The position numbers and the translations under genes are program-made. Source: Macrostomum lignano (taxonomy: Eukaryota). Taken from it: 64,000 nucleotides of DNA. Below the pieces are notes generated by a model that was given only the letters and a program-made list of their open reading frames with translations, was not told the origin of the DNA and did no database searches. Below are positions 1 to 64,000 of this stretch, in pieces; positions within the stretch are counted from its first letter, which is position 1, and each line of letters begins with the position of its first letter. The DNA lies in contig NIVC01000709.1 in NCBI GenBank assembly GCA_002269645.1, positions 124,001 through 188,000 of the forward strand, read 5' to 3'.

Positions 1-780
1 ATTTAACACAAACTTACTCAATTTTTCAAACGTCTATCCTAACTATTCACAAGTTTTTGTTTGAGATTACTTCAAATATAAGGATGCTTGCAAAAATAGT
101 TAACCGGGTATTGGAATTCAGCGGGTTCAAAATCCGCGCGGGCATTGACAGCTTGTATAACAAAAGTCTGTTTGTTCTTTATAGCTTTTTCTGTAAAATT
201 TATACAAAACTTTATTTGAAAGGACTACGTAGATTTACTGATTCTGCCTTACATCTGAATTATTATGCTACATTTTTGACATTAATTTAAAAAGTATTGC
301 ATGCTTATTAGCTAAATACTTCGTGTATTGATCTAGTTACAACTGACAAAAAATTATTGCATAGAGTTCAGCCCTACACTGTATAGATTGAGTAGTTTTT
401 GTTTTAGTCTGTATTTTACCACTAGATTGCAACACACAACCAATTGTTTTTAGCATGTATTATTAGTACATGTACTAGTGCGCAATCGGAATGAAAGTCC
501 TCTAAATACAATTTAAGTCATTCTATCAATCTAAAGCGCACCCAAAAACTGTTTCTAATTTTGTGTTTGGGAATTTTCCCAGCTGAGCCAGCTCAGCAAT
601 ATGCAGCCAGAATTTTTCCGTTGGTATGACAACGGGGGTAGCGCTTCCTGCCTCTTTGGAGGTGACGCATAAAAATTGTAAGGAGCCCATACCCATGTTG
701 CAATTATATGTTGCTTGACAAGAATTTTTCTGGTATAGTAAACCAACTGCATGCAGATATGTATTTTCTGCATGTAATTT

Positions 781-3058
781 CTAGTCGCTACACACAATGA
801 AGGTCACTACAGCGAGAAGTTCCACTCGTGTAGTGCAGTAATTCCGCTCAGCCGTTGACAACGTACGAGACCCGTAGGCGATGACCTTCTCTGATCCGTC
901 TAGCTGCAGTTGAGAGAGGACGCCTCCAATTCCCACTGACGAACTGCCATCCGTATCTAGTACGAACGACGGAGCATCTGGAGCAAAGTTTGGATATGCC
1001 ATAACTTGGTCGCTTGTCAACGCTTCCTTCATCTGCCGAAACGCCTTGTCTTGAGCAGGGCCCCACTGAAAGCGCGACACAGACCTTGTCAGCTCCGATA
1101 ACTGCTCTGATTTGCGCGAAAAATCCGAAATGAATCGTCGGCAATAACCAACAGTTCCGAGAAACGCTTGAACATCCTTAACGGTACTTGGTGTCTGCCA
1201 CTCATGAATCGCTCGGATTTTACTAGGATCGGTTGCCACGCCGGCCGCCGATACTACATGTATATGGCCCAAAAAACTCAATTCCGCACTGAGCAGCTCA
1301 CATTTTTGGGTTCGGCTTCAACTTAGCCTCCAGCTAAGCCGTCGAAATATCTCGTCAACCTTTCAATGTGCTCTTCCACGGTTTTCTAATATACTAGGAA
1401 ATCATCTAAATACACTAGACAAGTCTTCCACGATAGCGGATGCAGTACCGTCTGCATAATGCGGCTGAACGTAGCAGGCCCATTAGTCACCCGAACGGCA
1501 TCACCAACCATCGGAACTAGCCACTACAAAGGGAACTACGCTCGTACAAAGGCTGTCTTGTCGCGGTCCTCCAGCGCCACTGGCACCTGATGGTAACCTG
1601 ACCGCAAATCTCGGCAACGAAAGAGCATCTTTAACAGTCACTTTGTTGAATCGGCGATAATTCATGCACAACCGTAACGAATTGTCCTTCTTTCTGACGC
1701 ACACAATCGGCGAGCTCCATGGAGACATAGCTTCCTCGATCTTCCCTTGCGTTGGTAGCTAATCCAATTGTTCGTCGACTTCGGCTCGGAGGTGCGGTGG
1801 CACCTTGGTGCATGATTGATCTTGTAGTCCATGTTTCTTTCCATTGTTCACTCATTCGTCACCGTGGTTACTGCCAGATCCGTCGCGAAAACATCGCAGT
1901 TCCGCTGCATCAGCTCTTTGAACTGAGTCACCTGTTCGGTCGACAATCCGCAGTTTCTCCAACTTCTCAGGCTCTTCAGTAGATCGTCTGAGAGCTCACT
2001 CTCGTCCTTTGGCTTCTCCTCCATCATTGCAAGCGTCACTGGCTGCAGTGGATCTAAGGGGTGGTACCACCCTACAGTATCACCTTGGTTGCTGGTGACT
2101 GGCTAGTCTGAGAAGTTTGCCAACCGAATCAGAACTCTGACGCTTTCCGACGGCATCACCAGTGACCCAGCTAGCACCACCGTACCGCTCGCTTCTCCTT
2201 CGGACTTTCCTCGAGCACTCCTGGACTTCTTATTAGCTGACCTCTTCCGCCCTTTACCCGGAAACGCCCTGCTGCCAGCTTCTCGAACCCCGGCGGAACA
2301 ACGATTCGCTCCGATGCCAGGACCCTACGCACTGTAGCTGACCGCCGATGAAAACGCAGAAGGACTGACACCCAGGATATGCAGAACATTTTCTTGAAAA
2401 TCTACTTGACACCCCTGCTGCAGGAGAAAATCGGCTCCCATAAGTAACTCGTAGGAGACGAGGGGGCCGTAGCCCAGCTGCTATGGTGTGCCAGCGACCG
2501 AGGCTCGATTCCAAGTGCAGTCACATTAATTTGGGGCTGAATTGGAATCTCGGCTTGGCTCTGCTCGTGCAATTAACGGCCTTGAGAGCCAACCCCCCAA
2601 GGCGCAGTGAAGTGTACATGCCTAACGATAATATAAAGTTAGGGCCGCTCGCTGTACACTCCTGTGTGAGTGTGTGCCTGCGTACGCATCCGCGCGCTTG
2701 TGTGCCTGCTCAGGGGAGTCGGCGGAATGGGCAGTAATGCCTCTCGCCGGTGTGTGCCTATGTCGCTTAAAGTGCGCCAGGGTGCACACAACCCCCCTGC
2801 CTCTAATAAAAAAACTCGTAGGAGACTTACGGCGACACTAGGGGATACTTGCTTCAATTTTACTAAGGATGCTGGGGAGCTTGCAGATTGCGGTGATCAA
2901 TTTATTGGGCTACCGTTGGCGGCGTTGATGGTTGATTCGTGGTGTTTCGATATGGCTGTAGAGTCAGACATACTACTGGTCACTTGATGGAGCAATGCTT
3001 CACTAATTACTGTCACAGCTGCACCCGAATCTACACACGCAGAAACTATACTCGTCCT
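781..3058 (-). mobile_element. Decayed Gypsy/Ty3 pol fragment (protease-RT-RNase H), copy 1
   Basis: Minus-strand protease ACVDSGAAVTVIS and LLMGADFL; RT SPWSSPIVCVRKKD, DLRSGYHQV, CLVYLDD; RNase H FVLDTDGS..GIGGVLSQ..AERNYCTT. Many stops and frameshifts, no integrase. Identity to copy 2 ends at 3058. Confidence 0.93.
2460..2812 (+). mobile_element. tRNA-derived SINE inserted in the Gypsy protease (copy 1)
   Basis: A-box-like TAGCCCAGCTG, B-box-like GGCTCGATTCC, tail TAATAAAAAAA; 14-bp TSD AACTCGTAGGAGAC at 2446-2459 and 2813-2826. Confidence 0.85.
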
Positions 3059-3062
3059 TGTC

Positions 3063-3717
3063 GAGACTATACTTGTCCTTGTGGAGCTTGTCGAGACAGA
3101 TCTCGAACGGACGACAATGCGTAACAGAAGCCTGACTCCCATGCTACAGCTGTGCCTGACACTCTTATCTCGGCACTGGAGGCTTTCAGCAGAACCTGTC
3201 TGCTCTTGGAGGTATCGACCAAAGCACCATGTCCCGCTGCTACTGGGGAGTGGTCAGGATACTGAATCTCTGCTTGAATAACATCCGCTATCCAGAGCCA
3301 GGTGTTGAGCGGACGCGAGTGTCAACGGGGTTTAATCAAATTGGTCAACTGGCAGATGTATCGGTGCTATCGACTGTACGCATGTAAGAATTCAAAGGCC
3401 ATTTAGTGAGAACTTTCCAGATGAATTCATTAATCGTAAAAACTACCACTCTATTAACGTCCAAGCAGTCTGCGATGCGAGATACTTCTTTCTCGAAATA
3501 ACTGCTCAATGGCCTGGTTCAGTCCATGACTCGAGAATATTTCGCAACAGTTTTCTTTTCAGATCGCTTCTAGACGCCCAATGGGAGGGCTATCTTGTCG
3601 GAGATTCTGGATACCGACTGCGATTTTCTACTCACTCCATATCAAAACTCAGATGGCCGGCAGAGAATATTCAATCGCGAACTCAGCCGAGCGAGAGTTC
3701 GAATCGAGCAGACATTC
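3063..3717 (+). pseudogene. PIF/Harbinger (HARBI1-like) DDE transposase, frameshifted and truncated
   Basis: Manual translation across three frameshifts: ETILVLVELVETDLERTTMRNRSLTPMLQLCLTL / YLGTGGFQQ..GIDQSTMSR / CIGAIDCTHVRI..FINRKNYHSINVQAVCDA..WPGSVHDSRIF..GYLVGDSGY / FLLTPY..FNRELSRARVRIEQTF. Confidence 0.92.
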
Positions 3718-4594
3718 GCAGACACTCCTAATAACACGCTGCACTCCTAAAAATCACTCTTAAACGGCAACTCCCTAGCTCCTACTCCTATTCCCGCTCC
3801 TTATTCTATAGCATGCGACAAACCTTAATGAGATCTCCTAAATTCACCAAGGAGTTTCCTACGTCCTTAGGAGCCTAGGAGCCTCTTAAAATTTACTTTT
3901 GATTCTACGAGTATAGCACAGAAAAGCCATCTAGGAGCTCGGATTTAAGATTTAGGACACTCTATCTAAAGGATTTAATGAGGACGCACTTTTTTCCAAA
4001 TCCCGCGCTAGCACATGGGCTCTAAACTTTTACTTGCCTACTAACAGTGGGCAATGGGCATTCTTATCCCTTTTCTGCGAATTGTCATAGAATCTATACT
4101 AGATATAATGTTTGGTCATACTAGTAGTCATAATAACATAGGCGCAGCTTTTTGGGCATAAATCATCGCTTTCGAAGCTGGTCTTACAGCCACCTGCGCC
4201 TCACTCAGTGTTGAGGCGGGCGCCAGATGGTCTGAGGGGATGCGAATGATAGCTTTTTTCTCATCATTTTTGACAGGCCATCAGATTTATGAGGTCAGAG
4301 CCTATTGTTCGTGTTCACTCAAGCGTGTGACAGCTTTGACAGCTATGCGTTTTACCCCTAAAAGTACTTTGGGATTAGCGATTAGCGATTTCTCTTCATT
4401 ATCTTCACCTTCTACTTGATAAGAGCTTTCTAATGTATATTTTTTCATTAATTTTTGTCATTCCTACGCGGAAAGTCATAAATCATTTTGTAGCGATTTT
4501 GATTGATTTATGGCCGCACCTGTCATGTTTTTACGACCCCGAGGGAGCTGATATGATCTCCCGCTCACGTGATTCTGGGTAGCAACAAGCTTAG

Positions 4595-4696
4595 CCAATC
4601 AGAAAATTCGGCGCTCATTTTAACAAATCGGCTCAGCCAATCAGAATCGACGTGTTCCATTATAACAAACTGCGGTCCAGTTGGCGGCTATTTAAA
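4595..4696 (+). promoter_or_regulatory. Pol II promoter-like module (two CCAAT boxes and TATTTAAA)
   Basis: AGCCAATCAG twice (CCAAT at 4595 and 4637), then TATTTAAA at 4689-4696. No downstream ORF recognised; possibly part of a TE terminal repeat. Confidence 0.35.
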
Positions 4697-6569
4697 CCGG
4701 TGTTTTTGGCCCGCTCGGACTGCAACTTTTCTAGCGTCGGGCTGACACGGCTGCACCGGCCAGGAATTGACCGTCGTTTCTTGATCCCCGGATTGCGACT
4801 TCCCCCTATCATCATCAAGGACGAATCCCACCGGTCATCAGCAGTGAACATCAAAGTGAAGAGCATCACCTGCTAGCTATCAGCGAAGATTGTGACATCA
4901 GCATCATCCCGGGCCTTCAGCTGCGAAGCACTAAGCCGATTCGGTCGCTGTGGATTACCTGGTCTCCGGCTGTTGAGTTTCTGATTGGTTGGGTGAGAGG
5001 CTACCTAGACTTGCTTGATTGGGTGATTCCCTGTCTGTCCCCTGTTTCAGTAGCTGGAACTTCAGTAGCTAGTGAGAATCACTAGATGGCACACTTTTGC
5101 TCATTTTGTTCAGTAGTGTTGTTGCTGAGGCAGAAATCACTTAATAATACTGCTAGTAGTCTAAAACTCCAATTCAATCTGAAGTGTGAAGTGATCTAAG
5201 GAGAAGGTTAAATCTAACAGTTATTTTTGTCGGTTTTATTTCTTTGTTCGCCGATGGCTCAGATGAGTAGCTAAGCTAGTAGGCGCCGGTCACAGTGGAC
5301 CAATGGCAAGGCAGTTCTCAGTCGACCAATCTATCAAATCAGTGAGCAAAACTGCCAGAAGTGCAGAATCGGCGCCAGAGATGTACTTTGTGCACTCTAG
5401 GGTGGCCAAGCGGCTCGGGTAAATGAATCATGCGGTCTCTGAAGTTCGAGTTAGTCTATCATCAGCGCTATGAGAGGCTAGTTGGCGCGTTGAAGGCCAA
5501 AAGTACATATCTTCGTATTTAGCAATGTAATAGTACATGTAGCTACCCCATGGACTCGCCACCGCAAGAATCCCCTGCACAAGTCCCCTCTGTACCTGCA
5601 TGGCCAATGCGATCTAGTCCCAGCAGTGTCCCTTATCATCGGCTATGACTTCAAGATTGACAGCAAAAAGACACTAGTTGGCAGGTAAGTGCAAAGCCCC
5701 TTCTAGTCGGAAGCCCGATTTCGAGGGTCCCGGTGTGGTGAGCCAGGACGTACGGGCTGGTGGCAGCGAGTTAGCTAACCTGCTGGTTAACTAATTTCTA
5801 CCTTAAAAATTCTCCCTGCTTGTCTCTCGCTGTCCCTCTCTTAGCTATAGGACCTAGACTGCTCGCCACACGATCAAGCTACCATGGGGCTGACCATCTG
5901 ACAGGAGTGGGGGGCCAGGACTCTAATTGATTTATTTCTGAGACCTGAGGCCCGAAGGCTTCCCCACAAGGGGGCCGGAAGGTCGAAACCCATCAGATTT
6001 AGGAGTTAAGAGTATTTTATAGCACAGGCCCCTGCACCCCCGTGGAGAGGCTACGTTTAGCCATGACAGTTTCGTGAGAAATTCCAACCCCTGTCCTCTG
6101 TATAGGCAACGCTGTGGCAGTTTAACAGTGAATGGCAAATCAAGGCAATGCAGCATGGTTAATAAAACTAAAAGTGAAGTTTATGAAAAAGCGATCATTA
6201 CAATACAATCCAACTAAATTAGTTACACCATGGAAATTTCAACACTAAGTTTCACTTATAAAGGTACTTCCTCCAAAGAAATGCGTGTTTCCTTGGTTGG
6301 TAGACTGCTGCAGACTGCAGTGGATCTGGAGATACACAAATTCCTCCCAGGGAATTTCCTCCCAGACAATTAGGAAAGTGTTGGGTGTGGCCATAGACGA
6401 CTCAGTCGCACACACACCCAGCCATAAGCTAAAGAAGCAATGCTTCAAGCTTGGAACTAATAAAAGAAAAGTTTAGATAACATGAAATAAGACGCTATGC
6501 TGAGAGTGCAACTTTTAAGTTGACCTTGTTGATCTTGACTCACTGTCTTCCGCTAGAGAAGAAGTCATA

Positions 6570-7169
6570 ACAGAAAGAAAGGAGAGGCGAGAGGGGGATA
6601 AGAGAAAAGATAGAAGATAAGAAAGAGGAGAGACGAGGGGGTGAGGAGAGAGAAGGCGGAGAAAAGGGGAGGGAGAAGTGAGAGGAGAAGGGAGAGAAGT
6701 GGAGAGAGGAGGGAGAGAGAGTAAAGAGGAGAGAAGAGGGGGTAAAATGGGATAGAAAAGGGGAGAGATAAGAGATAGAAAGAAGAGAGAAGAGAGAAAA
6801 GATGAAAGAGCAGAGAGGGAAGAGGAGAGAGTAATAGTGATAAGAGAGTGGCGATGAGCGAGCAGAGGAGAGAGAGGAGAGATGATGAGACAGGGGGGAA
6901 GAGAGAGGAGAGAGGAGAGGAGTCAGAAGAGGGGAAAGAGAAGAGTACAGAGGAGAGAGGTGAGAGAAAAGATGAGAGAGTAAAGATGACAGAGAGAGAA
7001 CAGAGGGGAGAGAGAAGAGATTACAGAGACAAGAGGAGAGAGGAGAGAGAAAAGAGAGGGGAGAAGAGAGAAGAGAGAAGAGAAGAGAGAGAAGACGAGA
7101 TGATAGATGAGATTAAAAAGAAAGGAAAGAGGAAAGAGAAGAGAGGAGTGAAGTTTCAAAGAATCCGAG

Positions 7170-7256
<87 letters not shown>

Positions 7257-7260
7257 GAGA
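6570..7260. repeat. AG-rich low-complexity tract ending in pure (GA)n
   Basis: Degenerate purine tract about 6570-7149; pure (GA)n about 7172-7252. Confidence 0.95.
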
Positions 7261-7321
7261 GAGAGAGAAGAGAGGTCACGGCGTGTTTAAAAAAATCAAA
7301 AGACTTAATTAATTTAATATG

Positions 7322-7359
7322 GGCTACCGGTTTCGAGCCTCTGGGCTCTTCGTCAGGCC
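7322..7359 (-). ncRNA. Minimal type I hammerhead ribozyme
   Basis: Minus strand reads GGC CUGACGA A GAGCC-CAGA-GGCUC GAAA C CG GUA GCC. Stem I GGC/GCC, core CUGANGA and GAAA, perfect 5-bp stem II with tetraloop, palindromic stem III ACCGGU, GUA cleavage triplet. Confidence 0.88.
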
Positions 7360-10300
7360 AAAAAATCTGTGTCATGCAGTTCAAGTTGGTCTTTTAAGTT
7401 TTATTTTTCTTAGTCTGATAGAATTGATGAGTAGTTGTACATACCGTATGAGGGATGTACATTTAAAACCCTGTTTTGCCTAGCTCTAACTTGTCCCAGG
7501 GGCAAAGTCAAAACGAGGGCATCGCGAGTTTACACCATTCAAACTTTGTAATACCAAATTGTATCTGTTTTCTAATGAGTATGGCCGGTTAAATCTTGCA
7601 TTAAACTGTGAATTATAAATAATTTTACTATAATCTAAGTAAAATTAGTCTTTTTCGCTCCTCTAAAAGACAAAATATGTCCTTTTCAGCGATAATTTTT
7701 TTGGCGGAAATTCAACCACGTTGAACACGTGTGAAAAAAATTCTATATAATTTACAAATAAGGGCTAAAAATGTATGAATTAATGTAGTTGGTGAAAGTT
7801 TTAAGTTAATTTGCATTAAATGCATGCATGAGTAATGCTTTATTTGTATAAACCTTACTGTAGTTCGAATATTCTTCGTTTTGGTAGTAAACATTGATTA
7901 TGACATCCCACCTATATGCTCATATGAGAATATGTTAAAAACTAATCTAAATTGATGTATCCAATTGGATTATTCACTTTTACATTTTAGAAAATAATTT
8001 AGCATAAAATCGATGCTTTTTATTGAAAAAGCCTAATATATTACTTATTGTATAACCATTCTATAACAATATAAAAATACTTTTTAATAGTTAGAGAGCA
8101 CAAAGTGATTTTCTCCAGTAGTCTGTTGCATCAAAATGAATAATTGCCAGCTTTTAGAATTGAAATATGTTATTACACACCTATCAAGCTTGAAGCATTT
8201 TTTTTCTTTACTAAATGGTACTCTTTGTTGGCTCTTAAATGCCATAAATGTTAGTTTTTGTCATGATTTTTTTCTCCGGAAGCCCACTGTGTGGAGCATG
8301 TACAATGAAAAGCTTAGATATTTCCTCAAGGCACTGCAAAGAACCCTATAAAGAAGCATTTTTTTGGCTTTGCAGCAGGGACAACCTAATATAATTTTAT
8401 TGCCATTTAATGTATATTTTGTAATGAATTAGGCTTTATTTATTTTTAATGATAGTTATTCTGCTTATTTCATACTGAATAATTTGAGGTAAATTTTGTA
8501 AAAATTACTTTAAACATCTTTTTATTGACCATCACTTAAAATTTTTTATGACTAGCAATTCTAGTCTAAGATCACCAGATTAATCAGATTTCACTTACTA
8601 ACACCAAATAATCAGGTCTGATTGACTTTAAATTTACTTTAAATTCATTGGTCTGCTTAACTGACATCAGATTTACCTAGGATCAATAATTTTGGGGCAT
8701 CATGAAGGTTATAGCATTGTAACAGACTATGTAATCATGCTTAAATAACTTGGAACTCATAATTTAATATCTTGAAATCTGCATGGTGCTAGAATCCTAT
8801 TGGAATAGAAAGAAGACAGCAAAAAATACAGACAAAGTGTTCACTCATTATCTCTCTAATAATAAAATGTTCATCTCCACAGATGTACCTTTCAGCTGTT
8901 TGGAAACGGAATGAAAATAAAAATCGCTACAAATCGCTACACGCAGCAACAACTTGTGTCAACATAATTGACAACCATTGTAGAGAACCCCACCTCTTAT
9001 GTTCGGCGGGTAGTCGATCAGAATCCAGTCTGGCGCATCGCTGCAAGTTGGACTCTGTCACTCAGCTTTGTTCGACACAAGCAGATTTTGAGCACAGTCT
9101 GGCAGTATGCTGCACTTCAGTTTCAGCAGGGCCAATCTGAGCTGCTCGAGCAGAGTTTGAGAACACGCGCAGTATGTGCTTCCTTATTTTCACTTTTACG
9201 TTGCAATTTGGCCTCTTTTGTATCGACTTTTCTGCGTTCGCTCTGGCATGAGAGTACGAGCCCTCTTCAGCGTGGTAGCGTTGTAATGTTCTAGCTTTGA
9301 AAGCTAGGATGCTTTTATTTTTACTATAGCATACTCCTTATATAACTAATAAGTGCTTTTTAAGCTCAACCAGCTATGTACCTGTGATGTGTGGCTGCCA
9401 GCAGCCACGTATTAGTTTATGGGTATATGCTTGGCTTACAGACCCACAATTGATAGACTGCAGGAACAAGCGCGAAACGATTGACGAGCTCTTGCTTAAT
9501 TTCAACAAATATACGAGTAAACGAGCCTACGATTTAAAACACGACTTCCCAAACACATTGATCGGATAATAAAAAGTTTTATTAATAAAGCAGCATCAGC
9601 TCAAATATTTTAATCTATGGCCATGGACGTATAGAGCAGTCTGCACAGACCAGAACAGAAAATCAATATGGCTACCTCAAGAAGGGTAAAAAAGATATCT
9701 GGGTGGGGGCATGGTTATGATCCTATCCAAACAGTTTCAATACAAATGTGAATCTCACAGAGCTCTAAATGAAGCTCTTAATGCCTCTTGATTTAGTGAA
9801 AAAGATGAACAGGCAACAGAAATAGGTTTTAGAATTTTTAGGCACAAGTAATAAATTCCTGAAGCAGAAGTTTTATTAACTTAAATGCAAAACAAGATTT
9901 TTGGTATAGCCACTAGGCCCATACAATAAAACACACTATAAAACATAAGGTTCTAAAAAGGTGTGTCTTGTGGTCTGAGAGAAAATGTAGGCCACATAGC
10001 CACCAGAATCTTGGGTGCCAGAATCCAAAAGTAGCAGCGCAGCACCTGAACCAGTTGTGGGCAGAAGTGGCCTGCTAGGTGCAGGAGTCGCCAACATTGC
10101 AACAGGTTGCTCAGACAGATCAGGTTGGTTCATGGAGAAAGCACTAGACTCACTCAACCAAATGTAAAGGTAACATATAGCAAGTCCACCAGTTTCATTG
10201 TTTAAGTAAGGCCTCAGGTTTAGAGCTCAGAATGAAAGGCATATCATAAAATGCAGCTGAGAAGATCTCCCAAAGAAGTCCTGGCATGGCATGAATTAAA

Positions 10301-12029
10301 GTGAAAAACATTTAACATATTTTACTTACATTTAAGTCTAAAAAACTTCTACTAAAGCAAGTTAAGAATTTATTGGTATATTAAATATACAATAGTATAA
10401 AAGGAAACACTCCTGCTAGGCATTTAAAGCCAGTTTGTAAACAATAAAATATATAATAAAATATTGCTATTTTCTAATTTTTTAAAAAGCAAATATATCA
10501 GGTTTTGCATTTTTAACTTTTAACATGTTCTAAGTTCTTAAAGCTCATAATGTGAGTTTTAAATGAAATAAATGTAACAAATAATGCAAATGAAAACATA
10601 TTGCAATTATACATTTTAAAGAATAGTGCAAGTCACATTTTATATAGCTTTTTACATTGCAAATTATATGAAACTATAAAGTTAAAGTTTAAAAAAAGTT
10701 ATTACCTGTTTTACTTGCTACTTGTTAATTATTTAGCAATTTAAATTATATATATACTTAAAAGTGCATAGTGATGGCTATAATAAACAGTATCATTATC
10801 AGTAATCATAAGGTAGATTATCACTTAGCTAAGGCCTAATGGCTTTTGTAAAAAAGCATATATCAGTTTCGAAGTAATTCTAAGCTGTAAAGCTGTACAA
10901 AAATTTATATTTACATTATATTTTTTATTACTACGTCATTAGCAAAAAATAAAATAGGCCTAAGACACGGACAGTTAAATATAAATAGCAATCTGAACTA
11001 GACTACAAATTATGCCTCAGAACAAAAATATAGTTAAACAAGAGCGTGGGTGGATAAAGCTAGTTTATAAAAAAACTTGATAGACACCTTTATTTGTCAT
11101 TCTATTCAGTAAAATTATTTAAACCTCAGTCTCATGAGTCATTTGCCTATTCATAAGCCGTGGCTTATAAAATAAAGCATATATCTAGAATCCTCGATCG
11201 ATTATTGTTCATGAATTAGATAGATAAGCAGAAAATTGATGCTAGACGTTTGCAATGCTTGAAATACAGAAGTCAGTAATCAATATCTAAATCTCATATT
11301 TAATTCAATCCAAAAAAGTTTGCTGATATTTCACATCCGTAAAAAGAACCAGGCCAAACATCAATAATAAATAAAGTACTTATTAACATGAAACTGATAA
11401 CTAAATTAACGAGAGTATTTCAGAACACAAACAGGCGCGACGTAAACAAAGTAAGCAGTTTAACAAAATCCAGCCTAATATTTATTTAAAAAATATCTAT
11501 TGCAATATTTACCTAATTTTTTTCAGATAAAAACTACTTTTACGGGTTTGTATAAAACATTTATTTTTATAATACTTTATTTAGTTTCTGATTCTGCGTC
11601 CGTACAGTTCCGTAAAAGTAAAGATTAACAAATGGGTAGGAAATTTATTAAGAGGTGTATTTTGTGCTTTAAAAATGTTTTTTTGAGACCACTTAACGGA
11701 AATATAAAAAATTGTATAAAAAATTACCAATTGAAACAACAATTTTTTTTCTACATTTTCTGACTCCCCAGTTTTGACTTTAACCGCCCAGAGGCCTTCC
11801 ACCATTAATTTTAAACGACAGTATATTTGTTATAAAAAAATTGTTATTTCGAAGTACTATACGATATGCGATACTATACGATTAGATGAAATGCCGGTAT
11901 TGGGGGTAGGAGCATAAAAATCAATATTGAGCGTACAATTAAGCAGTTTGAATAAAATAAAATAAAATAAATGACACGTGAATAAATATTGTACTTCAAT
12001 AGGGTAAAATAGCGCATTGGTTAAAATGA

Positions 12030-13187
12030 TTAAATGTTTCCTGGCTGAGACTTGAACTTATTGGGAGCCAGGAGGCTCTGTAAGTTACGTTGCCGTGTAA
12101 AAGCGGGCAGAATGCGGGAGCCTGGTTTATTTTGTAGCTTCTCAAAGTTTTTAGCAATCTCGTTGGCAAGCCAGACCGTAGATGGGTGAAAAGGAAGGAC
12201 CATTGGGATGGGTCGGAGAAGATGATTGTCAACCCTGATGTTCGTGCCTGGCGGTTTGTCAGTCCCTAGTTTTTTAATCCAGATTTCTTCCCTTAGTTCG
12301 ATTTTGTTGTTATTAGGAACATGTTCGATAGCAATGGAGACAAAGTTTGCAATCGAGTGACTGGGGGTGAGAAAGTGCTCAGACCCCGAAGTCACGACCC
12401 TCCTGTTAATATTTGACCTGTGCTGGTTCATTCTATCTCTCATTGTTCTTCTAGTCATACCTACATAGAGGATTTTCCCAGGGTGGCACTGGTTGCAGGA
12501 GATGCCATATATGATGTTCATGGAGCCACAGGACAGGCTCTGAGAGATTAAAAAACCAGAAGCCGGTTTCAGTCCCTGGGCGGAGAGAGCAGGCGGTGAG
12601 TGGGTGCAGCATTTGCAGCGGGATGACCCACAGGGATGGAACCCTTTGGGAAGCAGACCCAGATTGGTCGTTGGTCCTGCAGTCCAGTTCATAAGTATGA
12701 GGACATCCTTTTTGCAGTTTCTAAGAAAAATCTTCGAGTAGCCTAATTGCTTGAGTTCCGATTTTAAAGAATTGAAAGCATCGTTGAAAGACTTGTAGTC
12801 ATCACAGATACGAGCGTACCGAAGGATTTGGGATTTTACTACCCCCTTGAAGGTGTGTGACGGATGGAAGGACTGTCGGTGCAACAATCTATGAGTGTCT
12901 GTTTCTTTTGAAAACAGTTGTGTTGTGAAGCGGTTTTCAGCTTTCCTGATGGTCATGTCAAGGAAACTGACCTCAGTTGATGAGGAGCTGACGGTGAGTT
13001 TGATGTTGGGGTTGATTGAATTTAGGTGTACAACAAATTCTGTCAGAGTTTCAGCCGGGTGGTCCCAGTGAATGAAGATATCATCTATGTACCTAAAATA
13101 GATGTTCGGCTTATAAAGAGCAGTTCTCAGGGCAGTTTCCTCCCAGAGGCTCATGAAGAGACAGGCATAGCTGGGCGCAACTTTCAA
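12030..13187 (-). mobile_element. Penelope-like element: 5'-truncated RT plus GIY-YIG endonuclease, open 385 codons
   Basis: RT motifs APSYACLFM, YFRYIDDIF, VSFLD, thumb SFHP..KSQILRYARIC; Cys motif CGSSRCKCC; GIY-YIG IYGISC..C..YVGMT..R..QH..E..WI..GTN. Starts inside RT motif 4. A (TTTTA)n tract near 11950-11972 may be its 3' end. Confidence 0.95.
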
Positions 13188-13213
13188 AGTTTCGAAGTTT
13201 CAAAGAATCCGAG

Positions 13214-13420
<207 letters not shown>

Positions 13421-13532
13421 AGATAGAGAAGCCAAAGTTTGTCAACACTTGCTTTAGACATGTTTAAAAAGACTTAATCTGTGTGGCACCCCAGTTGACG
13501 AGATCAATGCTTGCCTTAGCTCGTAAATCTTA

Positions 13533-16500
13533 ATTTAACACAAACTTACTCAATTTTTCAAACGTCTATCCTAACTATTCACAAGTTTTTGTTTGAGATT
13601 ACTTCAAATATAAGGATGCTTGCAAAAATAGTTAACCGGGTATTGGAATTCAGCGGGTTCAAAATCCGCGCGGGCATTGACAGCTTGTATAACAAAAGTC
13701 TGTTTGTTCTTTATAGCTTTTTCTGTAAAATTTATACAAAACTTTATTTGAAAGGACTACGTAGATTTACTGATTCTGCCTTACATCTGAATTATTATGC
13801 TACATTTTTGACATTAATTTAAAAAGTATTGCATGCTTATTAGCTAAATACTTCGTGTATTGATCTAGTTACAACTGACAAAAAATTATTGCATAGAGTT
13901 CAGCCCTACACTGTATAGATTGAGTAGTTTTTGTTTTAGTCTGTATTTTACCACTAGATTGCAACACACAACCAATTGTTTTTAGCATGTATTATTAGTA
14001 CATGTACTAGTGCGCAATCGGAATGAAAGTCCTCTAAATACAATTTAAGTCATTCTATCAATCTAAAGCGCACCCAAAAACTGTTTCTAATTTTGTGTTT
14101 GGGAATTTTCCCAGCTGAGCCAGCTCAGCAATATGCAGCCAGAATTTTTCCGTTGGTATGACAACGGGGGTAGCGCTTCCTGCCTCTTTGGAGGTGACGC
14201 ATAAAAATTGTAAGGAGCCCATACCCATGTTGCAATTATATGTTGCTTGACAAGAATTTTTCTGGTATAGTAAACCAACTGCATGCAGATATGTATTTTC
14301 TGCATGTAATTTCTAGTCGCTACACACAATGAAGGTCACTACAGCGAGAAGTTCCACTCGTGTAGTGCAGTAATTCCGCTCAGCCGTTGACAACGTACGA
14401 GACCCGTAGGCGATGACCTTCTCTGATCCGTCTAGCTGCAGTTGAGAGAGGACGCCTCCAATTCCCACTGACGAACTGCCATCCGTATCTAGTACGAACG
14501 ACGGAGCATCTGGAGCAAAGTTTGGATATGCCATAACTTGGTCGCTTGTCAACGCTTCCTTCATCTGCCGAAACGCCTTGTCTTGAGCAGGGCCCCACTG
14601 AAAGCGCGACACAGACCTTGTCAGCTCCGATAACTGCTCTGATTTGCGCGAAAAATCCGAAATGAATCGTCGGCAATAACCAACAGTTCCGAGAAACGCT
14701 TGAACATCCTTAACGGTACTTGGTGTCTGCCACTCATGAATCGCTCGGATTTTACTAGGATCGGTTGCCACGCCGGCCGCCGATACTACATGTATATGGC
14801 CCAAAAAACTCAATTCCGCACTGAGCAGCTCACATTTTTGGGTTCGGCTTCAACTTAGCCTCCAGCTAAGCCGTCGAAATATCTCGTCAACCTTTCAATG
14901 TGCTCTTCCACGGTTTTCTAATATACTAGGAAATCATCTAAATACACTAGACAAGTCTTCCACGATAGCGGATGCAGTACCGTCTGCATAATGCGGCTGA
15001 ACGTAGCAGGCCCATTAGTCACCCGAACGGCATCACCAACCATCGGAACTAGCCACTACAAAGGGAACTACGCTCGTACAAAGGCTGTCTTGTCGCGGTC
15101 CTCCAGCGCCACTGGCACCTGATGGTAACCTGACCGCAAATCTCGGCAACGAAAGAGCATCTTTAACAGTCACTTTGTTGAATCGGCGATAATTCATGCA
15201 CAACCGTAACGAATTGTCCTTCTTTCTGACGCACACAATCGGCGAGCTCCATGGAGACATAGCTTCCTCGATCTTCCCTTGCGTTGGTAGCTTAATCCAA
15301 TTGTTCGTCGACTTCGGCTCGGAGATGCGGTGGCACCTTGGTGCATGATTGATCTTGTAGTCCATGTTTCTTTCCATTGTTCACTCATTCGTCACCGTGG
15401 TTACTGCCAGATCCGTCGCGAAAACATCGCAGTTCCGCTGCATCAGCTCTTTGAACTGAGTCACCTGTTCGGTCGACAATCCGCAGTTTCTCCAACTTCT
15501 CAGGCTCTTCAGTAGATCGTCTGAGAGCTCACTCTCGTCCTTTGGTTTCTCCTCCATCATTGCAAGCGTCACTGGCTGCAGTGGATCTAAGGGGTGGTAC
15601 CACCCTACAGTATCACCTTGGTTGCTGGTGACTGGCTAGTCTGAGAAGTTTGCCAACCGAATCAGAACTCTGACGCTTTCCGACGGCATCACCAGTGACC
15701 TAGCTAGCACCACCGTACCCGCTCGCTTCTCCTTCGGACTTTCCTCGAGCACTCCTGGACTTCTTATTAGCTGACCTCTTCCGCCCTTTACCCGGAAACG
15801 CCCTGCTGCCAGCTTCTCGAACCCCGGCGGAACAACGATTCGCTCCGATGCCAGGACCCTACGCACTGTAGCTGACCGCCGATGAAAACGCAGAAGGACT
15901 GACACCCAGGATATGCAGAACATTTTCTTGAAAATCTACTTGACACCCCTGCTGCAGGAGAAAATCGGCTCCCATAAGTAACTCGTAGGAGACGAGGGGG
16001 GCCGTAGCCCAGCTGCTCTGGTGTGCCAGCGACCGAGGCTCGATTCCAAGTGCAGTCACATTAATTTGGGGCTGAATTGGAATCTCGGCTTGGCTCTGCT
16101 CGTGCAATTAACGGCCTTGAGAGCCAACCCCCCAAGGCGCAGTGAAGTGTACATGCCTAACGATAATATAAAGTTAGGGCCGCTCGCTGTACACTCCTGT
16201 GTGAGTGTGTGCCTGCGTACGCATCCGCGCGCTTGTGTGCCTGCTCAGGGGAGTCGGCGGAATGGGCAGTAATGCCTCTCGCCGGTGTGTGCCTATGTCG
16301 CTTAAAGTGCGCCAGGGTGCACACAACCCCCCTGCCTCTAATAAAAAAACTCGTAGGAGACTTACGGCGACACTAGGGGATACTTGCTTCAATTTTACTA
16401 AGGATGCTGGGGAGCTTGCAGATTGCGGTGATCAATTTATTGGGCTACCGTTGGCGGCGTTGATGGTTGATTCGTGGTGTTTCGATATGGCTGTAGAGTC

Positions 16501-16593
16501 AGACATACTACTGGTCACTTGATGGAGCAATGCTTCACTAATTACTGTCACAGCTGCACCCGAATCTACACACGCAGAAACTATACTCGTCCT
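13533..16593 (+). repeat. Segmental duplicate of 1-3058
   Basis: Same ORFs at offset 13532 (57..290 = 13589..13822). About 7 SNP or 1-bp indel differences noticed. Confidence 0.97.
15994..16347 (+). mobile_element. tRNA-derived SINE in the Gypsy protease (copy 2)
   Basis: Same as 2460-2812; TSD AACTCGTAGGAGAC at 15980-15993 and 16348-16361. Confidence 0.85.
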
Positions 16594-17962
16594 CCAATCA
16601 GACACGAAACGTATACGCTCGTCGGTTGCATTGTCAGACTCGGACGCTCGACTTCCTACTCGGCCAGCTCACCAATTAGGGGAGGTTTGGCTGCTTGGAT
16701 CAGAGGCCCTGGGTCCCCTTCCCAGGACCGCCGCTGAAGTTTCCCGACAGGCAATTCCTTGCGATATGGCCTATCTGAATACAGTTGCAGCAGCGTCTCG
16801 CACCGTAGGCATTCGTGCTGTGGCCTTGCACCGGGGGTTTCGGGACACTCGCGAATTCGATGGCCCCGTTTTCCGCACCTAAAACATGGACCAGACTGCC
16901 TTGGCGGCTGCGCTGCGGAGCGATTTGGAGTCGCGACATACGCGCAGGCGCCTTCATCGCTCGGCATGCCAGGCCCTGGGCCGCGCGAATGCGCAGACAG
17001 CGCCGCCGGTCTATGGTGCAGCAGCCGGAGGCATACTCCATGCCGGGGTCAACCGCTTGAGCTGCTCTTCGAACTCATCGATTCGGCGTTGAAGTGCGCC
17101 CAGGCTCTCCTGCCCGGATGGTCTCGTGTCCACAGCAGCAATCCCGGTGACGGTCTTCTTGGTGCTGCTCTCGGGCCCTGAAGACCTGGATGCCAGTTTC
17201 GCGGCTTCCTTCCGCCGCACGCAGCGAACAGCATCCGTAAAGGTGGTGGGTTGCTGCAGCATAACGTACTCTTTGACATGTTCCGATGCTCGGATGCCCT
17301 TTTTAAAGCGATCCCTTGCAAAAAAGTTGATGATTCCGATCGACATGTCTTCATCTCGGTACGCGTTCCTTGCTAACTCTAACAGCATATCTGAATAAGT
17401 CTCATACGACTCGCCCTCTTTTTGGACTCGCGACTCCAAAGTCCTCGGCCGTGCGATGCTGCAACCTCTCCAGGAGTGAGTGCATCGGTGAAGTCATCAT
17501 TACGTGGCATCCTCCTCCAGCAGAATATTCTCAGCTGCCGCAAAAGCCGTAATTAGATCCAATAAGCTGAGGAGAATTGGGGCCGGCGATCATATTCCAC
17601 TATAAATCTGCGATGCTTCAGAATAGGCATTGAACCTCTGAAAACCATAGCCTAAAATTAGCTCCAATGCAGTACTTCGGGGGCTTCGCTGGCCGCTGTA
17701 CATTCTGTGCCACATTGATGTCCTGCTGCAACGCCGGACGAACTGACGCCGATATTAACTCCACGAGTCTATTCACACCTTTGTCTCCCATCACGACAGC
17801 GCAATCGTATGCTCGACACCGACAGAAAAACGACGTAAAATGACACTAACACTTTCGCAACAAAAAAAGAATCCCTCCTCCCAACAGAGCCCTAGCAGCA
17901 CTAGCTAATCTGAACAAATTCTAACACAATCTCATAAAAAACACAAAGACAACACTATCTTG

Positions 17963-17974
17963 GTCACGGCACCA
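17963..17974 (-). promoter_or_regulatory. Primer binding site, tRNA-His
   Basis: TGGTGCCGTGAC one base after the LTR-terminal CA; complementary to the eukaryotic tRNA-His 3' end (GUCACGGCACCA). Confidence 0.85.
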
Positions 17975-17975
17975 A

Positions 17976-18702
17976 TGTTGTGTCCCGAGACGGACCAGCA
18001 GGCCTTAACTCACGCTCAGTACGAGCAGGGAGGGCTAGCACTTCAGTCCCACTGTTTACCAACCCCCAGTCGCGCTGCACGCACAGATTGAAGGCCAGTA
18101 CCAGGGTCGCGGCGAACGCACAAGACCTGGTAACAGATGCCTAATCTGGACCCCAAAGAACGCACACAAAGACTCGTACACTTACGCGACCGCTGCCGAA
18201 TTTGAGACGCCTCGCTGCTGTCGCTCTAATCAACGATTCACTTTTATAGCCGTAAGTCTATGTCTACTGTGACTGTCTACTCTTGTTTATTTCAGTTGTT
18301 ATTTAGGGGCAGTGGTATTTTAGCACTCGGCCCAAAATAGCTAAAATTGTAAAATTGTAAGCGGCGAGGCGACAGGGCGCGCGACCCTTATACAGTGAAT
18401 ATGAAAGTACGAGTAGTAGAGTAGCGACCCTAAGCCGACAGATAGTCAGAAAGAGAAAGAGAGAGAGAGCGGAGTGCAACCCAATGCCTGGCCAGAACGC
18501 CACAGCAGAGCCAATCAGCACGCGGGGAGGGGTAGAAAACTGACGCAAGAGGGCGCACGAGGAAGAGGGGGGCTTAGGCGCAGACGAGTGTAGGGACGAA
18601 ATGAGTCAATCAGCAAGCAATAGGTGAATTAAACATGAGTGCGAAGGGACGAAAAAAGTAGCAAAACGAGTGCACGTACGCCGTGCACCCGAAATCACCA
18701 CA
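17976..18702 (-). mobile_element. 5' LTR (727 bp) of the Gypsy element
   Basis: Begins TGTGGTG and ends CACAACA (6/7 inverted match) directly before the PBS; internal TATAAAAG and AATAAA. The upstream boundary is inferred from the terminal motif, since no second LTR is available. Confidence 0.75.
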
Positions 18703-19455
18703 TTTCAATTAGCTATTAAAAGTCCGAAAAAGTTTTTAACGAAGTGCACTCATTGAAAAAAGCAACCAGGATGCCTTTGAAGTATAAAAGCTATCACGGC
18801 TTCAGGGCGCACTACTTGGACTCTTAAGCGCCCGGCGCCTCCCGTCGCCTCTAAAAAAATTCCCACTGGGATATTTTACCTGTACATACACATGTATGCA
18901 TACTTTAAATTTTGTTTTAACATACGCTAGAAAGCTAGAATGCTTTTTGCGTCGAACTATATGTCGATCTAAACGAATAGCGATAATAGTAGGCCGCGGG
19001 TTTCTCACGCTGAAAAATTCGAATATTTGCATACAGCAGTGTGTATGTAAAATGCATAAACATTTTTCAAGTTAGCAGCGCTTACGAACAAGTCGAAATT
19101 CCGGGCTGATGGTATCGGCAATGTGTTGTTGTCTAAACCAAATATGTCCCTTAGATAGCATATTTCAAGTATACTGTATCACTGACTTCATCTACACGTC
19201 TACATGGCTTTATTTTGCAACGAGAAATTAATACCAGACAGTTTAGAAACTAAACTTTTCTGCTTTGCTTCAAGCGCTTGTATATAAGCCAAACAAACTG
19301 TATTTTCATGAGCTACATACATGTACACGCAGGGATGCCAAAAGAATAGATAAAGAAAAGTGAATTTAAAACTGCACTACAGGCCCTACTGATTCACACC
19401 AGTGAAACAAACACAGCTGTAATCAGAAACTCCTAGCCATCAAGCATCAGCAGAA

Positions 19456-20943
19456 ATGCCATCCACTGAATCCAGCGGCAGTCTGGGTGAGTCCACAGAA
19501 CTCCTGACTCCGGACAGAAGGTCGCGGATGAGCGGCTCCAGCAAGGTATCCGTGGCCATGCTGCTCGTGATGAAACTCTGCGGCAACATGTACGAAAATC
19601 AAATGGCCACGTTTGACGTAAAAGCGTTCAATCAGACAGCTGCCAACGCCGGGATTTGCGTCTACGAAAAGCAGACGCCGACTAGCATGCTCAATATTGT
19701 TGTAATCGCCATGGCAATTGCAGCGCTTTGTTTACCAACTCTGGGCGGCCTGCTGTCCGATGCTTTCCTCGGGTGCCTCAGGACTCTGTGGATCGGCGTC
19801 GGACTGCAGCTGTGCGGCAGCGCCATGCTGACGGCCTTCGACTCGGCTGGCCTGATTTGCCGGATGCCGATGTACCTGCTGGCCTGGGTTCCCGTTCTGC
19901 TGTTCCTGGGCTTCAGCGACTCGCTGACGCTCTACGCGCCGATGCAAATCGCCACGAGCAGCCGCACCAGGCAGCTGCTGCTCTGCCTGTACTTTTTTGC
20001 CGCGGCCACCGGCGAGACGATTGGCAACGTGCCATCCATGCTGAAGTACTTCACGGAGAGAAGCTACGAGTACTTGTGCGTCGTCTTCGCCGTCTGCAGC
20101 TTTCTTTGCCTGACGGTGCTGACGTTGCAAAACAAAGACGCCGTGCTGAGACATGAAAATGTCGAGAACTTTGTAATGCCTCGAAGAAAGCGGCTGATAA
20201 AATTTTATCTGATCGCAGCGGGCACGATTCCCCATCTGGCCTCCATAGTGATGTGCCGAATCACTCTTTACTGGTACCAGATCCGGCTGTTTACTCACGC
20301 TTACGGCGACAAGGACGTCCTGGCCTACTTTATCCCGCTTGGTGGCTATCAGACAGCTACGATTTCCTTGAGCCTGCTGGGAGCAGCTGCAATCTACAAG
20401 CTCGGAGCACCTGGCTGGGCGAGCTTAATGACTCGCATTCGAGCCGGTCTCTGCCTGATGACCGCCTCAAAAGTCCCGCTGATGCTGTTGAGTCTGCTCG
20501 ACTTCCATCAGGTGATCAGCATGGAGAGCTGGAGCTCCGTAACAGTTTGGACCGTCTACTTCGTGTCCGCCTTTTGCGACGGAGTCACCAACGTACTCAC
20601 CACAATGGCCATCTACGAGATGATCTACCGCATTGCTGACGCCGGCACCAAAGCGACCATGGTGGGCATTTTCTACACGGTCTGGGGACTCGCTGTCTTC
20701 CTCAACGGCGCCATTCTGCTGTCTCTGCAGGCCTGCAACGTGCTGCATTTGGACCTTAACGACAGAGTGAAGCCGAAGTCGCACTACGCCTACGGCTGCG
20801 TCATCTGCCTGCTGCTGATCGAAATCGCCTACTGGGAGAAGATCTCGTGGCCTCTGGCCTCCGGGCTGCTGTCGGATCACGAGGCTGAGGAGGCCGAAGG
20901 GCAGGATGGACCTCAGCTGAGCTCATTTGCCGGGCGGGACTGA
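19456..20943 (+). CDS. Intronless MFS transporter, divergent POT/PTR2 (SLC15-like), 495 aa
   Basis: GC-rich open ORF with about 11-12 hydrophobic segments. LGGLLSDAFLG matches the POT GGxxAD..G motif; YEMIYRIADAGTKATMVGIFY matches LEFAY..AP..M.S..MGLF. Paralog at 60378-61862. Confidence 0.85.
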   Translation: MPSTESSGSLGESTELLTPDRRSRMSGSSKVSVAMLLVMKLCGNMYENQMATFDVKAFNQTAANAGICVYEKQTPTSMLNIVVIAMAIAALCLPTLGGLLSDAFLGCLRTLWIGVGLQLCGSAMLTAFDSAGLICRMPMYLLAWVPVLLFLGFSDSLTLYAPMQIATSSRTRQLLLCLYFFAAATGETIGNVPSMLKYFTERSYEYLCVVFAVCSFLCLTVLTLQNKDAVLRHENVENFVMPRRKRLIKFYLIAAGTIPHLASIVMCRITLYWYQIRLFTHAYGDKDVLAYFIPLGGYQTATISLSLLGAAAIYKLGAPGWASLMTRIRAGLCLMTASKVPLMLLSLLDFHQVISMESWSSVTVWTVYFVSAFCDGVTNVLTTMAIYEMIYRIADAGTKATMVGIFYTVWGLAVFLNGAILLSLQACNVLHLDLNDRVKPKSHYAYGCVICLLLIEIAYWEKISWPLASGLLSDHEAEEAEGQDGPQLSSFAGRD

Positions 20944-21895
20944 CGCGTGGATCGCTTGCACTTCTTATGTGCAGTACATTCAGTAATTCTTCAGAGTAGA
21001 TACAAAGTGCAAGGCTTAGTGATTTGAATGCTTCTGTTGCGAGTAATTTTGAGCTGAAAAAAACAACTGTCACGAGGTTCACAAGAACTGACAAATTTAC
21101 TATTTAAACTTTATTTTACAGCTCCAATAAACTTAATCTTCTATCATGCAAATTTTGTAGCATAAAATTTGATTCGAATTTGTTTGTGCTGTTATCCATC
21201 TATCAAACTCCGAGAGATGCACTCGGCAACATGCTTAAGTTTCCACCACGCCTGCGGTTCTCGTCTCAACTGTGGGTGATGCGATTTGCGTCACAAGGCC
21301 CCCAAGGCCCCAGCTCAGGCTGTTAAGGAGAAAGCGGAGAGCGATGGCTTTTAGAGTTGAAAATTAACTAAGGCTGCCACTTGCTGACCACTGTTTTCGG
21401 GGTGAAACATGTTGCTGGGGGACCTTGCTTTGAAAACTTAACATATAAGGCTCGTTCATACTGCTCGGACTTGTACACCAATTTTCGTTGGCTTTGTAAA
21501 CTAGCTGTGCTACCTAATAGCAGGGACCACTAGGTAAACTTGTTCTAGTCTAATAGTCCTTGTTTAATTGCAGAGTGAGGGGCCGCAAAGACGGCCACAC
21601 GCAGTCAGTCGATCTGCCAAATGCAAAGTTAAGATAATCTTCGCTTCAAAACTGTACTTGAGTCGAGAGAGCAAAAGCGTACATTTATAGAATCCTAACT
21701 AAGCGCGGGGCCACATGCATGCTCCGATTGTGTGCAGCTGTGTAAAATTGCTGTGAGCGCTGTGATACGAGCTACGCTGTAATAAACAAGTCAGTCAGCT
21801 GTTTTTGAATGCTATATTCAAGCTTTTAATCAAAGCGACAATTTTATGGTAGAAGGCTACGTAAAAGCTCGAGCACAACTCCATTTGCTAGAGGA

Positions 21896-23631
21896 ATGAA
21901 AGCCAAAAACCTCGTCCTCGGTCTAGCGGTGGCGGTGGCGGCCGCTGCCGCACTGCTGGCCAACAGCGGCCTGCTGCACTCGGCGCTTCCCGGCGGAATC
22001 GAAGACCCGGAGCCGCTGCAGCGCATTCTGCCTACGTTCAACTTTGTGTTTTACACCGGCGTTGCCTCATGGATGCTGGGCGCCACTCGGAAAGTGTTCG
22101 AACCTGCCAAGTTTCTGTTGCGAATCATCAGGTCGAGCAATGCGGCCGTCAGCTTTCCTGAGCTTGAGTCTCGAATTGAGAGCATTACAAGGGTGAGCAA
22201 TGGGGCGCAGGGTAGCTCTGCGGTTAAAGTGTCTTAACTGTACGGATCGACCGTCCCTTGATTTGCGAGAAGTATTACCGTTGAAGCCATTAGAGTTAAT
22301 CCGTAATGTGACGTTGACTCCCGCACTGAAGGCTGACGGATCGCAGCTCACACTGAAGATCGATGCTCCAAACAAGCAGCAGATGAAGTCGCAGAAACCA
22401 TCGCCCGCCATCCTATTCCTGCACGGCGGAGGCTATGTGCTCAACAGCCCGGCTGAGTACAGCTACCTTACTGGGAACCTGTCCTCCAGCCTCGGCGTGC
22501 CAGTCTTCTCGCCCGACTATCGCAAGAGTCCGGTGTGGACGCATCCAGCTGCGCTGGAGGACGCCCTGGCGACGCTGCGCCACCTGCGGTCGAATGCCGA
22601 GGCTTACGGCATCGATCCCGAGCGGCTTCTGCTCGGCGGGGACAGCGCCGGCGGCCACCTCAGCATCGGCGTCACCCTGCGGCTCCTGCAGGCTGGCGAG
22701 GCCGTGCCGTCGGCCCTGCTGCTCATCTACCCTGCCACGCAGCTCGTCACTTTCTGCCTGCCCAGCCACCTGGAGAATCGATTCGACGTTTTCTTGTCCG
22801 AGTCGACGGCGTGCGCATTTCGACTGGCCTACCTGGTTGGCGACACGGCCGACGTGCCGGTGTGGAAGGCCAGCAACCACAGCAGCCCCTCCATCAGGTA
22901 GGCGGTCTGGACACATCATTTTTAGTGCTTCCCTTCTTTAAACTACAGAAGGGGGTTTTGCAGAGCTTTCAGAAGCTCAAAGCTAAACATCGTAGAGATT
23001 TCTAATCGCACTGGGAAGTGACTAGCAAGCTGCAAATATCCAAGCCTAAGCAATGCCCGCAACCATTAGACAACCATGACTGCTTTGTACCCCGAGTGTA
23101 CTTTGAGGACGCAGTCGAATGTAGACATGCAGCATTCTGTTGATGCTTGGAGCAGTTACATGTAGTTCATCGCTGCGACACCGCTCTGCCACGAAGCCCA
23201 GCATTCAGTCCCGTCAGCACTCGCATTACAGGTCGGAGTTGGCCAAGAAGTTCGGCCTGCCCCAGCTGGCCAGCCAGTGCCCCAAGGACATCGGGGGAGC
23301 CGGACTGGACTGGGCCATCAGCCGGTACGAGTTCGCCTACAGGGACTGGCTGCTGTCTCCGCTGTTCGCTCCGGACGAGTTGCTGGCGAAATTTCCACCC
23401 AGCCTCACGCAGACCTGCCAGTTTGATGTACTGCGCGACGAGGGCCGCATGTTCCACGAGCGGCTGGTGCGAGCCGGCGCCGCAGGCGGTTCCAGAAGCC
23501 ACAGGCACCGGCGCTACGCCTCAGTGCACGGCATGTACGGCTTCCTGCGGGCCGGTCACGCACCAGCCGTTGCCGCAATGGACGAAGCCAAGACTTTCGT
23601 TGCTTCGGTCCTCGGACTGGACAAAAACTAG
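21896..23631 (+). CDS. Arylacetamide deacetylase/NCEH1-like esterase (HSL family), 3 exons
   Basis: Exons about 21896-22192, about 22290-22897, and 23232-23631. Intron 1 boundaries uncertain; intron 2 is GT-AG and phase-consistent. N-terminal hydrophobic anchor, HGGG, GDSAGG, catalytic D (FDVLRDEG) and H (HGMYG). Confidence 0.9.
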
Positions 23632-24084
23632 AAAATTTGTAGCCGTTTTTTACTCACACAATCGGAGCATCCCCGCGGTCCTTGGCAGGCACATGAAACT
23701 CTTAAGGCAGAGAGGAACAGAAACTCGCTAAAACAAATCAAAATGCTATAAAAACAAATGGGCAAGGATATAATCAAGATTTCGTAACAAGACTGCCGTC
23801 AACGGGTGTCAAACAAGGACTACTGAAGTAGAGAGACGGGAAACTGTGTTTCTAGGACAATTTAGGAGGCAGGTTTTACCGAAAAAATAAATTATGGAGA
23901 ATGGAGGCTTTCACTTTTCAGCACAAAAATTGTTATTGCTTTCGATAGGAGGCAGACCCAATGATCATCTTTTGATACGTGTCAGAAAAATTCCAGGACA
24001 GCACAGCACAGCTTTTGGATGCACTATCAATTTGCAGCTTGTTGCAGGCTGTAGCAACATATAAACTTTCGTGTTAAGCAACGA

Positions 24085-24690
24085 ACCAATCTAAATTTTC
24101 TGGTCCGATTCGGAAAATCGCCCTCGGAAGCACTTGTATTGCTGCAACAAAGTGTATGGAGAAAATGCTATGTCTTGCTCCTGAGTTTTTGAGTGGCACA
24201 AGCGATTCAAGGAGGGGCCGGAGGTCGAGGACGACACCAGGAGTGGAAGATCTTCAACGTAAGATGTCAGAGGCGTTGTCCACATGGAGTTTCTGCGCCA
24301 AGGCCAAACCATCAATCAGCATGTGTACGAGTACAAAGGGATTCTGCAGCAACTGCTTCCTTCAGTGCGAGACAAGAGACGCGATTTGTGGGAAGCCAAC
24401 TCGTGGTTCCTTCATCAGGACAATGCGCCAGCTCACTATGTGTCAGGCAGTATCTGGCGAATAGGAATGTCACAGTGCTAGACCAGCCTTCATATTCGCC
24501 CAATCTAGCTCCCTGCGATCTTTTCCTATTTCCCATGCTCAAGGATGTTCTCAAAGGTACTCAATTTCCTGATGTTGATACCATCAGAAGGGCCACGACG
24601 ACAAAACTGCAAAGTTATTCCCAAAGAAGCCTTCCAGGGCTGCACGGAGAATGGACAAGTGCGTTCGGCTCAGGGGGGGAGTACTTATAT
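24085..24690 (+). pseudogene. Mariner transposase relic with internal deletion
   Basis: LKFLVRFGKSPSE..VFEWHKRFKEG..VEDD.RSGR joined to RGVVHMEFLRQGQTIN..FLHQDNAPAH..DQPSYSPNLAPCDLFLFP.LK. Frameshifted. Confidence 0.9.
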
Positions 24691-25600
24691 TATCTGCGTT
24701 ATTAAGGAATTAAGAAAATTTAGTAAAACAAACTAACTGACAAATATTTGACAGCACAATACAGATCTGCAGTAGTATAACGCGCATTTTACTTAGAGCT
24801 AAATATTAAGCCTTGCAAAGGGAACAACAAAGCTGCTAGGCCGATTATATTTGTCCTAAAATACAGCAAAAATGGTGCTAAAGCTGCTTTCTAGTGCTAG
24901 AAAAAGAGGTGCTTACAGTTAATAAATACTCTACAGCATAAATACAGGTGTATAAATATCGTATTAACAAGTAATCATAATGAGACATGACATCCGCAAG
25001 AGAGAGTGAATGCGATGCACTGACTTCAACAGCCAGCTGCTTGAGTTGAGGGTGGAAGTTAGTGCGATATTGTTCTGTAAAAAACAGAATAAAAACTGCT
25101 AAAAAGTTCAGTGGAGACAGCTCAGAGTGAAACTTGAGATCCGCATTAACGGGAAATTTCCCTCTGAATAAAAAGAGAAAAAAAGTAAAACAAAAAATCA
25201 AACTGCAGCGTGCTGGAGTGGAAACTAATGAATTTCGCAGACATTTAAAATAATAAAACTACTACATGAACTACTCGCAGTAGGAATGACAGCGCTTGTG
25301 CGCTGAGCAGGAATTAAAAAGTGAATTATGATGGTACAGCTATGTTGCGGAAACAGATATGTACAGCTGGGATATCAGGGCATGGCCAATAAACTGGCGC
25401 CCTTGTTGTTCACAAAATTGCTGCAGAAAATAAAAAAAGCCAAATGGGAAAAAAAAACTTGAAATGTGCGCGAATTTTCGGAATACACGAGTGTTGCTGA
25501 ATAAAGAGGCTTGGCTCACCAGGTGAAGCAGGTTAAACAAGGTGGTAAAGTTAGTGGCAGTGTAAAAAGGCAACGTAAAACTGGCTTTTGTAGGCTTAAC

Positions 25601-26004
25601 AAACTGCTCAGATCTGCTCATACCAATCTGCAACCAGTGCTCAGATCTGCTCATACCCATCAGCAACCAGTGCTCAGATCTGCTCATATCCATCAGCAAC
25701 CAGTGCTCAGATCTGCTCATACCCATCAGCAACCAGTGCTCAGATGTGCTCATACCCATCAGCAACCAGTGCTCAGATCTGCTCATATCCATCAGCAACC
25801 AGTGCTCAGATCTGCTCATACCCATCAGCAACCAGTGCTCAGATCTGCTCATATCCATCAGCAACCAGTGCTCAGATCTGCTCATATCCATCAGCAACCA
25901 GTGCTCAGATCTGCTCATACCCATCAGCAACCAGTGCTCAGATCTGCTCATACCCAGCTGCAACCAGTGCTCAGATCTGCTCATACCCATCTGAAACCAG
26001 TGCT
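25601..26004. repeat. 33-bp minisatellite, about 12 copies
   Basis: Unit CAGCAACCAGTGCTCAGATCTGCTCATACCCAT; lies just downstream of the LASP stop codon. Confidence 0.95.
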
Positions 26005-26265
26005 CAACAAAAGCAGTCCATAAAATAACAGTGACACAAATACTGATAAATGTAACAATCAAAATTGAAAATTTCCAGATTCCAAATAAGCAAAAAAAAG
26101 TGGAACAAGCCAATTTGACCAGAAAAGTTGACAATGAAGGTTTTCATTTTTTCAACACTGCTCGCAAAGATTAAAGAATATAAAAATTTGTTAGCAAGTC
26201 ACTACCCCTACTTTGTCCAGGCGTATTGAGCTGGCAGTTTAGCAAAACCTGCTCAGTGAATGAGC

Positions 26266-29200
26266 TCACACGGCGGACACGTAATTGGCTGGCAGCATGC
26301 CAAACTCCCCAGTCCGCTCCACCCTGCCGTACATCCAGCCCTCGTCAATCGGATCGCCATTGGTGATCAGGTCCCCTTCGTTGAAGGACACCTCGTCTGT
26401 GTCGCTGGCGGCGTAGGCGTACAAGGCTCGGTAGCAGCGCTGCGGAGCGGGGGAGGGGACTCGTTACCCTGACTCCACACCCCCAATTACACCTGACTCC
26501 ACACCCCCAGTAACACCTGACTCCACACCCCCACTTACACCTGACTCCACACCCCACTTACACCTGACTCCACACCCCCAATTACACCTGACTCCACACC
26601 CCAATTACACCTGATTCCACACCCCCAATTACACCTGACTCCACACCCCAATTACACCTGACTCCACACCCCAATTACACCTGATTCCACACCCCCAATT
26701 ACACCTGATTCCACACCCCCAATTACACCTGATTCCACACCCCCAATTACACCTGACTCCACACCCCAATTACACCTGACTCCACACCCCAATTACACCT
26801 GACTCCACACCCCCAGTAACACCTGACTCCACACCCTAATTACACCTGACTCCACACACTTAATCACATGAGTCCACAATCTCCTTTCTCGCTTGCAAAA
26901 GAATAACCGGACTAGGAAAACGGCCTTGGCTCGCCAGGAATATTTAATATTCAATTCCAGTCTGTACTGCCGATATGAAAGAAACTTCAATGCAATGCGG
27001 AGAAGCTGCTAACTAATTTCAATACCCAAACGAGTTTTCACATCTCACGCTCTGTCAGCTTAGATGGATGACATCTTTAGTATCTTAAAGATTTAAGTCA
27101 TATAGAAACCAAAACCTGCATCTGAAAATCTTGTACTCATACGTACCCCCCGATCTGAAACAGCAGCTGCTTTGGGCTGCTGCTGCTGTTGATACTGCGG
27201 CTGTTGCTGGTACTGGGGCTGCTGCTGGTACTGCGGCTGCTGCTGGTACTGCGGCTGTTGCTTGTGCAGGGGTTGCTGCTGGTACTGCGGCTGCTGCTGG
27301 TACTGCGGCTGTTGCTTGTGCAGGGGTTGCTGCTGGTACTGCGGCTGCTGCTGGTACTGCGGCTGCTGCTGCTGCCGCTGCTGCTGATACTGTTGGTACT
27401 GAGGCGGCTGCTGAATCTGTGGCTGCCGCTTCTCAGCAGCGGACGTGTACGACACCCCTCCGATGCTGTGCGGGTTGAACCCGCCAGAGCCCACGCCGCC
27501 AGCCTGCTGTTGCTGCTGCGGCTCCCAGCCGTCGCTGTTGGCCGTTTCGGCCGCCTTGGCGCCGCGGGCTTTTTCGAAGTCCTCGTGGTACTTTACCTGT
27601 GTGGCGCGGCGACCGATTTAATGAGGGACTTCCGGTTAATGAGACTGACACTTGAGGGACTTCCGGTGGGTGAGACTGACACTTAATAGACTTCCGGTGG
27701 GTGAGACTGACACCTGAGGAACATCCGGTGGGTGAGACTGACACTTGAGGGACTTCCGGTGGGTGAGACTGACACTTGAGGGACTTCCGGTGGGTGAGAC
27801 TGACACTTGAGGGACTTCCGGTGGGTGAGACTGACACTTGAGGGACTTCCGGTGGGTGAGACTGACACTTGAGGGACTTCCGGTGGGTGAGACTGACACT
27901 TGAGGAACATCCGGTGGGTGAGACTGACACTTGAGGAACATCCGATGGGTGAGACTGACACCTGAGGAACATCCAGTGGGTGAGACTGACACTTAAGTGA
28001 CTTCCGGTGGGTGAGACTGACACTTGAGGAACATCCGGTGGGTGAGACTGACACTTGAGAAACATCCGGTGGGTGAGACTGACACTTGAGGAACATCTGG
28101 TGGGTGAGACTGACACTTAGGGGACTTCCGGTGGGTGAATCTAGCTGACACTGCAGGGCAGTGATGTCAAAACACATTGCTGGGTTTACTTACATTAGAC
28201 ACCACCTGCGCATTTTGGCGATGGCGGAGACTTTCCGGATCGTCAGTCACCGCCGTGTAACGACCTTTAGCCTTCTCAAAGTCGCTGTGGTATTGCACCT
28301 GCAAATTCATATCACCCCTATAGTAACTAAAAGTTATTCAATCTAGAAAGCTTTGACAACTACTAAAATGCAACTTACATTGCTAATAACAGCCGTGTTC
28401 TGTTTAACTCTCTGCATCTCTGGGTTGTCGCTCACAAAAGTGTAGGTCTTCGGCTGTGGATAGTGACTGCGGGAAAATCCATGTGTATCACAGGTTGTAT
28501 TGTAATAGAATTGTAAAAATAAAGGAGCATAAAAAAGACTCAATTTTATTTTTAGACTCACGCTCCGCAGTAGGGTTTCTTCTCAAAGCCTTTGTAGTTC
28601 TTCATGTTGAGGGTCATGCCACACACCTGGCATTTGAAACAGCCCTTGTGCCAGACCTGTGCATCAATAGATAAACATAATTGGTTATATTTGGCATAAT
28701 TAGGAAAAAAAGTTAAATATTGTACATATTGTAACACATTATATATATTATTATACATATTATAACAATATAGAATAATTATTGATTAGACCTATGAAGT
28801 ACACCTGCCCTAATAGGCAGATATGCAATTAATAGGTCAGTTGCAGCATTTATGTGGCATATCTAAAGGCTGCATATGGCTATTTAGCCCCTACACACCC
28901 TCAATTACCCTTACCCAACCCTAGCTAATGCTAATAGCTATTCTATAGCTGGGGACTGAAGCAATGCAGGGTTAAGGGCATCATTGTTCAAGGACACAAA
29001 ATGTTCCAAAATGAGTTAAGAAATGAGAATTTAACCCATAACCTTTTAGCTGACTTTAAAACTCCATCTACTAGGCTTTAACCCTTTTATATAAAGATTA
29101 TGTATAGCAAGAAAAATATGTTTCAAGATAGTTATAGACATTAGAAATGATTAAAGACTAAAGTAGTAAAAAGTTAATAAAATGTTTAATACCAATTAAT

Positions 29201-32200
29201 TGATGATAGGCCTGATCCTTGATCTTCATGTCTCTATTTTGCTAATGTATTTTATAGGCTAAGCAATACTTTTGGGAAAAAAATGTTTCAACAAATAATG
29301 TATTGGCAATATATATATAATGTTTTGTCAAAATCATTTTCTAGGGCTGTACATTTTTAAGCCACAATGTTATACATTTAAAAAAATCAAGTGACTATAA
29401 TGCTGATATTTATAATATATATTTTATGTTTGTTTAATTTTTTGTCATTTTAATTAGTAAGGTAAAAGTTAACACCACACTTAGAGACACAGCGGCCATG
29501 TCTCTAATAGTGACTAGGTCCATACTTATACTATCACTAAGGTCACCTAAGTACTATTGATCAAAGAGCTGCTGCCTTTGCAGCTTTGCTTTGCTGTGGA
29601 TTGGAAAAATCAATCATTAGAGAAATTTTAACATCAACGAATTAACAGAATCTCATTTTCAGAATCTGCCTACAATGTCAACAAATAATTTGGCATAATT
29701 AAAGAGTGTATAACAAGATTTTGTTTGCCATTAATAAACACTCGAGTTTGCAGTGGAGGGTGGCAGCAAGTGTGCATGTAGTAAAACAAATGCCAACTTT
29801 GGTCAATCTTGGCAGGTTTGGACAAGGGGGGCAACAATGGGGGAGTGGGCAAAAATTGAGCATTGAGATAAACAGGCGAGGCTAAGCAGTTCAAAGCTGT
29901 AAAAATTAATTAGTTAGAGTAAAATAATTGTGAAATTGAGGTGCAACAAAAAACCAGTAGCATTGGGAGAGTCGGCAAAGCAAAGTGTCTGAAGAGCACT
30001 GCATTCAGCAGAGTAACTCAGCCAGTTATTTAGCATATTAGGAGAATGGGAGTGGCGAGCATGCAGAACAAAACTGAGTGTTAAATAAATATATATAATA
30101 AATATTTGGCAGCCATGTCTCTAATAGTGACTAGGTTCATACTTATAGACATAGCAGCCATGTCTATAATGCAGAAACTTATAGACATGATGGCATTATT
30201 AGAGACACAGCTGCTGTGTCAATGAAACTTTCATAGCAGCAGTGTTGTTAATATTGGATAGGTTCATACTTAGAAACATAAGTGGATGGCCATGTTATTA
30301 CTATTAAATGGTTTTGCACTTAGAAACATGGTAGGTGGCTGTGTTGTTAATATTGAATGGGTTTGAACTTAGAGACACAATGGATGGCCATGTTAATATT
30401 GAATAGGTTTGCACTTAGAGACACAATGGATAGACATTAATATTGAATTGGTTCGCACTTAGAGACACAATGGATGGCCATGTTGTTAATATTGAATGGG
30501 TTTGCACTTGGAGACACAATGGATGGGCAGGATGGCCATGTTAATACTGAATGGATTTGCACTCAGAGACATGATGGATGGTCATGTTAATAATATTGGA
30601 ACTTATACTATAGGCATAGCTATCATGTATATAATCATCAATATAAAATGTGTGTTCTGTAGGGCTCCCTCATATGCAAATGGTGGCTTAGTGGATAAGT
30701 TAATTGCCTTGTGATTGCATGAAAAGGTTTGAATCTCAATTGGTTAGAGTTTAAAAATTTTAAATTTCTTAAAATTAAATTAATTTATTTTTTTAAGAAT
30801 AACACTAAATCTTAAAGTGTGGCCACAATTATATATATAGCTACTAAATAAGAAATTTTTTTCAATATATATTGGCCACACTTTGTCATGAGTTAAACAT
30901 TATACAGTCTTACTAAAGCTAGTGACATTTGTAGTGACATTTCCTACCTAACAAGGCAATAACTAAACTAAATATAGCCCAATAAGCTTTCTTAGTACAT
31001 AATATTAGGCTAAATACATAACAATAAAAACACAATACCTATTGTCCCATCTTAAAAATGACAAGGAAGGCTAGTAATGGGGTAGGCACTAGCTACCCTC
31101 ATACCCTTGGCTTTAATAAAGCTATATAATATTTAACTCATGACAAAGTGCAATCAATATGTATTGAAAAAATTATTTCTTTTCAATAGCTACATATATA
31201 TATTGGGCCACACTTTAAGACTTAGTGTTACTCTTAAAAATTTAATTTGATTTATTATTTTATCTTAATTAAAAAAACTTAAACAGTTCAAGATGCAAAA
31301 ATTTTATTCACTAAAAAAATTTCAAACTAATAAAAAAACTAACCACTTGGGAATTGAACTTTTTTACATGCAATCACAAGGCATTGACTTATCCACTTAG
31401 CTACCATACATGCGCAACCTTGTGAATCACTTGGCTGTTTCTACTGGCAACACACACATGTAAGTCACTATTGGCTAAGAGCAGTCACGTGACTACTATT
31501 CTATCCCATACATGCGCAACTTCTGAAATTACGCTGGCCGTGCGACTTAGTTTTCGATAAAAAATGCGACTTACCTATGAAAGAGCCAAGCAAAAACTTT
31601 AGGTAAACGGCAGGAGTAACTATGACCATATTTTTAAAGCTAACTGCCTCGCCAGCTAATTAGTGCTGCGTGCAGATTCCGCGTTTTTATAACAGCTAAT
31701 CAGTGTCATTTAGTGGCGGCATGAAGCAATTAGTAAATTGTCAGTACAGTGTAGTGAGCATACTACAAAAGTCATGATTCATGAATGTCCAGAAGTAAGT
31801 GAAGTGAATACAGTGTGACCTATAGCTCAAGAACGATTTGCTAGACGATTTGGCATGGAAGATGAGAGCCCTGATTCAGATGGCTCATCAGATGCAGAAT
31901 ACGAATCCTGTAGAGATACAAGCTGTGAAAACCCACAGATTTTTAAACCACTGAATTCTAATTCCCGGAACTATTTTTGCATAGATTCTAAATTTGAAGT
32001 CATGCTCAAACAAAAACTTGTTAACAGTTAGGAAAAAGGCAAAGATGGGAGTAATGCATGTTAAACTAAGATTTGAGGCCTTTGCAAATTCTCTCCATTC
32101 CTCAATCTTCTCATCCTCTTTTTCTTTTCTCTCTCATCCCTTATCCCTTTTCTCTTTCCTCTCCTCTCTCCTCTCGTCTCTCCATTCCACTCTACTCTCT

Positions 32201-34290
32201 CATCTTATCTTCCCTCTCGTCTCTCTCCACTCTACTCTCTCATCTTATCTCTCCTCTCTTTTCTACTCTCTCATCTCTCCTCTCTTCACTCTCCTCTCAT
32301 CTCCTCTTTATCCTCTCTTCTCTCATCTACTCTCTCCTCTTTCCTCTCTTCTGATCTCATCCATCATCTTTTCTTTCCTCTTTCCTCTAATCTCCTCTTC
32401 TCTCTCATCTCTTTTTCCTCCCTCAGCTTTTCTCTCCTCTTCTATCTTTTCTCCCATCGCATCGCTCGCCTCTCCTCTGTTTGCTTATCTCTAATCTTCT
32501 ATTCCCTCTACTTTGAAGTAAGAAAATATGCACATATTTTTGCTGAAGATAAGAGGATAGAAGAGGGCATTGAGGAGAAAGGGTAGAGAGAAAGGGGGAG
32601 AAGAGAGGAGAGTAAAAATGAGAGGAGAGAGAAGAGGGAAAAGGGGGAGAGAGAGAAGAGGGGAGGCAAGGTAGAGAAGAAGAGAGAGATGAGAGTTGAA
32701 GAGACACCAACCTTGCTGGTTAGGAAGTTTCAAAGAATCCGAGGGGCGAGGGCCAGATAGAGGGGCTTCGCGAGCCGGAGTTTGCCAACCCCTGCTCCAG
32801 AGTTTAAGAAATCAATGGGAAACTGTTGACGCGGGCTTCTGATTTCAAAGATCTTGTCTGTGGTTGAAGGCTTCTATTCTGTTTTTGCTCTCCTACCACA
32901 CTTGCACCTACTACCCCCTGATTGCCTCTGATTGTGACTTATTTCCCTCTTATTGCGACTTAGTTGCTTCTTTTTGCGACTTACCTAATCCTTTTTGCAA
33001 CTTACCTAATCCTTTTTGCAACTTACCTAATCCTTTTTGCAACTTACTTAATCGTTTTTGCGACTTACTTAATCCTTTTTGCAACTTACCTAATCCTTTT
33101 GCGACTTACCTAATCCTTTTTGCGACTTACCTAATCCTTTTGCGACTTAGCTGATCCTTTTGCGACTTACCTGATTCTTTTTGCGACTTAGTTTGCTTCT
33201 TTTGCGACTTACCTGATTCCTGTTGCGACTTACCTGATCCTTTTTGCGACTTAGTTTGCTTCTTTTGCAACTTACCTGATCCTTTTTGCGACTTACCTGA
33301 TTATTTTTATAACTTAGTTTGCTTCTTTAGCGAATTGTTTTTCTTTTGCTTCACCATTTTCCCTGAACTGCTCTTTCTTTCGCTTTCCTCTTGCCTTTCT
33401 TGGTTCTTGTGTTTTTCTGTTTTTGGTTGACTCAATTTTGCGACTTACCCCTGGTCAGCCACGATTTACGGTGGCCAGATCGGCCAGGTCGGCCAGCAGT
33501 TGCGCATGTATGTTCTATCCAATAGCAACTTATATGTGTATGTCGCCAATGAAATGGCTGGGTGAATCCCTAGGTTACGCTCAAGTATGTTAGCTACCAT
33601 TGGCTTGTTAGAGAGCCCTATAGAAAATGCATTTTATATCAATGATTATAGCCATGCATATAAGCTCAAATATTATAGACATGGCTGCCATGCCTATAAG
33701 TTCTAATATTAAAGACATGACTACTATGTCTATAAGCTCTATACTTATAGACATGGCCACAATGCCTATAAGTATAAGTACTCCAAAAAGTTATTTGTTT
33801 ATAAAACTAAAGTAAAAGTAAATAAAAGATAAAAAATAAAAAGTTAAAGATAAAATTTTGTTGCATAATCTGTCAATTATATTTTTAGCTTAATTGCAAA
33901 ATTTATAATATTTTTCTATAATTTTTCCATCCTAGCCTAGCATTATCATAAAATTATAAAAATAGTCATTGGCAAAAATGCTTAGCAAAATTTAGCAAAC
34001 TAAAAGACACTTGCCAAAATTAATCAGTCAGTTGCCAGTCATTAGGCCTAGTTTTGATAACCAAACTATTGTGGGGAGTATTATATTAGTAATGATATTG
34101 AATATTGTCATTGACATCAGTATTAATATGATTAAAACAATATTATCTTAAATTTTAAAACATTCCTAATGTTTTTGCATTTGATTAGTATAATACAAAT
34201 ATTAAAACAAATTTAACCAACCTGATCCAAGCATTTTAGCTGTTCAATAGGATACACTACTTTATCACACCCAGCACACCTTTTGTCCAT
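26266..34290 (-). CDS. LASP1: LIM and SH3 domain protein (LASP/nebulette family), 6 exons, about 326 aa
   Basis: Exons 34290-34222 ([23 protein letters not shown]), 28656-28562 ([24 protein letters not shown]), 28466-28379, 28298-28194 and 27596-27147 (nebulin repeats plus Q/P/Y linker), 26439-26266 (SH3 [22 protein letters not shown]). All junctions GT-AG with consistent phases. Confidence 0.96.
26468..26860. repeat. 23-24-bp minisatellite in LASP intron 5
   Basis: Unit CTGACTCCACACCCCCAATTACAC, about 16 copies. Confidence 0.95.
27640..28137. repeat. 31-bp minisatellite in LASP intron 4
   Basis: Unit GGGACTTCCGGTGGGTGAGACTGACACTTGA, about 16 copies. Confidence 0.95.
28945..29080 (-). mobile_element. 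Degenerate tRNA-derived SINE fragment
   Basis: Minus-strand TGTGTCCTTGAACAA..CTTAACCCTGCATTGCTTCAGTCCCC resembles the core of the SINE at 59998-60268; decayed head. Confidence 0.5.
31507..33512. mobile_element. Non-autonomous hAT-type DNA transposon, 2006 bp
   Basis: Perfect 14-bp TIR CATACATGCGCAAC / GTTGCGCATGTATG; 8-bp TSD TTCTATCC at 31499-31506 and 33513-33520; subterminal GCGACTTA motifs; no transposase ORF seen. Confidence 0.92.
32950..33330. repeat. About 21-bp tandem array TTTTTGCGACTTACCTAATCC
   Basis: Read directly; lies inside the 31507-33512 element. Confidence 0.9.
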
Positions 34291-37031
34291 AACAAAACTT
34301 TGTGTTTAATCAATCAATAAAAAATAATTGCAAAACTGAAAATAAGCAACAAAAAGCAAAACTGTAGCCACAACAGCACAGCACAGTGAACAGCTTAGTA
34401 TGCAACAGACATTAGGAGACTAAAACAAGTCGTAAGCTAAACTAGAACTTTTGTTTTACTATTAGCATAAGCTAAATTGTTAATTCAAGGGCAGGAAGTC
34501 AAATCAACCCTCTATCTATAGGCCTAGCATGCAGCAGAAACGTAAAAATGTATGCAAATAGCAGAGAGCTTAGTTTAGGCAGCAGGAATAATTATTTAAT
34601 TTTAGGTTGGGTTGGCCAACGTCCTTATTCATCGAAAAAATGTAGGTGTGGTCAAAGCCCCGCCCTTTTCTAAGATTTATAATAGTAAAACAAAAAGGTG
34701 ACTTTTGGGTAGATACATTTGATCGTAATCAAACACAATTATTGATGCATCCAATTTTAAAATGCTCAAAAAACAGTATTTATGCACCAGTAAACGTTGG
34801 GAACGTTTTCAATTGCGACTATTTATTTTAACCACTTGAAAGAACAATATTTCATGGCATGTGATGAGCCACACAACCACCGAGCTTACACTTACACATC
34901 GGTGCCTTCGAGATCGAAATGAGTACTTAAGGACCACTAAAAGTGGCCGTTGAAACACCGTTAATTTAGTTATCCCTGTGAGTGAGTACTATATGCATGC
35001 AGTTAGCTGCTGGTAACAAATTTCCCAAGAATTTTATTAGAATTTTCCTGATCCTACTAGAAGGTGCTTCTTGTTGTGTACTGCAAAGGCATGCAATGCG
35101 TAGGGATAGTTCGGGGACAGGGTTTCTAGAAACTTCCACCGCGGACTTGTTTACGCATAGTTCCAGAAGTTTCCTCCCCCGGTCTTTCTAGAACCTTCCT
35201 TCCCCGCGTGCATAAATATACGAGCCGCCCTCCTATTGGCCAAACCCTCTTTTGGTGCCACTGGGCGCCCGGATAATTATCTATCTAGTTTCTGCGTTCG
35301 TTAATTCAACAACAGAACACTTCTAACATGGTAATTTGCATTCACCATCCAGTATCATCGAATAATTAGATGATTGATATACAATATGATAAACAATTGG
35401 GAAAATCTATGGTAAAAGTTAGATGCACGTACGTGTAGTGTTATGTACATATACATGCATGGAAATATTACAAATTGCACGTGACATGTACGTGCAATTT
35501 AGTTCATGTAGTTCATGGCCTACAAAATTTAGGACATGTCATAAACACGTACACACAACATATGTTTCAGTTTTACATGTTGAAAAAATTCCTATCACCT
35601 CATCATCAAATGAATTAGGCCACATATTTAAAATGATCGCACGTAACGGCTTGCAGATATTTTTTGTCGCTTCGTGATGTGCATGGTTTTATAGTGCGTT
35701 GTGACGATAGCCATACGTGCGTACGAGAGAATAATCAAGAATGCAATGACGAAGAGAACCCGCGGCGATTGATAAGTCTGAATGGAGTTGGTAATGCATG
35801 GGCGCTGTCACGCAAAGAGAACCATTTTTTCTAACGAATACGGTACAATTCTTTAAAAATTCTTTCAAGAAACAATGTACATGTGTAAACATCGCCTTAC
35901 ACATACAGTTTGCATACTTCTGACACAGCTCTCACGTAGCAGTTCATTGCCGTTTACTCTTGGGTTGTACGGCAAAAGTACGATCGTACATGTAGTATTT
36001 TGTATGTAGATATGGATTGATCTCCGGTACACTTAAATTGCTCCCCTAGCTCTTTGCTATTGTGTCCTAGCTTTTGTCCTCTGCCTATATCAGCTGTAAT
36101 AAAAAGTGAGACTAAAGGCATTACTCGACAAGAGCAGACCGCAGTTGTGATCAATATACATGTAGCCTTATTAGTAGAGCTGTAAAAATTGAGCGAGGCT
36201 TGCAATTGTATTTTTTATAAAATTCACAACTCTCAGCACGATTCCTATAAAATTATAGGATATGGAGTAGTTCTTTGACTGCACTGCACTGCACTGCATC
36301 CATAACTCATTTGCTAGTGAAAACTTTATTTGAAAAGGCCCATTCTTCCTCGAAATGCATTAATGAGGCGTACGCTGCTTGAGAGCTCTTGCTTTATACT
36401 TTAGATAATATCGAGGCTCGTCGATTAGTCTAAAAAGCAGATCGGATTCCTAATCTTGATAATGCATTCCAAATCAAAAATAGGTCTCATATCGGCTGCT
36501 GGTTTCTCATATTAAGAGTGACATGCTGGTCCTTGGTGGAAGCTGCACTCTCAGTGTGGTTACAGTGCATGTATGTCAGAAAGTAAATCGTTGGAATTCT
36601 ACACTCAGATAAAACACATTTGTTAGAGGAAATGGAAAATAAACAATGTTCAAAAGGAGATTAAAAACGAAGGGAAAAAGGTTAGTAAAACAAATTAAAA
36701 GCCGCACAATCCAGTGTGTTACGCTGAAGAAAAATTTCGTTTTCAAGTCAACGACGAGTACATTGTACGCTAATTGAGCCGCTGTAAAACAAATACACGT
36801 GATGCTAAATGTATCAGACCCGAGATGCAATGTATAACTATTTGTTATGGTCATCATGCTATGTAAGCCTGTAGTATTTCAGAATTTTTTCTTGACTACG
36901 AGCGTAAAATATATATACAACAAACTTGGTTAGCCTGGATGTCCCATTAGCCTACGATAGCTTCGTGCCTGCAAGCCTCGCTGATCTTCGTAATTTCACA
37001 CCTTGCTTTCTCGGCATCATTATTCACTCCT

Positions 37032-40000
37032 TCACATGGCAGTCATGTTCTCCATGGCATAGTTGGGAACGCCGTTGTGGTGGTGCTGCTTCATGTGGTT
37101 GAACCGGTCGTAGTTGATGGCCACCTCCGGCAGCATCTCGGAGGCACCGATTTCTGGCACGGCGTTGTCTGTTAAAAACGAAAAGTGGAGCCAGGTTTTA
37201 TTGAACTTCGGGAGTACTGTGTCTGAGAGCTGCATTACTGCAGTATAAGTAATTTGTATTCCAGGGGATGAAAAGAAACTCAGACTGAACTGCACTAATC
37301 GTCCTTCTCACCTTCCTTCCAGCCGTGGCCGTAGGCAGTCAGAGGATAGGCCATCTCGCCGTGCTTAGGGAAATCCAGACCTGAAATTGGGAAACGTTAG
37401 GAAAAGACTCTATGAACTTTTCACGCCCTCACGACCAACTTTTATGTGCAGCGTTGAACCAGAGGCTTCAGGAAGCCTTTGAACAAAGGAAACTCTCACC
37501 TTTGATCTCGTACTCCCTGCTGACTCGGAACACCTTGAGCAGGCGAAGTATGCCGAACACGATGATGGAGACGCCGCCGCTCCACGCCGTGATGGCCAGA
37601 ACGCCGACGAGCTGCACGGCCAGGTCGAGTCCGCTCTGCTGGTCGAAGGTCATCACGATGCCCCGGCTGCGGTGCAGGAAGGCTACCGCGATGACGCCCC
37701 AGAGACCTCCGCCGTAGTGCACGGCCACCGCGTCAAGCGGGTCGTCGATCTTGAGCGCCAGCAGCAGCATGGACCAGCAGGTGTAGGAGATGGCGGCGAA
37801 GAAGCCGATGATGCAGGCGCCCCACGGATAGACGACGTCGCAGCCGGCGCAGATGGCCACCATGCCGGCCAGGCCGCCGTTGATTGTCTGCAGCAGCGAC
37901 CAGTGCGGTCCGCGGATGCGCCCGAGCAGCAGGGTGGCAAAGGCAGCGACGCTGCCGCTGAGGATCGTGTTGACCATCGCGATGGCCACGACAGAGCCGT
38001 CTCCTGAATTCGAGATCGATAGCTGGCTGCCGCCGTTGAAGGCGAAGAAGCCGAAGAACAGGATGAAGCCGCCGAGAGAGGCGAGCGGCACCGAGTGGCC
38101 GCGGATATCGAGCGGCTTCTTGGTTTCGTCGTCGAAGCGTCCGATTCGCGGGCCGAGGATGGCCGCCGCCACGAAAGCTGCGCAGCCTCCGGTGACGTGG
38201 ACGACTCCGGAGCCGGCGAAATCCTGGAGATTGGAGACATTTCATCAGGACTTTGAATTTGAATTTGAGTGGAAAGTCGTTTTTGTAGGAAAATACATAA
38301 TTTTGAGTTGCTTTAAGTTGTTTTGACTACTCAGATCCTACATTCTAGAAAGAAAGTTTGAGTCCAAGATATTATTAGGGGCAGGGAACTATGCAATCCA
38401 CTCACGTGATAGGTAGAAACCAGGCTGCCGTTCTGAGCCTTGATGCCGATCGAGAGCCAGCCAATGTCGCCGTCCCAGGCCCAGTGCGACACGATCGGGT
38501 AGACGATGCCTGCGGTGCCGGGGTGTTGTTGGCGGTGTGACTTTGCAAATAGATTCTCGCAATTGGTCTCATTTTTATTTTTGTGGCTCGTATTTTATGA
38601 AATCACTGAACAGGGCGGGGCGTATAGTCATAGCTTGAGTCAGATTTTCGAACAGTACGAATTAAAAGTGCAAAGAGCGCAACCAGAGCCGGTAAATGCA
38701 AGTCGATCCATACAGAGCTGCGTTAGTGCCACGTTACACATGTAAAGGGCTCTCGGCAACTGCTTATTCAGTGCCTCGGAAAGTTACGCTTGGTCTGGCA
38801 GCATCCGTTTCCTCTCCATGCCTTGTGATCGCTATAAACCTGGCCATCTGCCCTACTGTCTGTGCATAATTAATGCTGAAAACCGCGCTAACGACTTTAG
38901 GCGTCGCCTCCCTATGCGTCTCGTTGCCCCTCACTTCCGCCCGCTCCCACATGAAATACGCGATCGTGACTCGCGTGATGAAAACAAGCGACACTGCACT
39001 GCTCAAAAAGAAGCCAGCTCAGTAGTTATATTTGCATTAATATCTATCTACGGTATACTTCTAAGCATAATTAATATTGTTAGCGAGTCTTAGTTTATGC
39101 AGGTATGCTGAGAAAAAGATAGAAGGCATCCTTACTTCTATTTCATTGCGACAGCACAGCGCTCCTTCATGCTTTGATAGGAGCGGTGTGAGAACAGCGA
39201 GAGATAAAGAGAAAAGAATGCAGATACAGCTTTAAAATGTTGTGGGGCATAAAATCCGTTTGCCTCAGAGTGCGTTTCACGCAGAGGTCAGAAGAGTATT
39301 GCAGCAAAAACTCAAAACTTGATTGCTAGTCTAGCAAGCCGTGCAAAATGCATTGTGAAGCGGATTGAAAAGGCTCGAGTATGGAGTATGGAACTTGCTA
39401 GTTGGCCTTCCATCTCTGCCTCATCTCTCTGAGCGGCAACTTCTCTACTCTGGCGGTTCGGTCCTTCTTTTATTGTTCACTTTTAGCCAAGGCTAAGAGC
39501 TTGCAATCTGCAGCCTTTCCTGGGAAGGGGGGACGCTGCAGTCGTATTTGTTATTGCAGCGCTGGAAACTGGCGAACACGAGACCAAACCAAAAGATGGG
39601 CTGGGCAGGGGCGAGGGCTTTGTCACAATTGTGTGCCTTTTGGAAAATTTCTGTTTACTAAAGACTAAAGAATGCAACTCCGGGGCTGCTCTACATACGA
39701 TGTCTGTCTGCCCGCCTGCTTAAATATATCTGCAATGCTGGGCGGGCAGGGGGCGGTGCAATGGGTGGCGCGACCCCCTGTGCAAGTACAGCTGATACTA
39801 AAAATCCAAAGAAACGTTAAACAAAGAAGAAAAGAATTATTTTACTCCGTTGCTACTAGTCTTAACAGTCGTTTCAATCTTTGCGGGCCTTCGGTATCTG
39901 TGTCGTTTTCTTCAACAGTGACAGGGTGAAACAAGTCGCCAAGGATGTAATTTTATCTATTATGTTTAGGGAAAGCTTGGGACTTCTTGTATTACTCGCT

Positions 40001-40526
40001 GCTGTTGAATTGTTGATTGCTAATGCAGACATTTATATTTGTGTAATACTCGTAAATAGACAAACGGAAAAGAAGGCTGCTCACCCGTAATGATGAAGGA
40101 GTAGGTGATGTAAGCCAGGAACTCGCACCTCTCTGCTACAGCACCGGAAACGATCGTAGCGGCAGTGGCGGCAAAGACGAACTGGAAGAACCAGTGGGAG
40201 AACTTCGATTCGGGCAGGTAGGACATGGCAAAGTAGCCGCTGCCGCAGAACGGGTTTCCGTTCGGAGCTCCGAACGCCAGGCCGTAGCCGATTACGTAAT
40301 AGGCGATGCCGCCGATGAACGAGTCCAGGATGTTCTTGATCAGGATGTTTGTAGTATTTTTCGAACGTACGGCGCCCGCCTCCAGGAAGGCGAAGCCGCA
40401 CTGCATGAAGTACACGACAATGGCCATGGTGCACAAGAAGAAGGAGTCCAGGGATTCGTTGGTTCCCCGGATCTGCGTCTTCAGCTCCTGTAGAGTTCCG
40501 TTGAGTAATTCGGCAGACGAAGCCAT
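37032..40526 (-). CDS. Ammonium transporter (Amt/MEP family), copy A, 5 exons, 491 aa
   Basis: Exons 40526-40085, 38509-38406, 38223-37500, 37380-37312, 37168-37032, GT-AG with consistent phases. Motifs FMQCGFAFLEAGAVRSKN, FFQFVFAAT, DFAGSGVVH, GFFAFNGGS, DDPLDAVAVH; both conserved His present. Confidence 0.97.
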
Positions 40527-41784
40527 GGTGCGTCTTGCTGGTAAACAGCAAAATGAGAGTCTCGATCAGCCCAGTTCAGGTTGCAACTCGCCCTTCTACT
40601 CTGCTTTTCAGACTATTGAATTGTCGAAGCAAGTACGTTTTTTTAAATAGACAAACGCTGCAGCCATTGGTCAAGAAGCCCATGCGGCTCATACGGGAGA
40701 GGAGGGTGAAGTGAGAGGGTAGGCTGTTCAGTGTATGCAGACGCAAGCACGAGATCTGGTCGAAATAAAGCCGCGTGCAGTGAGTTGACTGCGCACACAA
40801 ACCCCCATCTCCCACCTCCGATTAATTATTAACGATCTGAGAAACCCTGTAATTATCAAGCCGCCGACTCACCAATTAAGGAGAAAGTTTAACAAATAAA
40901 ATAACTCGTAGTTATGAATTTTGTAACGTAGACCGACAGCTCCAACTCTCAGCACGATGGATGGAGGGTCGCGACTATAGCTAAGGGTGGAGCTCAATTT
41001 AGTACTTGTGCCTTGTGGCTTGTAGCTTGAGTAGCAAATCGCTTCTTACCTACTCGCTTCAGAATAGTTATACAGCTGATTCTCGATTTCACCTTGAATA
41101 ACTACCAGTACCTCCCGTGAGGCTTGTACTCGTTTGATGACTGATTTGTCCAGCGGATACTAACACCACCCTAGGAGCATTGACAGAGCGATTGCAACTT
41201 CAGCTCACTACGCTGACGCAATGACACTATGTTTTCCAGCCTAACTCAGGCGCACTGGGTCTGGGTTGGCGGTTCTCAATGTTGCTGAGTGTACTTTAGC
41301 AGCTCGATTGATTGCTCGATGCAATTTGTGTTTGTGCAAGTACCTAAGTTAGACGCAATATTCAAAGTAGCTTTAACAAAACAAAAGAAAACTGATCATT
41401 CACTTGATGCTGAAAAGTTTCATTTAGTTATGGGAAATTTATCATTTTGAGTAGCTGGTGATAGAGTTATTTTTCATTCCCTTTGCATCAAGATCGATTG
41501 ATTAAGCATAAAACATATGCAATTAAAACAAGCACATCAACATCTAATAGATGCATGTACACTCACGGACACGCACACTCCGTGGGTGTACATAAAAGAC
41601 CATAATTACTATACCTAGATGTATTTTCAGCTACTAACATGTAGCTCGTAAGCTGGTCGTTAAATTGACTTAAGCCACAAGTGACATGCGTTGTAGGGTC
41701 TTCGCGAGCAATATTTTCTCTCATATTACAGACGTGAAGAGTAGGCTAGTGTAATTAGTTAATTGAGGTAAAAAACCTGACGGG

Positions 41785-42140
41785 CAAACGTCTGGTGGGT
41801 AAACGTCCGGTGAGCAAACTCCGGTGAGCAAACTTCCGGTGAGCAAACTTACGGTGAGCAAACGTCCGGTGAGCAAACGTCCGGTGAGCAAACTTCCGGT
41901 GAGAAAACTTCCGGTGAGCAAACTTCCGGTGAGCAAACTTCCGGTGAGCAAACTTCCGGTGAGCAAACTTCCGGTGAGCAAACTTCCGGTGAGCAAACTT
42001 CCGGTGAGAAAACTTCCGGTGAGAAAACTTCCGGTGAGCAAACTTTCGGTGAGCAAACTTTCGGTGAGCAAACGTCCAGTGAGCAAACGTCCAGTGAGCA
42101 AACGTCCAGTGAGCAAACTTCCGGTGAGCAAACATCCAGC
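41785..42140. repeat. 15-bp minisatellite ACTTCCGGTGAGCAA, about 23 copies
   Basis: Read directly; source of the spurious SKLPV and TGSLL ORFs. Confidence 0.95.
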
Positions 42141-42834
42141 GGGAAAATTTCTCACAGGCAAAGACAAACGGGGTGTATCTCGCTTTGCTGTTCAAACATT
42201 ATCTTATAGATTAATCGAGAAAACTGATCTGGGTAGCTTTAATCCGTTCGACCCTCGCGCACCGCTCCTCCCACTTCATTCCTCAACCCCAGTCTGCCGT
42301 GGCGTAGCTGAGTTGCGTCACTCGCAGAGATTGAGAGACTTGCCTGCACTCTCAAAAGTGGCGACCACAGACAGAATCTTCTGTGATGGCGACTATTCGA
42401 TGATTTTTCAGAAACGAATTGACCTGGGTCGGTTCTATTAGACCCCTTTTCTTGGGGGGGGGGGCAAAGTCCCTTTATTACGCGTATCTGCAGTGTTCTC
42501 TGGACCCTGCAGGCATTCTCGCGCCTGATGCAGCTTGATGTAAAATGCGTAAGATGAAGGTGCTTAAATGAAGTTTGCTTGAGACTAGCTCGTATAACGC
42601 AAGCAGATTTGTGGAACTCGCAGTAAATAGTAAGTAATTTATTGATTGCCGGTAGTGTACATGTAAATTAGATATTGACATGACATGACTGATTTCTTTT
42701 TAGTGTCCACGCACTTTTATTTTCTGAAGATACAAGTGGAGTAGGTGCATAAAACCTTAACAAAATATAAGACCTATTATACTATTGTTCACTATCACCG
42801 AGTTAATGGTTCACTCATCGTCGAGCTTTCAAAA

Positions 42835-45007
42835 TCACATAACAGTAGCATCTTCCATGGCGTCGTTTTGAGCTCCTTTGAGCTGATGGTGGCGAGTCAT
42901 GTTATGGAAACGGTCGTAGTTGATGAGCACCTCGGGCAGCATCTCTGTGGCTCCGATCTCCGGCACAACATTATCTAAAACGATGGCAATAGGATCAGTT
43001 GTTTGCTAAACCCTGATTTGTACCGTCAGTTACAGTTAGTTTAGTTATGCCTATATCAGGGTTAGATCAGCATTGAAAGGTTTCAAATGTCACCAATGCG
43101 AGCTACGGATCAAAAGACAAATATTAAAAACTACGAGCTATGTTCAAAGCCGATTTACATTAGATGCAGGTATGGCACCTGGAGCCGAAAGCTCACTCAC
43201 CTTCTTTCCAACCATGGCCGTACGAGGTCAAAGGATAGGCCATTTCTCCATGCTTTGGAAAGTCAAGACCTGTAGAGGTTAATAGAATTGAAAATAATAG
43301 AAACTGTCTGCCAAAACACCAGCAAAACAAGCAAACTTAGTCATTCACATCCCACAAAGCTGGCAATCGAAAAACTCCAAAAATCGTCTTTACAACCAAA
43401 TTGGAATACAGATCAACCATATTCAACGAACTCCGTCCTTTGACTTAGTCTTGGTCGGAATCACACTGATTAAAACCAAAAAGTTTCATAATCAATATTA
43501 AGCTTCTCACCTTTGATCTCGTACTCCCTGCTGACTCGGAACACCTTGAGCAGGCGAAGTATGCCGAACACGATGATGGAGACGCCGCCGCTCCACGCCG
43601 TGATGGCCAGAACGCCGACGAGCTGCACGGCCAGGTCGAGTCCGCTCTGCTGGTCGAAGGTCATCACGATGCCCCGGCTGCGGTGCAGGAAGGCTACCGC
43701 GATGACGCCCCAGAGACCTCCGCCGTAGTGCACGGCCACCGCGTCAAGCGGGTCGTCGATCTTGAGCGCCAGCAGCAGCATGGACCAGCAGGTGTAGGAG
43801 ATGGCGGCGAAGAAGCCGATGATGCAGGCGCCCCACGGATAGACGACGTCGCAGCCGGCGCAGATGGCCACCATGCCGGCCAGGCCGCCGTTGATTGTCT
43901 GCAGCAGCGACCAGTGCGGTCCGCGGATGCGCCCGAGCAGCAGGGTGGCAAAGGCAGCGACGCTGCCGCTGAGGATCGTGTTGACCATCGCGATGGCCAC
44001 GACAGAGCCGTCTCCTGAATTCGAGATCGATAGCTGGCTGCCGCCGTTGAAGGCGAAGAAGCCGAAGAACAGGATGAAGCCGCCGAGAGAGGCGAGCGGC
44101 ACCGAGTGGCCGCGGATATCGAGCGGCTTCTTGGTTTCGTCGTCGAAGCGTCCGATTCGCGGGCCGAGGATGGCCGCCGCCACGAAAGCTGCGCAGCCTC
44201 CAGTGACGTGGACGACTCCGGAGCCGGCGAAATCCTGTGAGCATTCGGAGATGATGAAGTGATTCTATCAGATATTTGTTTCTCTGATTTTCAGTCAGGA
44301 TCTAATATCAGAAATTTGATTTTGTCCCAAACTGTAGGCCAACGGCAGAATTAAGCCAGATCACTCACGTGAAAAGTGGAGGCCAGAGCGCCGTTGTGGG
44401 CGGTGATGCTGACTGACAGCCAGCCAACGCCTGTGTCCCAGACCCAGTGCGACACAATGGGGTAGAGAAAGCCTGCAGTTTGATGCGTCAAGTGAGTGTT
44501 AGTTTCCTTAATTAACTTTGTCGTGGGCTACTCACTCGTTTGTGAAAAATCTCTCTGTTACTCACCTGTGATAACAAAGGAGTAGGCTATGTAGGCCTTG
44601 AAGTCACACCTCTCTGCTACGGCCCCAGAAACAATTGTTGAAGCAGTGGCGGCAAAGACGAACTGGAAGAACCAGTGGGAGAACTTCGATTCGGGCAGGT
44701 AGGACATGGCAAAGTAGCCGCTGCCGCAGAACGGGTTTCCGTTCGGAGCTCCGAACGCCAGGCCGTAACCGATTACGTAATAGGCGATGCCGCCGATGAA
44801 CGAGTCCAGGATGTTCTTGATCAGGATGTTTGTAGTATTTTTCGAACGTACGGCGCCCGCCTCCAGGAAGGCGAAGCCGCACTGCATGAAGTACACGACA
44901 ATGGCCATGGTGCACAAGAAGAAGGAGTCCAGGGATTCGTTGGTTCCCCGGATCTGCGTCTTCAGCTCCTGTAGAGTTCTGTTGAGTAATTCGGCAGACG
45001 AAGCCAT
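42835..45007 (-). CDS. Ammonium transporter (Amt/MEP family), copy B, 5 exons, 492 aa
   Basis: Exons 45007-44566, 44472-44369, 44234-43511, 43269-43201, 42974-42835 (442/104/724/69/140 bp); same intron positions and motifs as copy A. Confidence 0.97.
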
Positions 45008-46645
45008 GGTGCGTCTTGCTGGTAAACAGCAAAATGAGAGTCTCGATCAGCCCAGTTCAGGTTGTTGCTAAGCAAATCCGCTCAATTTTTCGTCTCCATG
45101 CAGTGCAGGTCTCTTTAAACGCTGCCTGAATTAGACAGAAACGGTGTGCTGCAGCCTTTGGTCAAGGTGCAGCCGCGGATCATTAAGACATGGTTGAAGG
45201 AGCAGCGTGCATGAAGTAGTTGACTGGTAGAAGAAGCACGTCGGGGATGGAAACGTCATGCAACCCCTAACCGACGAGGCCACATGCAACTAAATAGAAG
45301 AGCTGAACTGCAACTGCCCTTCCCCCAGATATGTTTGAATGTGAAGGAACAATGTGAGCTCCTAATTTGTTGGTAAGATCCTACAAGAGCTCCACATGTA
45401 TGCTCAGCAACATTGAAAAGTCGCCATCACAAAAGATTCCGTCTGTGGTCGCCACTTTTGAGAGCGCAGGTAAAATCTCTATCGAAATGGTTGGCCCGGT
45501 GATGATAGACGCTGGTCGAAAGACGCTGCTCGCTGGGGCAGAGGGTTTTTTTTGCCCACTCAAGGTTGGCATAAGTTTACAAGTACTCGCTTACATCAGA
45601 CTTAATCAGTTCACTTCGAAAGAGCTGCAGAACTGAGTGAAACTGGAACGCAGTCCATACAAGTTGTGCTGGAGCATTGGAGTTGCTAAGATTTTTGGGC
45701 CTGCACACGAGCGACAGGCAGGCAGTACCAGCCGTATTCTGTAAGAGCATGCGTTACGCAACAGTTTCGAGAAAATCGCTCAAGATGGTCGCCTCAGCTA
45801 CTGTTGCACGTATATCAATTTACACTCCATCCAGGGACCTGTCACTCCCTTGGCTGACTGGAAGGTCAGAAGAAGGTCATTTGGAGTTGCGTCTCGCTCG
45901 TGCTGTTTACCAGTGCCGCCAGTCCCTAGAGAAAGAAATTCTCACGAAGGAATGTGTCCATAATTAAAGGCCAAATGTAATTAGAGCATTCCATAGCATA
46001 AATATGAATGCAATTAAATGCGATAAATGCTGGATTTCCCTTGTCAATTCAGCCTTATGTTGGAACTTTTATAGTTGCTCTCCGTGATAAATTTGAGCAG
46101 GAACTCTCGAATAATGACTCAAGAAGATGGAGAGGAGCTGGGTGTCCCATTTGTCCCACTTCAAAGCAGGCAATGGCGAGGCCAAGTGAAAAAATACGAA
46201 ATGGCAAAAATGTACTAAAAAAGGTCAGCACCCGTACGTACAAACGCGCATTACATACGGAAGAGTGTTGCATTGCAGTCTATATAATAAACGGCAGTTT
46301 GACGAAAACACAGCGCGGCAGCCTTGAGCTCAGGCACGTGACACGCAGCAAGCAGCTCAGCTCCCAACTATTCTCATAGCTATGCTGCCACATGCATATA
46401 TGCTTGCTCTCTCTCTGCCAACAATAGCAGAAATAAAATAAGAAAGCAGCCGGTCCCGCCGTTCTTGATCGATGGCAGAGTGAGTTTCCATTGCCGGGGT
46501 TTCCCACAGCAGCTCTCAAAGCAGGCAGAGAGGATAAATGAATTGACACAATGGCCGAATGCAGTTCTCTCGGCAGGAAATGGTCATAGCTACGAGTACC
46601 TGAGATAACAGTCAACTTGAGTCTCCCAGCGCCCTCTGCTTGCCA

Positions 46646-47504
46646 CATAGGCGTAGGAACGTTTCAAAAAGTGGGGGATATAGGGGGGAGGGGGCGTACA
46701 GGGTGCACGCATTTATATGGAAAATGCACATTATCATGTACCGATTATTTTCAGAATCGGTGTTGTCAGCACTCATTTTAGCGCCGCAGGCCCCATTTTA
46801 GCGTCGCAGGCACCCATTTTAGCGCCGCAGGCACCCATTTTAGCGCCGCAGGCACTCATTTTAGCGCTCACAGGCCCCATTTTAGCGCCGCAGCCACCCA
46901 TTTTAGCGCCGCAGGCACCCATTTTAGCGCCGCAGGCACTCATTTTAGCGCCGCAGGCACCCATTTTAGCGGCGCAGGCACTCATTTTAGCGCCGCAGGC
47001 ACCCATTTTAGCGCCGCAGGCACTCATTTTAGCGCCGCAGGCACCCATTTTAGCGGCGCAGGCACTCATTTTAGCGCTCACAGGCCCCATTTTAGCGCCG
47101 CAGGCACCCATTTTAGCGCCGCAGGCACCCATTTTAGCGCCGCAGCCACCCATTTTAGCGCCGCAGCCACCCATTTTAGCGTCGCAGGCACCCATTTTAG
47201 CGCCGCAGGCACCCATTTTAGCGCCGCAGGCACCCATTTTAGCGCCGCAGGCACCCATTTTAGCGCCGCAGGCACCCATTTTAGCGCCGCAGCCACCCAT
47301 TTTAGCGTCGCAGGCACCCATTTTAGCGCCGCAGGCACCCATTTTAGCGCCACAGACGCTATGTTTTGTCACCCTGCAGCAAAATGCATTGACGCAGAGC
47401 AGCAAAAATAAAAAATAAGAGTAAAAAATAAGGAAAAAGTCTACATTTTGTGTTTAAAAAGTGGGGGGGCGGGGGCCATGGCCCCACTGCCCCCCCCCCC
47501 GTTC
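46646..47504. mobile_element. Probable MITE with an internal 21-bp array
   Basis: Left end CATAGGCGTAGGAAC..AAAAAGTGGGGG; right AAAAAGTGGGGGGG..CCCCCCGTTC, where only GTTC of the expected inverted end remains. No TSD verified. Confidence 0.45.
46785..47352. repeat. 21-bp minisatellite CCCATTTTAGCGCCGCAGGCA, about 27 copies
   Basis: Read directly. Confidence 0.95.
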
Positions 47505-48049
47505 AAGCCAAACATTTAACCTCTTGGTGGAAACCATCTTCAGGCTGTCAATCTTGCTTGATGAAGCTTGAAACTGCATGGCCCCATGGTGAGGAATAAA
47601 TTCGGCAACAGAAATGAGAAAGTGGCTGTCCAGACTAGCAGCGGGTTAAATGTTATGCAGCATTCGATAAGCGCCAGTGCCAATCAGAAGAACTGGCCGC
47701 CGAAAATAAACACAAAAATTTATTTCAAATCTGCACAGGAAATCATTAAAATTAACAATTAAAGCAAAGGCGTTGCTGCTCTACTACAAGTAGCAGTACG
47801 AGTAAATTAGTGCCAAATTATCAAATGAATTTTTAGCATCGAATTGAAATGGCAAATACTGGCTTCACCTATATAGCTAGCACACTGTAGACTCAGTAGA
47901 GAATAATTTATGTCAATTACTGAGTCAATTACTGATTTAGACTCTAGATGGTTTTAACTGGATAGTCTCGGGGGTCTAACGATTCCAATTAGATGAACTG
48001 GTGTCTCAATTCACATCAATTCACAAATAGGTTCATTAAGGTCTCAATT

Positions 48050-48300
48050 AGGTCTATGATGACAAAGGTCTCAGGTCAATCAAGGTCACCATTAGGTCAA
48101 ATGACAAGGTCACAGGTCAATCAAGGTCACCATTAGGTCAATGATGACAAAGGTCTCAGGTCAATCAATTACCATTAGGTCAATGATGACAAAGGTCTCA
48201 GGTCAATCAAGGTCACCATTAGGTCAATGATGACAAAGGTCTCAGGTCAATCAATTACCATTAGGTCAATGATGACAAGGTCACAGGTCAATCAAGGTCG
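48050..48300. repeat. About 44-bp degenerate tandem repeat just 3' of PHYH
   Basis: GGTCACCATTAGGTCAATGATGACAAAGGTCTCAGGTCAATCAA, about 5-6 copies. Confidence 0.85.
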
Positions 48301-48321
48301 CGCCGCTGAAGTCATCGAAGG

Positions 48322-51154
48322 TCACAGCTTGGCCTCCCGGCCGCGCACGTGGCGAGCCCGCAGCCGCCAGACGTCCTCGTAGGACAGCTTGGCGTCGGGG
48401 CCAAGACGCTGGCGGACGATTTCGTCAACCTCATCGGCGATCTTCTGCTGATGGGTGCCAGTGACGTCGATGTATTCCACGTGCGCGGAGGCGTAGTGGC
48501 AGGAGATGGCCTTACGGTAGCCCTCAGTCCGGTTCGCGCCGCTGCCGTGGATCAGCAGGGGGTGGAACAGCACCGTGTCGCCGGCGGACATCTCCAGGTA
48601 GGTCAGGGGCAGGGAGCCCGGGTCCAGGTCCACGATGCCGTGGAAGGCTTTGTTCACCTTGCCCTGTGGATTAGGGATTATCGATGAGAACTAGCCTGAT
48701 TAGAGTTTGGATTTGGGGAGGTGAATTAAGATTTGGATTAGTGGTGTCTGTAAATTTTGATTTGGATTAGCCGTGTTTATAAGACCGGGATTTGGATTAG
48801 CCGTGTTTATAAGACTGGGATTTGGATTAGCGGTGTTTTTTAAGAATGGGATTTGGATTAGGAGAACGAGTGTTTAAATGAGAACTTGGAGCATGAAAAT
48901 TTAGATTGGAGAAGAACAAAATAATCCCAGAAAAGCTTTTCAGAATCCCCAAACCTCACCCCCAATTTGGATAATCGTGCGGCAGCAGCCGGCCGTCCAG
49001 GTGCGAACCGGGCACGGCCACCAGGCAGCCGTTGGCCCGCGTGACCGGCTCCAAGGCGGTCCAGGCGCAAACCACCCTGTCCGCCGGGCGGAACGGGAAA
49101 TAGTACAGGTCCTGGTGCAGCGGGTGCCTGCTGCTCAGGGTGCCGCGGTCGGGCGGCTTGCTGATCAGCATTGTGTGCATCGCCGCGACGTCCGGCCCGA
49201 TGATGTCCACGACGTAGTCCAGCACCTGGCGGGAGCGGATATGGATTCTTCAGGAGGCGGATATGGATTCTTCAGGGTGCGGAAACGGATTCTTCAGGGA
49301 GCAGATATGGATTCTTCAGGGAACAGATATGGATTCTTCAGGGAGCAGATATGGGTTCTTCAGGGAGCAGATATGGATTCTTCAGGGGGCAGATATAAAT
49401 TCTTCAGGGAGCAGATATGAATTATTCAGGGAGCAGATATGAATTATTCAGGGAGCAGATATGAATTCTTCAGGGAGCAGATATGAATTCTTCAGGGAGC
49501 AGATATGAATTCTTCAGGGAGCAGATATGAATTCTTCAGGGGGGATATGGATTCTTCAGGGAGAGGATTTGAGTTCCCCAGGGGACAGCTAACAATCGCA
49601 CCTGCGGCAGCTGGCAGTAGGCAAAAAGCCGATCGTCATTCTGGAAGTCCTGCAGCTTGTACACCGCCCGCTCACCGCCGCCGCTGTCGTCCAAGGCGCT
49701 GACGTCGCGCATCACCGTCAGGCCTGGCGGGCGCTGGGCGCCGGCGCAGATTTCCTGGAAACGGGCGCTGCCGACCGGCGGAAAAAATAAATTGTGAAGA
49801 TTTCATAAAAGCAGCTCAGATAAGAAATAACATGTAGCGTTACAGTCCATAGTATCTGGGGCGCCAAGATGAGTATCGGGGGTGCCAAGATGAGTATCAG
49901 GGGCAACAAGATGAGCATTGGGGGTGTCAAGATGAGTATCGGGGGGGGGGGCAAGATGAGTATCGGGGGGGCAAGATGAGTATCAGGGGCAACAAAATGA
50001 GCATTGGGGAGAGGCGCCAAGATGAGCATCGGGGGTGCCAAGATGAGTATCGGGGGAGAGGGGGGGGCAAGATGAGCATCAGGAGGGGGGTGACAAGATG
50101 AGTGTGTCGGGGGGGGCAAGATGAGCATCAGGAGGCGCCAAGATGAGTATCAGGAGGGGGGGGGCAAGATGAGCATCGGGAGGCGCCAAGATGAGTATCA
50201 GGAGGGGGGGGGCAAGATGAGCATCAGGAGGCGCCAAGATGAGTATCAGGAGGGGGGGGCAAGATGAGCATCGGGAGGCGCCAAGATGAGTATCAGGAGG
50301 GGGGGGCAAGATGAGCATCGGGAGGCGCCAAGATGAGTATCAGGAGGGGGGGCAAGATGAGCATCAGGAGGCGCCAAGATGAGTATCAGGAGGGGGGGCA
50401 AGATAAGCATCGGGAGGCGCCAAGATGAGTATCAGGAGGGGGGGCAAGATGAGCATCGGGAGGCGCCAAGATGAGTATCGGGGGGGGGGGCAAGATGAGC
50501 ATCGGGAGGCGCCAAGATGAGTATCAGGAGGGGGGGGGCAAGATGAGCATCGGGAGGCGCCAAGATGAGTATCAGGAGGGGGGGGGGCAAGATGAGCATC
50601 GGGAGGCGCCAAGATGAGTATCAGGAGGGGGGGGCAAGATGAGCATCAGGAGGCGCCAAGATGAGTATCAGGAGGGGGGGGGCAAGATGAGCATCGGGGG
50701 TGCCGAGATGAGTATCTGGGGGGGGCCCAAGATGAGCATCGGGGGGAGGCGCCAAGGTGAGCATAAGGGACACCAAACATGTAGTGAAGGTAGCCAAGAT
50801 AGTTGCTAGATAAAGAAAAGATTTAACGCAGACGCCAAAATACAAGCTGGTTGTCTGAGCCTTTAAAAAGCTTGCATATTTTTAAAAGTGCAGACAAAAC
50901 CCAGGGGTTATTAAAATCGGCAGTTAGATCTGCAGCAAGGGCAGATTGATAAGGAGGATATCAGCTGACTTGGAAGCCAAGGCAAAGAAGGCAAAGTCAG
51001 GTTGCACGCACATGTAATCTCGCACGCAGTGCTCGGGCACCAGGCCTTTCACCACAATAAAGCCGTTCTTTTCGTAGAACAGCCGGTCAGATGGGCTGAG
51101 CTGCCCGCCGCCGACAGAGTATCTGAGTGGCGTCTCTGCCATGCCTGCTGGCAT
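48322..51154 (-). CDS. PHYH: Phytanoyl-CoA dioxygenase (peroxisomal), 4 recognisable exons
   Basis: Exons 51154-51012, 49767-49602, 49225-48960, 48663-48322. Motifs [37 protein letters not shown] (HxD), [26 protein letters not shown]. The exon sum is 1 nt short at the exon 3 donor; an upstream exon is possible. Confidence 0.9.
49236..49562. repeat. 22-bp minisatellite GGGAGCAGATATGGATTCTTCA in a PHYH intron
   Basis: About 15 copies, beginning about 10 nt from the exon 3 boundary. Confidence 0.93.
49858..50760. repeat. Dimeric minisatellite (CAAGATGAGCATC and CAAGATGAGTATC subunits with G-runs) in PHYH intron 1
   Basis: Alternating related subunits, about 46-48-bp higher-order unit. Confidence 0.92.
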
Positions 51155-51229
51155 GCATTCAATGCGATGGAGCCGCTCTCTGATTTATAAACTTAACACA
51201 TCTCAGGGAAAGGTTGCTGGGAGATGGAG

Positions 51230-52070
51230 ACAGGGAGTCTGAGAGGAGGGAGAGGGGGAAGGGGATTTGGGCAAAAGGGCGAAGGGAGAAAGGAGAGCCA
51301 GGGAGAGAATGATGGACAGAGAGGAGTAGGGGAGAGAGAGAGAGGGGAACGAGAGGAGATGGACAAACGCTGAGAGGAAGATGGGGAGAGGGAGTTGGGA
51401 GAGGGAGAGGGGGAGAGGGAGATGGGGAGAGGGAGATGAGGGAGAGGGAGATGAGGGAGAGGGAGATGAGGGAGAGGGAGAGGGGGAGAGGGAGATGGGG
51501 AGAGGGAGATGGGGGAGAGGGAGATGGGGAGAGCGATTAGGGAGATAGGGATAATAGAGGGAGATGAGGGACAGGGAGATGGGGAGAGGGAGATGAGGCA
51601 GAGGGACATGGGGAGAGGGAGATGAGGGAGAGGGAGATGGGGAGAGCGATTAGGGAGATAGGGATAATAGAGGGAGATGAGGGACAGGGAGATGGGGAGA
51701 GAGAGATGAGGCAGAGGGACATGGGGAGAGGGAGATGAGGGAGAGGGAGATGGGGAGAGGGAGAGGGGGAGAGGGAGATGGGGAGAGGGAGATGGGGGAG
51801 AGGGAGATGGGGAGAGGGAGATGGGGAGAGGGAGAGGGGGAGAGGGAGATGGGGGAGAGCGATTAGGGAGATAGGGATAATAGAGGGAGATGAGGGAGAG
51901 GGAGATGGGGAGAGGGAGATGGGGAGAGGGAGAGGGGGAGAGGGAGATGGGGAGAGGGAGATGGGGAGAGGGAGATGGGGAGAGCGATTAGGGAGATAGG
52001 GATAATAGAGGGAGATGAGGGACAGGGAGATAGGGAGAAGGGAGAGGGACATAGGGAGAGGGAAAGTCTG
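51230..52070. repeat. GGGAGA-rich degenerate tandem tract
   Basis: Read directly; recurring GGGAGAGGGAGAT and GCGATTAGGGAGATAGGGATAATAGAG blocks. Confidence 0.92.
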
Positions 52071-52380
52071 ATAGGAAAGATAAGGAGAGGAAGTGCAGGA
52101 TGAAAAGTATATTTCAGCCCAATTTTACTCAATAAAATATAAATGCCGCCAGACAAGGTGAAAAATGCACAGAGGCTCGCAAATAATTTCCAGAGCCTGG
52201 GCTTGGCTGCACTTTTTTATTTATTAATAAAATTTTGCTAAAATTGCACCAGCAGAGCAAACTTTGCCAGAAATGTCATAACAGGCTTAAACAATATCAT
52301 AATTGCAATTTATTTTCATACCGGAAAAGGACTCTACGAAAAGTGAGATTTTAGGCTTAGGTTGGAGGACTTTACAATTC

Positions 52381-53095
52381 AGGAATTCCATGGATAATGA
52401 GGGGAATTCCATGGATAATGAGGGGAATTCCATGGATAATGAGGGAAATTCCATGGATAATGAGGGAAATTCCATGGATAATGAGGGGAATTCCAGGGAT
52501 AACGAGGGAAATTCCTTGGATATTGAGGTGAATTCCATGGATATTGAGGGGAATTCCATGGATATTGAGGGGAATTCCATGGATATTGAGGGGAATTCCA
52601 TGGATATTGAGGGGAATTCCATGGATATTGAGGGGAATTCCATGGATATTGAGGGGAATTCCATGGATATTGAGGGGAATTCCATGGATATTGAGGGGAA
52701 TTCCATGGATATTGAGGGGAATTCCTTGGATATTGAGGGGAATTCCATGGATATTGAGGGGAATTCCATGGATATTGAGGGGAATTCCATGGATATTGAG
52801 GGGAATTCCATGGATATTGAGGGGAATTCCATGAATATTGAGGGGAATTCCATGGATATTGAGGGGGAATTCCATGAATAATGAGAGAAATTCCATGGAT
52901 ATTGAGGGGAATTCCATGGATATTGAGGGGAATTCCATGGATATTGAGGGGAATTCCATGGATATTGAGGGGAATTCCATGGATAATGAGATAATAGATA
53001 ACAAGGGGAATTCCATGAATGAGTAGAATTCCATGGATATTCAAGGGAATTTCGTGGATGAGGGACATTCCATGGATAATGAAGTGAATTCCACT
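52381..53095. repeat. 21-bp minisatellite AATTCCATGGATATTGAGGGG, about 30 copies
   Basis: Read directly; ends about 30 nt from the METTL18 stop codon. Confidence 0.95.
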
Positions 53096-53126
53096 GATAA
53101 TGAGAATGCGATGGAATCAGAACCGG

Positions 53127-54622
53127 TCACCGCCGCCGCCGCAGCTCAAGAATCACTCGGGCCAGAGCCGCCGACTCCGTGCGCATGGCGGTCGAGTGGC
53201 TGAACTGGCCGCGACGGTCGAGGAAGTCGCAAAACAAAGACTCGGAGCCGCCGACGCCGAAGTAGCTGACCTTGGCGGCAACCAGAGCGACACCGTCCGG
53301 GGCCAGCAGATGGCTTAGCGCGTCGTGGAGCTGCTGGTAATAGTCGGGATTGTAAATAGTCTCAGCTGTCAGCACCAGATCGAAGGCGCCGCGCGCCGCC
53401 TCCCAAGCCGCCAGGCCGGCCCAGCTACCGGCCAGGAACTCCAGCTGCGGCGGCCGCGCCAGATCGGCGAGGTTTAACCGGCAGTTCGGCATCGTCCAGG
53501 CTCGGAGCACTTCCGGGTTGAAGTCCTGAGAAGAGAATGAAGTGACAAGGGATAAAAGTGCAAATTTTGTGAACCACTGTGAAACGTCACGGACACCTCA
53601 CCTGAAAGGCCACCTTCACTGGCCGGTGCCTTCTCAGGCAGCTCAGCCCAGGCAGTCCAGCTCCGCAGCCCAGCTCCATCACTCGGAGACCCGGCTGCAG
53701 CTCCGCCTTGTCCAGCAGCCATGTGGCCAAGTCTTCCGAGCACTCCCACAGCTGCAAGCCGCCTTCGTACACGCCGCTTACCTAGCAGTTAGGGAGATGC
53801 TTTTAATTGGTGTCACTCAGTGAGGTTGCTTACCTAGAAGTTAGGGAGATGCTTTTAATTGGTGTCACTCAGTGAGGTTGCTTACCTAGCAGTTAGGGAG
53901 ATGCTTTTAATTGGTGTCACTCAGTGAGGTTGCTTACCTAGCAGTTAGGGAGATGCTTTTAATTGGTGTCACTCAGTGAGGTTGCTTACCTAGCAGTTAG
54001 GGAGATGCTTTTAATTGGTGTCACTCAGTGAGGTTGCTTACCTAGCAGTTAGGGAGATGCTTTTAATTGATGTCACTCAGTAAGGTTGCACACAAACAGA
54101 CTCTCAGTGAGATTGCACACAAACAGACACTCAGTGAGATTGCACACAAACAGACTCTCAGTGAGATTGCTCACATTTAAACAGACTCTCAGTGAGATTG
54201 CACACTTGTAACTTTAGGGGTAAACTGTGGCCTAATTTCTTTCCATTTTCCTCAGTAGCAAATAAAAAAGCAATACCAAAATATAGACTAACCAAGTCTG
54301 TGCTTTGCTCAGAGTCTACAGGCATCAGGTCATTCGCCTTGGCCCATAGGCTGACCTCCTCAGGACAATAGTAGCTGACAGATGCATTGGGGTCAGTTGA
54401 TCCCTTTAGCAGCTGCACTGAGGTCACAACATCATCCTCACAGACTGGCAGTTCATCTAGCTCTAGGCTGAGCTCCTTCAATTGACCTGATGACTTATCT
54501 GATATTAGACCTATAGATTTGCTTTTGTTAGCCTGATTTTCACAGCTAGTTGAAATGCCAAAATTGTCAATATCATTGCCAATATCCTTAGGGTCAATTT
54601 GGAAGTTGAATGAGAAGGCCAT
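53127..54622 (-). CDS. METTL18: Histidine protein methyltransferase 1 homolog, 3 exons, 302 aa
   Basis: Exons 54622-54293, 53781-53602, 53525-53127, all phase 0. Motifs MAFSFNF, DL/VSGVYEGGLQLWECSEDL, VMELGCGAGLPG, FQDFN, FDLVLTAETIYN, AAKVSYFGVGGS. Confidence 0.93.
53777..54088. repeat. 52-bp tandem repeat x6 containing the METTL18 exon 2 splice acceptor
   Basis: Unit CTTACCTAGCAGTTAGGGAGATGCTTTTAATTGGTGTCACTCAGTGAGGTTG; followed by a related 27-bp repeat to about 54205. Confidence 0.93.
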
Positions 54623-55070
54623 TTTTCCTCTGAAATTTTTATACAATTTAAATTTTAAAAAATTATCTTATTACATTTGGCTTGCATTTTGGTCTATAAA
54701 ATTATCAATTTAATTTACAAAATAGCTATTTATTAGAAACTAGGCTTAATTACTCTAGTCTAAACTTTTCTAATATTTAAACTATATACTTACAAGTTAT
54801 ATTGGCCAAACTAAAACTAAAAGTAAGAATATTGTCAAATAAAACCTAGGGCCTAACACTTGGAAATAGTTATTTATTAGAAAGTCTATTTATTTCATTG
54901 TTCTATGGTAAAAGTACACATATAATTATGTTTTTAACATTAATATTTATAATATATATATATATATAAAGTATAACATATTTTACAAATATTGATTTTG
55001 ATAATTTCTAAAGAGTTTGACTAGGGCCTACTTTCTCTAGTATAGCTCTCTTTGATATATTGATAACCTA

Positions 55071-55663
55071 GAATTCTGGTTGTTTTGCCCCAAACTATTT
55101 TGGCCATAGACAGTTCACCCCAGACCATTTTGACCATAAACCAGTTTGGCTATAGGCATTTTGGCCAAAATGGTAATTATGTAATTTAGAGATATAGCCA
55201 TCTTTACATCTTTATTTTCTTTTTTCAATACTAATTTTTAGTTTTAATATATAATAAAATATGATCTAAATTGTTGCTGTAACAATTGTGCTATTGTAAT
55301 TTTTTATTTACAAATTTTATTTACAAAAAAATTGTAAATTATTATAAGTATTTTTAAAAAGTCATTCCTTTTGAAAGTGTGATAACTAAAGCCAATTTTA
55401 ACAATCTGAGGATGAGAAAGGGTTTTGTTTACAAGCAAGGTAAAGCTAGAAATACTAAAAGAATAAGATTTGTCACCAAAATTAAGAATTAAAGCACAAA
55501 GTTTAAAATCATAAAGTTTAAAAATGGTCCATGGCTGAAACTGCCTATGGGTGAAATGGTCTGTGGACAAAACAGTCTGTGGGCAAAATGGTCTGTTGGC
55601 AAAATGGTCTGGGAGCAAAATGTCCAAGGCCAAAATGGTTTATGGGCAAAATGACCAGTTACC
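55071..55663. mobile_element. Foldback-type MITE with inverted arrays of about 15-bp subrepeats
   Basis: Left CTGGTTGTTTTGCCC followed by CATTTTG.CC units; right units GGCAAAATGGTCTG ending GGGCAAAATGACCAG. AT-rich centre; no TSD verified. Confidence 0.6.
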
Positions 55664-57589
55664 ATTTGTCATAAGTATAAATCTAAAAAATTTTGCCTTC
55701 TAGCTAGCTCAGACTATTTTTAATTATAAAGATAGGCTATGGTCCATAGCCATATACTTATGACTGTGTTGTGCATGATTTTTTAAGGTGTAGCTTGTTA
55801 AGCGACAAAAAACTTAAATTAAAAAAATAAGTTTTTAAAAATGTATATATTTGCTAGGCCTATTTATATTAGATGTATTATTAAAAAAGATCTAGAATCT
55901 TATTGAAAAGGCTTAGATATAATTGGATCTAGAACAGAAGCTAAACATGAATGGTGAACCTACTTTATTAAGTTTGTAATTTGGAACCTAAAAGTAAATA
56001 CTATAGGCCTACCAAGTATACCAAGTCGCAAGTGGTAAAGTTCAATATACATTTCTAAGATCGGTCAATAAGCTTAGTATAATAGCTCACTAATTTCTAG
56101 GCCTACAAACTTTGAAATTGTGCACTTTGCAATAGCAGATTTGTAGCGTTTCTTTTATTTTACTAAATCTCAAATTTCTAATCATTTCACATGTAATCAT
56201 TTCAAATGTATTCCACATATATTTCAAGTGAGAAATTTTATTTTTTAAATCGCTCTTTTCTTTAGCCCACATTACTACATGATCTGAAAAGCTCCCATGA
56301 TAAGACATTAGGACTTGCGTTTAGCTAATTAAGTTTTGTTGACTTGAAGCTTTCGAGCTTGATCCCTTGCTGCCCAGGACGTTACGTCCATGCCCATGCA
56401 CGCAAAAGTTTTAAATTAAACAACATTAAAATCTTGGATTGAATACGATGCACGCGCTCGGTGGCACATAAGTCTATTAAATATTTAGTAAGAAATACTT
56501 TATATTTCTTTAATATTATATTTTCTGAAATGTAAATCGCACAGAGTATTTTTAGTAAATTATATCACTGGCACTTTGGTATACTGCATTAATTGTTTCG
56601 TATTATTCAATCGTCGCGTCCCGTCGATAGAGTGGCAGTCAAAAGAATGAGAGACCAATTTGAAAAAAAATGCACACTAACTATAGTTTACGGTAAGAAA
56701 GAAGATAATGACTTATTTTTATTATATCAACAGGATAAGAGAGATCGAGAGATCAAGGAAGGAAGAAACAGGAATTAGAAGAAGCCGAAACGGCGAAACA
56801 GAGGTTTTGCACAACTACTTCATGGGTTGCTTCATGCGCAGAAGCCCTCCATAATTTACGGGTAAATCAACAGTGCGAATTGGATGTACACGTTACAGGC
56901 TAGGTAGAAGAAGGATATATGTACGAGCGTATGGACCCAGAGAGATGAGCAGTGCAGGGTTTGTCTTAGATTGGTTCTTTGACAGGGTTGGAAAGAGCCT
57001 ACATACACAAGTACAAGTACTTTCGACATCTAAGAAGCGAAATCGACTGAAAAAATATTACCTAGGCCCATGGGTTTGCTATAACGTAATAAATGCAGAC
57101 TGAAAACCAACTCTCTTTCCAAATCAACAGCTGCAGATTCCCGCAGATTGCAAAGTCAAGGCAGCATATTAGTAACGACTGGAACTAAACGGTGCTATAG
57201 CTAAACCAAAATCAGAGAAGAGCAGATTCTGCGCTCCCGTTTCTTCCTTCTTTTACAATATTCTCAAAATCTTGCAAGTTCCTTTTGAGGTGGGGGTAGC
57301 CTTCACAACAGTACACATTAGCGCTGTTTGGGGGGACACATGCAGGGCCAGCTGATCCGATAAATTGAAGTCTAGCCCAAAACACTAAACTATAGCCCGT
57401 TGCTAGGTTGGGGTCCGCTCTGCCCTCACAGAATTGGGGATTTTAATGCATTTGTTGAATTTGACGCCCTCTCCTTTCCTAGGCCGCTGCGATCCCCACA
57501 GCTAGTACACTTTTTTGGTCCCAATTGTCTTCCGGCCGGCTCGCTCTCGTCCCGTTGCCAGGCGTGGTCCGCAGTAGCTATCGATCGAT

Positions 57590-57904
57590 TATTGTTCCCC
57601 ACAGGCACCCCATTGCGCCACATCGTCTCACAACCGCTGACTCGTAGTGCGCACATACATGTACACTGCAGTGTAGGCACGCACTCACACGTACTCTGAC
57701 ACAGCTGGGTGTACAGCGACCCTGACATTCTAATCATCTGCTGGGATGTACACTCTAGCTGTGTCTTGGGGTTTGGCCATCATGGCCGCCGGTATAAATC
57801 GCACGGCAACCACGACCAATTTTCGTGCCCAAAAATTAATATAGTCGCTTACAGAATCGAACCAAGGATAACACAGGACAAGGACAAGCGCTGAGCTACC
57901 CGGA
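57590..57904 (-). mobile_element. Diverged tRNA-derived SINE related to the Gypsy-inserted SINE
   Basis: Head GGGTAGCTCAG..GGTTCGATTC, then collinear blocks shared with 15994-16347: ATTAATTT.GGGC, CGGCC.TGA..GCCAA.CCCCAAG, AGTGTACAT, TCGCTGTACAC, GTGTGAGTG.GTGCCT. 3' end uncertain. Confidence 0.65.
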
Positions 57905-58243
57905 CAACACAGCCAGTCATCAAAAAGTCATTGAAGGGCTTTTAAGGGAGATGAGCTCGTCGTTCGTTCGCTCGTACTGAAGTCGACTGAACCTCCAATG
58001 GCCTGGGAGGGCAAAGTATATGAAACAGACGTTGTAGTGATAATGTGTGGACTCAAGAGCTATTTGTTGCCATGGCGCTTCAATTCACAACATTGAGTAG
58101 GAAAGTAAGCTTATAACTGCATCTCATAGCTCTTGAAAACTGCATCAACAGCAGCACTTGTGCCTGTACGAGCTAGAAATTGCTTTTTCGTGAACACTCA
58201 ATCATCCAGAGATACCCAGACCGACAGTTTTAAACCTGAAAGA

Positions 58244-59011
58244 ATGGAATCAACTGTTCCACCGTGCCACCTGATGCAGCTCCTTATAGTCGCGATGCTG
58301 ACTTTGCGCTGCGCCTTCAGCAGTGCCAGCCTGCTGCTGTACAGCCTCACCGATGTCAGCCTGTGCATCAACAGCGAGTTTGTCCAGACGTACTCCAAAG
58401 AGGACAGCAAGATTGGCTGCGCTGCTCTGTGCAGCCGCGACCCCAGCTGCCAAGCGTTCAGCGTGACTGAGGTTCCGTGCCAGCTGTTCGTGTTTGACAA
58501 GTGCAGCAAGTCGGTGAAGAACTGCAGCTGCTCCAGGAGAGGCCGGGTGTTTATGAAATCCCAACAGGGACTTGAGACGGGCGCGCTGTGTCCGTCTGGC
58601 TACGGCATGGACCTGTGCGGAGTGAAGTACAGGCTGTACTCTGGCATCGGGGCTTGGTGGCCGAGCAGACAGAAGTGCGAGTCAGACAGCGGTCTGGTCA
58701 TCATGGCCGACGTGACCAGCGCTGAGGAGATGAGCCATGTCGAGACTATCTTTGTCCACCACAGCTCTAGGAAGTCGTTCTGGCTCGGAGGCTACCAGCA
58801 GCCCGGCAGTCCTGAGCCAGCTGGCGGATTCTTCTGGGTCGGCTGCAACATCAGCGTCAGCCCGAGTGTCTTTGGCAGCACGGAGCCGAACAATCATGGA
58901 GGCGCTGAAAATGCCATCGCAAGATACAGCCTCCTGTCAGCTCTTAGCGACATTCCAGAAAATCTTGGCGTTTCGAGAGTTCTGTGCGAGTGCGTGTCGC
59001 CTTTTGACTGA
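58244..59011 (+). CDS. Secreted PAN/Apple plus C-type lectin domain protein, single exon, 255 aa
   Basis: ATG at 58244; hydrophobic leader LMQLLIVAMLTLRCAFSSA; Apple-like SKIGCAALCSRDPSCQAF..CQL; CTLD CPSGY..W..SRQKC..FWLGG..FFW..EPNN..CE. Confidence 0.85.
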   Translation: MESTVPPCHLMQLLIVAMLTLRCAFSSASLLLYSLTDVSLCINSEFVQTYSKEDSKIGCAALCSRDPSCQAFSVTEVPCQLFVFDKCSKSVKNCSCSRRGRVFMKSQQGLETGALCPSGYGMDLCGVKYRLYSGIGAWWPSRQKCESDSGLVIMADVTSAEEMSHVETIFVHHSSRKSFWLGGYQQPGSPEPAGGFFWVGCNISVSPSVFGSTEPNNHGGAENAIARYSLLSALSDIPENLGVSRVLCECVSPFD

Positions 59012-59997
59012 CATTGCGGCAGGCGTTACATCATTAAGTGAATTTGATTGGAGCCAACAAGCACAATTGACTAAACAGCAGGATACAATTAGTTCGCAAT
59101 TTTAATTACGACTTTACTTGTACGCCAAGCTAATCAATTTACCTAAACCTGTATAATAATTATGCGCTAATTTTGAAACTAACGAAAAGTTTCAAGAACG
59201 AAACTAACGAAAAGGTTGCACAGTTAAACCTATAGCCGCATCTTATCGGTAACTGAGTGCAAAACTTGAGATGAAACTTACAAGAATCTTTTTAAGTGAC
59301 ACTTTTCATCCCTTTCGCTTATATTTTGCCTCTAAAACATAAACGCGTTTCCTACTATTTGCATGAAGTAGTATAGGTTGACATGTTATGTATAGGTAAC
59401 ATAGACACATGCTTAGGTAGATGGTAGATGGAAGCAAGATTGATCAAAAGCTTGAAATTCTTGAGGCTTACGCGCAACCATCGTTTAATGTGCAACTAGC
59501 TGGCAGAGGAGTGGAGCATGAGTTTTAGTACTTTGAGCAGTGTTTTGTTGTTTTGTTGTTTTGTTGTTTTGTGAGTCCACCCAAACCTACAGTTACGTAA
59601 AGCTTCTTTCATGGGTAATTTTTTTAGTAACAGCAAAAACCGAAAGGTACCGCGTGACAATTCAGGGCACAGCTGAATTCGGACATGACATGTTGCATAA
59701 GCTGTCTTCGCTATATATGGAATCGTTAAATACGAGCTATCTCGATGCAGAACTGAGTGCGAAATTAACATGTTGCTTTCTGTAGCTAGCTGTTGTGTGC
59801 AGTGAACTTTTTCGGAAAAAATTTCTACAGTTGGCTACCGGCTACATAGAGCCTGGCAGTGCGTCTATGAATTATTGCGATAAAGCGAAAATAAAAATCT
59901 TTGTTTAACACTCGAGCAGACTTTTTTTGCTGGTGTCCTCGAGTCAAAGGAGCTCAGGAAATATGGAAGTGACACAGTACCTGTGTGTATCTTTACA

Positions 59998-60268
59998 TAA
60001 ATAATAATAATAATAGATAACACCTGCCCGGATTGGGCCAGATGTGCAACCGACAGCTCAGCCGCAGCTATTGCGCGGCGCATCTGAAGGCTGCGTACGG
60101 CTGTTCAGTCCAAGGACTAGGGGGGGCTCTCAATTAAACTGGGTGAGCTGAAGCAGTGCTGAGCTAAGTGTCTTCCTCAAGGAAACAAATTGTTCCAGTG
60201 GGATCGGGAATCGAACCCCCGACCTTCAAGTCGTGAATCAGACGCTCTTACAAATAGGCTACAACTCC
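59998..60268 (-). mobile_element. tRNA-derived SINE with V-SINE-like core and (ATT)n tail
   Basis: GGAGTTGTAGCCTATTTG (A box), GGTTCGATTCC (B box), core CCTTGAGGAAGACACTTAGCTCAGCACTGCTTCAGCTCACCCAG, (TAT)n tail at about 59998-60014. Confidence 0.85.
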
Positions 60269-60377
60269 AACTACGTGATTACGTGTACGAGTACATTTTA
60301 TGCTGTATATAAATTGTAAATACGGGCTGTGTATGCCATACTTTCGCCCCTGCTAATTACTCGAAGAGCCTCTGATC

Positions 60378-61862
60378 TCATTCATCGGCACTGGTCAGCG
60401 ACTCCTCGTGAATCTCGCGGAACTGCTCGTCAAGCTCGGCGTCCGAAGGCAGCATTACCGAAGCAAGCGGCCAGGAAATTTTCTCCCAGTAAACAATGGC
60501 AATCAGCTGCAGAGCTATCATCACTGCATAGGCATTGTGAACCATCGGCTTCTGTCCGTGACTGCCGTCTGCATCGTCCAGGACCACGGCTCCAACAGAT
60601 TGTAAAAAGCTGAGCACGGATGAGCCGAGCAGCACGGCGAGACCCCACAATGTGTAGAAAACGCCCACCATCGTAGCCTTGGCGCTCTTGTTGGCGATGC
60701 TGTACGCAACCTCGTAGATGGTCAGAATGGCGAGCGCGTTGGCCGCACCGTCCAGGAATGACACCGCAAAGTAGGCGGACCAGATTGACAGAGGCGTCCA
60801 GCTCGCCATGCTGATGACGCCGTGATGGTCCAGCAGGCTCAGCAGCATCAGCAGCAGCTCGTTGGCCGCGGCCAGCCCGAGACCAGCGCGGATGCGAATG
60901 ATGCGATCGAACCAGGCGGGGACGGCGGACCTCCCCGCAGCGGCTGCGCCAACCAGGCTGAACAAAATCATGGCCGTCTGGTACCCGGAGAATGGCACGT
61001 AGTAGGCCAGGATCGCCTGGTCTCCGCTAGCACGGGTGAAGTATTGGATCTGGTGCCAGTAGAGCGACAGCCTGCTCAGAACCAAGCAGGCCAGTGGGAG
61101 AACCGTGCCGGCCGTGATCAGGTAGAACCTGCGCAGCTGTCTTAGTCGAGGCATCTCAAAGCGAATTCTTGCAGTCCGCGGCGCTGAGATGGCCAGCTGC
61201 GACATGCAGACCAGGTGCGCCATCCCGAAGACCAAGCAAATAATCTCAAAGCTGTCACTCTGCTCTTGACGGAGCAGTGAGGGCACGGTGCCCAATGTCT
61301 CCCCAGCGGCTGCCGCGGCAAAGTACAGACAGACAAGCACCTGCCGGTTCCTGCTGTGGTTGGACAGCCGCAGCAGAGCGTGAATTATCGTGGCATCGTT
61401 GATGCTGAGATGGAGCAGCACGGCCGACCAGGTAAGCAGGTAGATGGGCAGGTGGCAGAGGATATTCAAACGGTCCATGGCGGTGAGCAGGACGGAGCCG
61501 GCCGCGTGGACCCCCGTGCCCAGCCAGAGAGTGGGCAGGCAGTCGAGCAGGACGTCGCACAGAACGCCGCCCAGGGTTGGCATCGCGTAGGCCGCAGCAG
61601 CCGAGGCTTTGCAGGCCAGGCTGGACAAGCAGTTCTGCGGCTGCCTGCTGTACCTGCAGTTCCCAGTCTCGCTGGAGTTCGCCTGCAGCTCAGCGCTGTA
61701 GGCCATCATTTGGTACTCGTAGGTGTTGCTGCATAGCTTAATTAGTAGCAGCAGAAATGCCGTCTGCTTCAACCGGAAGCTCATGGGAGCTGGGGCTGCT
61801 GCTTCTGGCACGGACGGTTCTCCGATCAGCGGCTGGCTCTCGCTGGCAGCTTCAGAAGACAT
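60378..61862 (-). CDS. Intronless divergent POT/PTR2 (SLC15-like) MFS transporter, 494 aa; paralog of 19456-20943
   Basis: LGGVLCDVLL, YEVAYSIANKSAKATMVGVFYTLWGLAV, and the shared C-terminal YWEKISWPLAS. Confidence 0.85.
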   Translation of the reverse strand: MSSEAASESQPLIGEPSVPEAAAPAPMSFRLKQTAFLLLLIKLCSNTYEYQMMAYSAELQANSSETGNCRYSRQPQNCLSSLACKASAAAAYAMPTLGGVLCDVLLDCLPTLWLGTGVHAAGSVLLTAMDRLNILCHLPIYLLTWSAVLLHLSINDATIIHALLRLSNHSRNRQVLVCLYFAAAAAGETLGTVPSLLRQEQSDSFEIICLVFGMAHLVCMSQLAISAPRTARIRFEMPRLRQLRRFYLITAGTVLPLACLVLSRLSLYWHQIQYFTRASGDQAILAYYVPFSGYQTAMILFSLVGAAAAGRSAVPAWFDRIIRIRAGLGLAAANELLLMLLSLLDHHGVISMASWTPLSIWSAYFAVSFLDGAANALAILTIYEVAYSIANKSAKATMVGVFYTLWGLAVLLGSSVLSFLQSVGAVVLDDADGSHGQKPMVHNAYAVMIALQLIAIVYWEKISWPLASVMLPSDAELDEQFREIHEESLTSADE

Positions 61863-62256
61863 GCTTAATAGGGCCAGGTTTGAAAGTTTAGTTTCCAGTA
61901 ATCGGACTTTTCTATAGTTATAGCTTTATACGGTCTGTTGGCACTGGATGGCGATGGGCACTCCATGTTTACACAGAGTGCCATCCATGTCACCATCGCA
62001 TTGACGCAGCAGGCATCCATGTGGCTTCTCGTTAAATTTTGATGTAGCTTAGACAAGAAAGCGTTAATCGGCCTCTATTTAGCAGCTCAGAGTATCGATT
62101 ATAAACTTTTTATAAACTGATTGTCTGAGTGTCCAGGGCCAAGTCCGTGCACAGAGCTATAAATTATATTATTAGCAGAGTGGCTTATTTTGGCTGTGCG
62201 ACTATTTACCTACAGCTATGCGATGCGGAAAATATGGTTAAATCAACTGAACTTGT

Positions 62257-63156
<900 letters not shown>

Positions 63157-63936
63157 TAAACTTGCTTAACTGAAGCATGCGTTCTGTCCAGGAACATGAG
63201 CAAGCTGTAAAACTCAGGAAAATCTACACTTATTCTCTCTCCAGTGTTCTACACTCAACTGGTATCATAAAAATCGATTAACTTTCAGTTGGACATTGTT
63301 AGCTGTTTCCGTCTTTAACCATTGGCCTTCCTAACTTGGCTTGCAGTAAAGGTACCTGAGAAGGTCTTTCCTGTCGATAGCGGTAACTCTGCTGAGAGAG
63401 GCATCTGTGCAGAGTTTGCTGTGGCTGTACTTGCCGCTGTCAAATCTTGGCAAGCTCTATTTTGTGGATAATGGATTCTCTACCACATTTGAGGCTTCAA
63501 AGCACCTGCTCCTATAGTTATATTATCTTAATTATATGAACTCCGCAGCGCAGGTATTGCCGCACCCGTCTGTTCTGTGTGAGCAGTGAGCAGTGAGCTG
63601 GGGTAAGAGAAATTGTAACCCAGGAGAAAACGAAGGACAATAATGAGTATAAAGGTGTAGAGTTTAGGAGGCTGCAGACTTGAAAAAGACATAACTCAAA
63701 CGAATGAACGGTTCATGAGCACCGCATTGCTATTTTCACTGGCAAGCAGAGCAGCTTCATAACAAAATGTCGGCAGTGGCAGCTTCTGCAGTTCGGCTGC
63801 CAAGTTTGAACAGCCAGGCAACCAGCAGGTCGCCTCCGCGGGTCACCGCCGGGTTTCGGTTCCCTCCCGGCGGAGCGACGACTGGGAGGCTCATGACCAC
63901 CGTTGCCATGACCACCGAGGACGGAGGGTGAGGGGC

Positions 63937-64000
63937 AGGCAGACAGACAGACATTCGGACAGGCAGACAGGCGGACAGACAGACAGACAGACAGACAGAC
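63937..64000. repeat. (CAGA)n microsatellite running off the window
   Basis: Read directly. Confidence 0.9.

What the first reader, a model, noticed from the sequence alone, without database searches (positions are those of the whole stretch)
7150..7375. Hammerhead ribozyme inside a (GA)n-microsatellite module, co-oriented with a nearby Penelope-like element
Seen: a complete minimal type I hammerhead (7322-7359, minus strand) about 60 nt from a (GA)n tract that is anchored by the 27-mer GAAGTTTCAAAGAATCCGAGGGATAGA. It is on the same strand as the Penelope RT ORF 4.7 kb away. Established: Penelope pLTRs and animal retrozymes carry such minimal hammerheads, and palindromic stem III forms can cleave as dimers. 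Inference: a microsatellite-containing pLTR or non-autonomous retrozyme family, whose RNA would carry a long (UC)n tract 3' of the cut.
Basis: partly seen in the sequence, partly recalled or inferred. Interest (0 to 1): 0.75.

Follow-up and report, generated by a model that had tools for sequence, protein, structure and literature searches.

The report
Penelope retrotransposon hammerhead ribozyme, flatworm
The hammerhead ribozyme motif is real, but it is the ordinary ribozyme at the 3' end of a dead, 5'-truncated Penelope-like retrotransposon copy in the flatworm Macrostomum lignano, and the adjoining (GA)n repeat was already at the insertion site.

Summary
Observation confirmed. Window 7359->7322 (minus strand) holds a complete minimal type-I hammerhead with every hallmark published for Penelope-like element (PLE) ribozymes: an intact core, an extra A between A9 and G10.1, a G10.1-C11.1 pair and a palindromic CCGG in place of helix III. 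A strict descriptor found none in 300 shuffles. Two related PLE contigs carry the same architecture with covarying helices. Rfam misses all three.

The window is Macrostomum lignano. A second contig of the same assembly (L004) is an empty site. It has one 27-mer+(GA)39 joined directly to the flank that lies right of copy B. The window carries an extra ~5.93 kb (7262-13193). On the minus strand this starts with the 5'-truncated PLE RT/GIY-YIG ORF and ends 63 nt after the ribozyme cut. So ribozyme and ORF are the two ends of one insertion.

The 27-mer+(GA)n is pre-existing target DNA, repeated (~112 bp) on both sides, not the RNA 3' of the cut. No tandem ribozymes were found, so it is not a retrozyme.

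One twist: the pre-existing flank matches the PLE 3' end minus a 56-nt ribozyme segment, which suggests homing into an older decayed PLE end.

Verdict: a new member of a known kind, of modest interest.

The parts
7322..7359 (-). Minimal type-I hammerhead. Helix I is GGC/GCC. The core is CUGACGA plus an extra A. Helix II is GAGCC/GGCUC with loop CAGA, followed by GAAA. A palindromic CCGG stands in place of helix III, followed by U16.1 and A17. The predicted cut is between 7325 and 7324.
   Evidence: The hallmarks are those listed in PMC4209133. The double-hammerhead fold is -30.1 kcal/mol, against -26.6 for two monomers.
7262..7321 (-). The 3'-terminal 60 nt of the inserted segment, downstream of the ribozyme. 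It ends in the TC run CCTCTCTTCTCTCT (7275->7262). The 3' junction with target DNA is at 7262/7261.
   Evidence: Comparison with empty site L004.
7360..12029 (-). A 4.67-kb AT-rich (22-43% GC) non-coding spacer between the ORF stop and the ribozyme. It is unique in all sequence held. It is either the element's own long pLTR/UTR or captured DNA.
   Evidence: There is a precedent for unique spacers before the 3' pLTR in PMC3846280.
12030..13187 (-). A 5'-truncated PLE ORF of 385 codons with no internal stop. It contains RT motifs 4-5 (YIDD), the CX4CX2C linker, the GIY-YIG endonuclease and a C-terminal extension.
   Evidence: PF01541, 6.9e-07. One search aligns it to residues 237-611 of L001 ORF2 at 44% identity. 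One search gives the relatives.
13185..13193 (-). The 5' junction. The filler CAAAGTTTC (plus strand) repeats part of the adjoining 27-mer, so TTTCAAAG and AAGTTTC each occur twice across the junction. This looks like a microhomology or template-switch junction.
   Evidence: Read directly from the sequence. This is an inference.
7150..7261 (+). Direct-repeat copy A: 27-mer + (GA)38 + GGTAGAGAG. It is pre-existing target DNA, contiguous with the left flank exactly as in the empty site.
13194..13429 (+). Direct-repeat copy B: 27-mer + (GA)22 CACACA (GA)71 GTA (GA)4 TAGAGA. This is the second copy of the target, and its microsatellite has expanded or been altered.
13430..13512 (+). Flank F (AGCCAAAGTTTGTCAAC...CTGTGTGGCACCCCAGTTGACGAG). 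It is present at the empty site. It is homologous to copy C and to the PLE 3' end minus the ribozyme segment. It may be an old PLE end.
32724..32850 (+). Copy C of the same repeat: the 22-mer plus F-like sequence in the same orientation. It has no (GA)n and no hammerhead. Only ATGGG..AAA remains where the ribozyme core would be.
6850..7149 (+). Imperfect GA-rich satellite-like flank. It is also present in L004, and similar tracts lie at 32090-32723.

Best explanation
The motif is the pLTR-type minimal hammerhead of an endonuclease-bearing Penelope-like retrotransposon of Macrostomum lignano.

Shown:
- On the minus strand, a ~5.93-kb segment (13193->7262) begins with a 5'-truncated RT/GIY-YIG ORF and ends 63 nt downstream of the ribozyme cut site.
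- This segment is absent from a paralogous contig of the same assembly.
- It is bracketed by a ~112-bp direct repeat of the target, 27-mer+(GA)n.

Inferred mechanism:
- The element's RNA was reverse-transcribed from an internal start just 3' of the hammerhead. This is known for the Anolis PLE PAc, where RT starts about 90 nt after the cut.
- Priming came from a nick in the (GA)n strand, which annealed to a short UC run in the RNA.
- Synthesis stopped early, giving the 5' truncation.
- The 5' end was joined at the far end of the 27-mer through microhomology, which duplicated the intervening target.

Role of the ribozyme:
- In a functional element the hammerhead would cut multi-unit PLE transcripts after GUA.
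- It would do so as a domain-swapped dimer through ACCGGU/ACCGGU, or with help from the PLE protein.
- Here it is a passenger in a dead copy.

The target itself (F-(TC)n-22-mer) probably derives from an older PLE 3' end that has lost its ribozyme. If so, the new copy homed into a relic of its own family. That last step is inferred with roughly even odds.
For: - Motif: the core and all four published min-HHR hallmarks are met. The strict descriptor gave 0 hits in 300 shuffles.
- Relatives: contigs L001 and L007 carry the same architecture on the ORF strand. Both have the extra A and G10.1-C11.1, with palindromes CGCG and AUGCAU, and helices I and II covary.
- Organism: a window ORF is 100% identical to M. 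lignano PAA78052.1.
- Empty site: L004 1-3597 matches window 3665-7253 and L004 3508-4247 matches window 13211-13937. Nothing in L004 matches 7254-13210, and L004-L006 contain no PLE ORF.
- Target origin of copy A: A has (GA)38+GGTAGAGAG and L004 has (GA)39+GGTAGAGAG.
- Boundaries: the edges of the indel coincide with a truncated PLE ORF on one side and hammerhead+63 nt on the other.
- Literature: internal RT initiation and a protein-assisted hammerhead (PMC11167929). A CX2-5CxxC linker linked to microsatellite targeting (PMC8557442). Unique spacers before the 3' pLTR and microhomology 5' junctions (PMC3846280).
- Simple repeats around relatives: the L001 contig starts and ends in (CAGT)n, and L007 in poly(T).
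- Older-relic idea: 18/18 identity between F and the PLE end once the 56-nt segment is removed, and homology between copies B and C.
Against: - A 112-bp target duplication is far longer than the 8-10 bp reported for PLEs.
- Copy B's microsatellite, (GA)22 CACACA (GA)71, differs strongly from A and L004. A young duplication must therefore have mutated fast on one side only.
- The 4.67-kb spacer has no demonstrated PLE origin.
- Only one comparator locus exists. Deletion in L004 by recombination between the two repeats, or misassembly inside (GA)n, cannot be formally excluded.
- Helix I has only 3 bp, and no cleavage or RNA data are available.
- Rfam gives no hit.
Confidence: 0.75

Rival explanations
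1. The 27-mer, the long (GA)n and the hammerhead form one mobile module: a microsatellite-containing pLTR or a non-autonomous retrozyme. Its RNA would carry a long (UC)n and the 22-mer 3' of the cut. On this view copy A's microsatellite arrived with the element, which landed exactly at the end of an older copy (B).
For: - F (B and L004) and copy C are homologous to the PLE 3' end around the ribozyme.
- The 22-mer is 22/22 identical in four copies although the neighbouring DNA is only about 70-75% identical.
- After the 22-mer the three window copies diverge at once, as at a retroelement 3' terminus.
- B's microsatellite differs from A's.
- PLE endonucleases are reported to recognise their own tail or pLTR junction.
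Against: - The empty site already has the 27-mer+(GA)39+GGTAGAGAG, without hammerhead or PLE.
- Copy A matches the empty site in repeat number (38 vs 39) and in the GGTAGAGAG interruption. That would be a coincidence if A came from a distant master copy.
- Copies B, L004 and C all lack the ribozyme.
- There is one hammerhead in the window and no tandem array, so the defining retrozyme layout is not met.
Confidence: 0.15
2. The window arrangement is ancestral, and L004 is a deletion product of unequal recombination between two pre-existing 27-mer+(GA)n repeats (a 'solo' remnant). Alternatively the window or L004 is misassembled within (GA)n. In either case the 'single insertion' inference fails.
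For: - L004 equals A-left plus B-right, which is exactly what crossing-over in (GA)n would give.
- Long microsatellites are assembly hazards.
- The region is full of recent duplications.
Against: - The repeat boundaries coincide precisely with a 5'-truncated PLE ORF and with hammerhead+63 nt. Recombination between unrelated repeats would not predict this. Even in this scenario the repeats are best explained as products of the PLE insertion.
- L004 carries two extra GTAGAGRG units not expected from a simple A x B recombinant.
Confidence: 0.07
3. A chance match to the hammerhead consensus with no ribozyme ancestry.
For: - The bare core pattern is expected about 1.2 times per window.
- Rfam gives no hit.
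- The monomer fold has a z-score of only -1.4.
Against: - The strict descriptor gave 0 hits in 300 shuffles.
- It sits at the 3' end of a PLE insertion, on the ORF strand.
- Two related PLE contigs have the same unusual features, with compensatory changes.
- All published min-HHR hallmarks are met.
Confidence: 0.03

Closest known systems
Minimal type-I hammerheads of metazoan Penelope-like elements (Cervera & de la Pena 2014, PMC4209133), for example in the Cercyon PLEs of the flatworm Schistosoma mansoni
   Same: - Intact CUGANGA / GAAA / UH core.
- An unpaired nucleotide between A9 and G10.1.
- A G10.1-C11.1 pair.
- No real helix III, but a palindrome (CCGG) allowing a dimeric ribozyme.
- A short helix I.
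- Found as a single dispersed copy attached to a truncated PLE, on the ORF strand.
   Different: - Helix II has 5 bp (7-8 in the main Schistosoma families) and helix I only 3 bp.
- The host species, Macrostomum lignano, was not found in the held literature in connection with hammerheads.
- No second pLTR copy of the ribozyme is present.
- Activity is untested.
PAc (Poseidon of Anolis carolinensis): internal initiation of reverse transcription and a protein-assisted hammerhead (PMC11167929)
   Same: The insertion's 3' end lies a few tens of nucleotides downstream of the hammerhead cut (63 nt here, about 90 nt in PAc). It is a 5'-truncated product, and the hammerhead is carried near the 3' end of copies.
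   Different: - PAc cuts at AT-rich ATT sites, whereas this junction lies in a (GA)n tract.
- The PLE clade differs: here a CX4CX2C linker, and relatives with a large ORF1.
- The target duplication here is about 112 bp.
- Nothing was tested biochemically.
Microsatellite-targeting PLEs (Neptune with the CX2-5CxxC linker; Naiad at (TA)n; Chlamys at (CA)n/(C)n; PMC8557442)
   Same: - The CX4CX2C Zn-finger-like linker lies upstream of GIY-YIG.
- The insertion junction is inside a microsatellite.
- The relatives' contigs are bounded by simple repeats.
   Different: The target here is (GA)n next to a conserved 22-mer. An empty site is available, so the duplication can be measured. Clade membership was not tested by phylogeny.
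Non-LTR (metazoan) retrozymes: tandem 170-400-nt repeats, each with a type-I hammerhead, expressed as circRNAs. A 2026 preprint (10.64898/2026.07.22.740005) proposes they derive from PLE pLTRs.
   Same: The same class of type-I hammerhead with a palindromic helix III, and the same evolutionary link to PLE ends.
   Different: No tandem array, one ribozyme only, and physical attachment to a PLE ORF. No circRNA data are available.

Membership tests
PLE minimal hammerhead (min-HHR, PMC4209133) | Conserved catalytic core C3U4G5A6N7G8A9 ... G12A13A14 A15.1 ... U16.1 H17 | tested here: met
   CUGACGA ... GAAA ... U A on the minus strand at 7359->7322.
PLE minimal hammerhead (min-HHR, PMC4209133) | [quoted passage not shown] | tested here: met
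   An A lies after CUGACGA. The same extra A occurs in L001 and L007.
PLE minimal hammerhead (min-HHR, PMC4209133) | G10.1-C11.1 closing pair of an extended helix II | tested here: met
   GAGCC/GGCUC, 5 bp with G-C first. G-C is invariant in all three loci, and positions 10.4 and 10.5 show compensatory changes.
PLE minimal hammerhead (min-HHR, PMC4209133) | Palindromic 15.2-16.2 region (no stable helix III), allowing a dimer | tested here: met
   CCGG between A15.1 and U16.1. The double-hammerhead structure is -30.1 kcal/mol, against a cofold MFE of -30.3 and -26.6 for two monomers.
PLE minimal hammerhead (min-HHR, PMC4209133) | Located in the pLTR/terminal region of a PLE, on the sense strand | tested here: met
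   It lies 63 nt from the 3' end of the inserted segment whose 5' end is the PLE ORF. However, no second, upstream pLTR copy of the ribozyme exists.
PLE minimal hammerhead (min-HHR, PMC4209133) | Genome-wide consensus families with covariation | not testable with these tools
   No search of the M. lignano genome was possible. Only three loci from three samples were compared.
PLE minimal hammerhead (min-HHR, PMC4209133) | Self-cleavage after H17 | not testable with these tools
   This needs transcription assays. Published min-HHRs cleave poorly in vitro.
Rfam hammerhead families (Hammerhead_1, _3, _II, HH9, HH10) | A covariance-model score at or near the gathering threshold | tested here: not met
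   No hammerhead hit even at E<=10 on 201 nt. The same holds for the L001 and L007 hammerheads, so the models do not cover helix-III-less variants.
Non-LTR retrozyme | A head-to-tail tandem array of short units, each with a hammerhead | tested here: not met
   One hammerhead in 64 kb plus 60 kb of paralogous DNA, and no tandem unit around it.
Non-LTR retrozyme | A circular RNA product | not testable with these tools
   No RNA data were available.
Endonuclease-positive Penelope-like element | [quoted passage not shown] | tested here: met
   GIY-YIG PF01541, 6.9e-07. The RT part aligns at 44% with L001 ORF2, which starts with the DKG motif region. Relatives carry RVT_1. The copy is 5'-truncated.
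Endonuclease-positive Penelope-like element | Direct pseudo-LTRs from a partial tandem insertion | tested here: not met
   The flanking direct repeat is target DNA that is present at the empty site. The sequence upstream of copy B is not a copy of the ribozyme-bearing end.
Neptune/Nematis-type PLE clade | A CX2-5CxxC linker upstream of GIY-YIG, and phylogenetic placement | tested here: inconclusive
   The CGSSRCKCC motif is present. No phylogeny was run.

The most novel reading that the evidence does not exclude
The ribozyme may be a separable cassette. The PLE 3' end equals the pre-existing flank F plus a precise 56-nt segment (U-run, hammerhead, AU-rich tail) bounded by ATT...ATT.

Two readings follow:
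- Hammerhead mini-copies (extremely 5'-truncated PLE ends of about 53 nt) insert on their own at ATT sites and can seed new PLE termini. On this reading hammerheads 'parasitise' PLEs.
- This PLE family homes, by (GA)n/(UC)n annealing and recognition of the invariant 22-mer, into relics of its own 3' ends, producing >100-bp target duplications.
Probability: 0.12. Interest if true: 0.6.

Novelty: new member of a known kind. Interest (0 to 1): 0.3.

Why it matters
It adds a free-living flatworm model species to the hosts of PLE minimal hammerheads. The motif class itself has been well described since 2014, so that part is ordinary.

The useful part is the natural before-and-after pair inside one assembly. 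It shows where a PLE copy ends relative to its ribozyme: 63 nt after the cut. This agrees with the internal initiation of reverse transcription shown biochemically for one lizard element. It also shows an insertion into a (GA)n tract by a PLE with the Zn-finger-like linker that has been proposed to target microsatellites.

The ~112-bp duplication and the resemblance of the target to a ribozyme-less PLE end are leads on PLE integration that a genome-wide census could settle quickly.

It also shows that Rfam-based annotation will miss this ribozyme class.

Tried and rejected
- Rfam at gathering score and at E<=10 found no hammerhead. I treat this as a limit of the models, because the motif meets the published descriptor.
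- The bare core pattern search is not significant on its own, so I replaced it with a structural descriptor tested against shuffles.
- Monomer MFE folding is uninformative, as expected for a dimeric ribozyme.
- The 21-mer scan of metagenome contigs gave one hit (L003). It is a bacterial terminator-like hairpin and a chance match. The viral contig scan found nothing.
- Exact look-up of the window's PLE ORF and of two host ORFs found nothing on record.
- My first model held that copies A, B and C are three 5'-truncated PLE ends all terminating in the 22-mer. I demoted it once L004 showed that the 27-mer+(GA)n pre-exists without PLE. It survives only as the 'older relic' component.
- MAFFT could not align the three hammerheads or copy A with B and C without manual help. 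For that reason I built no covariance model.
- GA-rich flanks resemble each other at several places. This similarity is too low-complexity to define element boundaries.
- ORF1 of L001 and ORF1 of L007 are not detectably homologous.
- The contig ends of L001 and L007 do not show a circular or tandem overlap, only simple repeats.
Full report

Yes. On the minus strand, 7359->7322 reads GGC CUGACGA A GAGCC CAGA GGCUC GAAA CCGG U A GCC. This is a type-I hammerhead with these features:
- the full catalytic core;
- a 5-bp helix II closed by G10.1-C11.1;
- an extra A between A9 and G10.1;
- no true helix III, but the palindrome CCGG between A15.1 and U16.1;
- a GUA cleavage triplet, with the cut between 7325 and 7324;
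- a 3-bp helix I.

The 27-mer is exact at 7150-7176 and at 13194-13220. (GA)38 follows it at the first site. The PLE ORF is at 13187->12030 on the same strand.

A bare core pattern is not significant, with 1.2 expected per window. A structural descriptor of my own found only this site. It is expected 0.08 times in loose form, and the strict form gave 0 hits in 300 dinucleotide shuffles.

Rfam finds no hammerhead even at E<=10. It also fails on the two homologous ribozymes described in section 2. The negative result therefore reflects the Rfam models, which expect a helix III.

**2. Is it a PLE hammerhead?**

Cervera & de la Pena (PMC4209133) list features that emerged for PLE minimal hammerheads beyond their search descriptor:
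- a conserved G10.1-C11.1 pair;
- a palindromic 15.2-16.2 region;
- covarying consensus families.

The first three are met here.

For the fourth I had no genome to search. Instead I used the relatives of the window's PLE protein, at 37-58% identity, which led to Logan contigs. L001 carries UUCGC CUGAAGA A GGGGAA CUUU UUCCUC GAAA CGCG U C GCGAA at 1706-1749. L007 carries GCGC CUGAUGA A GGGCA GUUG UGCCC GAAA AUGCAU U U GCGC at 907-948. Both are on the ORF strand, 260-370 nt upstream of a large ORF1 that is followed by the RT-EN ORF2.

The core, the extra A and G10.1-C11.1 are invariant across the three. Helix I and the inner pairs of helix II change in a compensatory way.

The domain-swapped double-hammerhead fold of the M. 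lignano sequence is -30.1 kcal/mol. This is essentially the cofold optimum (-30.3) and is better than two monomers (-26.6).

**3. What organism, and what is around the motif?**

A 495-aa window ORF is 100% identical to Macrostomum lignano PAA78052.1. Its paralogues gave three further loci of assembly GCA_002269645.1.

L004 is decisive:
- L004 1-3597 matches window 3665-7253 at 96.5%.
- L004 3508-4247 matches window 13211-13937.
- L004 5009-11741 matches window 14455-21201 at 99%.
- Nothing in L004 matches window 7254-13210, and L004-L006 contain no PLE ORF.

L004 has one 27-mer. It is followed by (GA)39 GGTAGAGAGGTAGAGGGGTA(GA)4TAGAGA and then AGCCAAAGTTTG..., which is flank F, the flank that in the window follows copy B.

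The window therefore holds an extra 5,932 bp (7262-13193). In sense (minus-strand) orientation this segment contains, in order:
- the 5'-truncated PLE ORF, equivalent to residues 237-611 of L001 ORF2, with 385 codons and no stop;
- 4.67 kb of AT-rich unique non-coding DNA;
- the hammerhead;
- 63 nt, ending in CCTCTCTTCTCTCT.

The segment is bracketed by a direct repeat of the 27-mer+(GA)n. Copy A, (GA)38 GGTAGAGAG, is practically the empty-site allele, (GA)39 GGTAGAGAG. Copy B is (GA)22 CACACA (GA)71.

**4. Interpretation**

The edges of the indel are a truncated PLE ORF on one side and hammerhead+63 nt on the other. Ribozyme and ORF are therefore the two ends of one PLE-derived insertion, not merely neighbours.

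The geometry fits what is known for PAc (PMC11167929). There, reverse transcription starts inside the RNA a few tens of nucleotides 3' of the hammerhead, so every copy carries the ribozyme near its 3' end, and 5' truncation is common.

The junction inside (GA)n, next to a UC run in the element, suggests priming by annealing. The CX4CX2C linker upstream of GIY-YIG is the motif that Arkhipova and colleagues associate with microsatellite targeting (PMC8557442). The contigs of the two relatives begin and end in simple repeats: (CAGT)n for L001 and poly(T) for L007.

The 5' junction carries a short filler that repeats part of the 27-mer. This resembles the microhomology junctions described for rotifer PLEs (PMC3846280). 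The same paper documents long unique spacers between the ORF and the 3' pLTR, a precedent for the 4.67-kb stretch.

**5. What the (GA)n/27-mer is**

It pre-exists at the empty site without ribozyme or PLE. A third copy (C, 32724-32850) has the 22-mer and F-like DNA but neither (GA)n nor a hammerhead. The long (GA)n next to this hammerhead is therefore target DNA, duplicated over about 112 bp. It is not the RNA 3' of the cut. The retrozyme layout of tandem ribozyme units is absent.

- If the 56-nt ribozyme-bearing segment (bounded by ATT...ATT) is removed from the PLE 3' end, the remainder reads ACACAGATTAAGTCTTTT. This is 18/18 identical to F. Copy C retains ATGGG..AAA at the place of the ribozyme core.
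- The 22-mer is identical in four copies, while the neighbouring DNA of B and C is only about 70-75% identical.
- A 112-bp duplication is far beyond the 8-10 bp usual for PLEs, and copy B's microsatellite differs strongly from A's.

The reading that fits all of this best is that F-(TC)n-22-mer is an old PLE 3' end of the same family that has lost its ribozyme, and that the new copy homed into it. I give that component about even odds. A genome-wide census would settle it.

**6. Rivals**

- An element-borne microsatellite module: 0.15.
- Deletion or misassembly instead of insertion: 0.07. Even then the repeat boundaries point to a PLE insertion as their origin.
- A chance motif: 0.03.

**7. Known or new?**

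PLE minimal hammerheads are well described, including thousands in the flatworm Schistosoma mansoni. I found no paper in the held library linking Macrostomum with hammerheads or describing its PLEs.

This is a new member of a known kind. The copy is dead, since it lacks the N-terminal RT half and any ORF1. Interest is modest, and rests mainly on the insertion/empty-site pair and the odd target duplication.

**8. Caveats**

- No cleavage or RNA evidence is available.
- There is only one comparator locus.
- Both junctions lie in or next to long microsatellites.
- Clade placement was not tested.
- Copy number in the genome is unknown, because no tool here searches eukaryotic genomes.

Noticed in passing
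L001:2120-5158 (Logan SRR19430222) and L007:1212-3836 (Logan SRR16902653): Relatives of this PLE have a large proline-rich ORF1 between the hammerhead and the RT-EN ORF2. In L001, ORF1 contains an AlkB-like 2OG-Fe(II) oxygenase domain (PF13532, 5.4e-31). No paper in the library links PLEs with AlkB. The two ORF1s are not detectably homologous to each other.
   Followed up: partly
L001:1-100 and 7440-7477; L007:1-27 and 7514-7536: The PLE-bearing contigs of the relatives begin and end in simple repeats: (CAGT)n for L001 and poly(T) for L007. This is compatible with simple-repeat targeting by this PLE clade, or with assembly breaks at repeats.
   Followed up: partly
window 7150-7171, 13194-13215, 32724-32745; L004:3599-3620: The 22-mer GAAGTTTCAAAGAATCCGAGGG is perfectly conserved in all four copies, although the adjoining homologous DNA is only about 70-75% identical. 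Its function is unknown. Candidates are an endonuclease recognition site, an RT start site or a 'tail'.
   Followed up: partly
window 1-3058 and 13533-16593: A 3.06-kb direct duplication at 99.8% identity, 13.5 kb apart. It carries a Ty3/gypsy RT-RNase H fragment (781-1281 and 14313-14813, minus strand). The left copy starts at the window edge, so its true extent is unknown. L004 has a single copy in this stretch.
   Followed up: partly
window 37494-38237 / 43505-44251 and 40080-40583 / 44561-45064: Recent tandem duplication (95.6-99.5% identity) of ammonium-transporter-like coding pieces about 6 kb apart. The MFS genes at 19456-20943 and 60378-61862 are also paralogous.
   Followed up: no
window 25500-28200, 32900-33350, 41730-42210, 46660-47480, 49160-50770, 51320-53100, 53720-54200, 62090-63170: An unusually dense set of minisatellites with periods of 8, 15, 21, 22, 31, 33, 48 and 52 nt. 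Several form long artefactual ORFs.
   Followed up: no
window 31916-32512 versus L004:3410-3998 / window 13533-13700: An inverted, diverged (about 69% identity) copy of the GA-rich tract plus the start of the duplicated 3-kb segment lies next to copy C. GA-rich satellite, 22-mer, F and the 3-kb segment therefore recur together in different arrangements.
   Followed up: partly
window 12030-12330 (C-terminus of the PLE ORF): About 70 residues follow the GIY-YIG domain (IPMVLPFHP...ILPAFTRQRNLQSLL). As I recall (not tested here), this motif normally precedes the Zn-finger/GIY-YIG region in many invertebrate PLE-like proteins. L001 ORF2 has the same C-terminal extension, so the order appears permuted in this clade.
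   Followed up: no
L003:7398-7432 (metagenome contig Ga0209310_1000031): The only public-collection hit to the 21-mer is a bacterial terminator-like hairpin (CCCTCGGATTC...GAATCCGAGGGG) after a stop codon. It is a chance match, unrelated to the flatworm repeat.
   Followed up: yes

Follow-up and report, generated by a model that had tools for sequence, protein, structure and literature searches.

In a Macrostomum-like flatworm, two adjacent genes of the Amt ammonium transporter type, called A and B here, form a mosaic of nearly identical and strongly diverged segments. Very probably, they are old tandem duplicates between which interlocus gene conversion has occurred recently, and at least twice. 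Positions are those of the window, i.e. the whole 64,000-nucleotide stretch of DNA that was analysed. Both genes of this tandem pair are intact and lie on the minus strand, with five exons each, canonical GT-AG introns and a reading frame that is open throughout. The model of gene A is collinear with the cDNA L001 of an orthologue.

37032 to 40526, minus strand: Amt gene A; exons 40526-40085, 38509-38406, 38223-37500, 37380-37312 and 37168-37032 including the stop codon; 491 aa
42835 to 45007, minus strand: Amt gene B; exons 45007-44566, 44472-44369, 44234-43511, 43269-43201 and 42974-42835 including the stop codon; 492 aa

Judged from their sequences, the two predicted proteins are members of the Amt/MEP ammonium transporter family (PF00909). 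They match the Pfam profile from position 2 to position 399 of its 399 positions (E = 2.7e-114 and 382 bits for A, over its full length; E = 7.7e-114 and 381 bits for B), the curated cut-off being 23.2 bits. In phmmer alignments, the Amt structures 8qj3, 6eu6 and 2b2f and AmtB chains are collinear with residues 27-436. The motifs DFAG..VVH and VH..GG.WG, whose histidines we take to be the AmtB twin-His pair, are both aligned to solved Amt structures. Both are encoded in exon 3, which belongs to the second of two near-identical tracts shared by the genes.

40162 to 40583, minus strand: putative conversion tract 1, copy A; 57-nt leader and CDS nucleotides 1-365 (the latter called exon 1a below)
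44643 to 45064, minus strand: putative conversion tract 1, copy B; counterpart of 40162-40583
37494 to 38226, minus strand: putative conversion tract 2, copy A; whole exon 3 with splice consensus bases
43505 to 44237, minus strand: putative conversion tract 2, copy B; counterpart of 37494-38226

Tract 1 differs between A and B at 2 of its 422 positions (40499 and 40287), and tract 2 at 1 of 733, or 1 of 724 for exon 3 alone. The sole exon 3 difference, at 38191 in A and 44202 in B, is found in a codon that reads ACC in A and in the orthologue and ACT in B. The three residual differences are located 33, 84 and 125 nt from the tract edges, and the exact identity of the tracts (99.5-99.9%) rests on one assembly. 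Around exon 3, identity overshoots the exon by 3 nt at the acceptor (cag) and 6 nt at the donor (gtgaga). The inner boundary of tract 1 lies inside exon 1, between 40162 and 40161, and is sharp to one base. Upstream of 40583 in A and 45064 in B, the copies are unalignable apart from one short motif. The first-pass annotation had described a 724-bp exon 3 with a single substitution and identity ending at the splice signals, as well as a 422-bp tract with two substitutions, and both descriptions were reproduced.

The other exonic segments differ by 20-28% between A and B. One of them, the end of exon 1 with exon 2, is interrupted by an intron of very different size in the two copies.

38406 to 40161, minus strand: unconverted island, copy A; 3' end of exon 1 (77 nt, 40085-40161), intron 1 (1575 nt) and exon 2 (38406-38509)
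44369 to 44642, minus strand: unconverted island, copy B; 3' end of exon 1 (77 nt, 44566-44642), intron 1 (93 nt) and exon 2 (44369-44472)

In the 77 nt that close exon 1 (exon 1b), 20 positions (26%) differ, as do 27 of 104 nt in exon 2, where 13 of 35 amino acids are changed. Together they code for one contiguous protein segment, residues 122-182, in which 18 of 61 amino acids differ and which aligns across the Amt motif region preceding the conserved DFAG..VVH. Exon 4 differs at 14 of 69 nt, yet at a single amino acid, and exon 5 at ~37 of 134 nt in addition to one codon indel. The counts for exons 2 and 4 and the divergence of exon 5 are as first noted. So is the description of the introns as unalignable, since Smith-Waterman scores for all four intron pairs, and for the 300 nt downstream of the genes, fall within the range of shuffled sequences (z <= 2.2). 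Within 300 nt upstream, one short conserved motif stands out as the sole significant local alignment (score of 20 versus 9.6 on average for shuffled sequences, z = 8.8), which suggests that the promoter was part of the old duplication.

40657 to 40692, minus strand: conserved upstream motif in the promoter region of A; core CTTGACCAATGGCTGCAGC
45148 to 45183, minus strand: conserved upstream motif, copy B; core CTTGACCAAAGGCTGCAGC

Substitution rates follow the same partition. Between A and B, synonymous divergence (dS) amounts to 0.012 in tract 1 and to 0.005 in tract 2, where dN is 0. Elsewhere it is saturated, at 1 or more, so that the per-exon dS comparison proposed as a check in the first-pass annotation gave a contrast of roughly 100- to 200-fold within 1.5 kb of coding sequence. 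For exon 1b and exon 2 together, dS is 1.06 and dN is 0.176 (dN/dS ~0.17, a weak test given the saturated dS). A Sawyer-type runs test covered 1486 exonic sites free of gaps, of which 85 differ between A and B; identical runs were up to 695 sites long, followed by runs of 211 and 125. If differences were uniformly scattered, the 695-site run would have P <= 4.5e-22 (analytic bound). None of 100,000 permutations yielded a run longer than 273 sites, and 211 sites, the length of the second-longest run, was reached in 14 of them.

Comparison with a related species showed that the near-identical tracts are not intrinsically invariant. The orthologue used is a transcript product (P0001, cDNA L001/L002), a single one of the A type. 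In exon 1a, it differs from A and from B by the same 23.6% (86 of 365 sites), versus 0.5% between A and B. In exon 3, it differs from A by 15.3% and from B by 15.5% (111-112 of 724 sites), versus 0.1% between A and B. Thus, where the two copies are identical, both are 15-24% away from the orthologue; the first-pass annotation had proposed a test in related species. These differences are mainly synonymous, and the sites concerned are therefore free to change. The dN/dS ratio between A and the orthologue is 0.15 in exon 3 and 0.12 in exon 1a, and dS to the orthologue is lowest in exon 3 (0.53 versus 1.1-1.6 elsewhere).

Quartet sites point in the same direction. Those in exon 3 group A with B against the orthologue and the outgroup, with counts of 9:0:0 for the three possible groupings, and those in the other tract do so with counts of 2-3:0:0. 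In contrast, sites of exon 1b and exon 2, although few are informative, group A with the orthologue against B and the outgroup in 3-4 cases, versus 1 and 0-1 for the other two groupings, and exon 2 of the orthologue is closer to that of A. Exons 4 and 5 contributed 0-2 sites. These few sites (3-4 versus 1), with the saturated dS, suggest that the duplication is probably older than the split between A and the orthologue. In a full-length protein search, the closest protein was P0001 (86%), followed by one of M. lignano (72%), and protein database searches with A and B returned no match at 90% identity or more. No B-type orthologue was found in other species, either by the full-length search or by a search with exon 1b-exon 2 of B, which yielded only short, distant fragments of at most 61% identity. 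Apart from a common 21-bp minisatellite, no synteny with the M. lignano flanks was detected.

The proposal of interlocus conversion between anciently diverged paralogs is thus backed by dS and the orthologue and, in their direction, by the few quartet sites. A and B would be old tandem duplicates of an Amt-type gene, in one of which a break would have been repaired with the other copy as a template (non-allelic gene conversion), recently and at least twice. Repair would have overwritten two blocks, one of 422 nt that comprises the leader and CDS nucleotides 1-365, the other of 724 nt that corresponds to exon 3. Heteroduplex DNA would form only where the copies still pair, and for that reason three of the four tract ends, i.e. 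the two splice sites that bound exon 3 as well as the border between leader and promoter, coincide with the edge of alignable sequence. The fourth lies within exon 1, whose distal 77 nt may already have been too diverged to pair. Conversion would have bypassed the short exons 2 and 4, the coding portion of exon 5 and every intron, which would have gone on diverging. At least two events are called for because the two copies of intron 1 are so unequal in length (1575 nt and 93 nt in A and B, respectively) that a single heteroduplex cannot span both tracts. We infer the repair mechanism, the recurrence of conversion and its direction from such patterns. Regarding direction, GC3 is 0.55-0.66 in B's own exons, 0.79-0.81 in A's and 0.79-0.88 in the shared tracts, which hints that A may have been the donor and B the recipient. 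Conversion may be 'ongoing', as first suggested, given that the two tracts, although separate, are of the same recent age.

The first-pass annotation had also attributed the pattern to homology blocks long enough to pair. This agrees with the state of exons 2 (104 nt), 4 (69 nt) and 5 (~136 nt), which are unconverted, compared with the converted blocks of 422 and 724 nt. However, the final 77 nt of exon 1 adjoin the 422-nt block and are unconverted, and block length alone does not explain their escape. Minimal homology thresholds are roughly 130-250 nt in mammalian and yeast cells, and we know of none for flatworms.

Selection rather than block length might have shaped the mosaic, converted alleles of exon 1b-exon 2 or of the tail being purged after A and B had diverged in function, as in the model for human RHD/RHCE. 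This reading is unlikely. It would account for the sharp stop of tract 1 within exon 1 despite 77 further exonic nucleotides, for the concentration of changes in the contiguous segment 122-182 at the Amt motif region and for the different distal tail, and divergence islands maintained by selection are known in other converted pairs (PMC3728101). However, dN/dS in the island is no higher than that between A and the orthologue in exon 3 or exon 1a, which gives no sign of diversifying selection, and the divergence of exons 2, 4 and 5 is predicted by short block length alone. Exon 4 serves as an internal control: its divergence is almost wholly synonymous, showing that purifying selection on the protein still permits ~20% nucleotide divergence, and protein-level selection therefore cannot explain the mosaic. 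Constraint on the nucleotides themselves (codon usage or RNA structure) could be imagined to keep exons 1a and 3 identical with no conversion at all. Exon 3 does rank first in GC3 (0.88) and last in dS to the orthologue, but the mostly synonymous differences of the orthologue in both exons contradict this idea, to which we give almost no credence. A single unequal crossover is ruled out by the diverged sequence that flanks each tract on both sides, and a recent whole-gene duplication or alleles assembled in tandem by the unalignable introns and flanks.

It is improbable that the near identity was created or exaggerated by assembly or polishing, reads of one copy having corrected the other. The residual differences lie close to the tract edges, where reads anchored in unique introns or flanks would protect true ones, and both published non-lignano Macrostomum assemblies used Arrow and Pilon (PMC10468722), so that such pipelines occur in the group. 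However, cross-mapping requires copies that are already nearly identical; a drop from ~25% to 0.1% divergence with a one-base boundary inside an exon is impossible by this route. At 422 and 733 nt, the tracts are about as long as paired-end fragments and fall short of long reads; unique introns would therefore anchor the majority of reads or pairs, and reads with the true paralog-specific base would map better to their own copy. In addition, two repeats of 3 kb with 99.77% identity retain 4 mismatches and 3 gaps in the same assembly; near-identical repeats have thus not been fully homogenised here. Polishing could erase a few differences, in the last percent or so of identity, but it could not build the mosaic. 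It is still less probable that the template was reverse-transcribed mRNA of the other copy, in which case tract ends would be exon ends by construction. Identity does stop at the splice sites on either side of exon 3. In addition, what is a single 724-nt exon here is interrupted by two introns in M. lignano and by four in Haliotis, so intron loss may mark this lineage. Intron loss is classically attributed to recombination with cDNA. Nevertheless, a genomic donor with unalignable introns yields equally exon-precise ends, so this pattern is not discriminating. All introns between converted and neighbouring exons are retained, and tract 1 ends within an exon. Moreover, the intron positions of M. 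lignano and Haliotis are 6-7 codons apart, which is compatible with loss of the additional M. lignano introns in this lineage or with their gain elsewhere. In a variant that we consider just as doubtful, repair from a cDNA template eliminated the introns of one copy, and the fused exon 3 subsequently reached the other by conversion; the long convertible block would then itself be a product of RNA-mediated recombination.

Under recent conversion between A and B, the outcome of phylogeny, dating or orthology assignment for these genes depends on the exon chosen, and short-read expression or variant calls in exons 1a and 3 are not assignable to either copy. The two genes would also form a natural chimaera pair, with a common pore core and differing residues 122-182 and C-terminal tails, which could be used to probe the roles of those parts.

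One parallel by family is human RHD/RHCE, for which Innan (2003, in PNAS, cited in PMC3924837) reportedly described homogenisation by conversion along the greater part of the gene and a local, highly divergent region attributed to selection. Like A and B, these are tandem paralogs of the wider Amt/MEP/Rh superfamily, mostly homogenised, with a local divergent region. In contrast, the Amt island has a low dN/dS (0.17), short exon length suffices for most of it, and A and B are in direct orientation whereas the RH genes are mutually inverted. The duplicated GOT1p1/GOT1p2 pair of Tigriopus californicus is likewise a mosaic of low and high divergence with apparently ongoing conversion, documented in several populations there, compared with one genome and one outgroup transcript for the Amt pair (PMC3728101). 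In Caenorhabditis (fog-2/ftr-1, hsp70), conversions between nearby paralogs have mostly been reported for exons, and faster intron divergence has been proposed to impede conversion (PMC3966223). Conversion is similarly exon-centred in the Amt pair, but short introns are often inside the tracts in Caenorhabditis (PMC3966223), and the Amt tracts include none. Exon-restricted conversion and mosaic divergence have thus already been described and modelled (PMC3966223; bioRxiv 10.1101/2025.10.29.685298; PMC3728101). The process is well known, and the Amt pair is a very clean example that changes nothing in the knowledge of gene conversion. Finally, the HMA4 genes of Arabidopsis halleri are also tandem copies of a membrane transporter gene whose coding blocks are alike while the longer introns diverge, a mosaic attributed to the divergence-dependent success of conversion (bioRxiv 10.1101/2025.10.29.685298). 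HMA4 differs in that its copies are young and mostly alignable, and the Amt case is known from one genome. In contrast, A and B are old duplicates whose dS is saturated and whose introns are unalignable, with only two convertible blocks left, and they would provide a compact illustration of how conversion between old duplicates shrinks to the blocks that are still able to pair.

Two intact Amt genes, A and B, lie in tandem on the minus strand, each with five exons and canonical GT-AG introns:

Exons 40526-40085, 38509-38406, 38223-37500, 37380-37312 and 37168-37032, minus strand, gene A (491 aa)
Exons 45007-44566, 44472-44369, 44234-43511, 43269-43201 and 42974-42835, minus strand, gene B (492 aa)

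No third Amt copy was found within the window. Both products match the PF00909 (Ammonium_transp) profile end to end, with 382 bits for A and 381 bits for B (cut-off 23.2 bits), and align collinearly with solved Amt/AmtB/Mep2 structures. A related species' full-length cDNA (L001/L002) is collinear with the gene models, with zero indels at the junctions. The closest protein is P0001, the corresponding Logan transcript product (86% identity; runs SRR28338163/4), an A-type orthologue hereafter called O, followed by the M. lignano protein P0002 (72%) and then by molluscs (≤62%). Introns at aa 147, 182 and 423 are common to the window genes, M. lignano and Haliotis rufescens. The equivalent of the 724-nt exon 3 (37500-38223 / 43511-44234) contains two introns in the M. 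lignano Amt locus (L003 13672-16225) and four in that of H. rufescens (L004 12223-20511), at positions 6-7 codons apart between the two species; the single exon reflects either intron loss here or gain elsewhere.

Differences between A and B by segment
Leader and exon 1a (first 365 nt of exon 1), 40162-40583 vs 44643-45064, minus strand: 2/422, at 40499 and 40287
Exon 1b (last 77 nt of exon 1): 20/77
Exon 2: 27/104 (13/35 aa)
Exon 3: 1/724, at 38191 / 44202
Exon 4: 14/69
Exon 5: about 37/134, plus a codon indel

The counts given in the first-pass annotation for the first tract (leader and exon 1a) and for exons 2, 3 and 4 were thus all reproduced. Identity in the second tract spans 37494-38226, i.e. 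exon 3 with 3 acceptor and 6 donor bases. The introns had been described as unalignable, and indeed all four A/B pairs, like the downstream flank, gave alignment scores similar to those of shuffled sequence (z ≤ 2.2). The sole likeness in the upstream 300 nt is a 36-nt motif (A 40657-40692, B 45148-45183) with the core CTTGACCAA[T/A]GGCTGCAGC.

Gene conversion between old tandem paralogs, as initially proposed, is supported by several lines of evidence. The longest identical runs, with 85 differences over 1486 gap-free exonic sites, are of 695, 211 and 125 sites; the P value of the longest is bounded at ≤ 4.5e-22, and runs above 273 occurred in 0 of 100,000 permutations. The per-exon dS comparison (Nei-Gojobori) called for in the first-pass annotation gave 0.012 for exon 1a and 0.005 for exon 3, in contrast with 1.06 for exons 1b and 2 together and saturation in exons 4 and 5. 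In the tracts O is equally distant from A and B (86/365 in exon 1a, 111-112/724 in exon 3). Amino-acid quartets at informative sites, with M. lignano or Haliotis as the outgroup, group A with B in exon 3 (AB|O,out, 9:0:0), whereas in exons 1b and 2 they lean towards AO|B,out with 3-4 sites against 1 and 0-1, these being few sites. Similarly, in the exon 2 segment O and A share 52/61 residues, and B shares just 42-43/61 with either.

Nucleotide constraint as the cause of the identity is ruled out, since O differs from A and B in the tracts, mostly at synonymous sites, which are therefore free to change. Exon 4 serves as an internal control: its 14 nucleotide differences yield 1 amino-acid difference, and thus strong protein constraint still permits ~20% nucleotide divergence. 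Cross-mapping during assembly polishing is a legitimate concern in this group, as Arrow and Pilon served as polishing tools for the published assemblies of M. cliftonense and M. hystrix (PMC10468722). It is nevertheless very improbable that it materially alters the picture, because it presupposes near-identity beforehand and cannot make divergence jump from 0.5% to 26% across one base. Tracts of 422-733 nt with unique introns alongside should, moreover, be little affected by it, and 3-kb repeats that are 99.77% identical retain seven differences in the same assembly. The exact level of tract identity would be that given by a single assembly.

Recombination models have established that heteroduplex can spread to a heterology border. 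Under gene conversion, a break inside a homologous block would generate heteroduplex extending to such a border, followed by correction towards the donor; of the four tract ends, three fall at the edge of alignable sequence, as expected from this model. Efficient recombination requires ~130-250 nt of homology in mammalian and yeast cells. The proposal that conversion is limited to blocks long enough to pair agrees with the lack of conversion of exon 2 (104 nt), exon 4 (69 nt) and exon 5 (~136 nt coding), but it leaves the fourth end unexplained and is thus plausible but incomplete. There, identity halts inside exon 1, between 40162 and 40161, and the 77 nt beyond are as diverged as exon 2. Either an edge eroded earlier now bars strand exchange, or the last conversion event merely finished there. 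A third, rather unlikely reading is that selection purges converted versions of the contiguous segment formed by residues 122-182; as dN/dS in this region is not elevated (~0.17), selection would be an addition rather than the main cause.

Intron 1 measures 1575 nt in A but 93 nt in B, and the exon sequence flanking it is diverged on both sides; hence the tracts require at least two conversion events. The equally young age of both suggests that conversion has recurred. Judging from few flank sites and saturated dS, the duplication may date from around the divergence of O's lineage or from before it, and the tracts would have about 1% of its age by dS. The GC3 of the shared tracts (0.79 and 0.88) resembles those of A and O; A's own exons have values of 0.79 and 0.81, and B's 0.66 and 0.55. 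At both synonymous tract differences A has the O-like C and B a T. These small numbers hint that A might have been the donor, with new mutations then arising in B.

As first suggested, homogenisation affects the pore, and divergence the exon 2 segment and the tail. The conserved-histidine motifs DFAG..VVH and VH..GG.WG are encoded in exon 3 and FQFVFAAT in exon 1a, so that A and B do not differ in any of them; we take them to correspond to AmtB pore residues. Outside the tracts, 18/61 residues differ in segment 122-182 and 16/68 in the product of exons 4-5, where most of the changes lie in the distal tail, with the exon 4 motif GLDFPKHGEMAYP kept in both.

An inverted repeat of 63-70 nt (42334-42402 and 45411-45480, ~89-90% complementary) brackets B almost exactly, ~430 nt downstream of its stop and ~400 nt upstream of its ATG; its two copies are the only ones in the window (chance expectation 0), and they may be mobile-element terminal repeats or two MITE-like insertions. 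The 2.3-kb A-B spacer is partly taken up by about 24 copies (93% matches) of a 15-bp minisatellite unit, GCAAACTTCCGGTGA (41784-42137). Some 1.8 kb upstream of B lie 28 copies of a 21-bp minisatellite unit, GCACCCATTTTAGCGCCGCAG (46769-47355). Although the genes' synonymous sites are saturated, the unit agrees at 20/21 positions with that of an array preceding the Amt orthologue of M. lignano by 0.9-1.6 kb (L003 8418-9135). The two arrays are oriented oppositely with respect to their genes, and the repeat could be a satellite found throughout the genus or else a conserved element upstream of the gene. Further tandem arrays occupy 49851-50768, 51219-52063, 52381-53104 and 62254-63156, the last with a short period and 96-100% self-similarity. 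The 3.06-kb direct repeats (1-3058 and 13533-16593; 4 mismatches, 3 gaps) are 13.5 kb apart, and the interval contains, immediately ahead of the second copy, a GIY-YIG nuclease-domain ORF (12030-13187, minus strand); together they could form a mobile element, Penelope-like or otherwise, whose long terminal repeats are direct. Two other ORFs encode an alpha/beta-hydrolase (Abhydrolase_3) domain (22200-22901, plus strand) and a UvrD-like helicase C-terminal domain (25340-26134, minus strand), the latter perhaps derived from a Helitron or an element of Pif1-like type.

Within the wider Amt/Rh superfamily, RHD/RHCE is reportedly a classic converted gene pair with a divergent region inside, as described by Innan in 2003 (cited in PMC3924837). 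Our literature search on ammonium transporters and gene conversion found no paper on conversion between Amt paralogs. In a Caenorhabditis review, conversion of nearby paralogs is reported mainly for exons, and the faster divergence of introns is suggested to hinder it (PMC3966223). Conversion between the tandem HMA4 transporter genes in Arabidopsis halleri has been modelled as 'mosaic divergence' (bioRxiv 10.1101/2025.10.29.685298), and in Tigriopus GOT1 it has been described as a mosaic in which divergence is high in some parts and low in others (PMC3728101). All these are phenomena of the same kind as the A/B mosaic, which is a very clean case of it.
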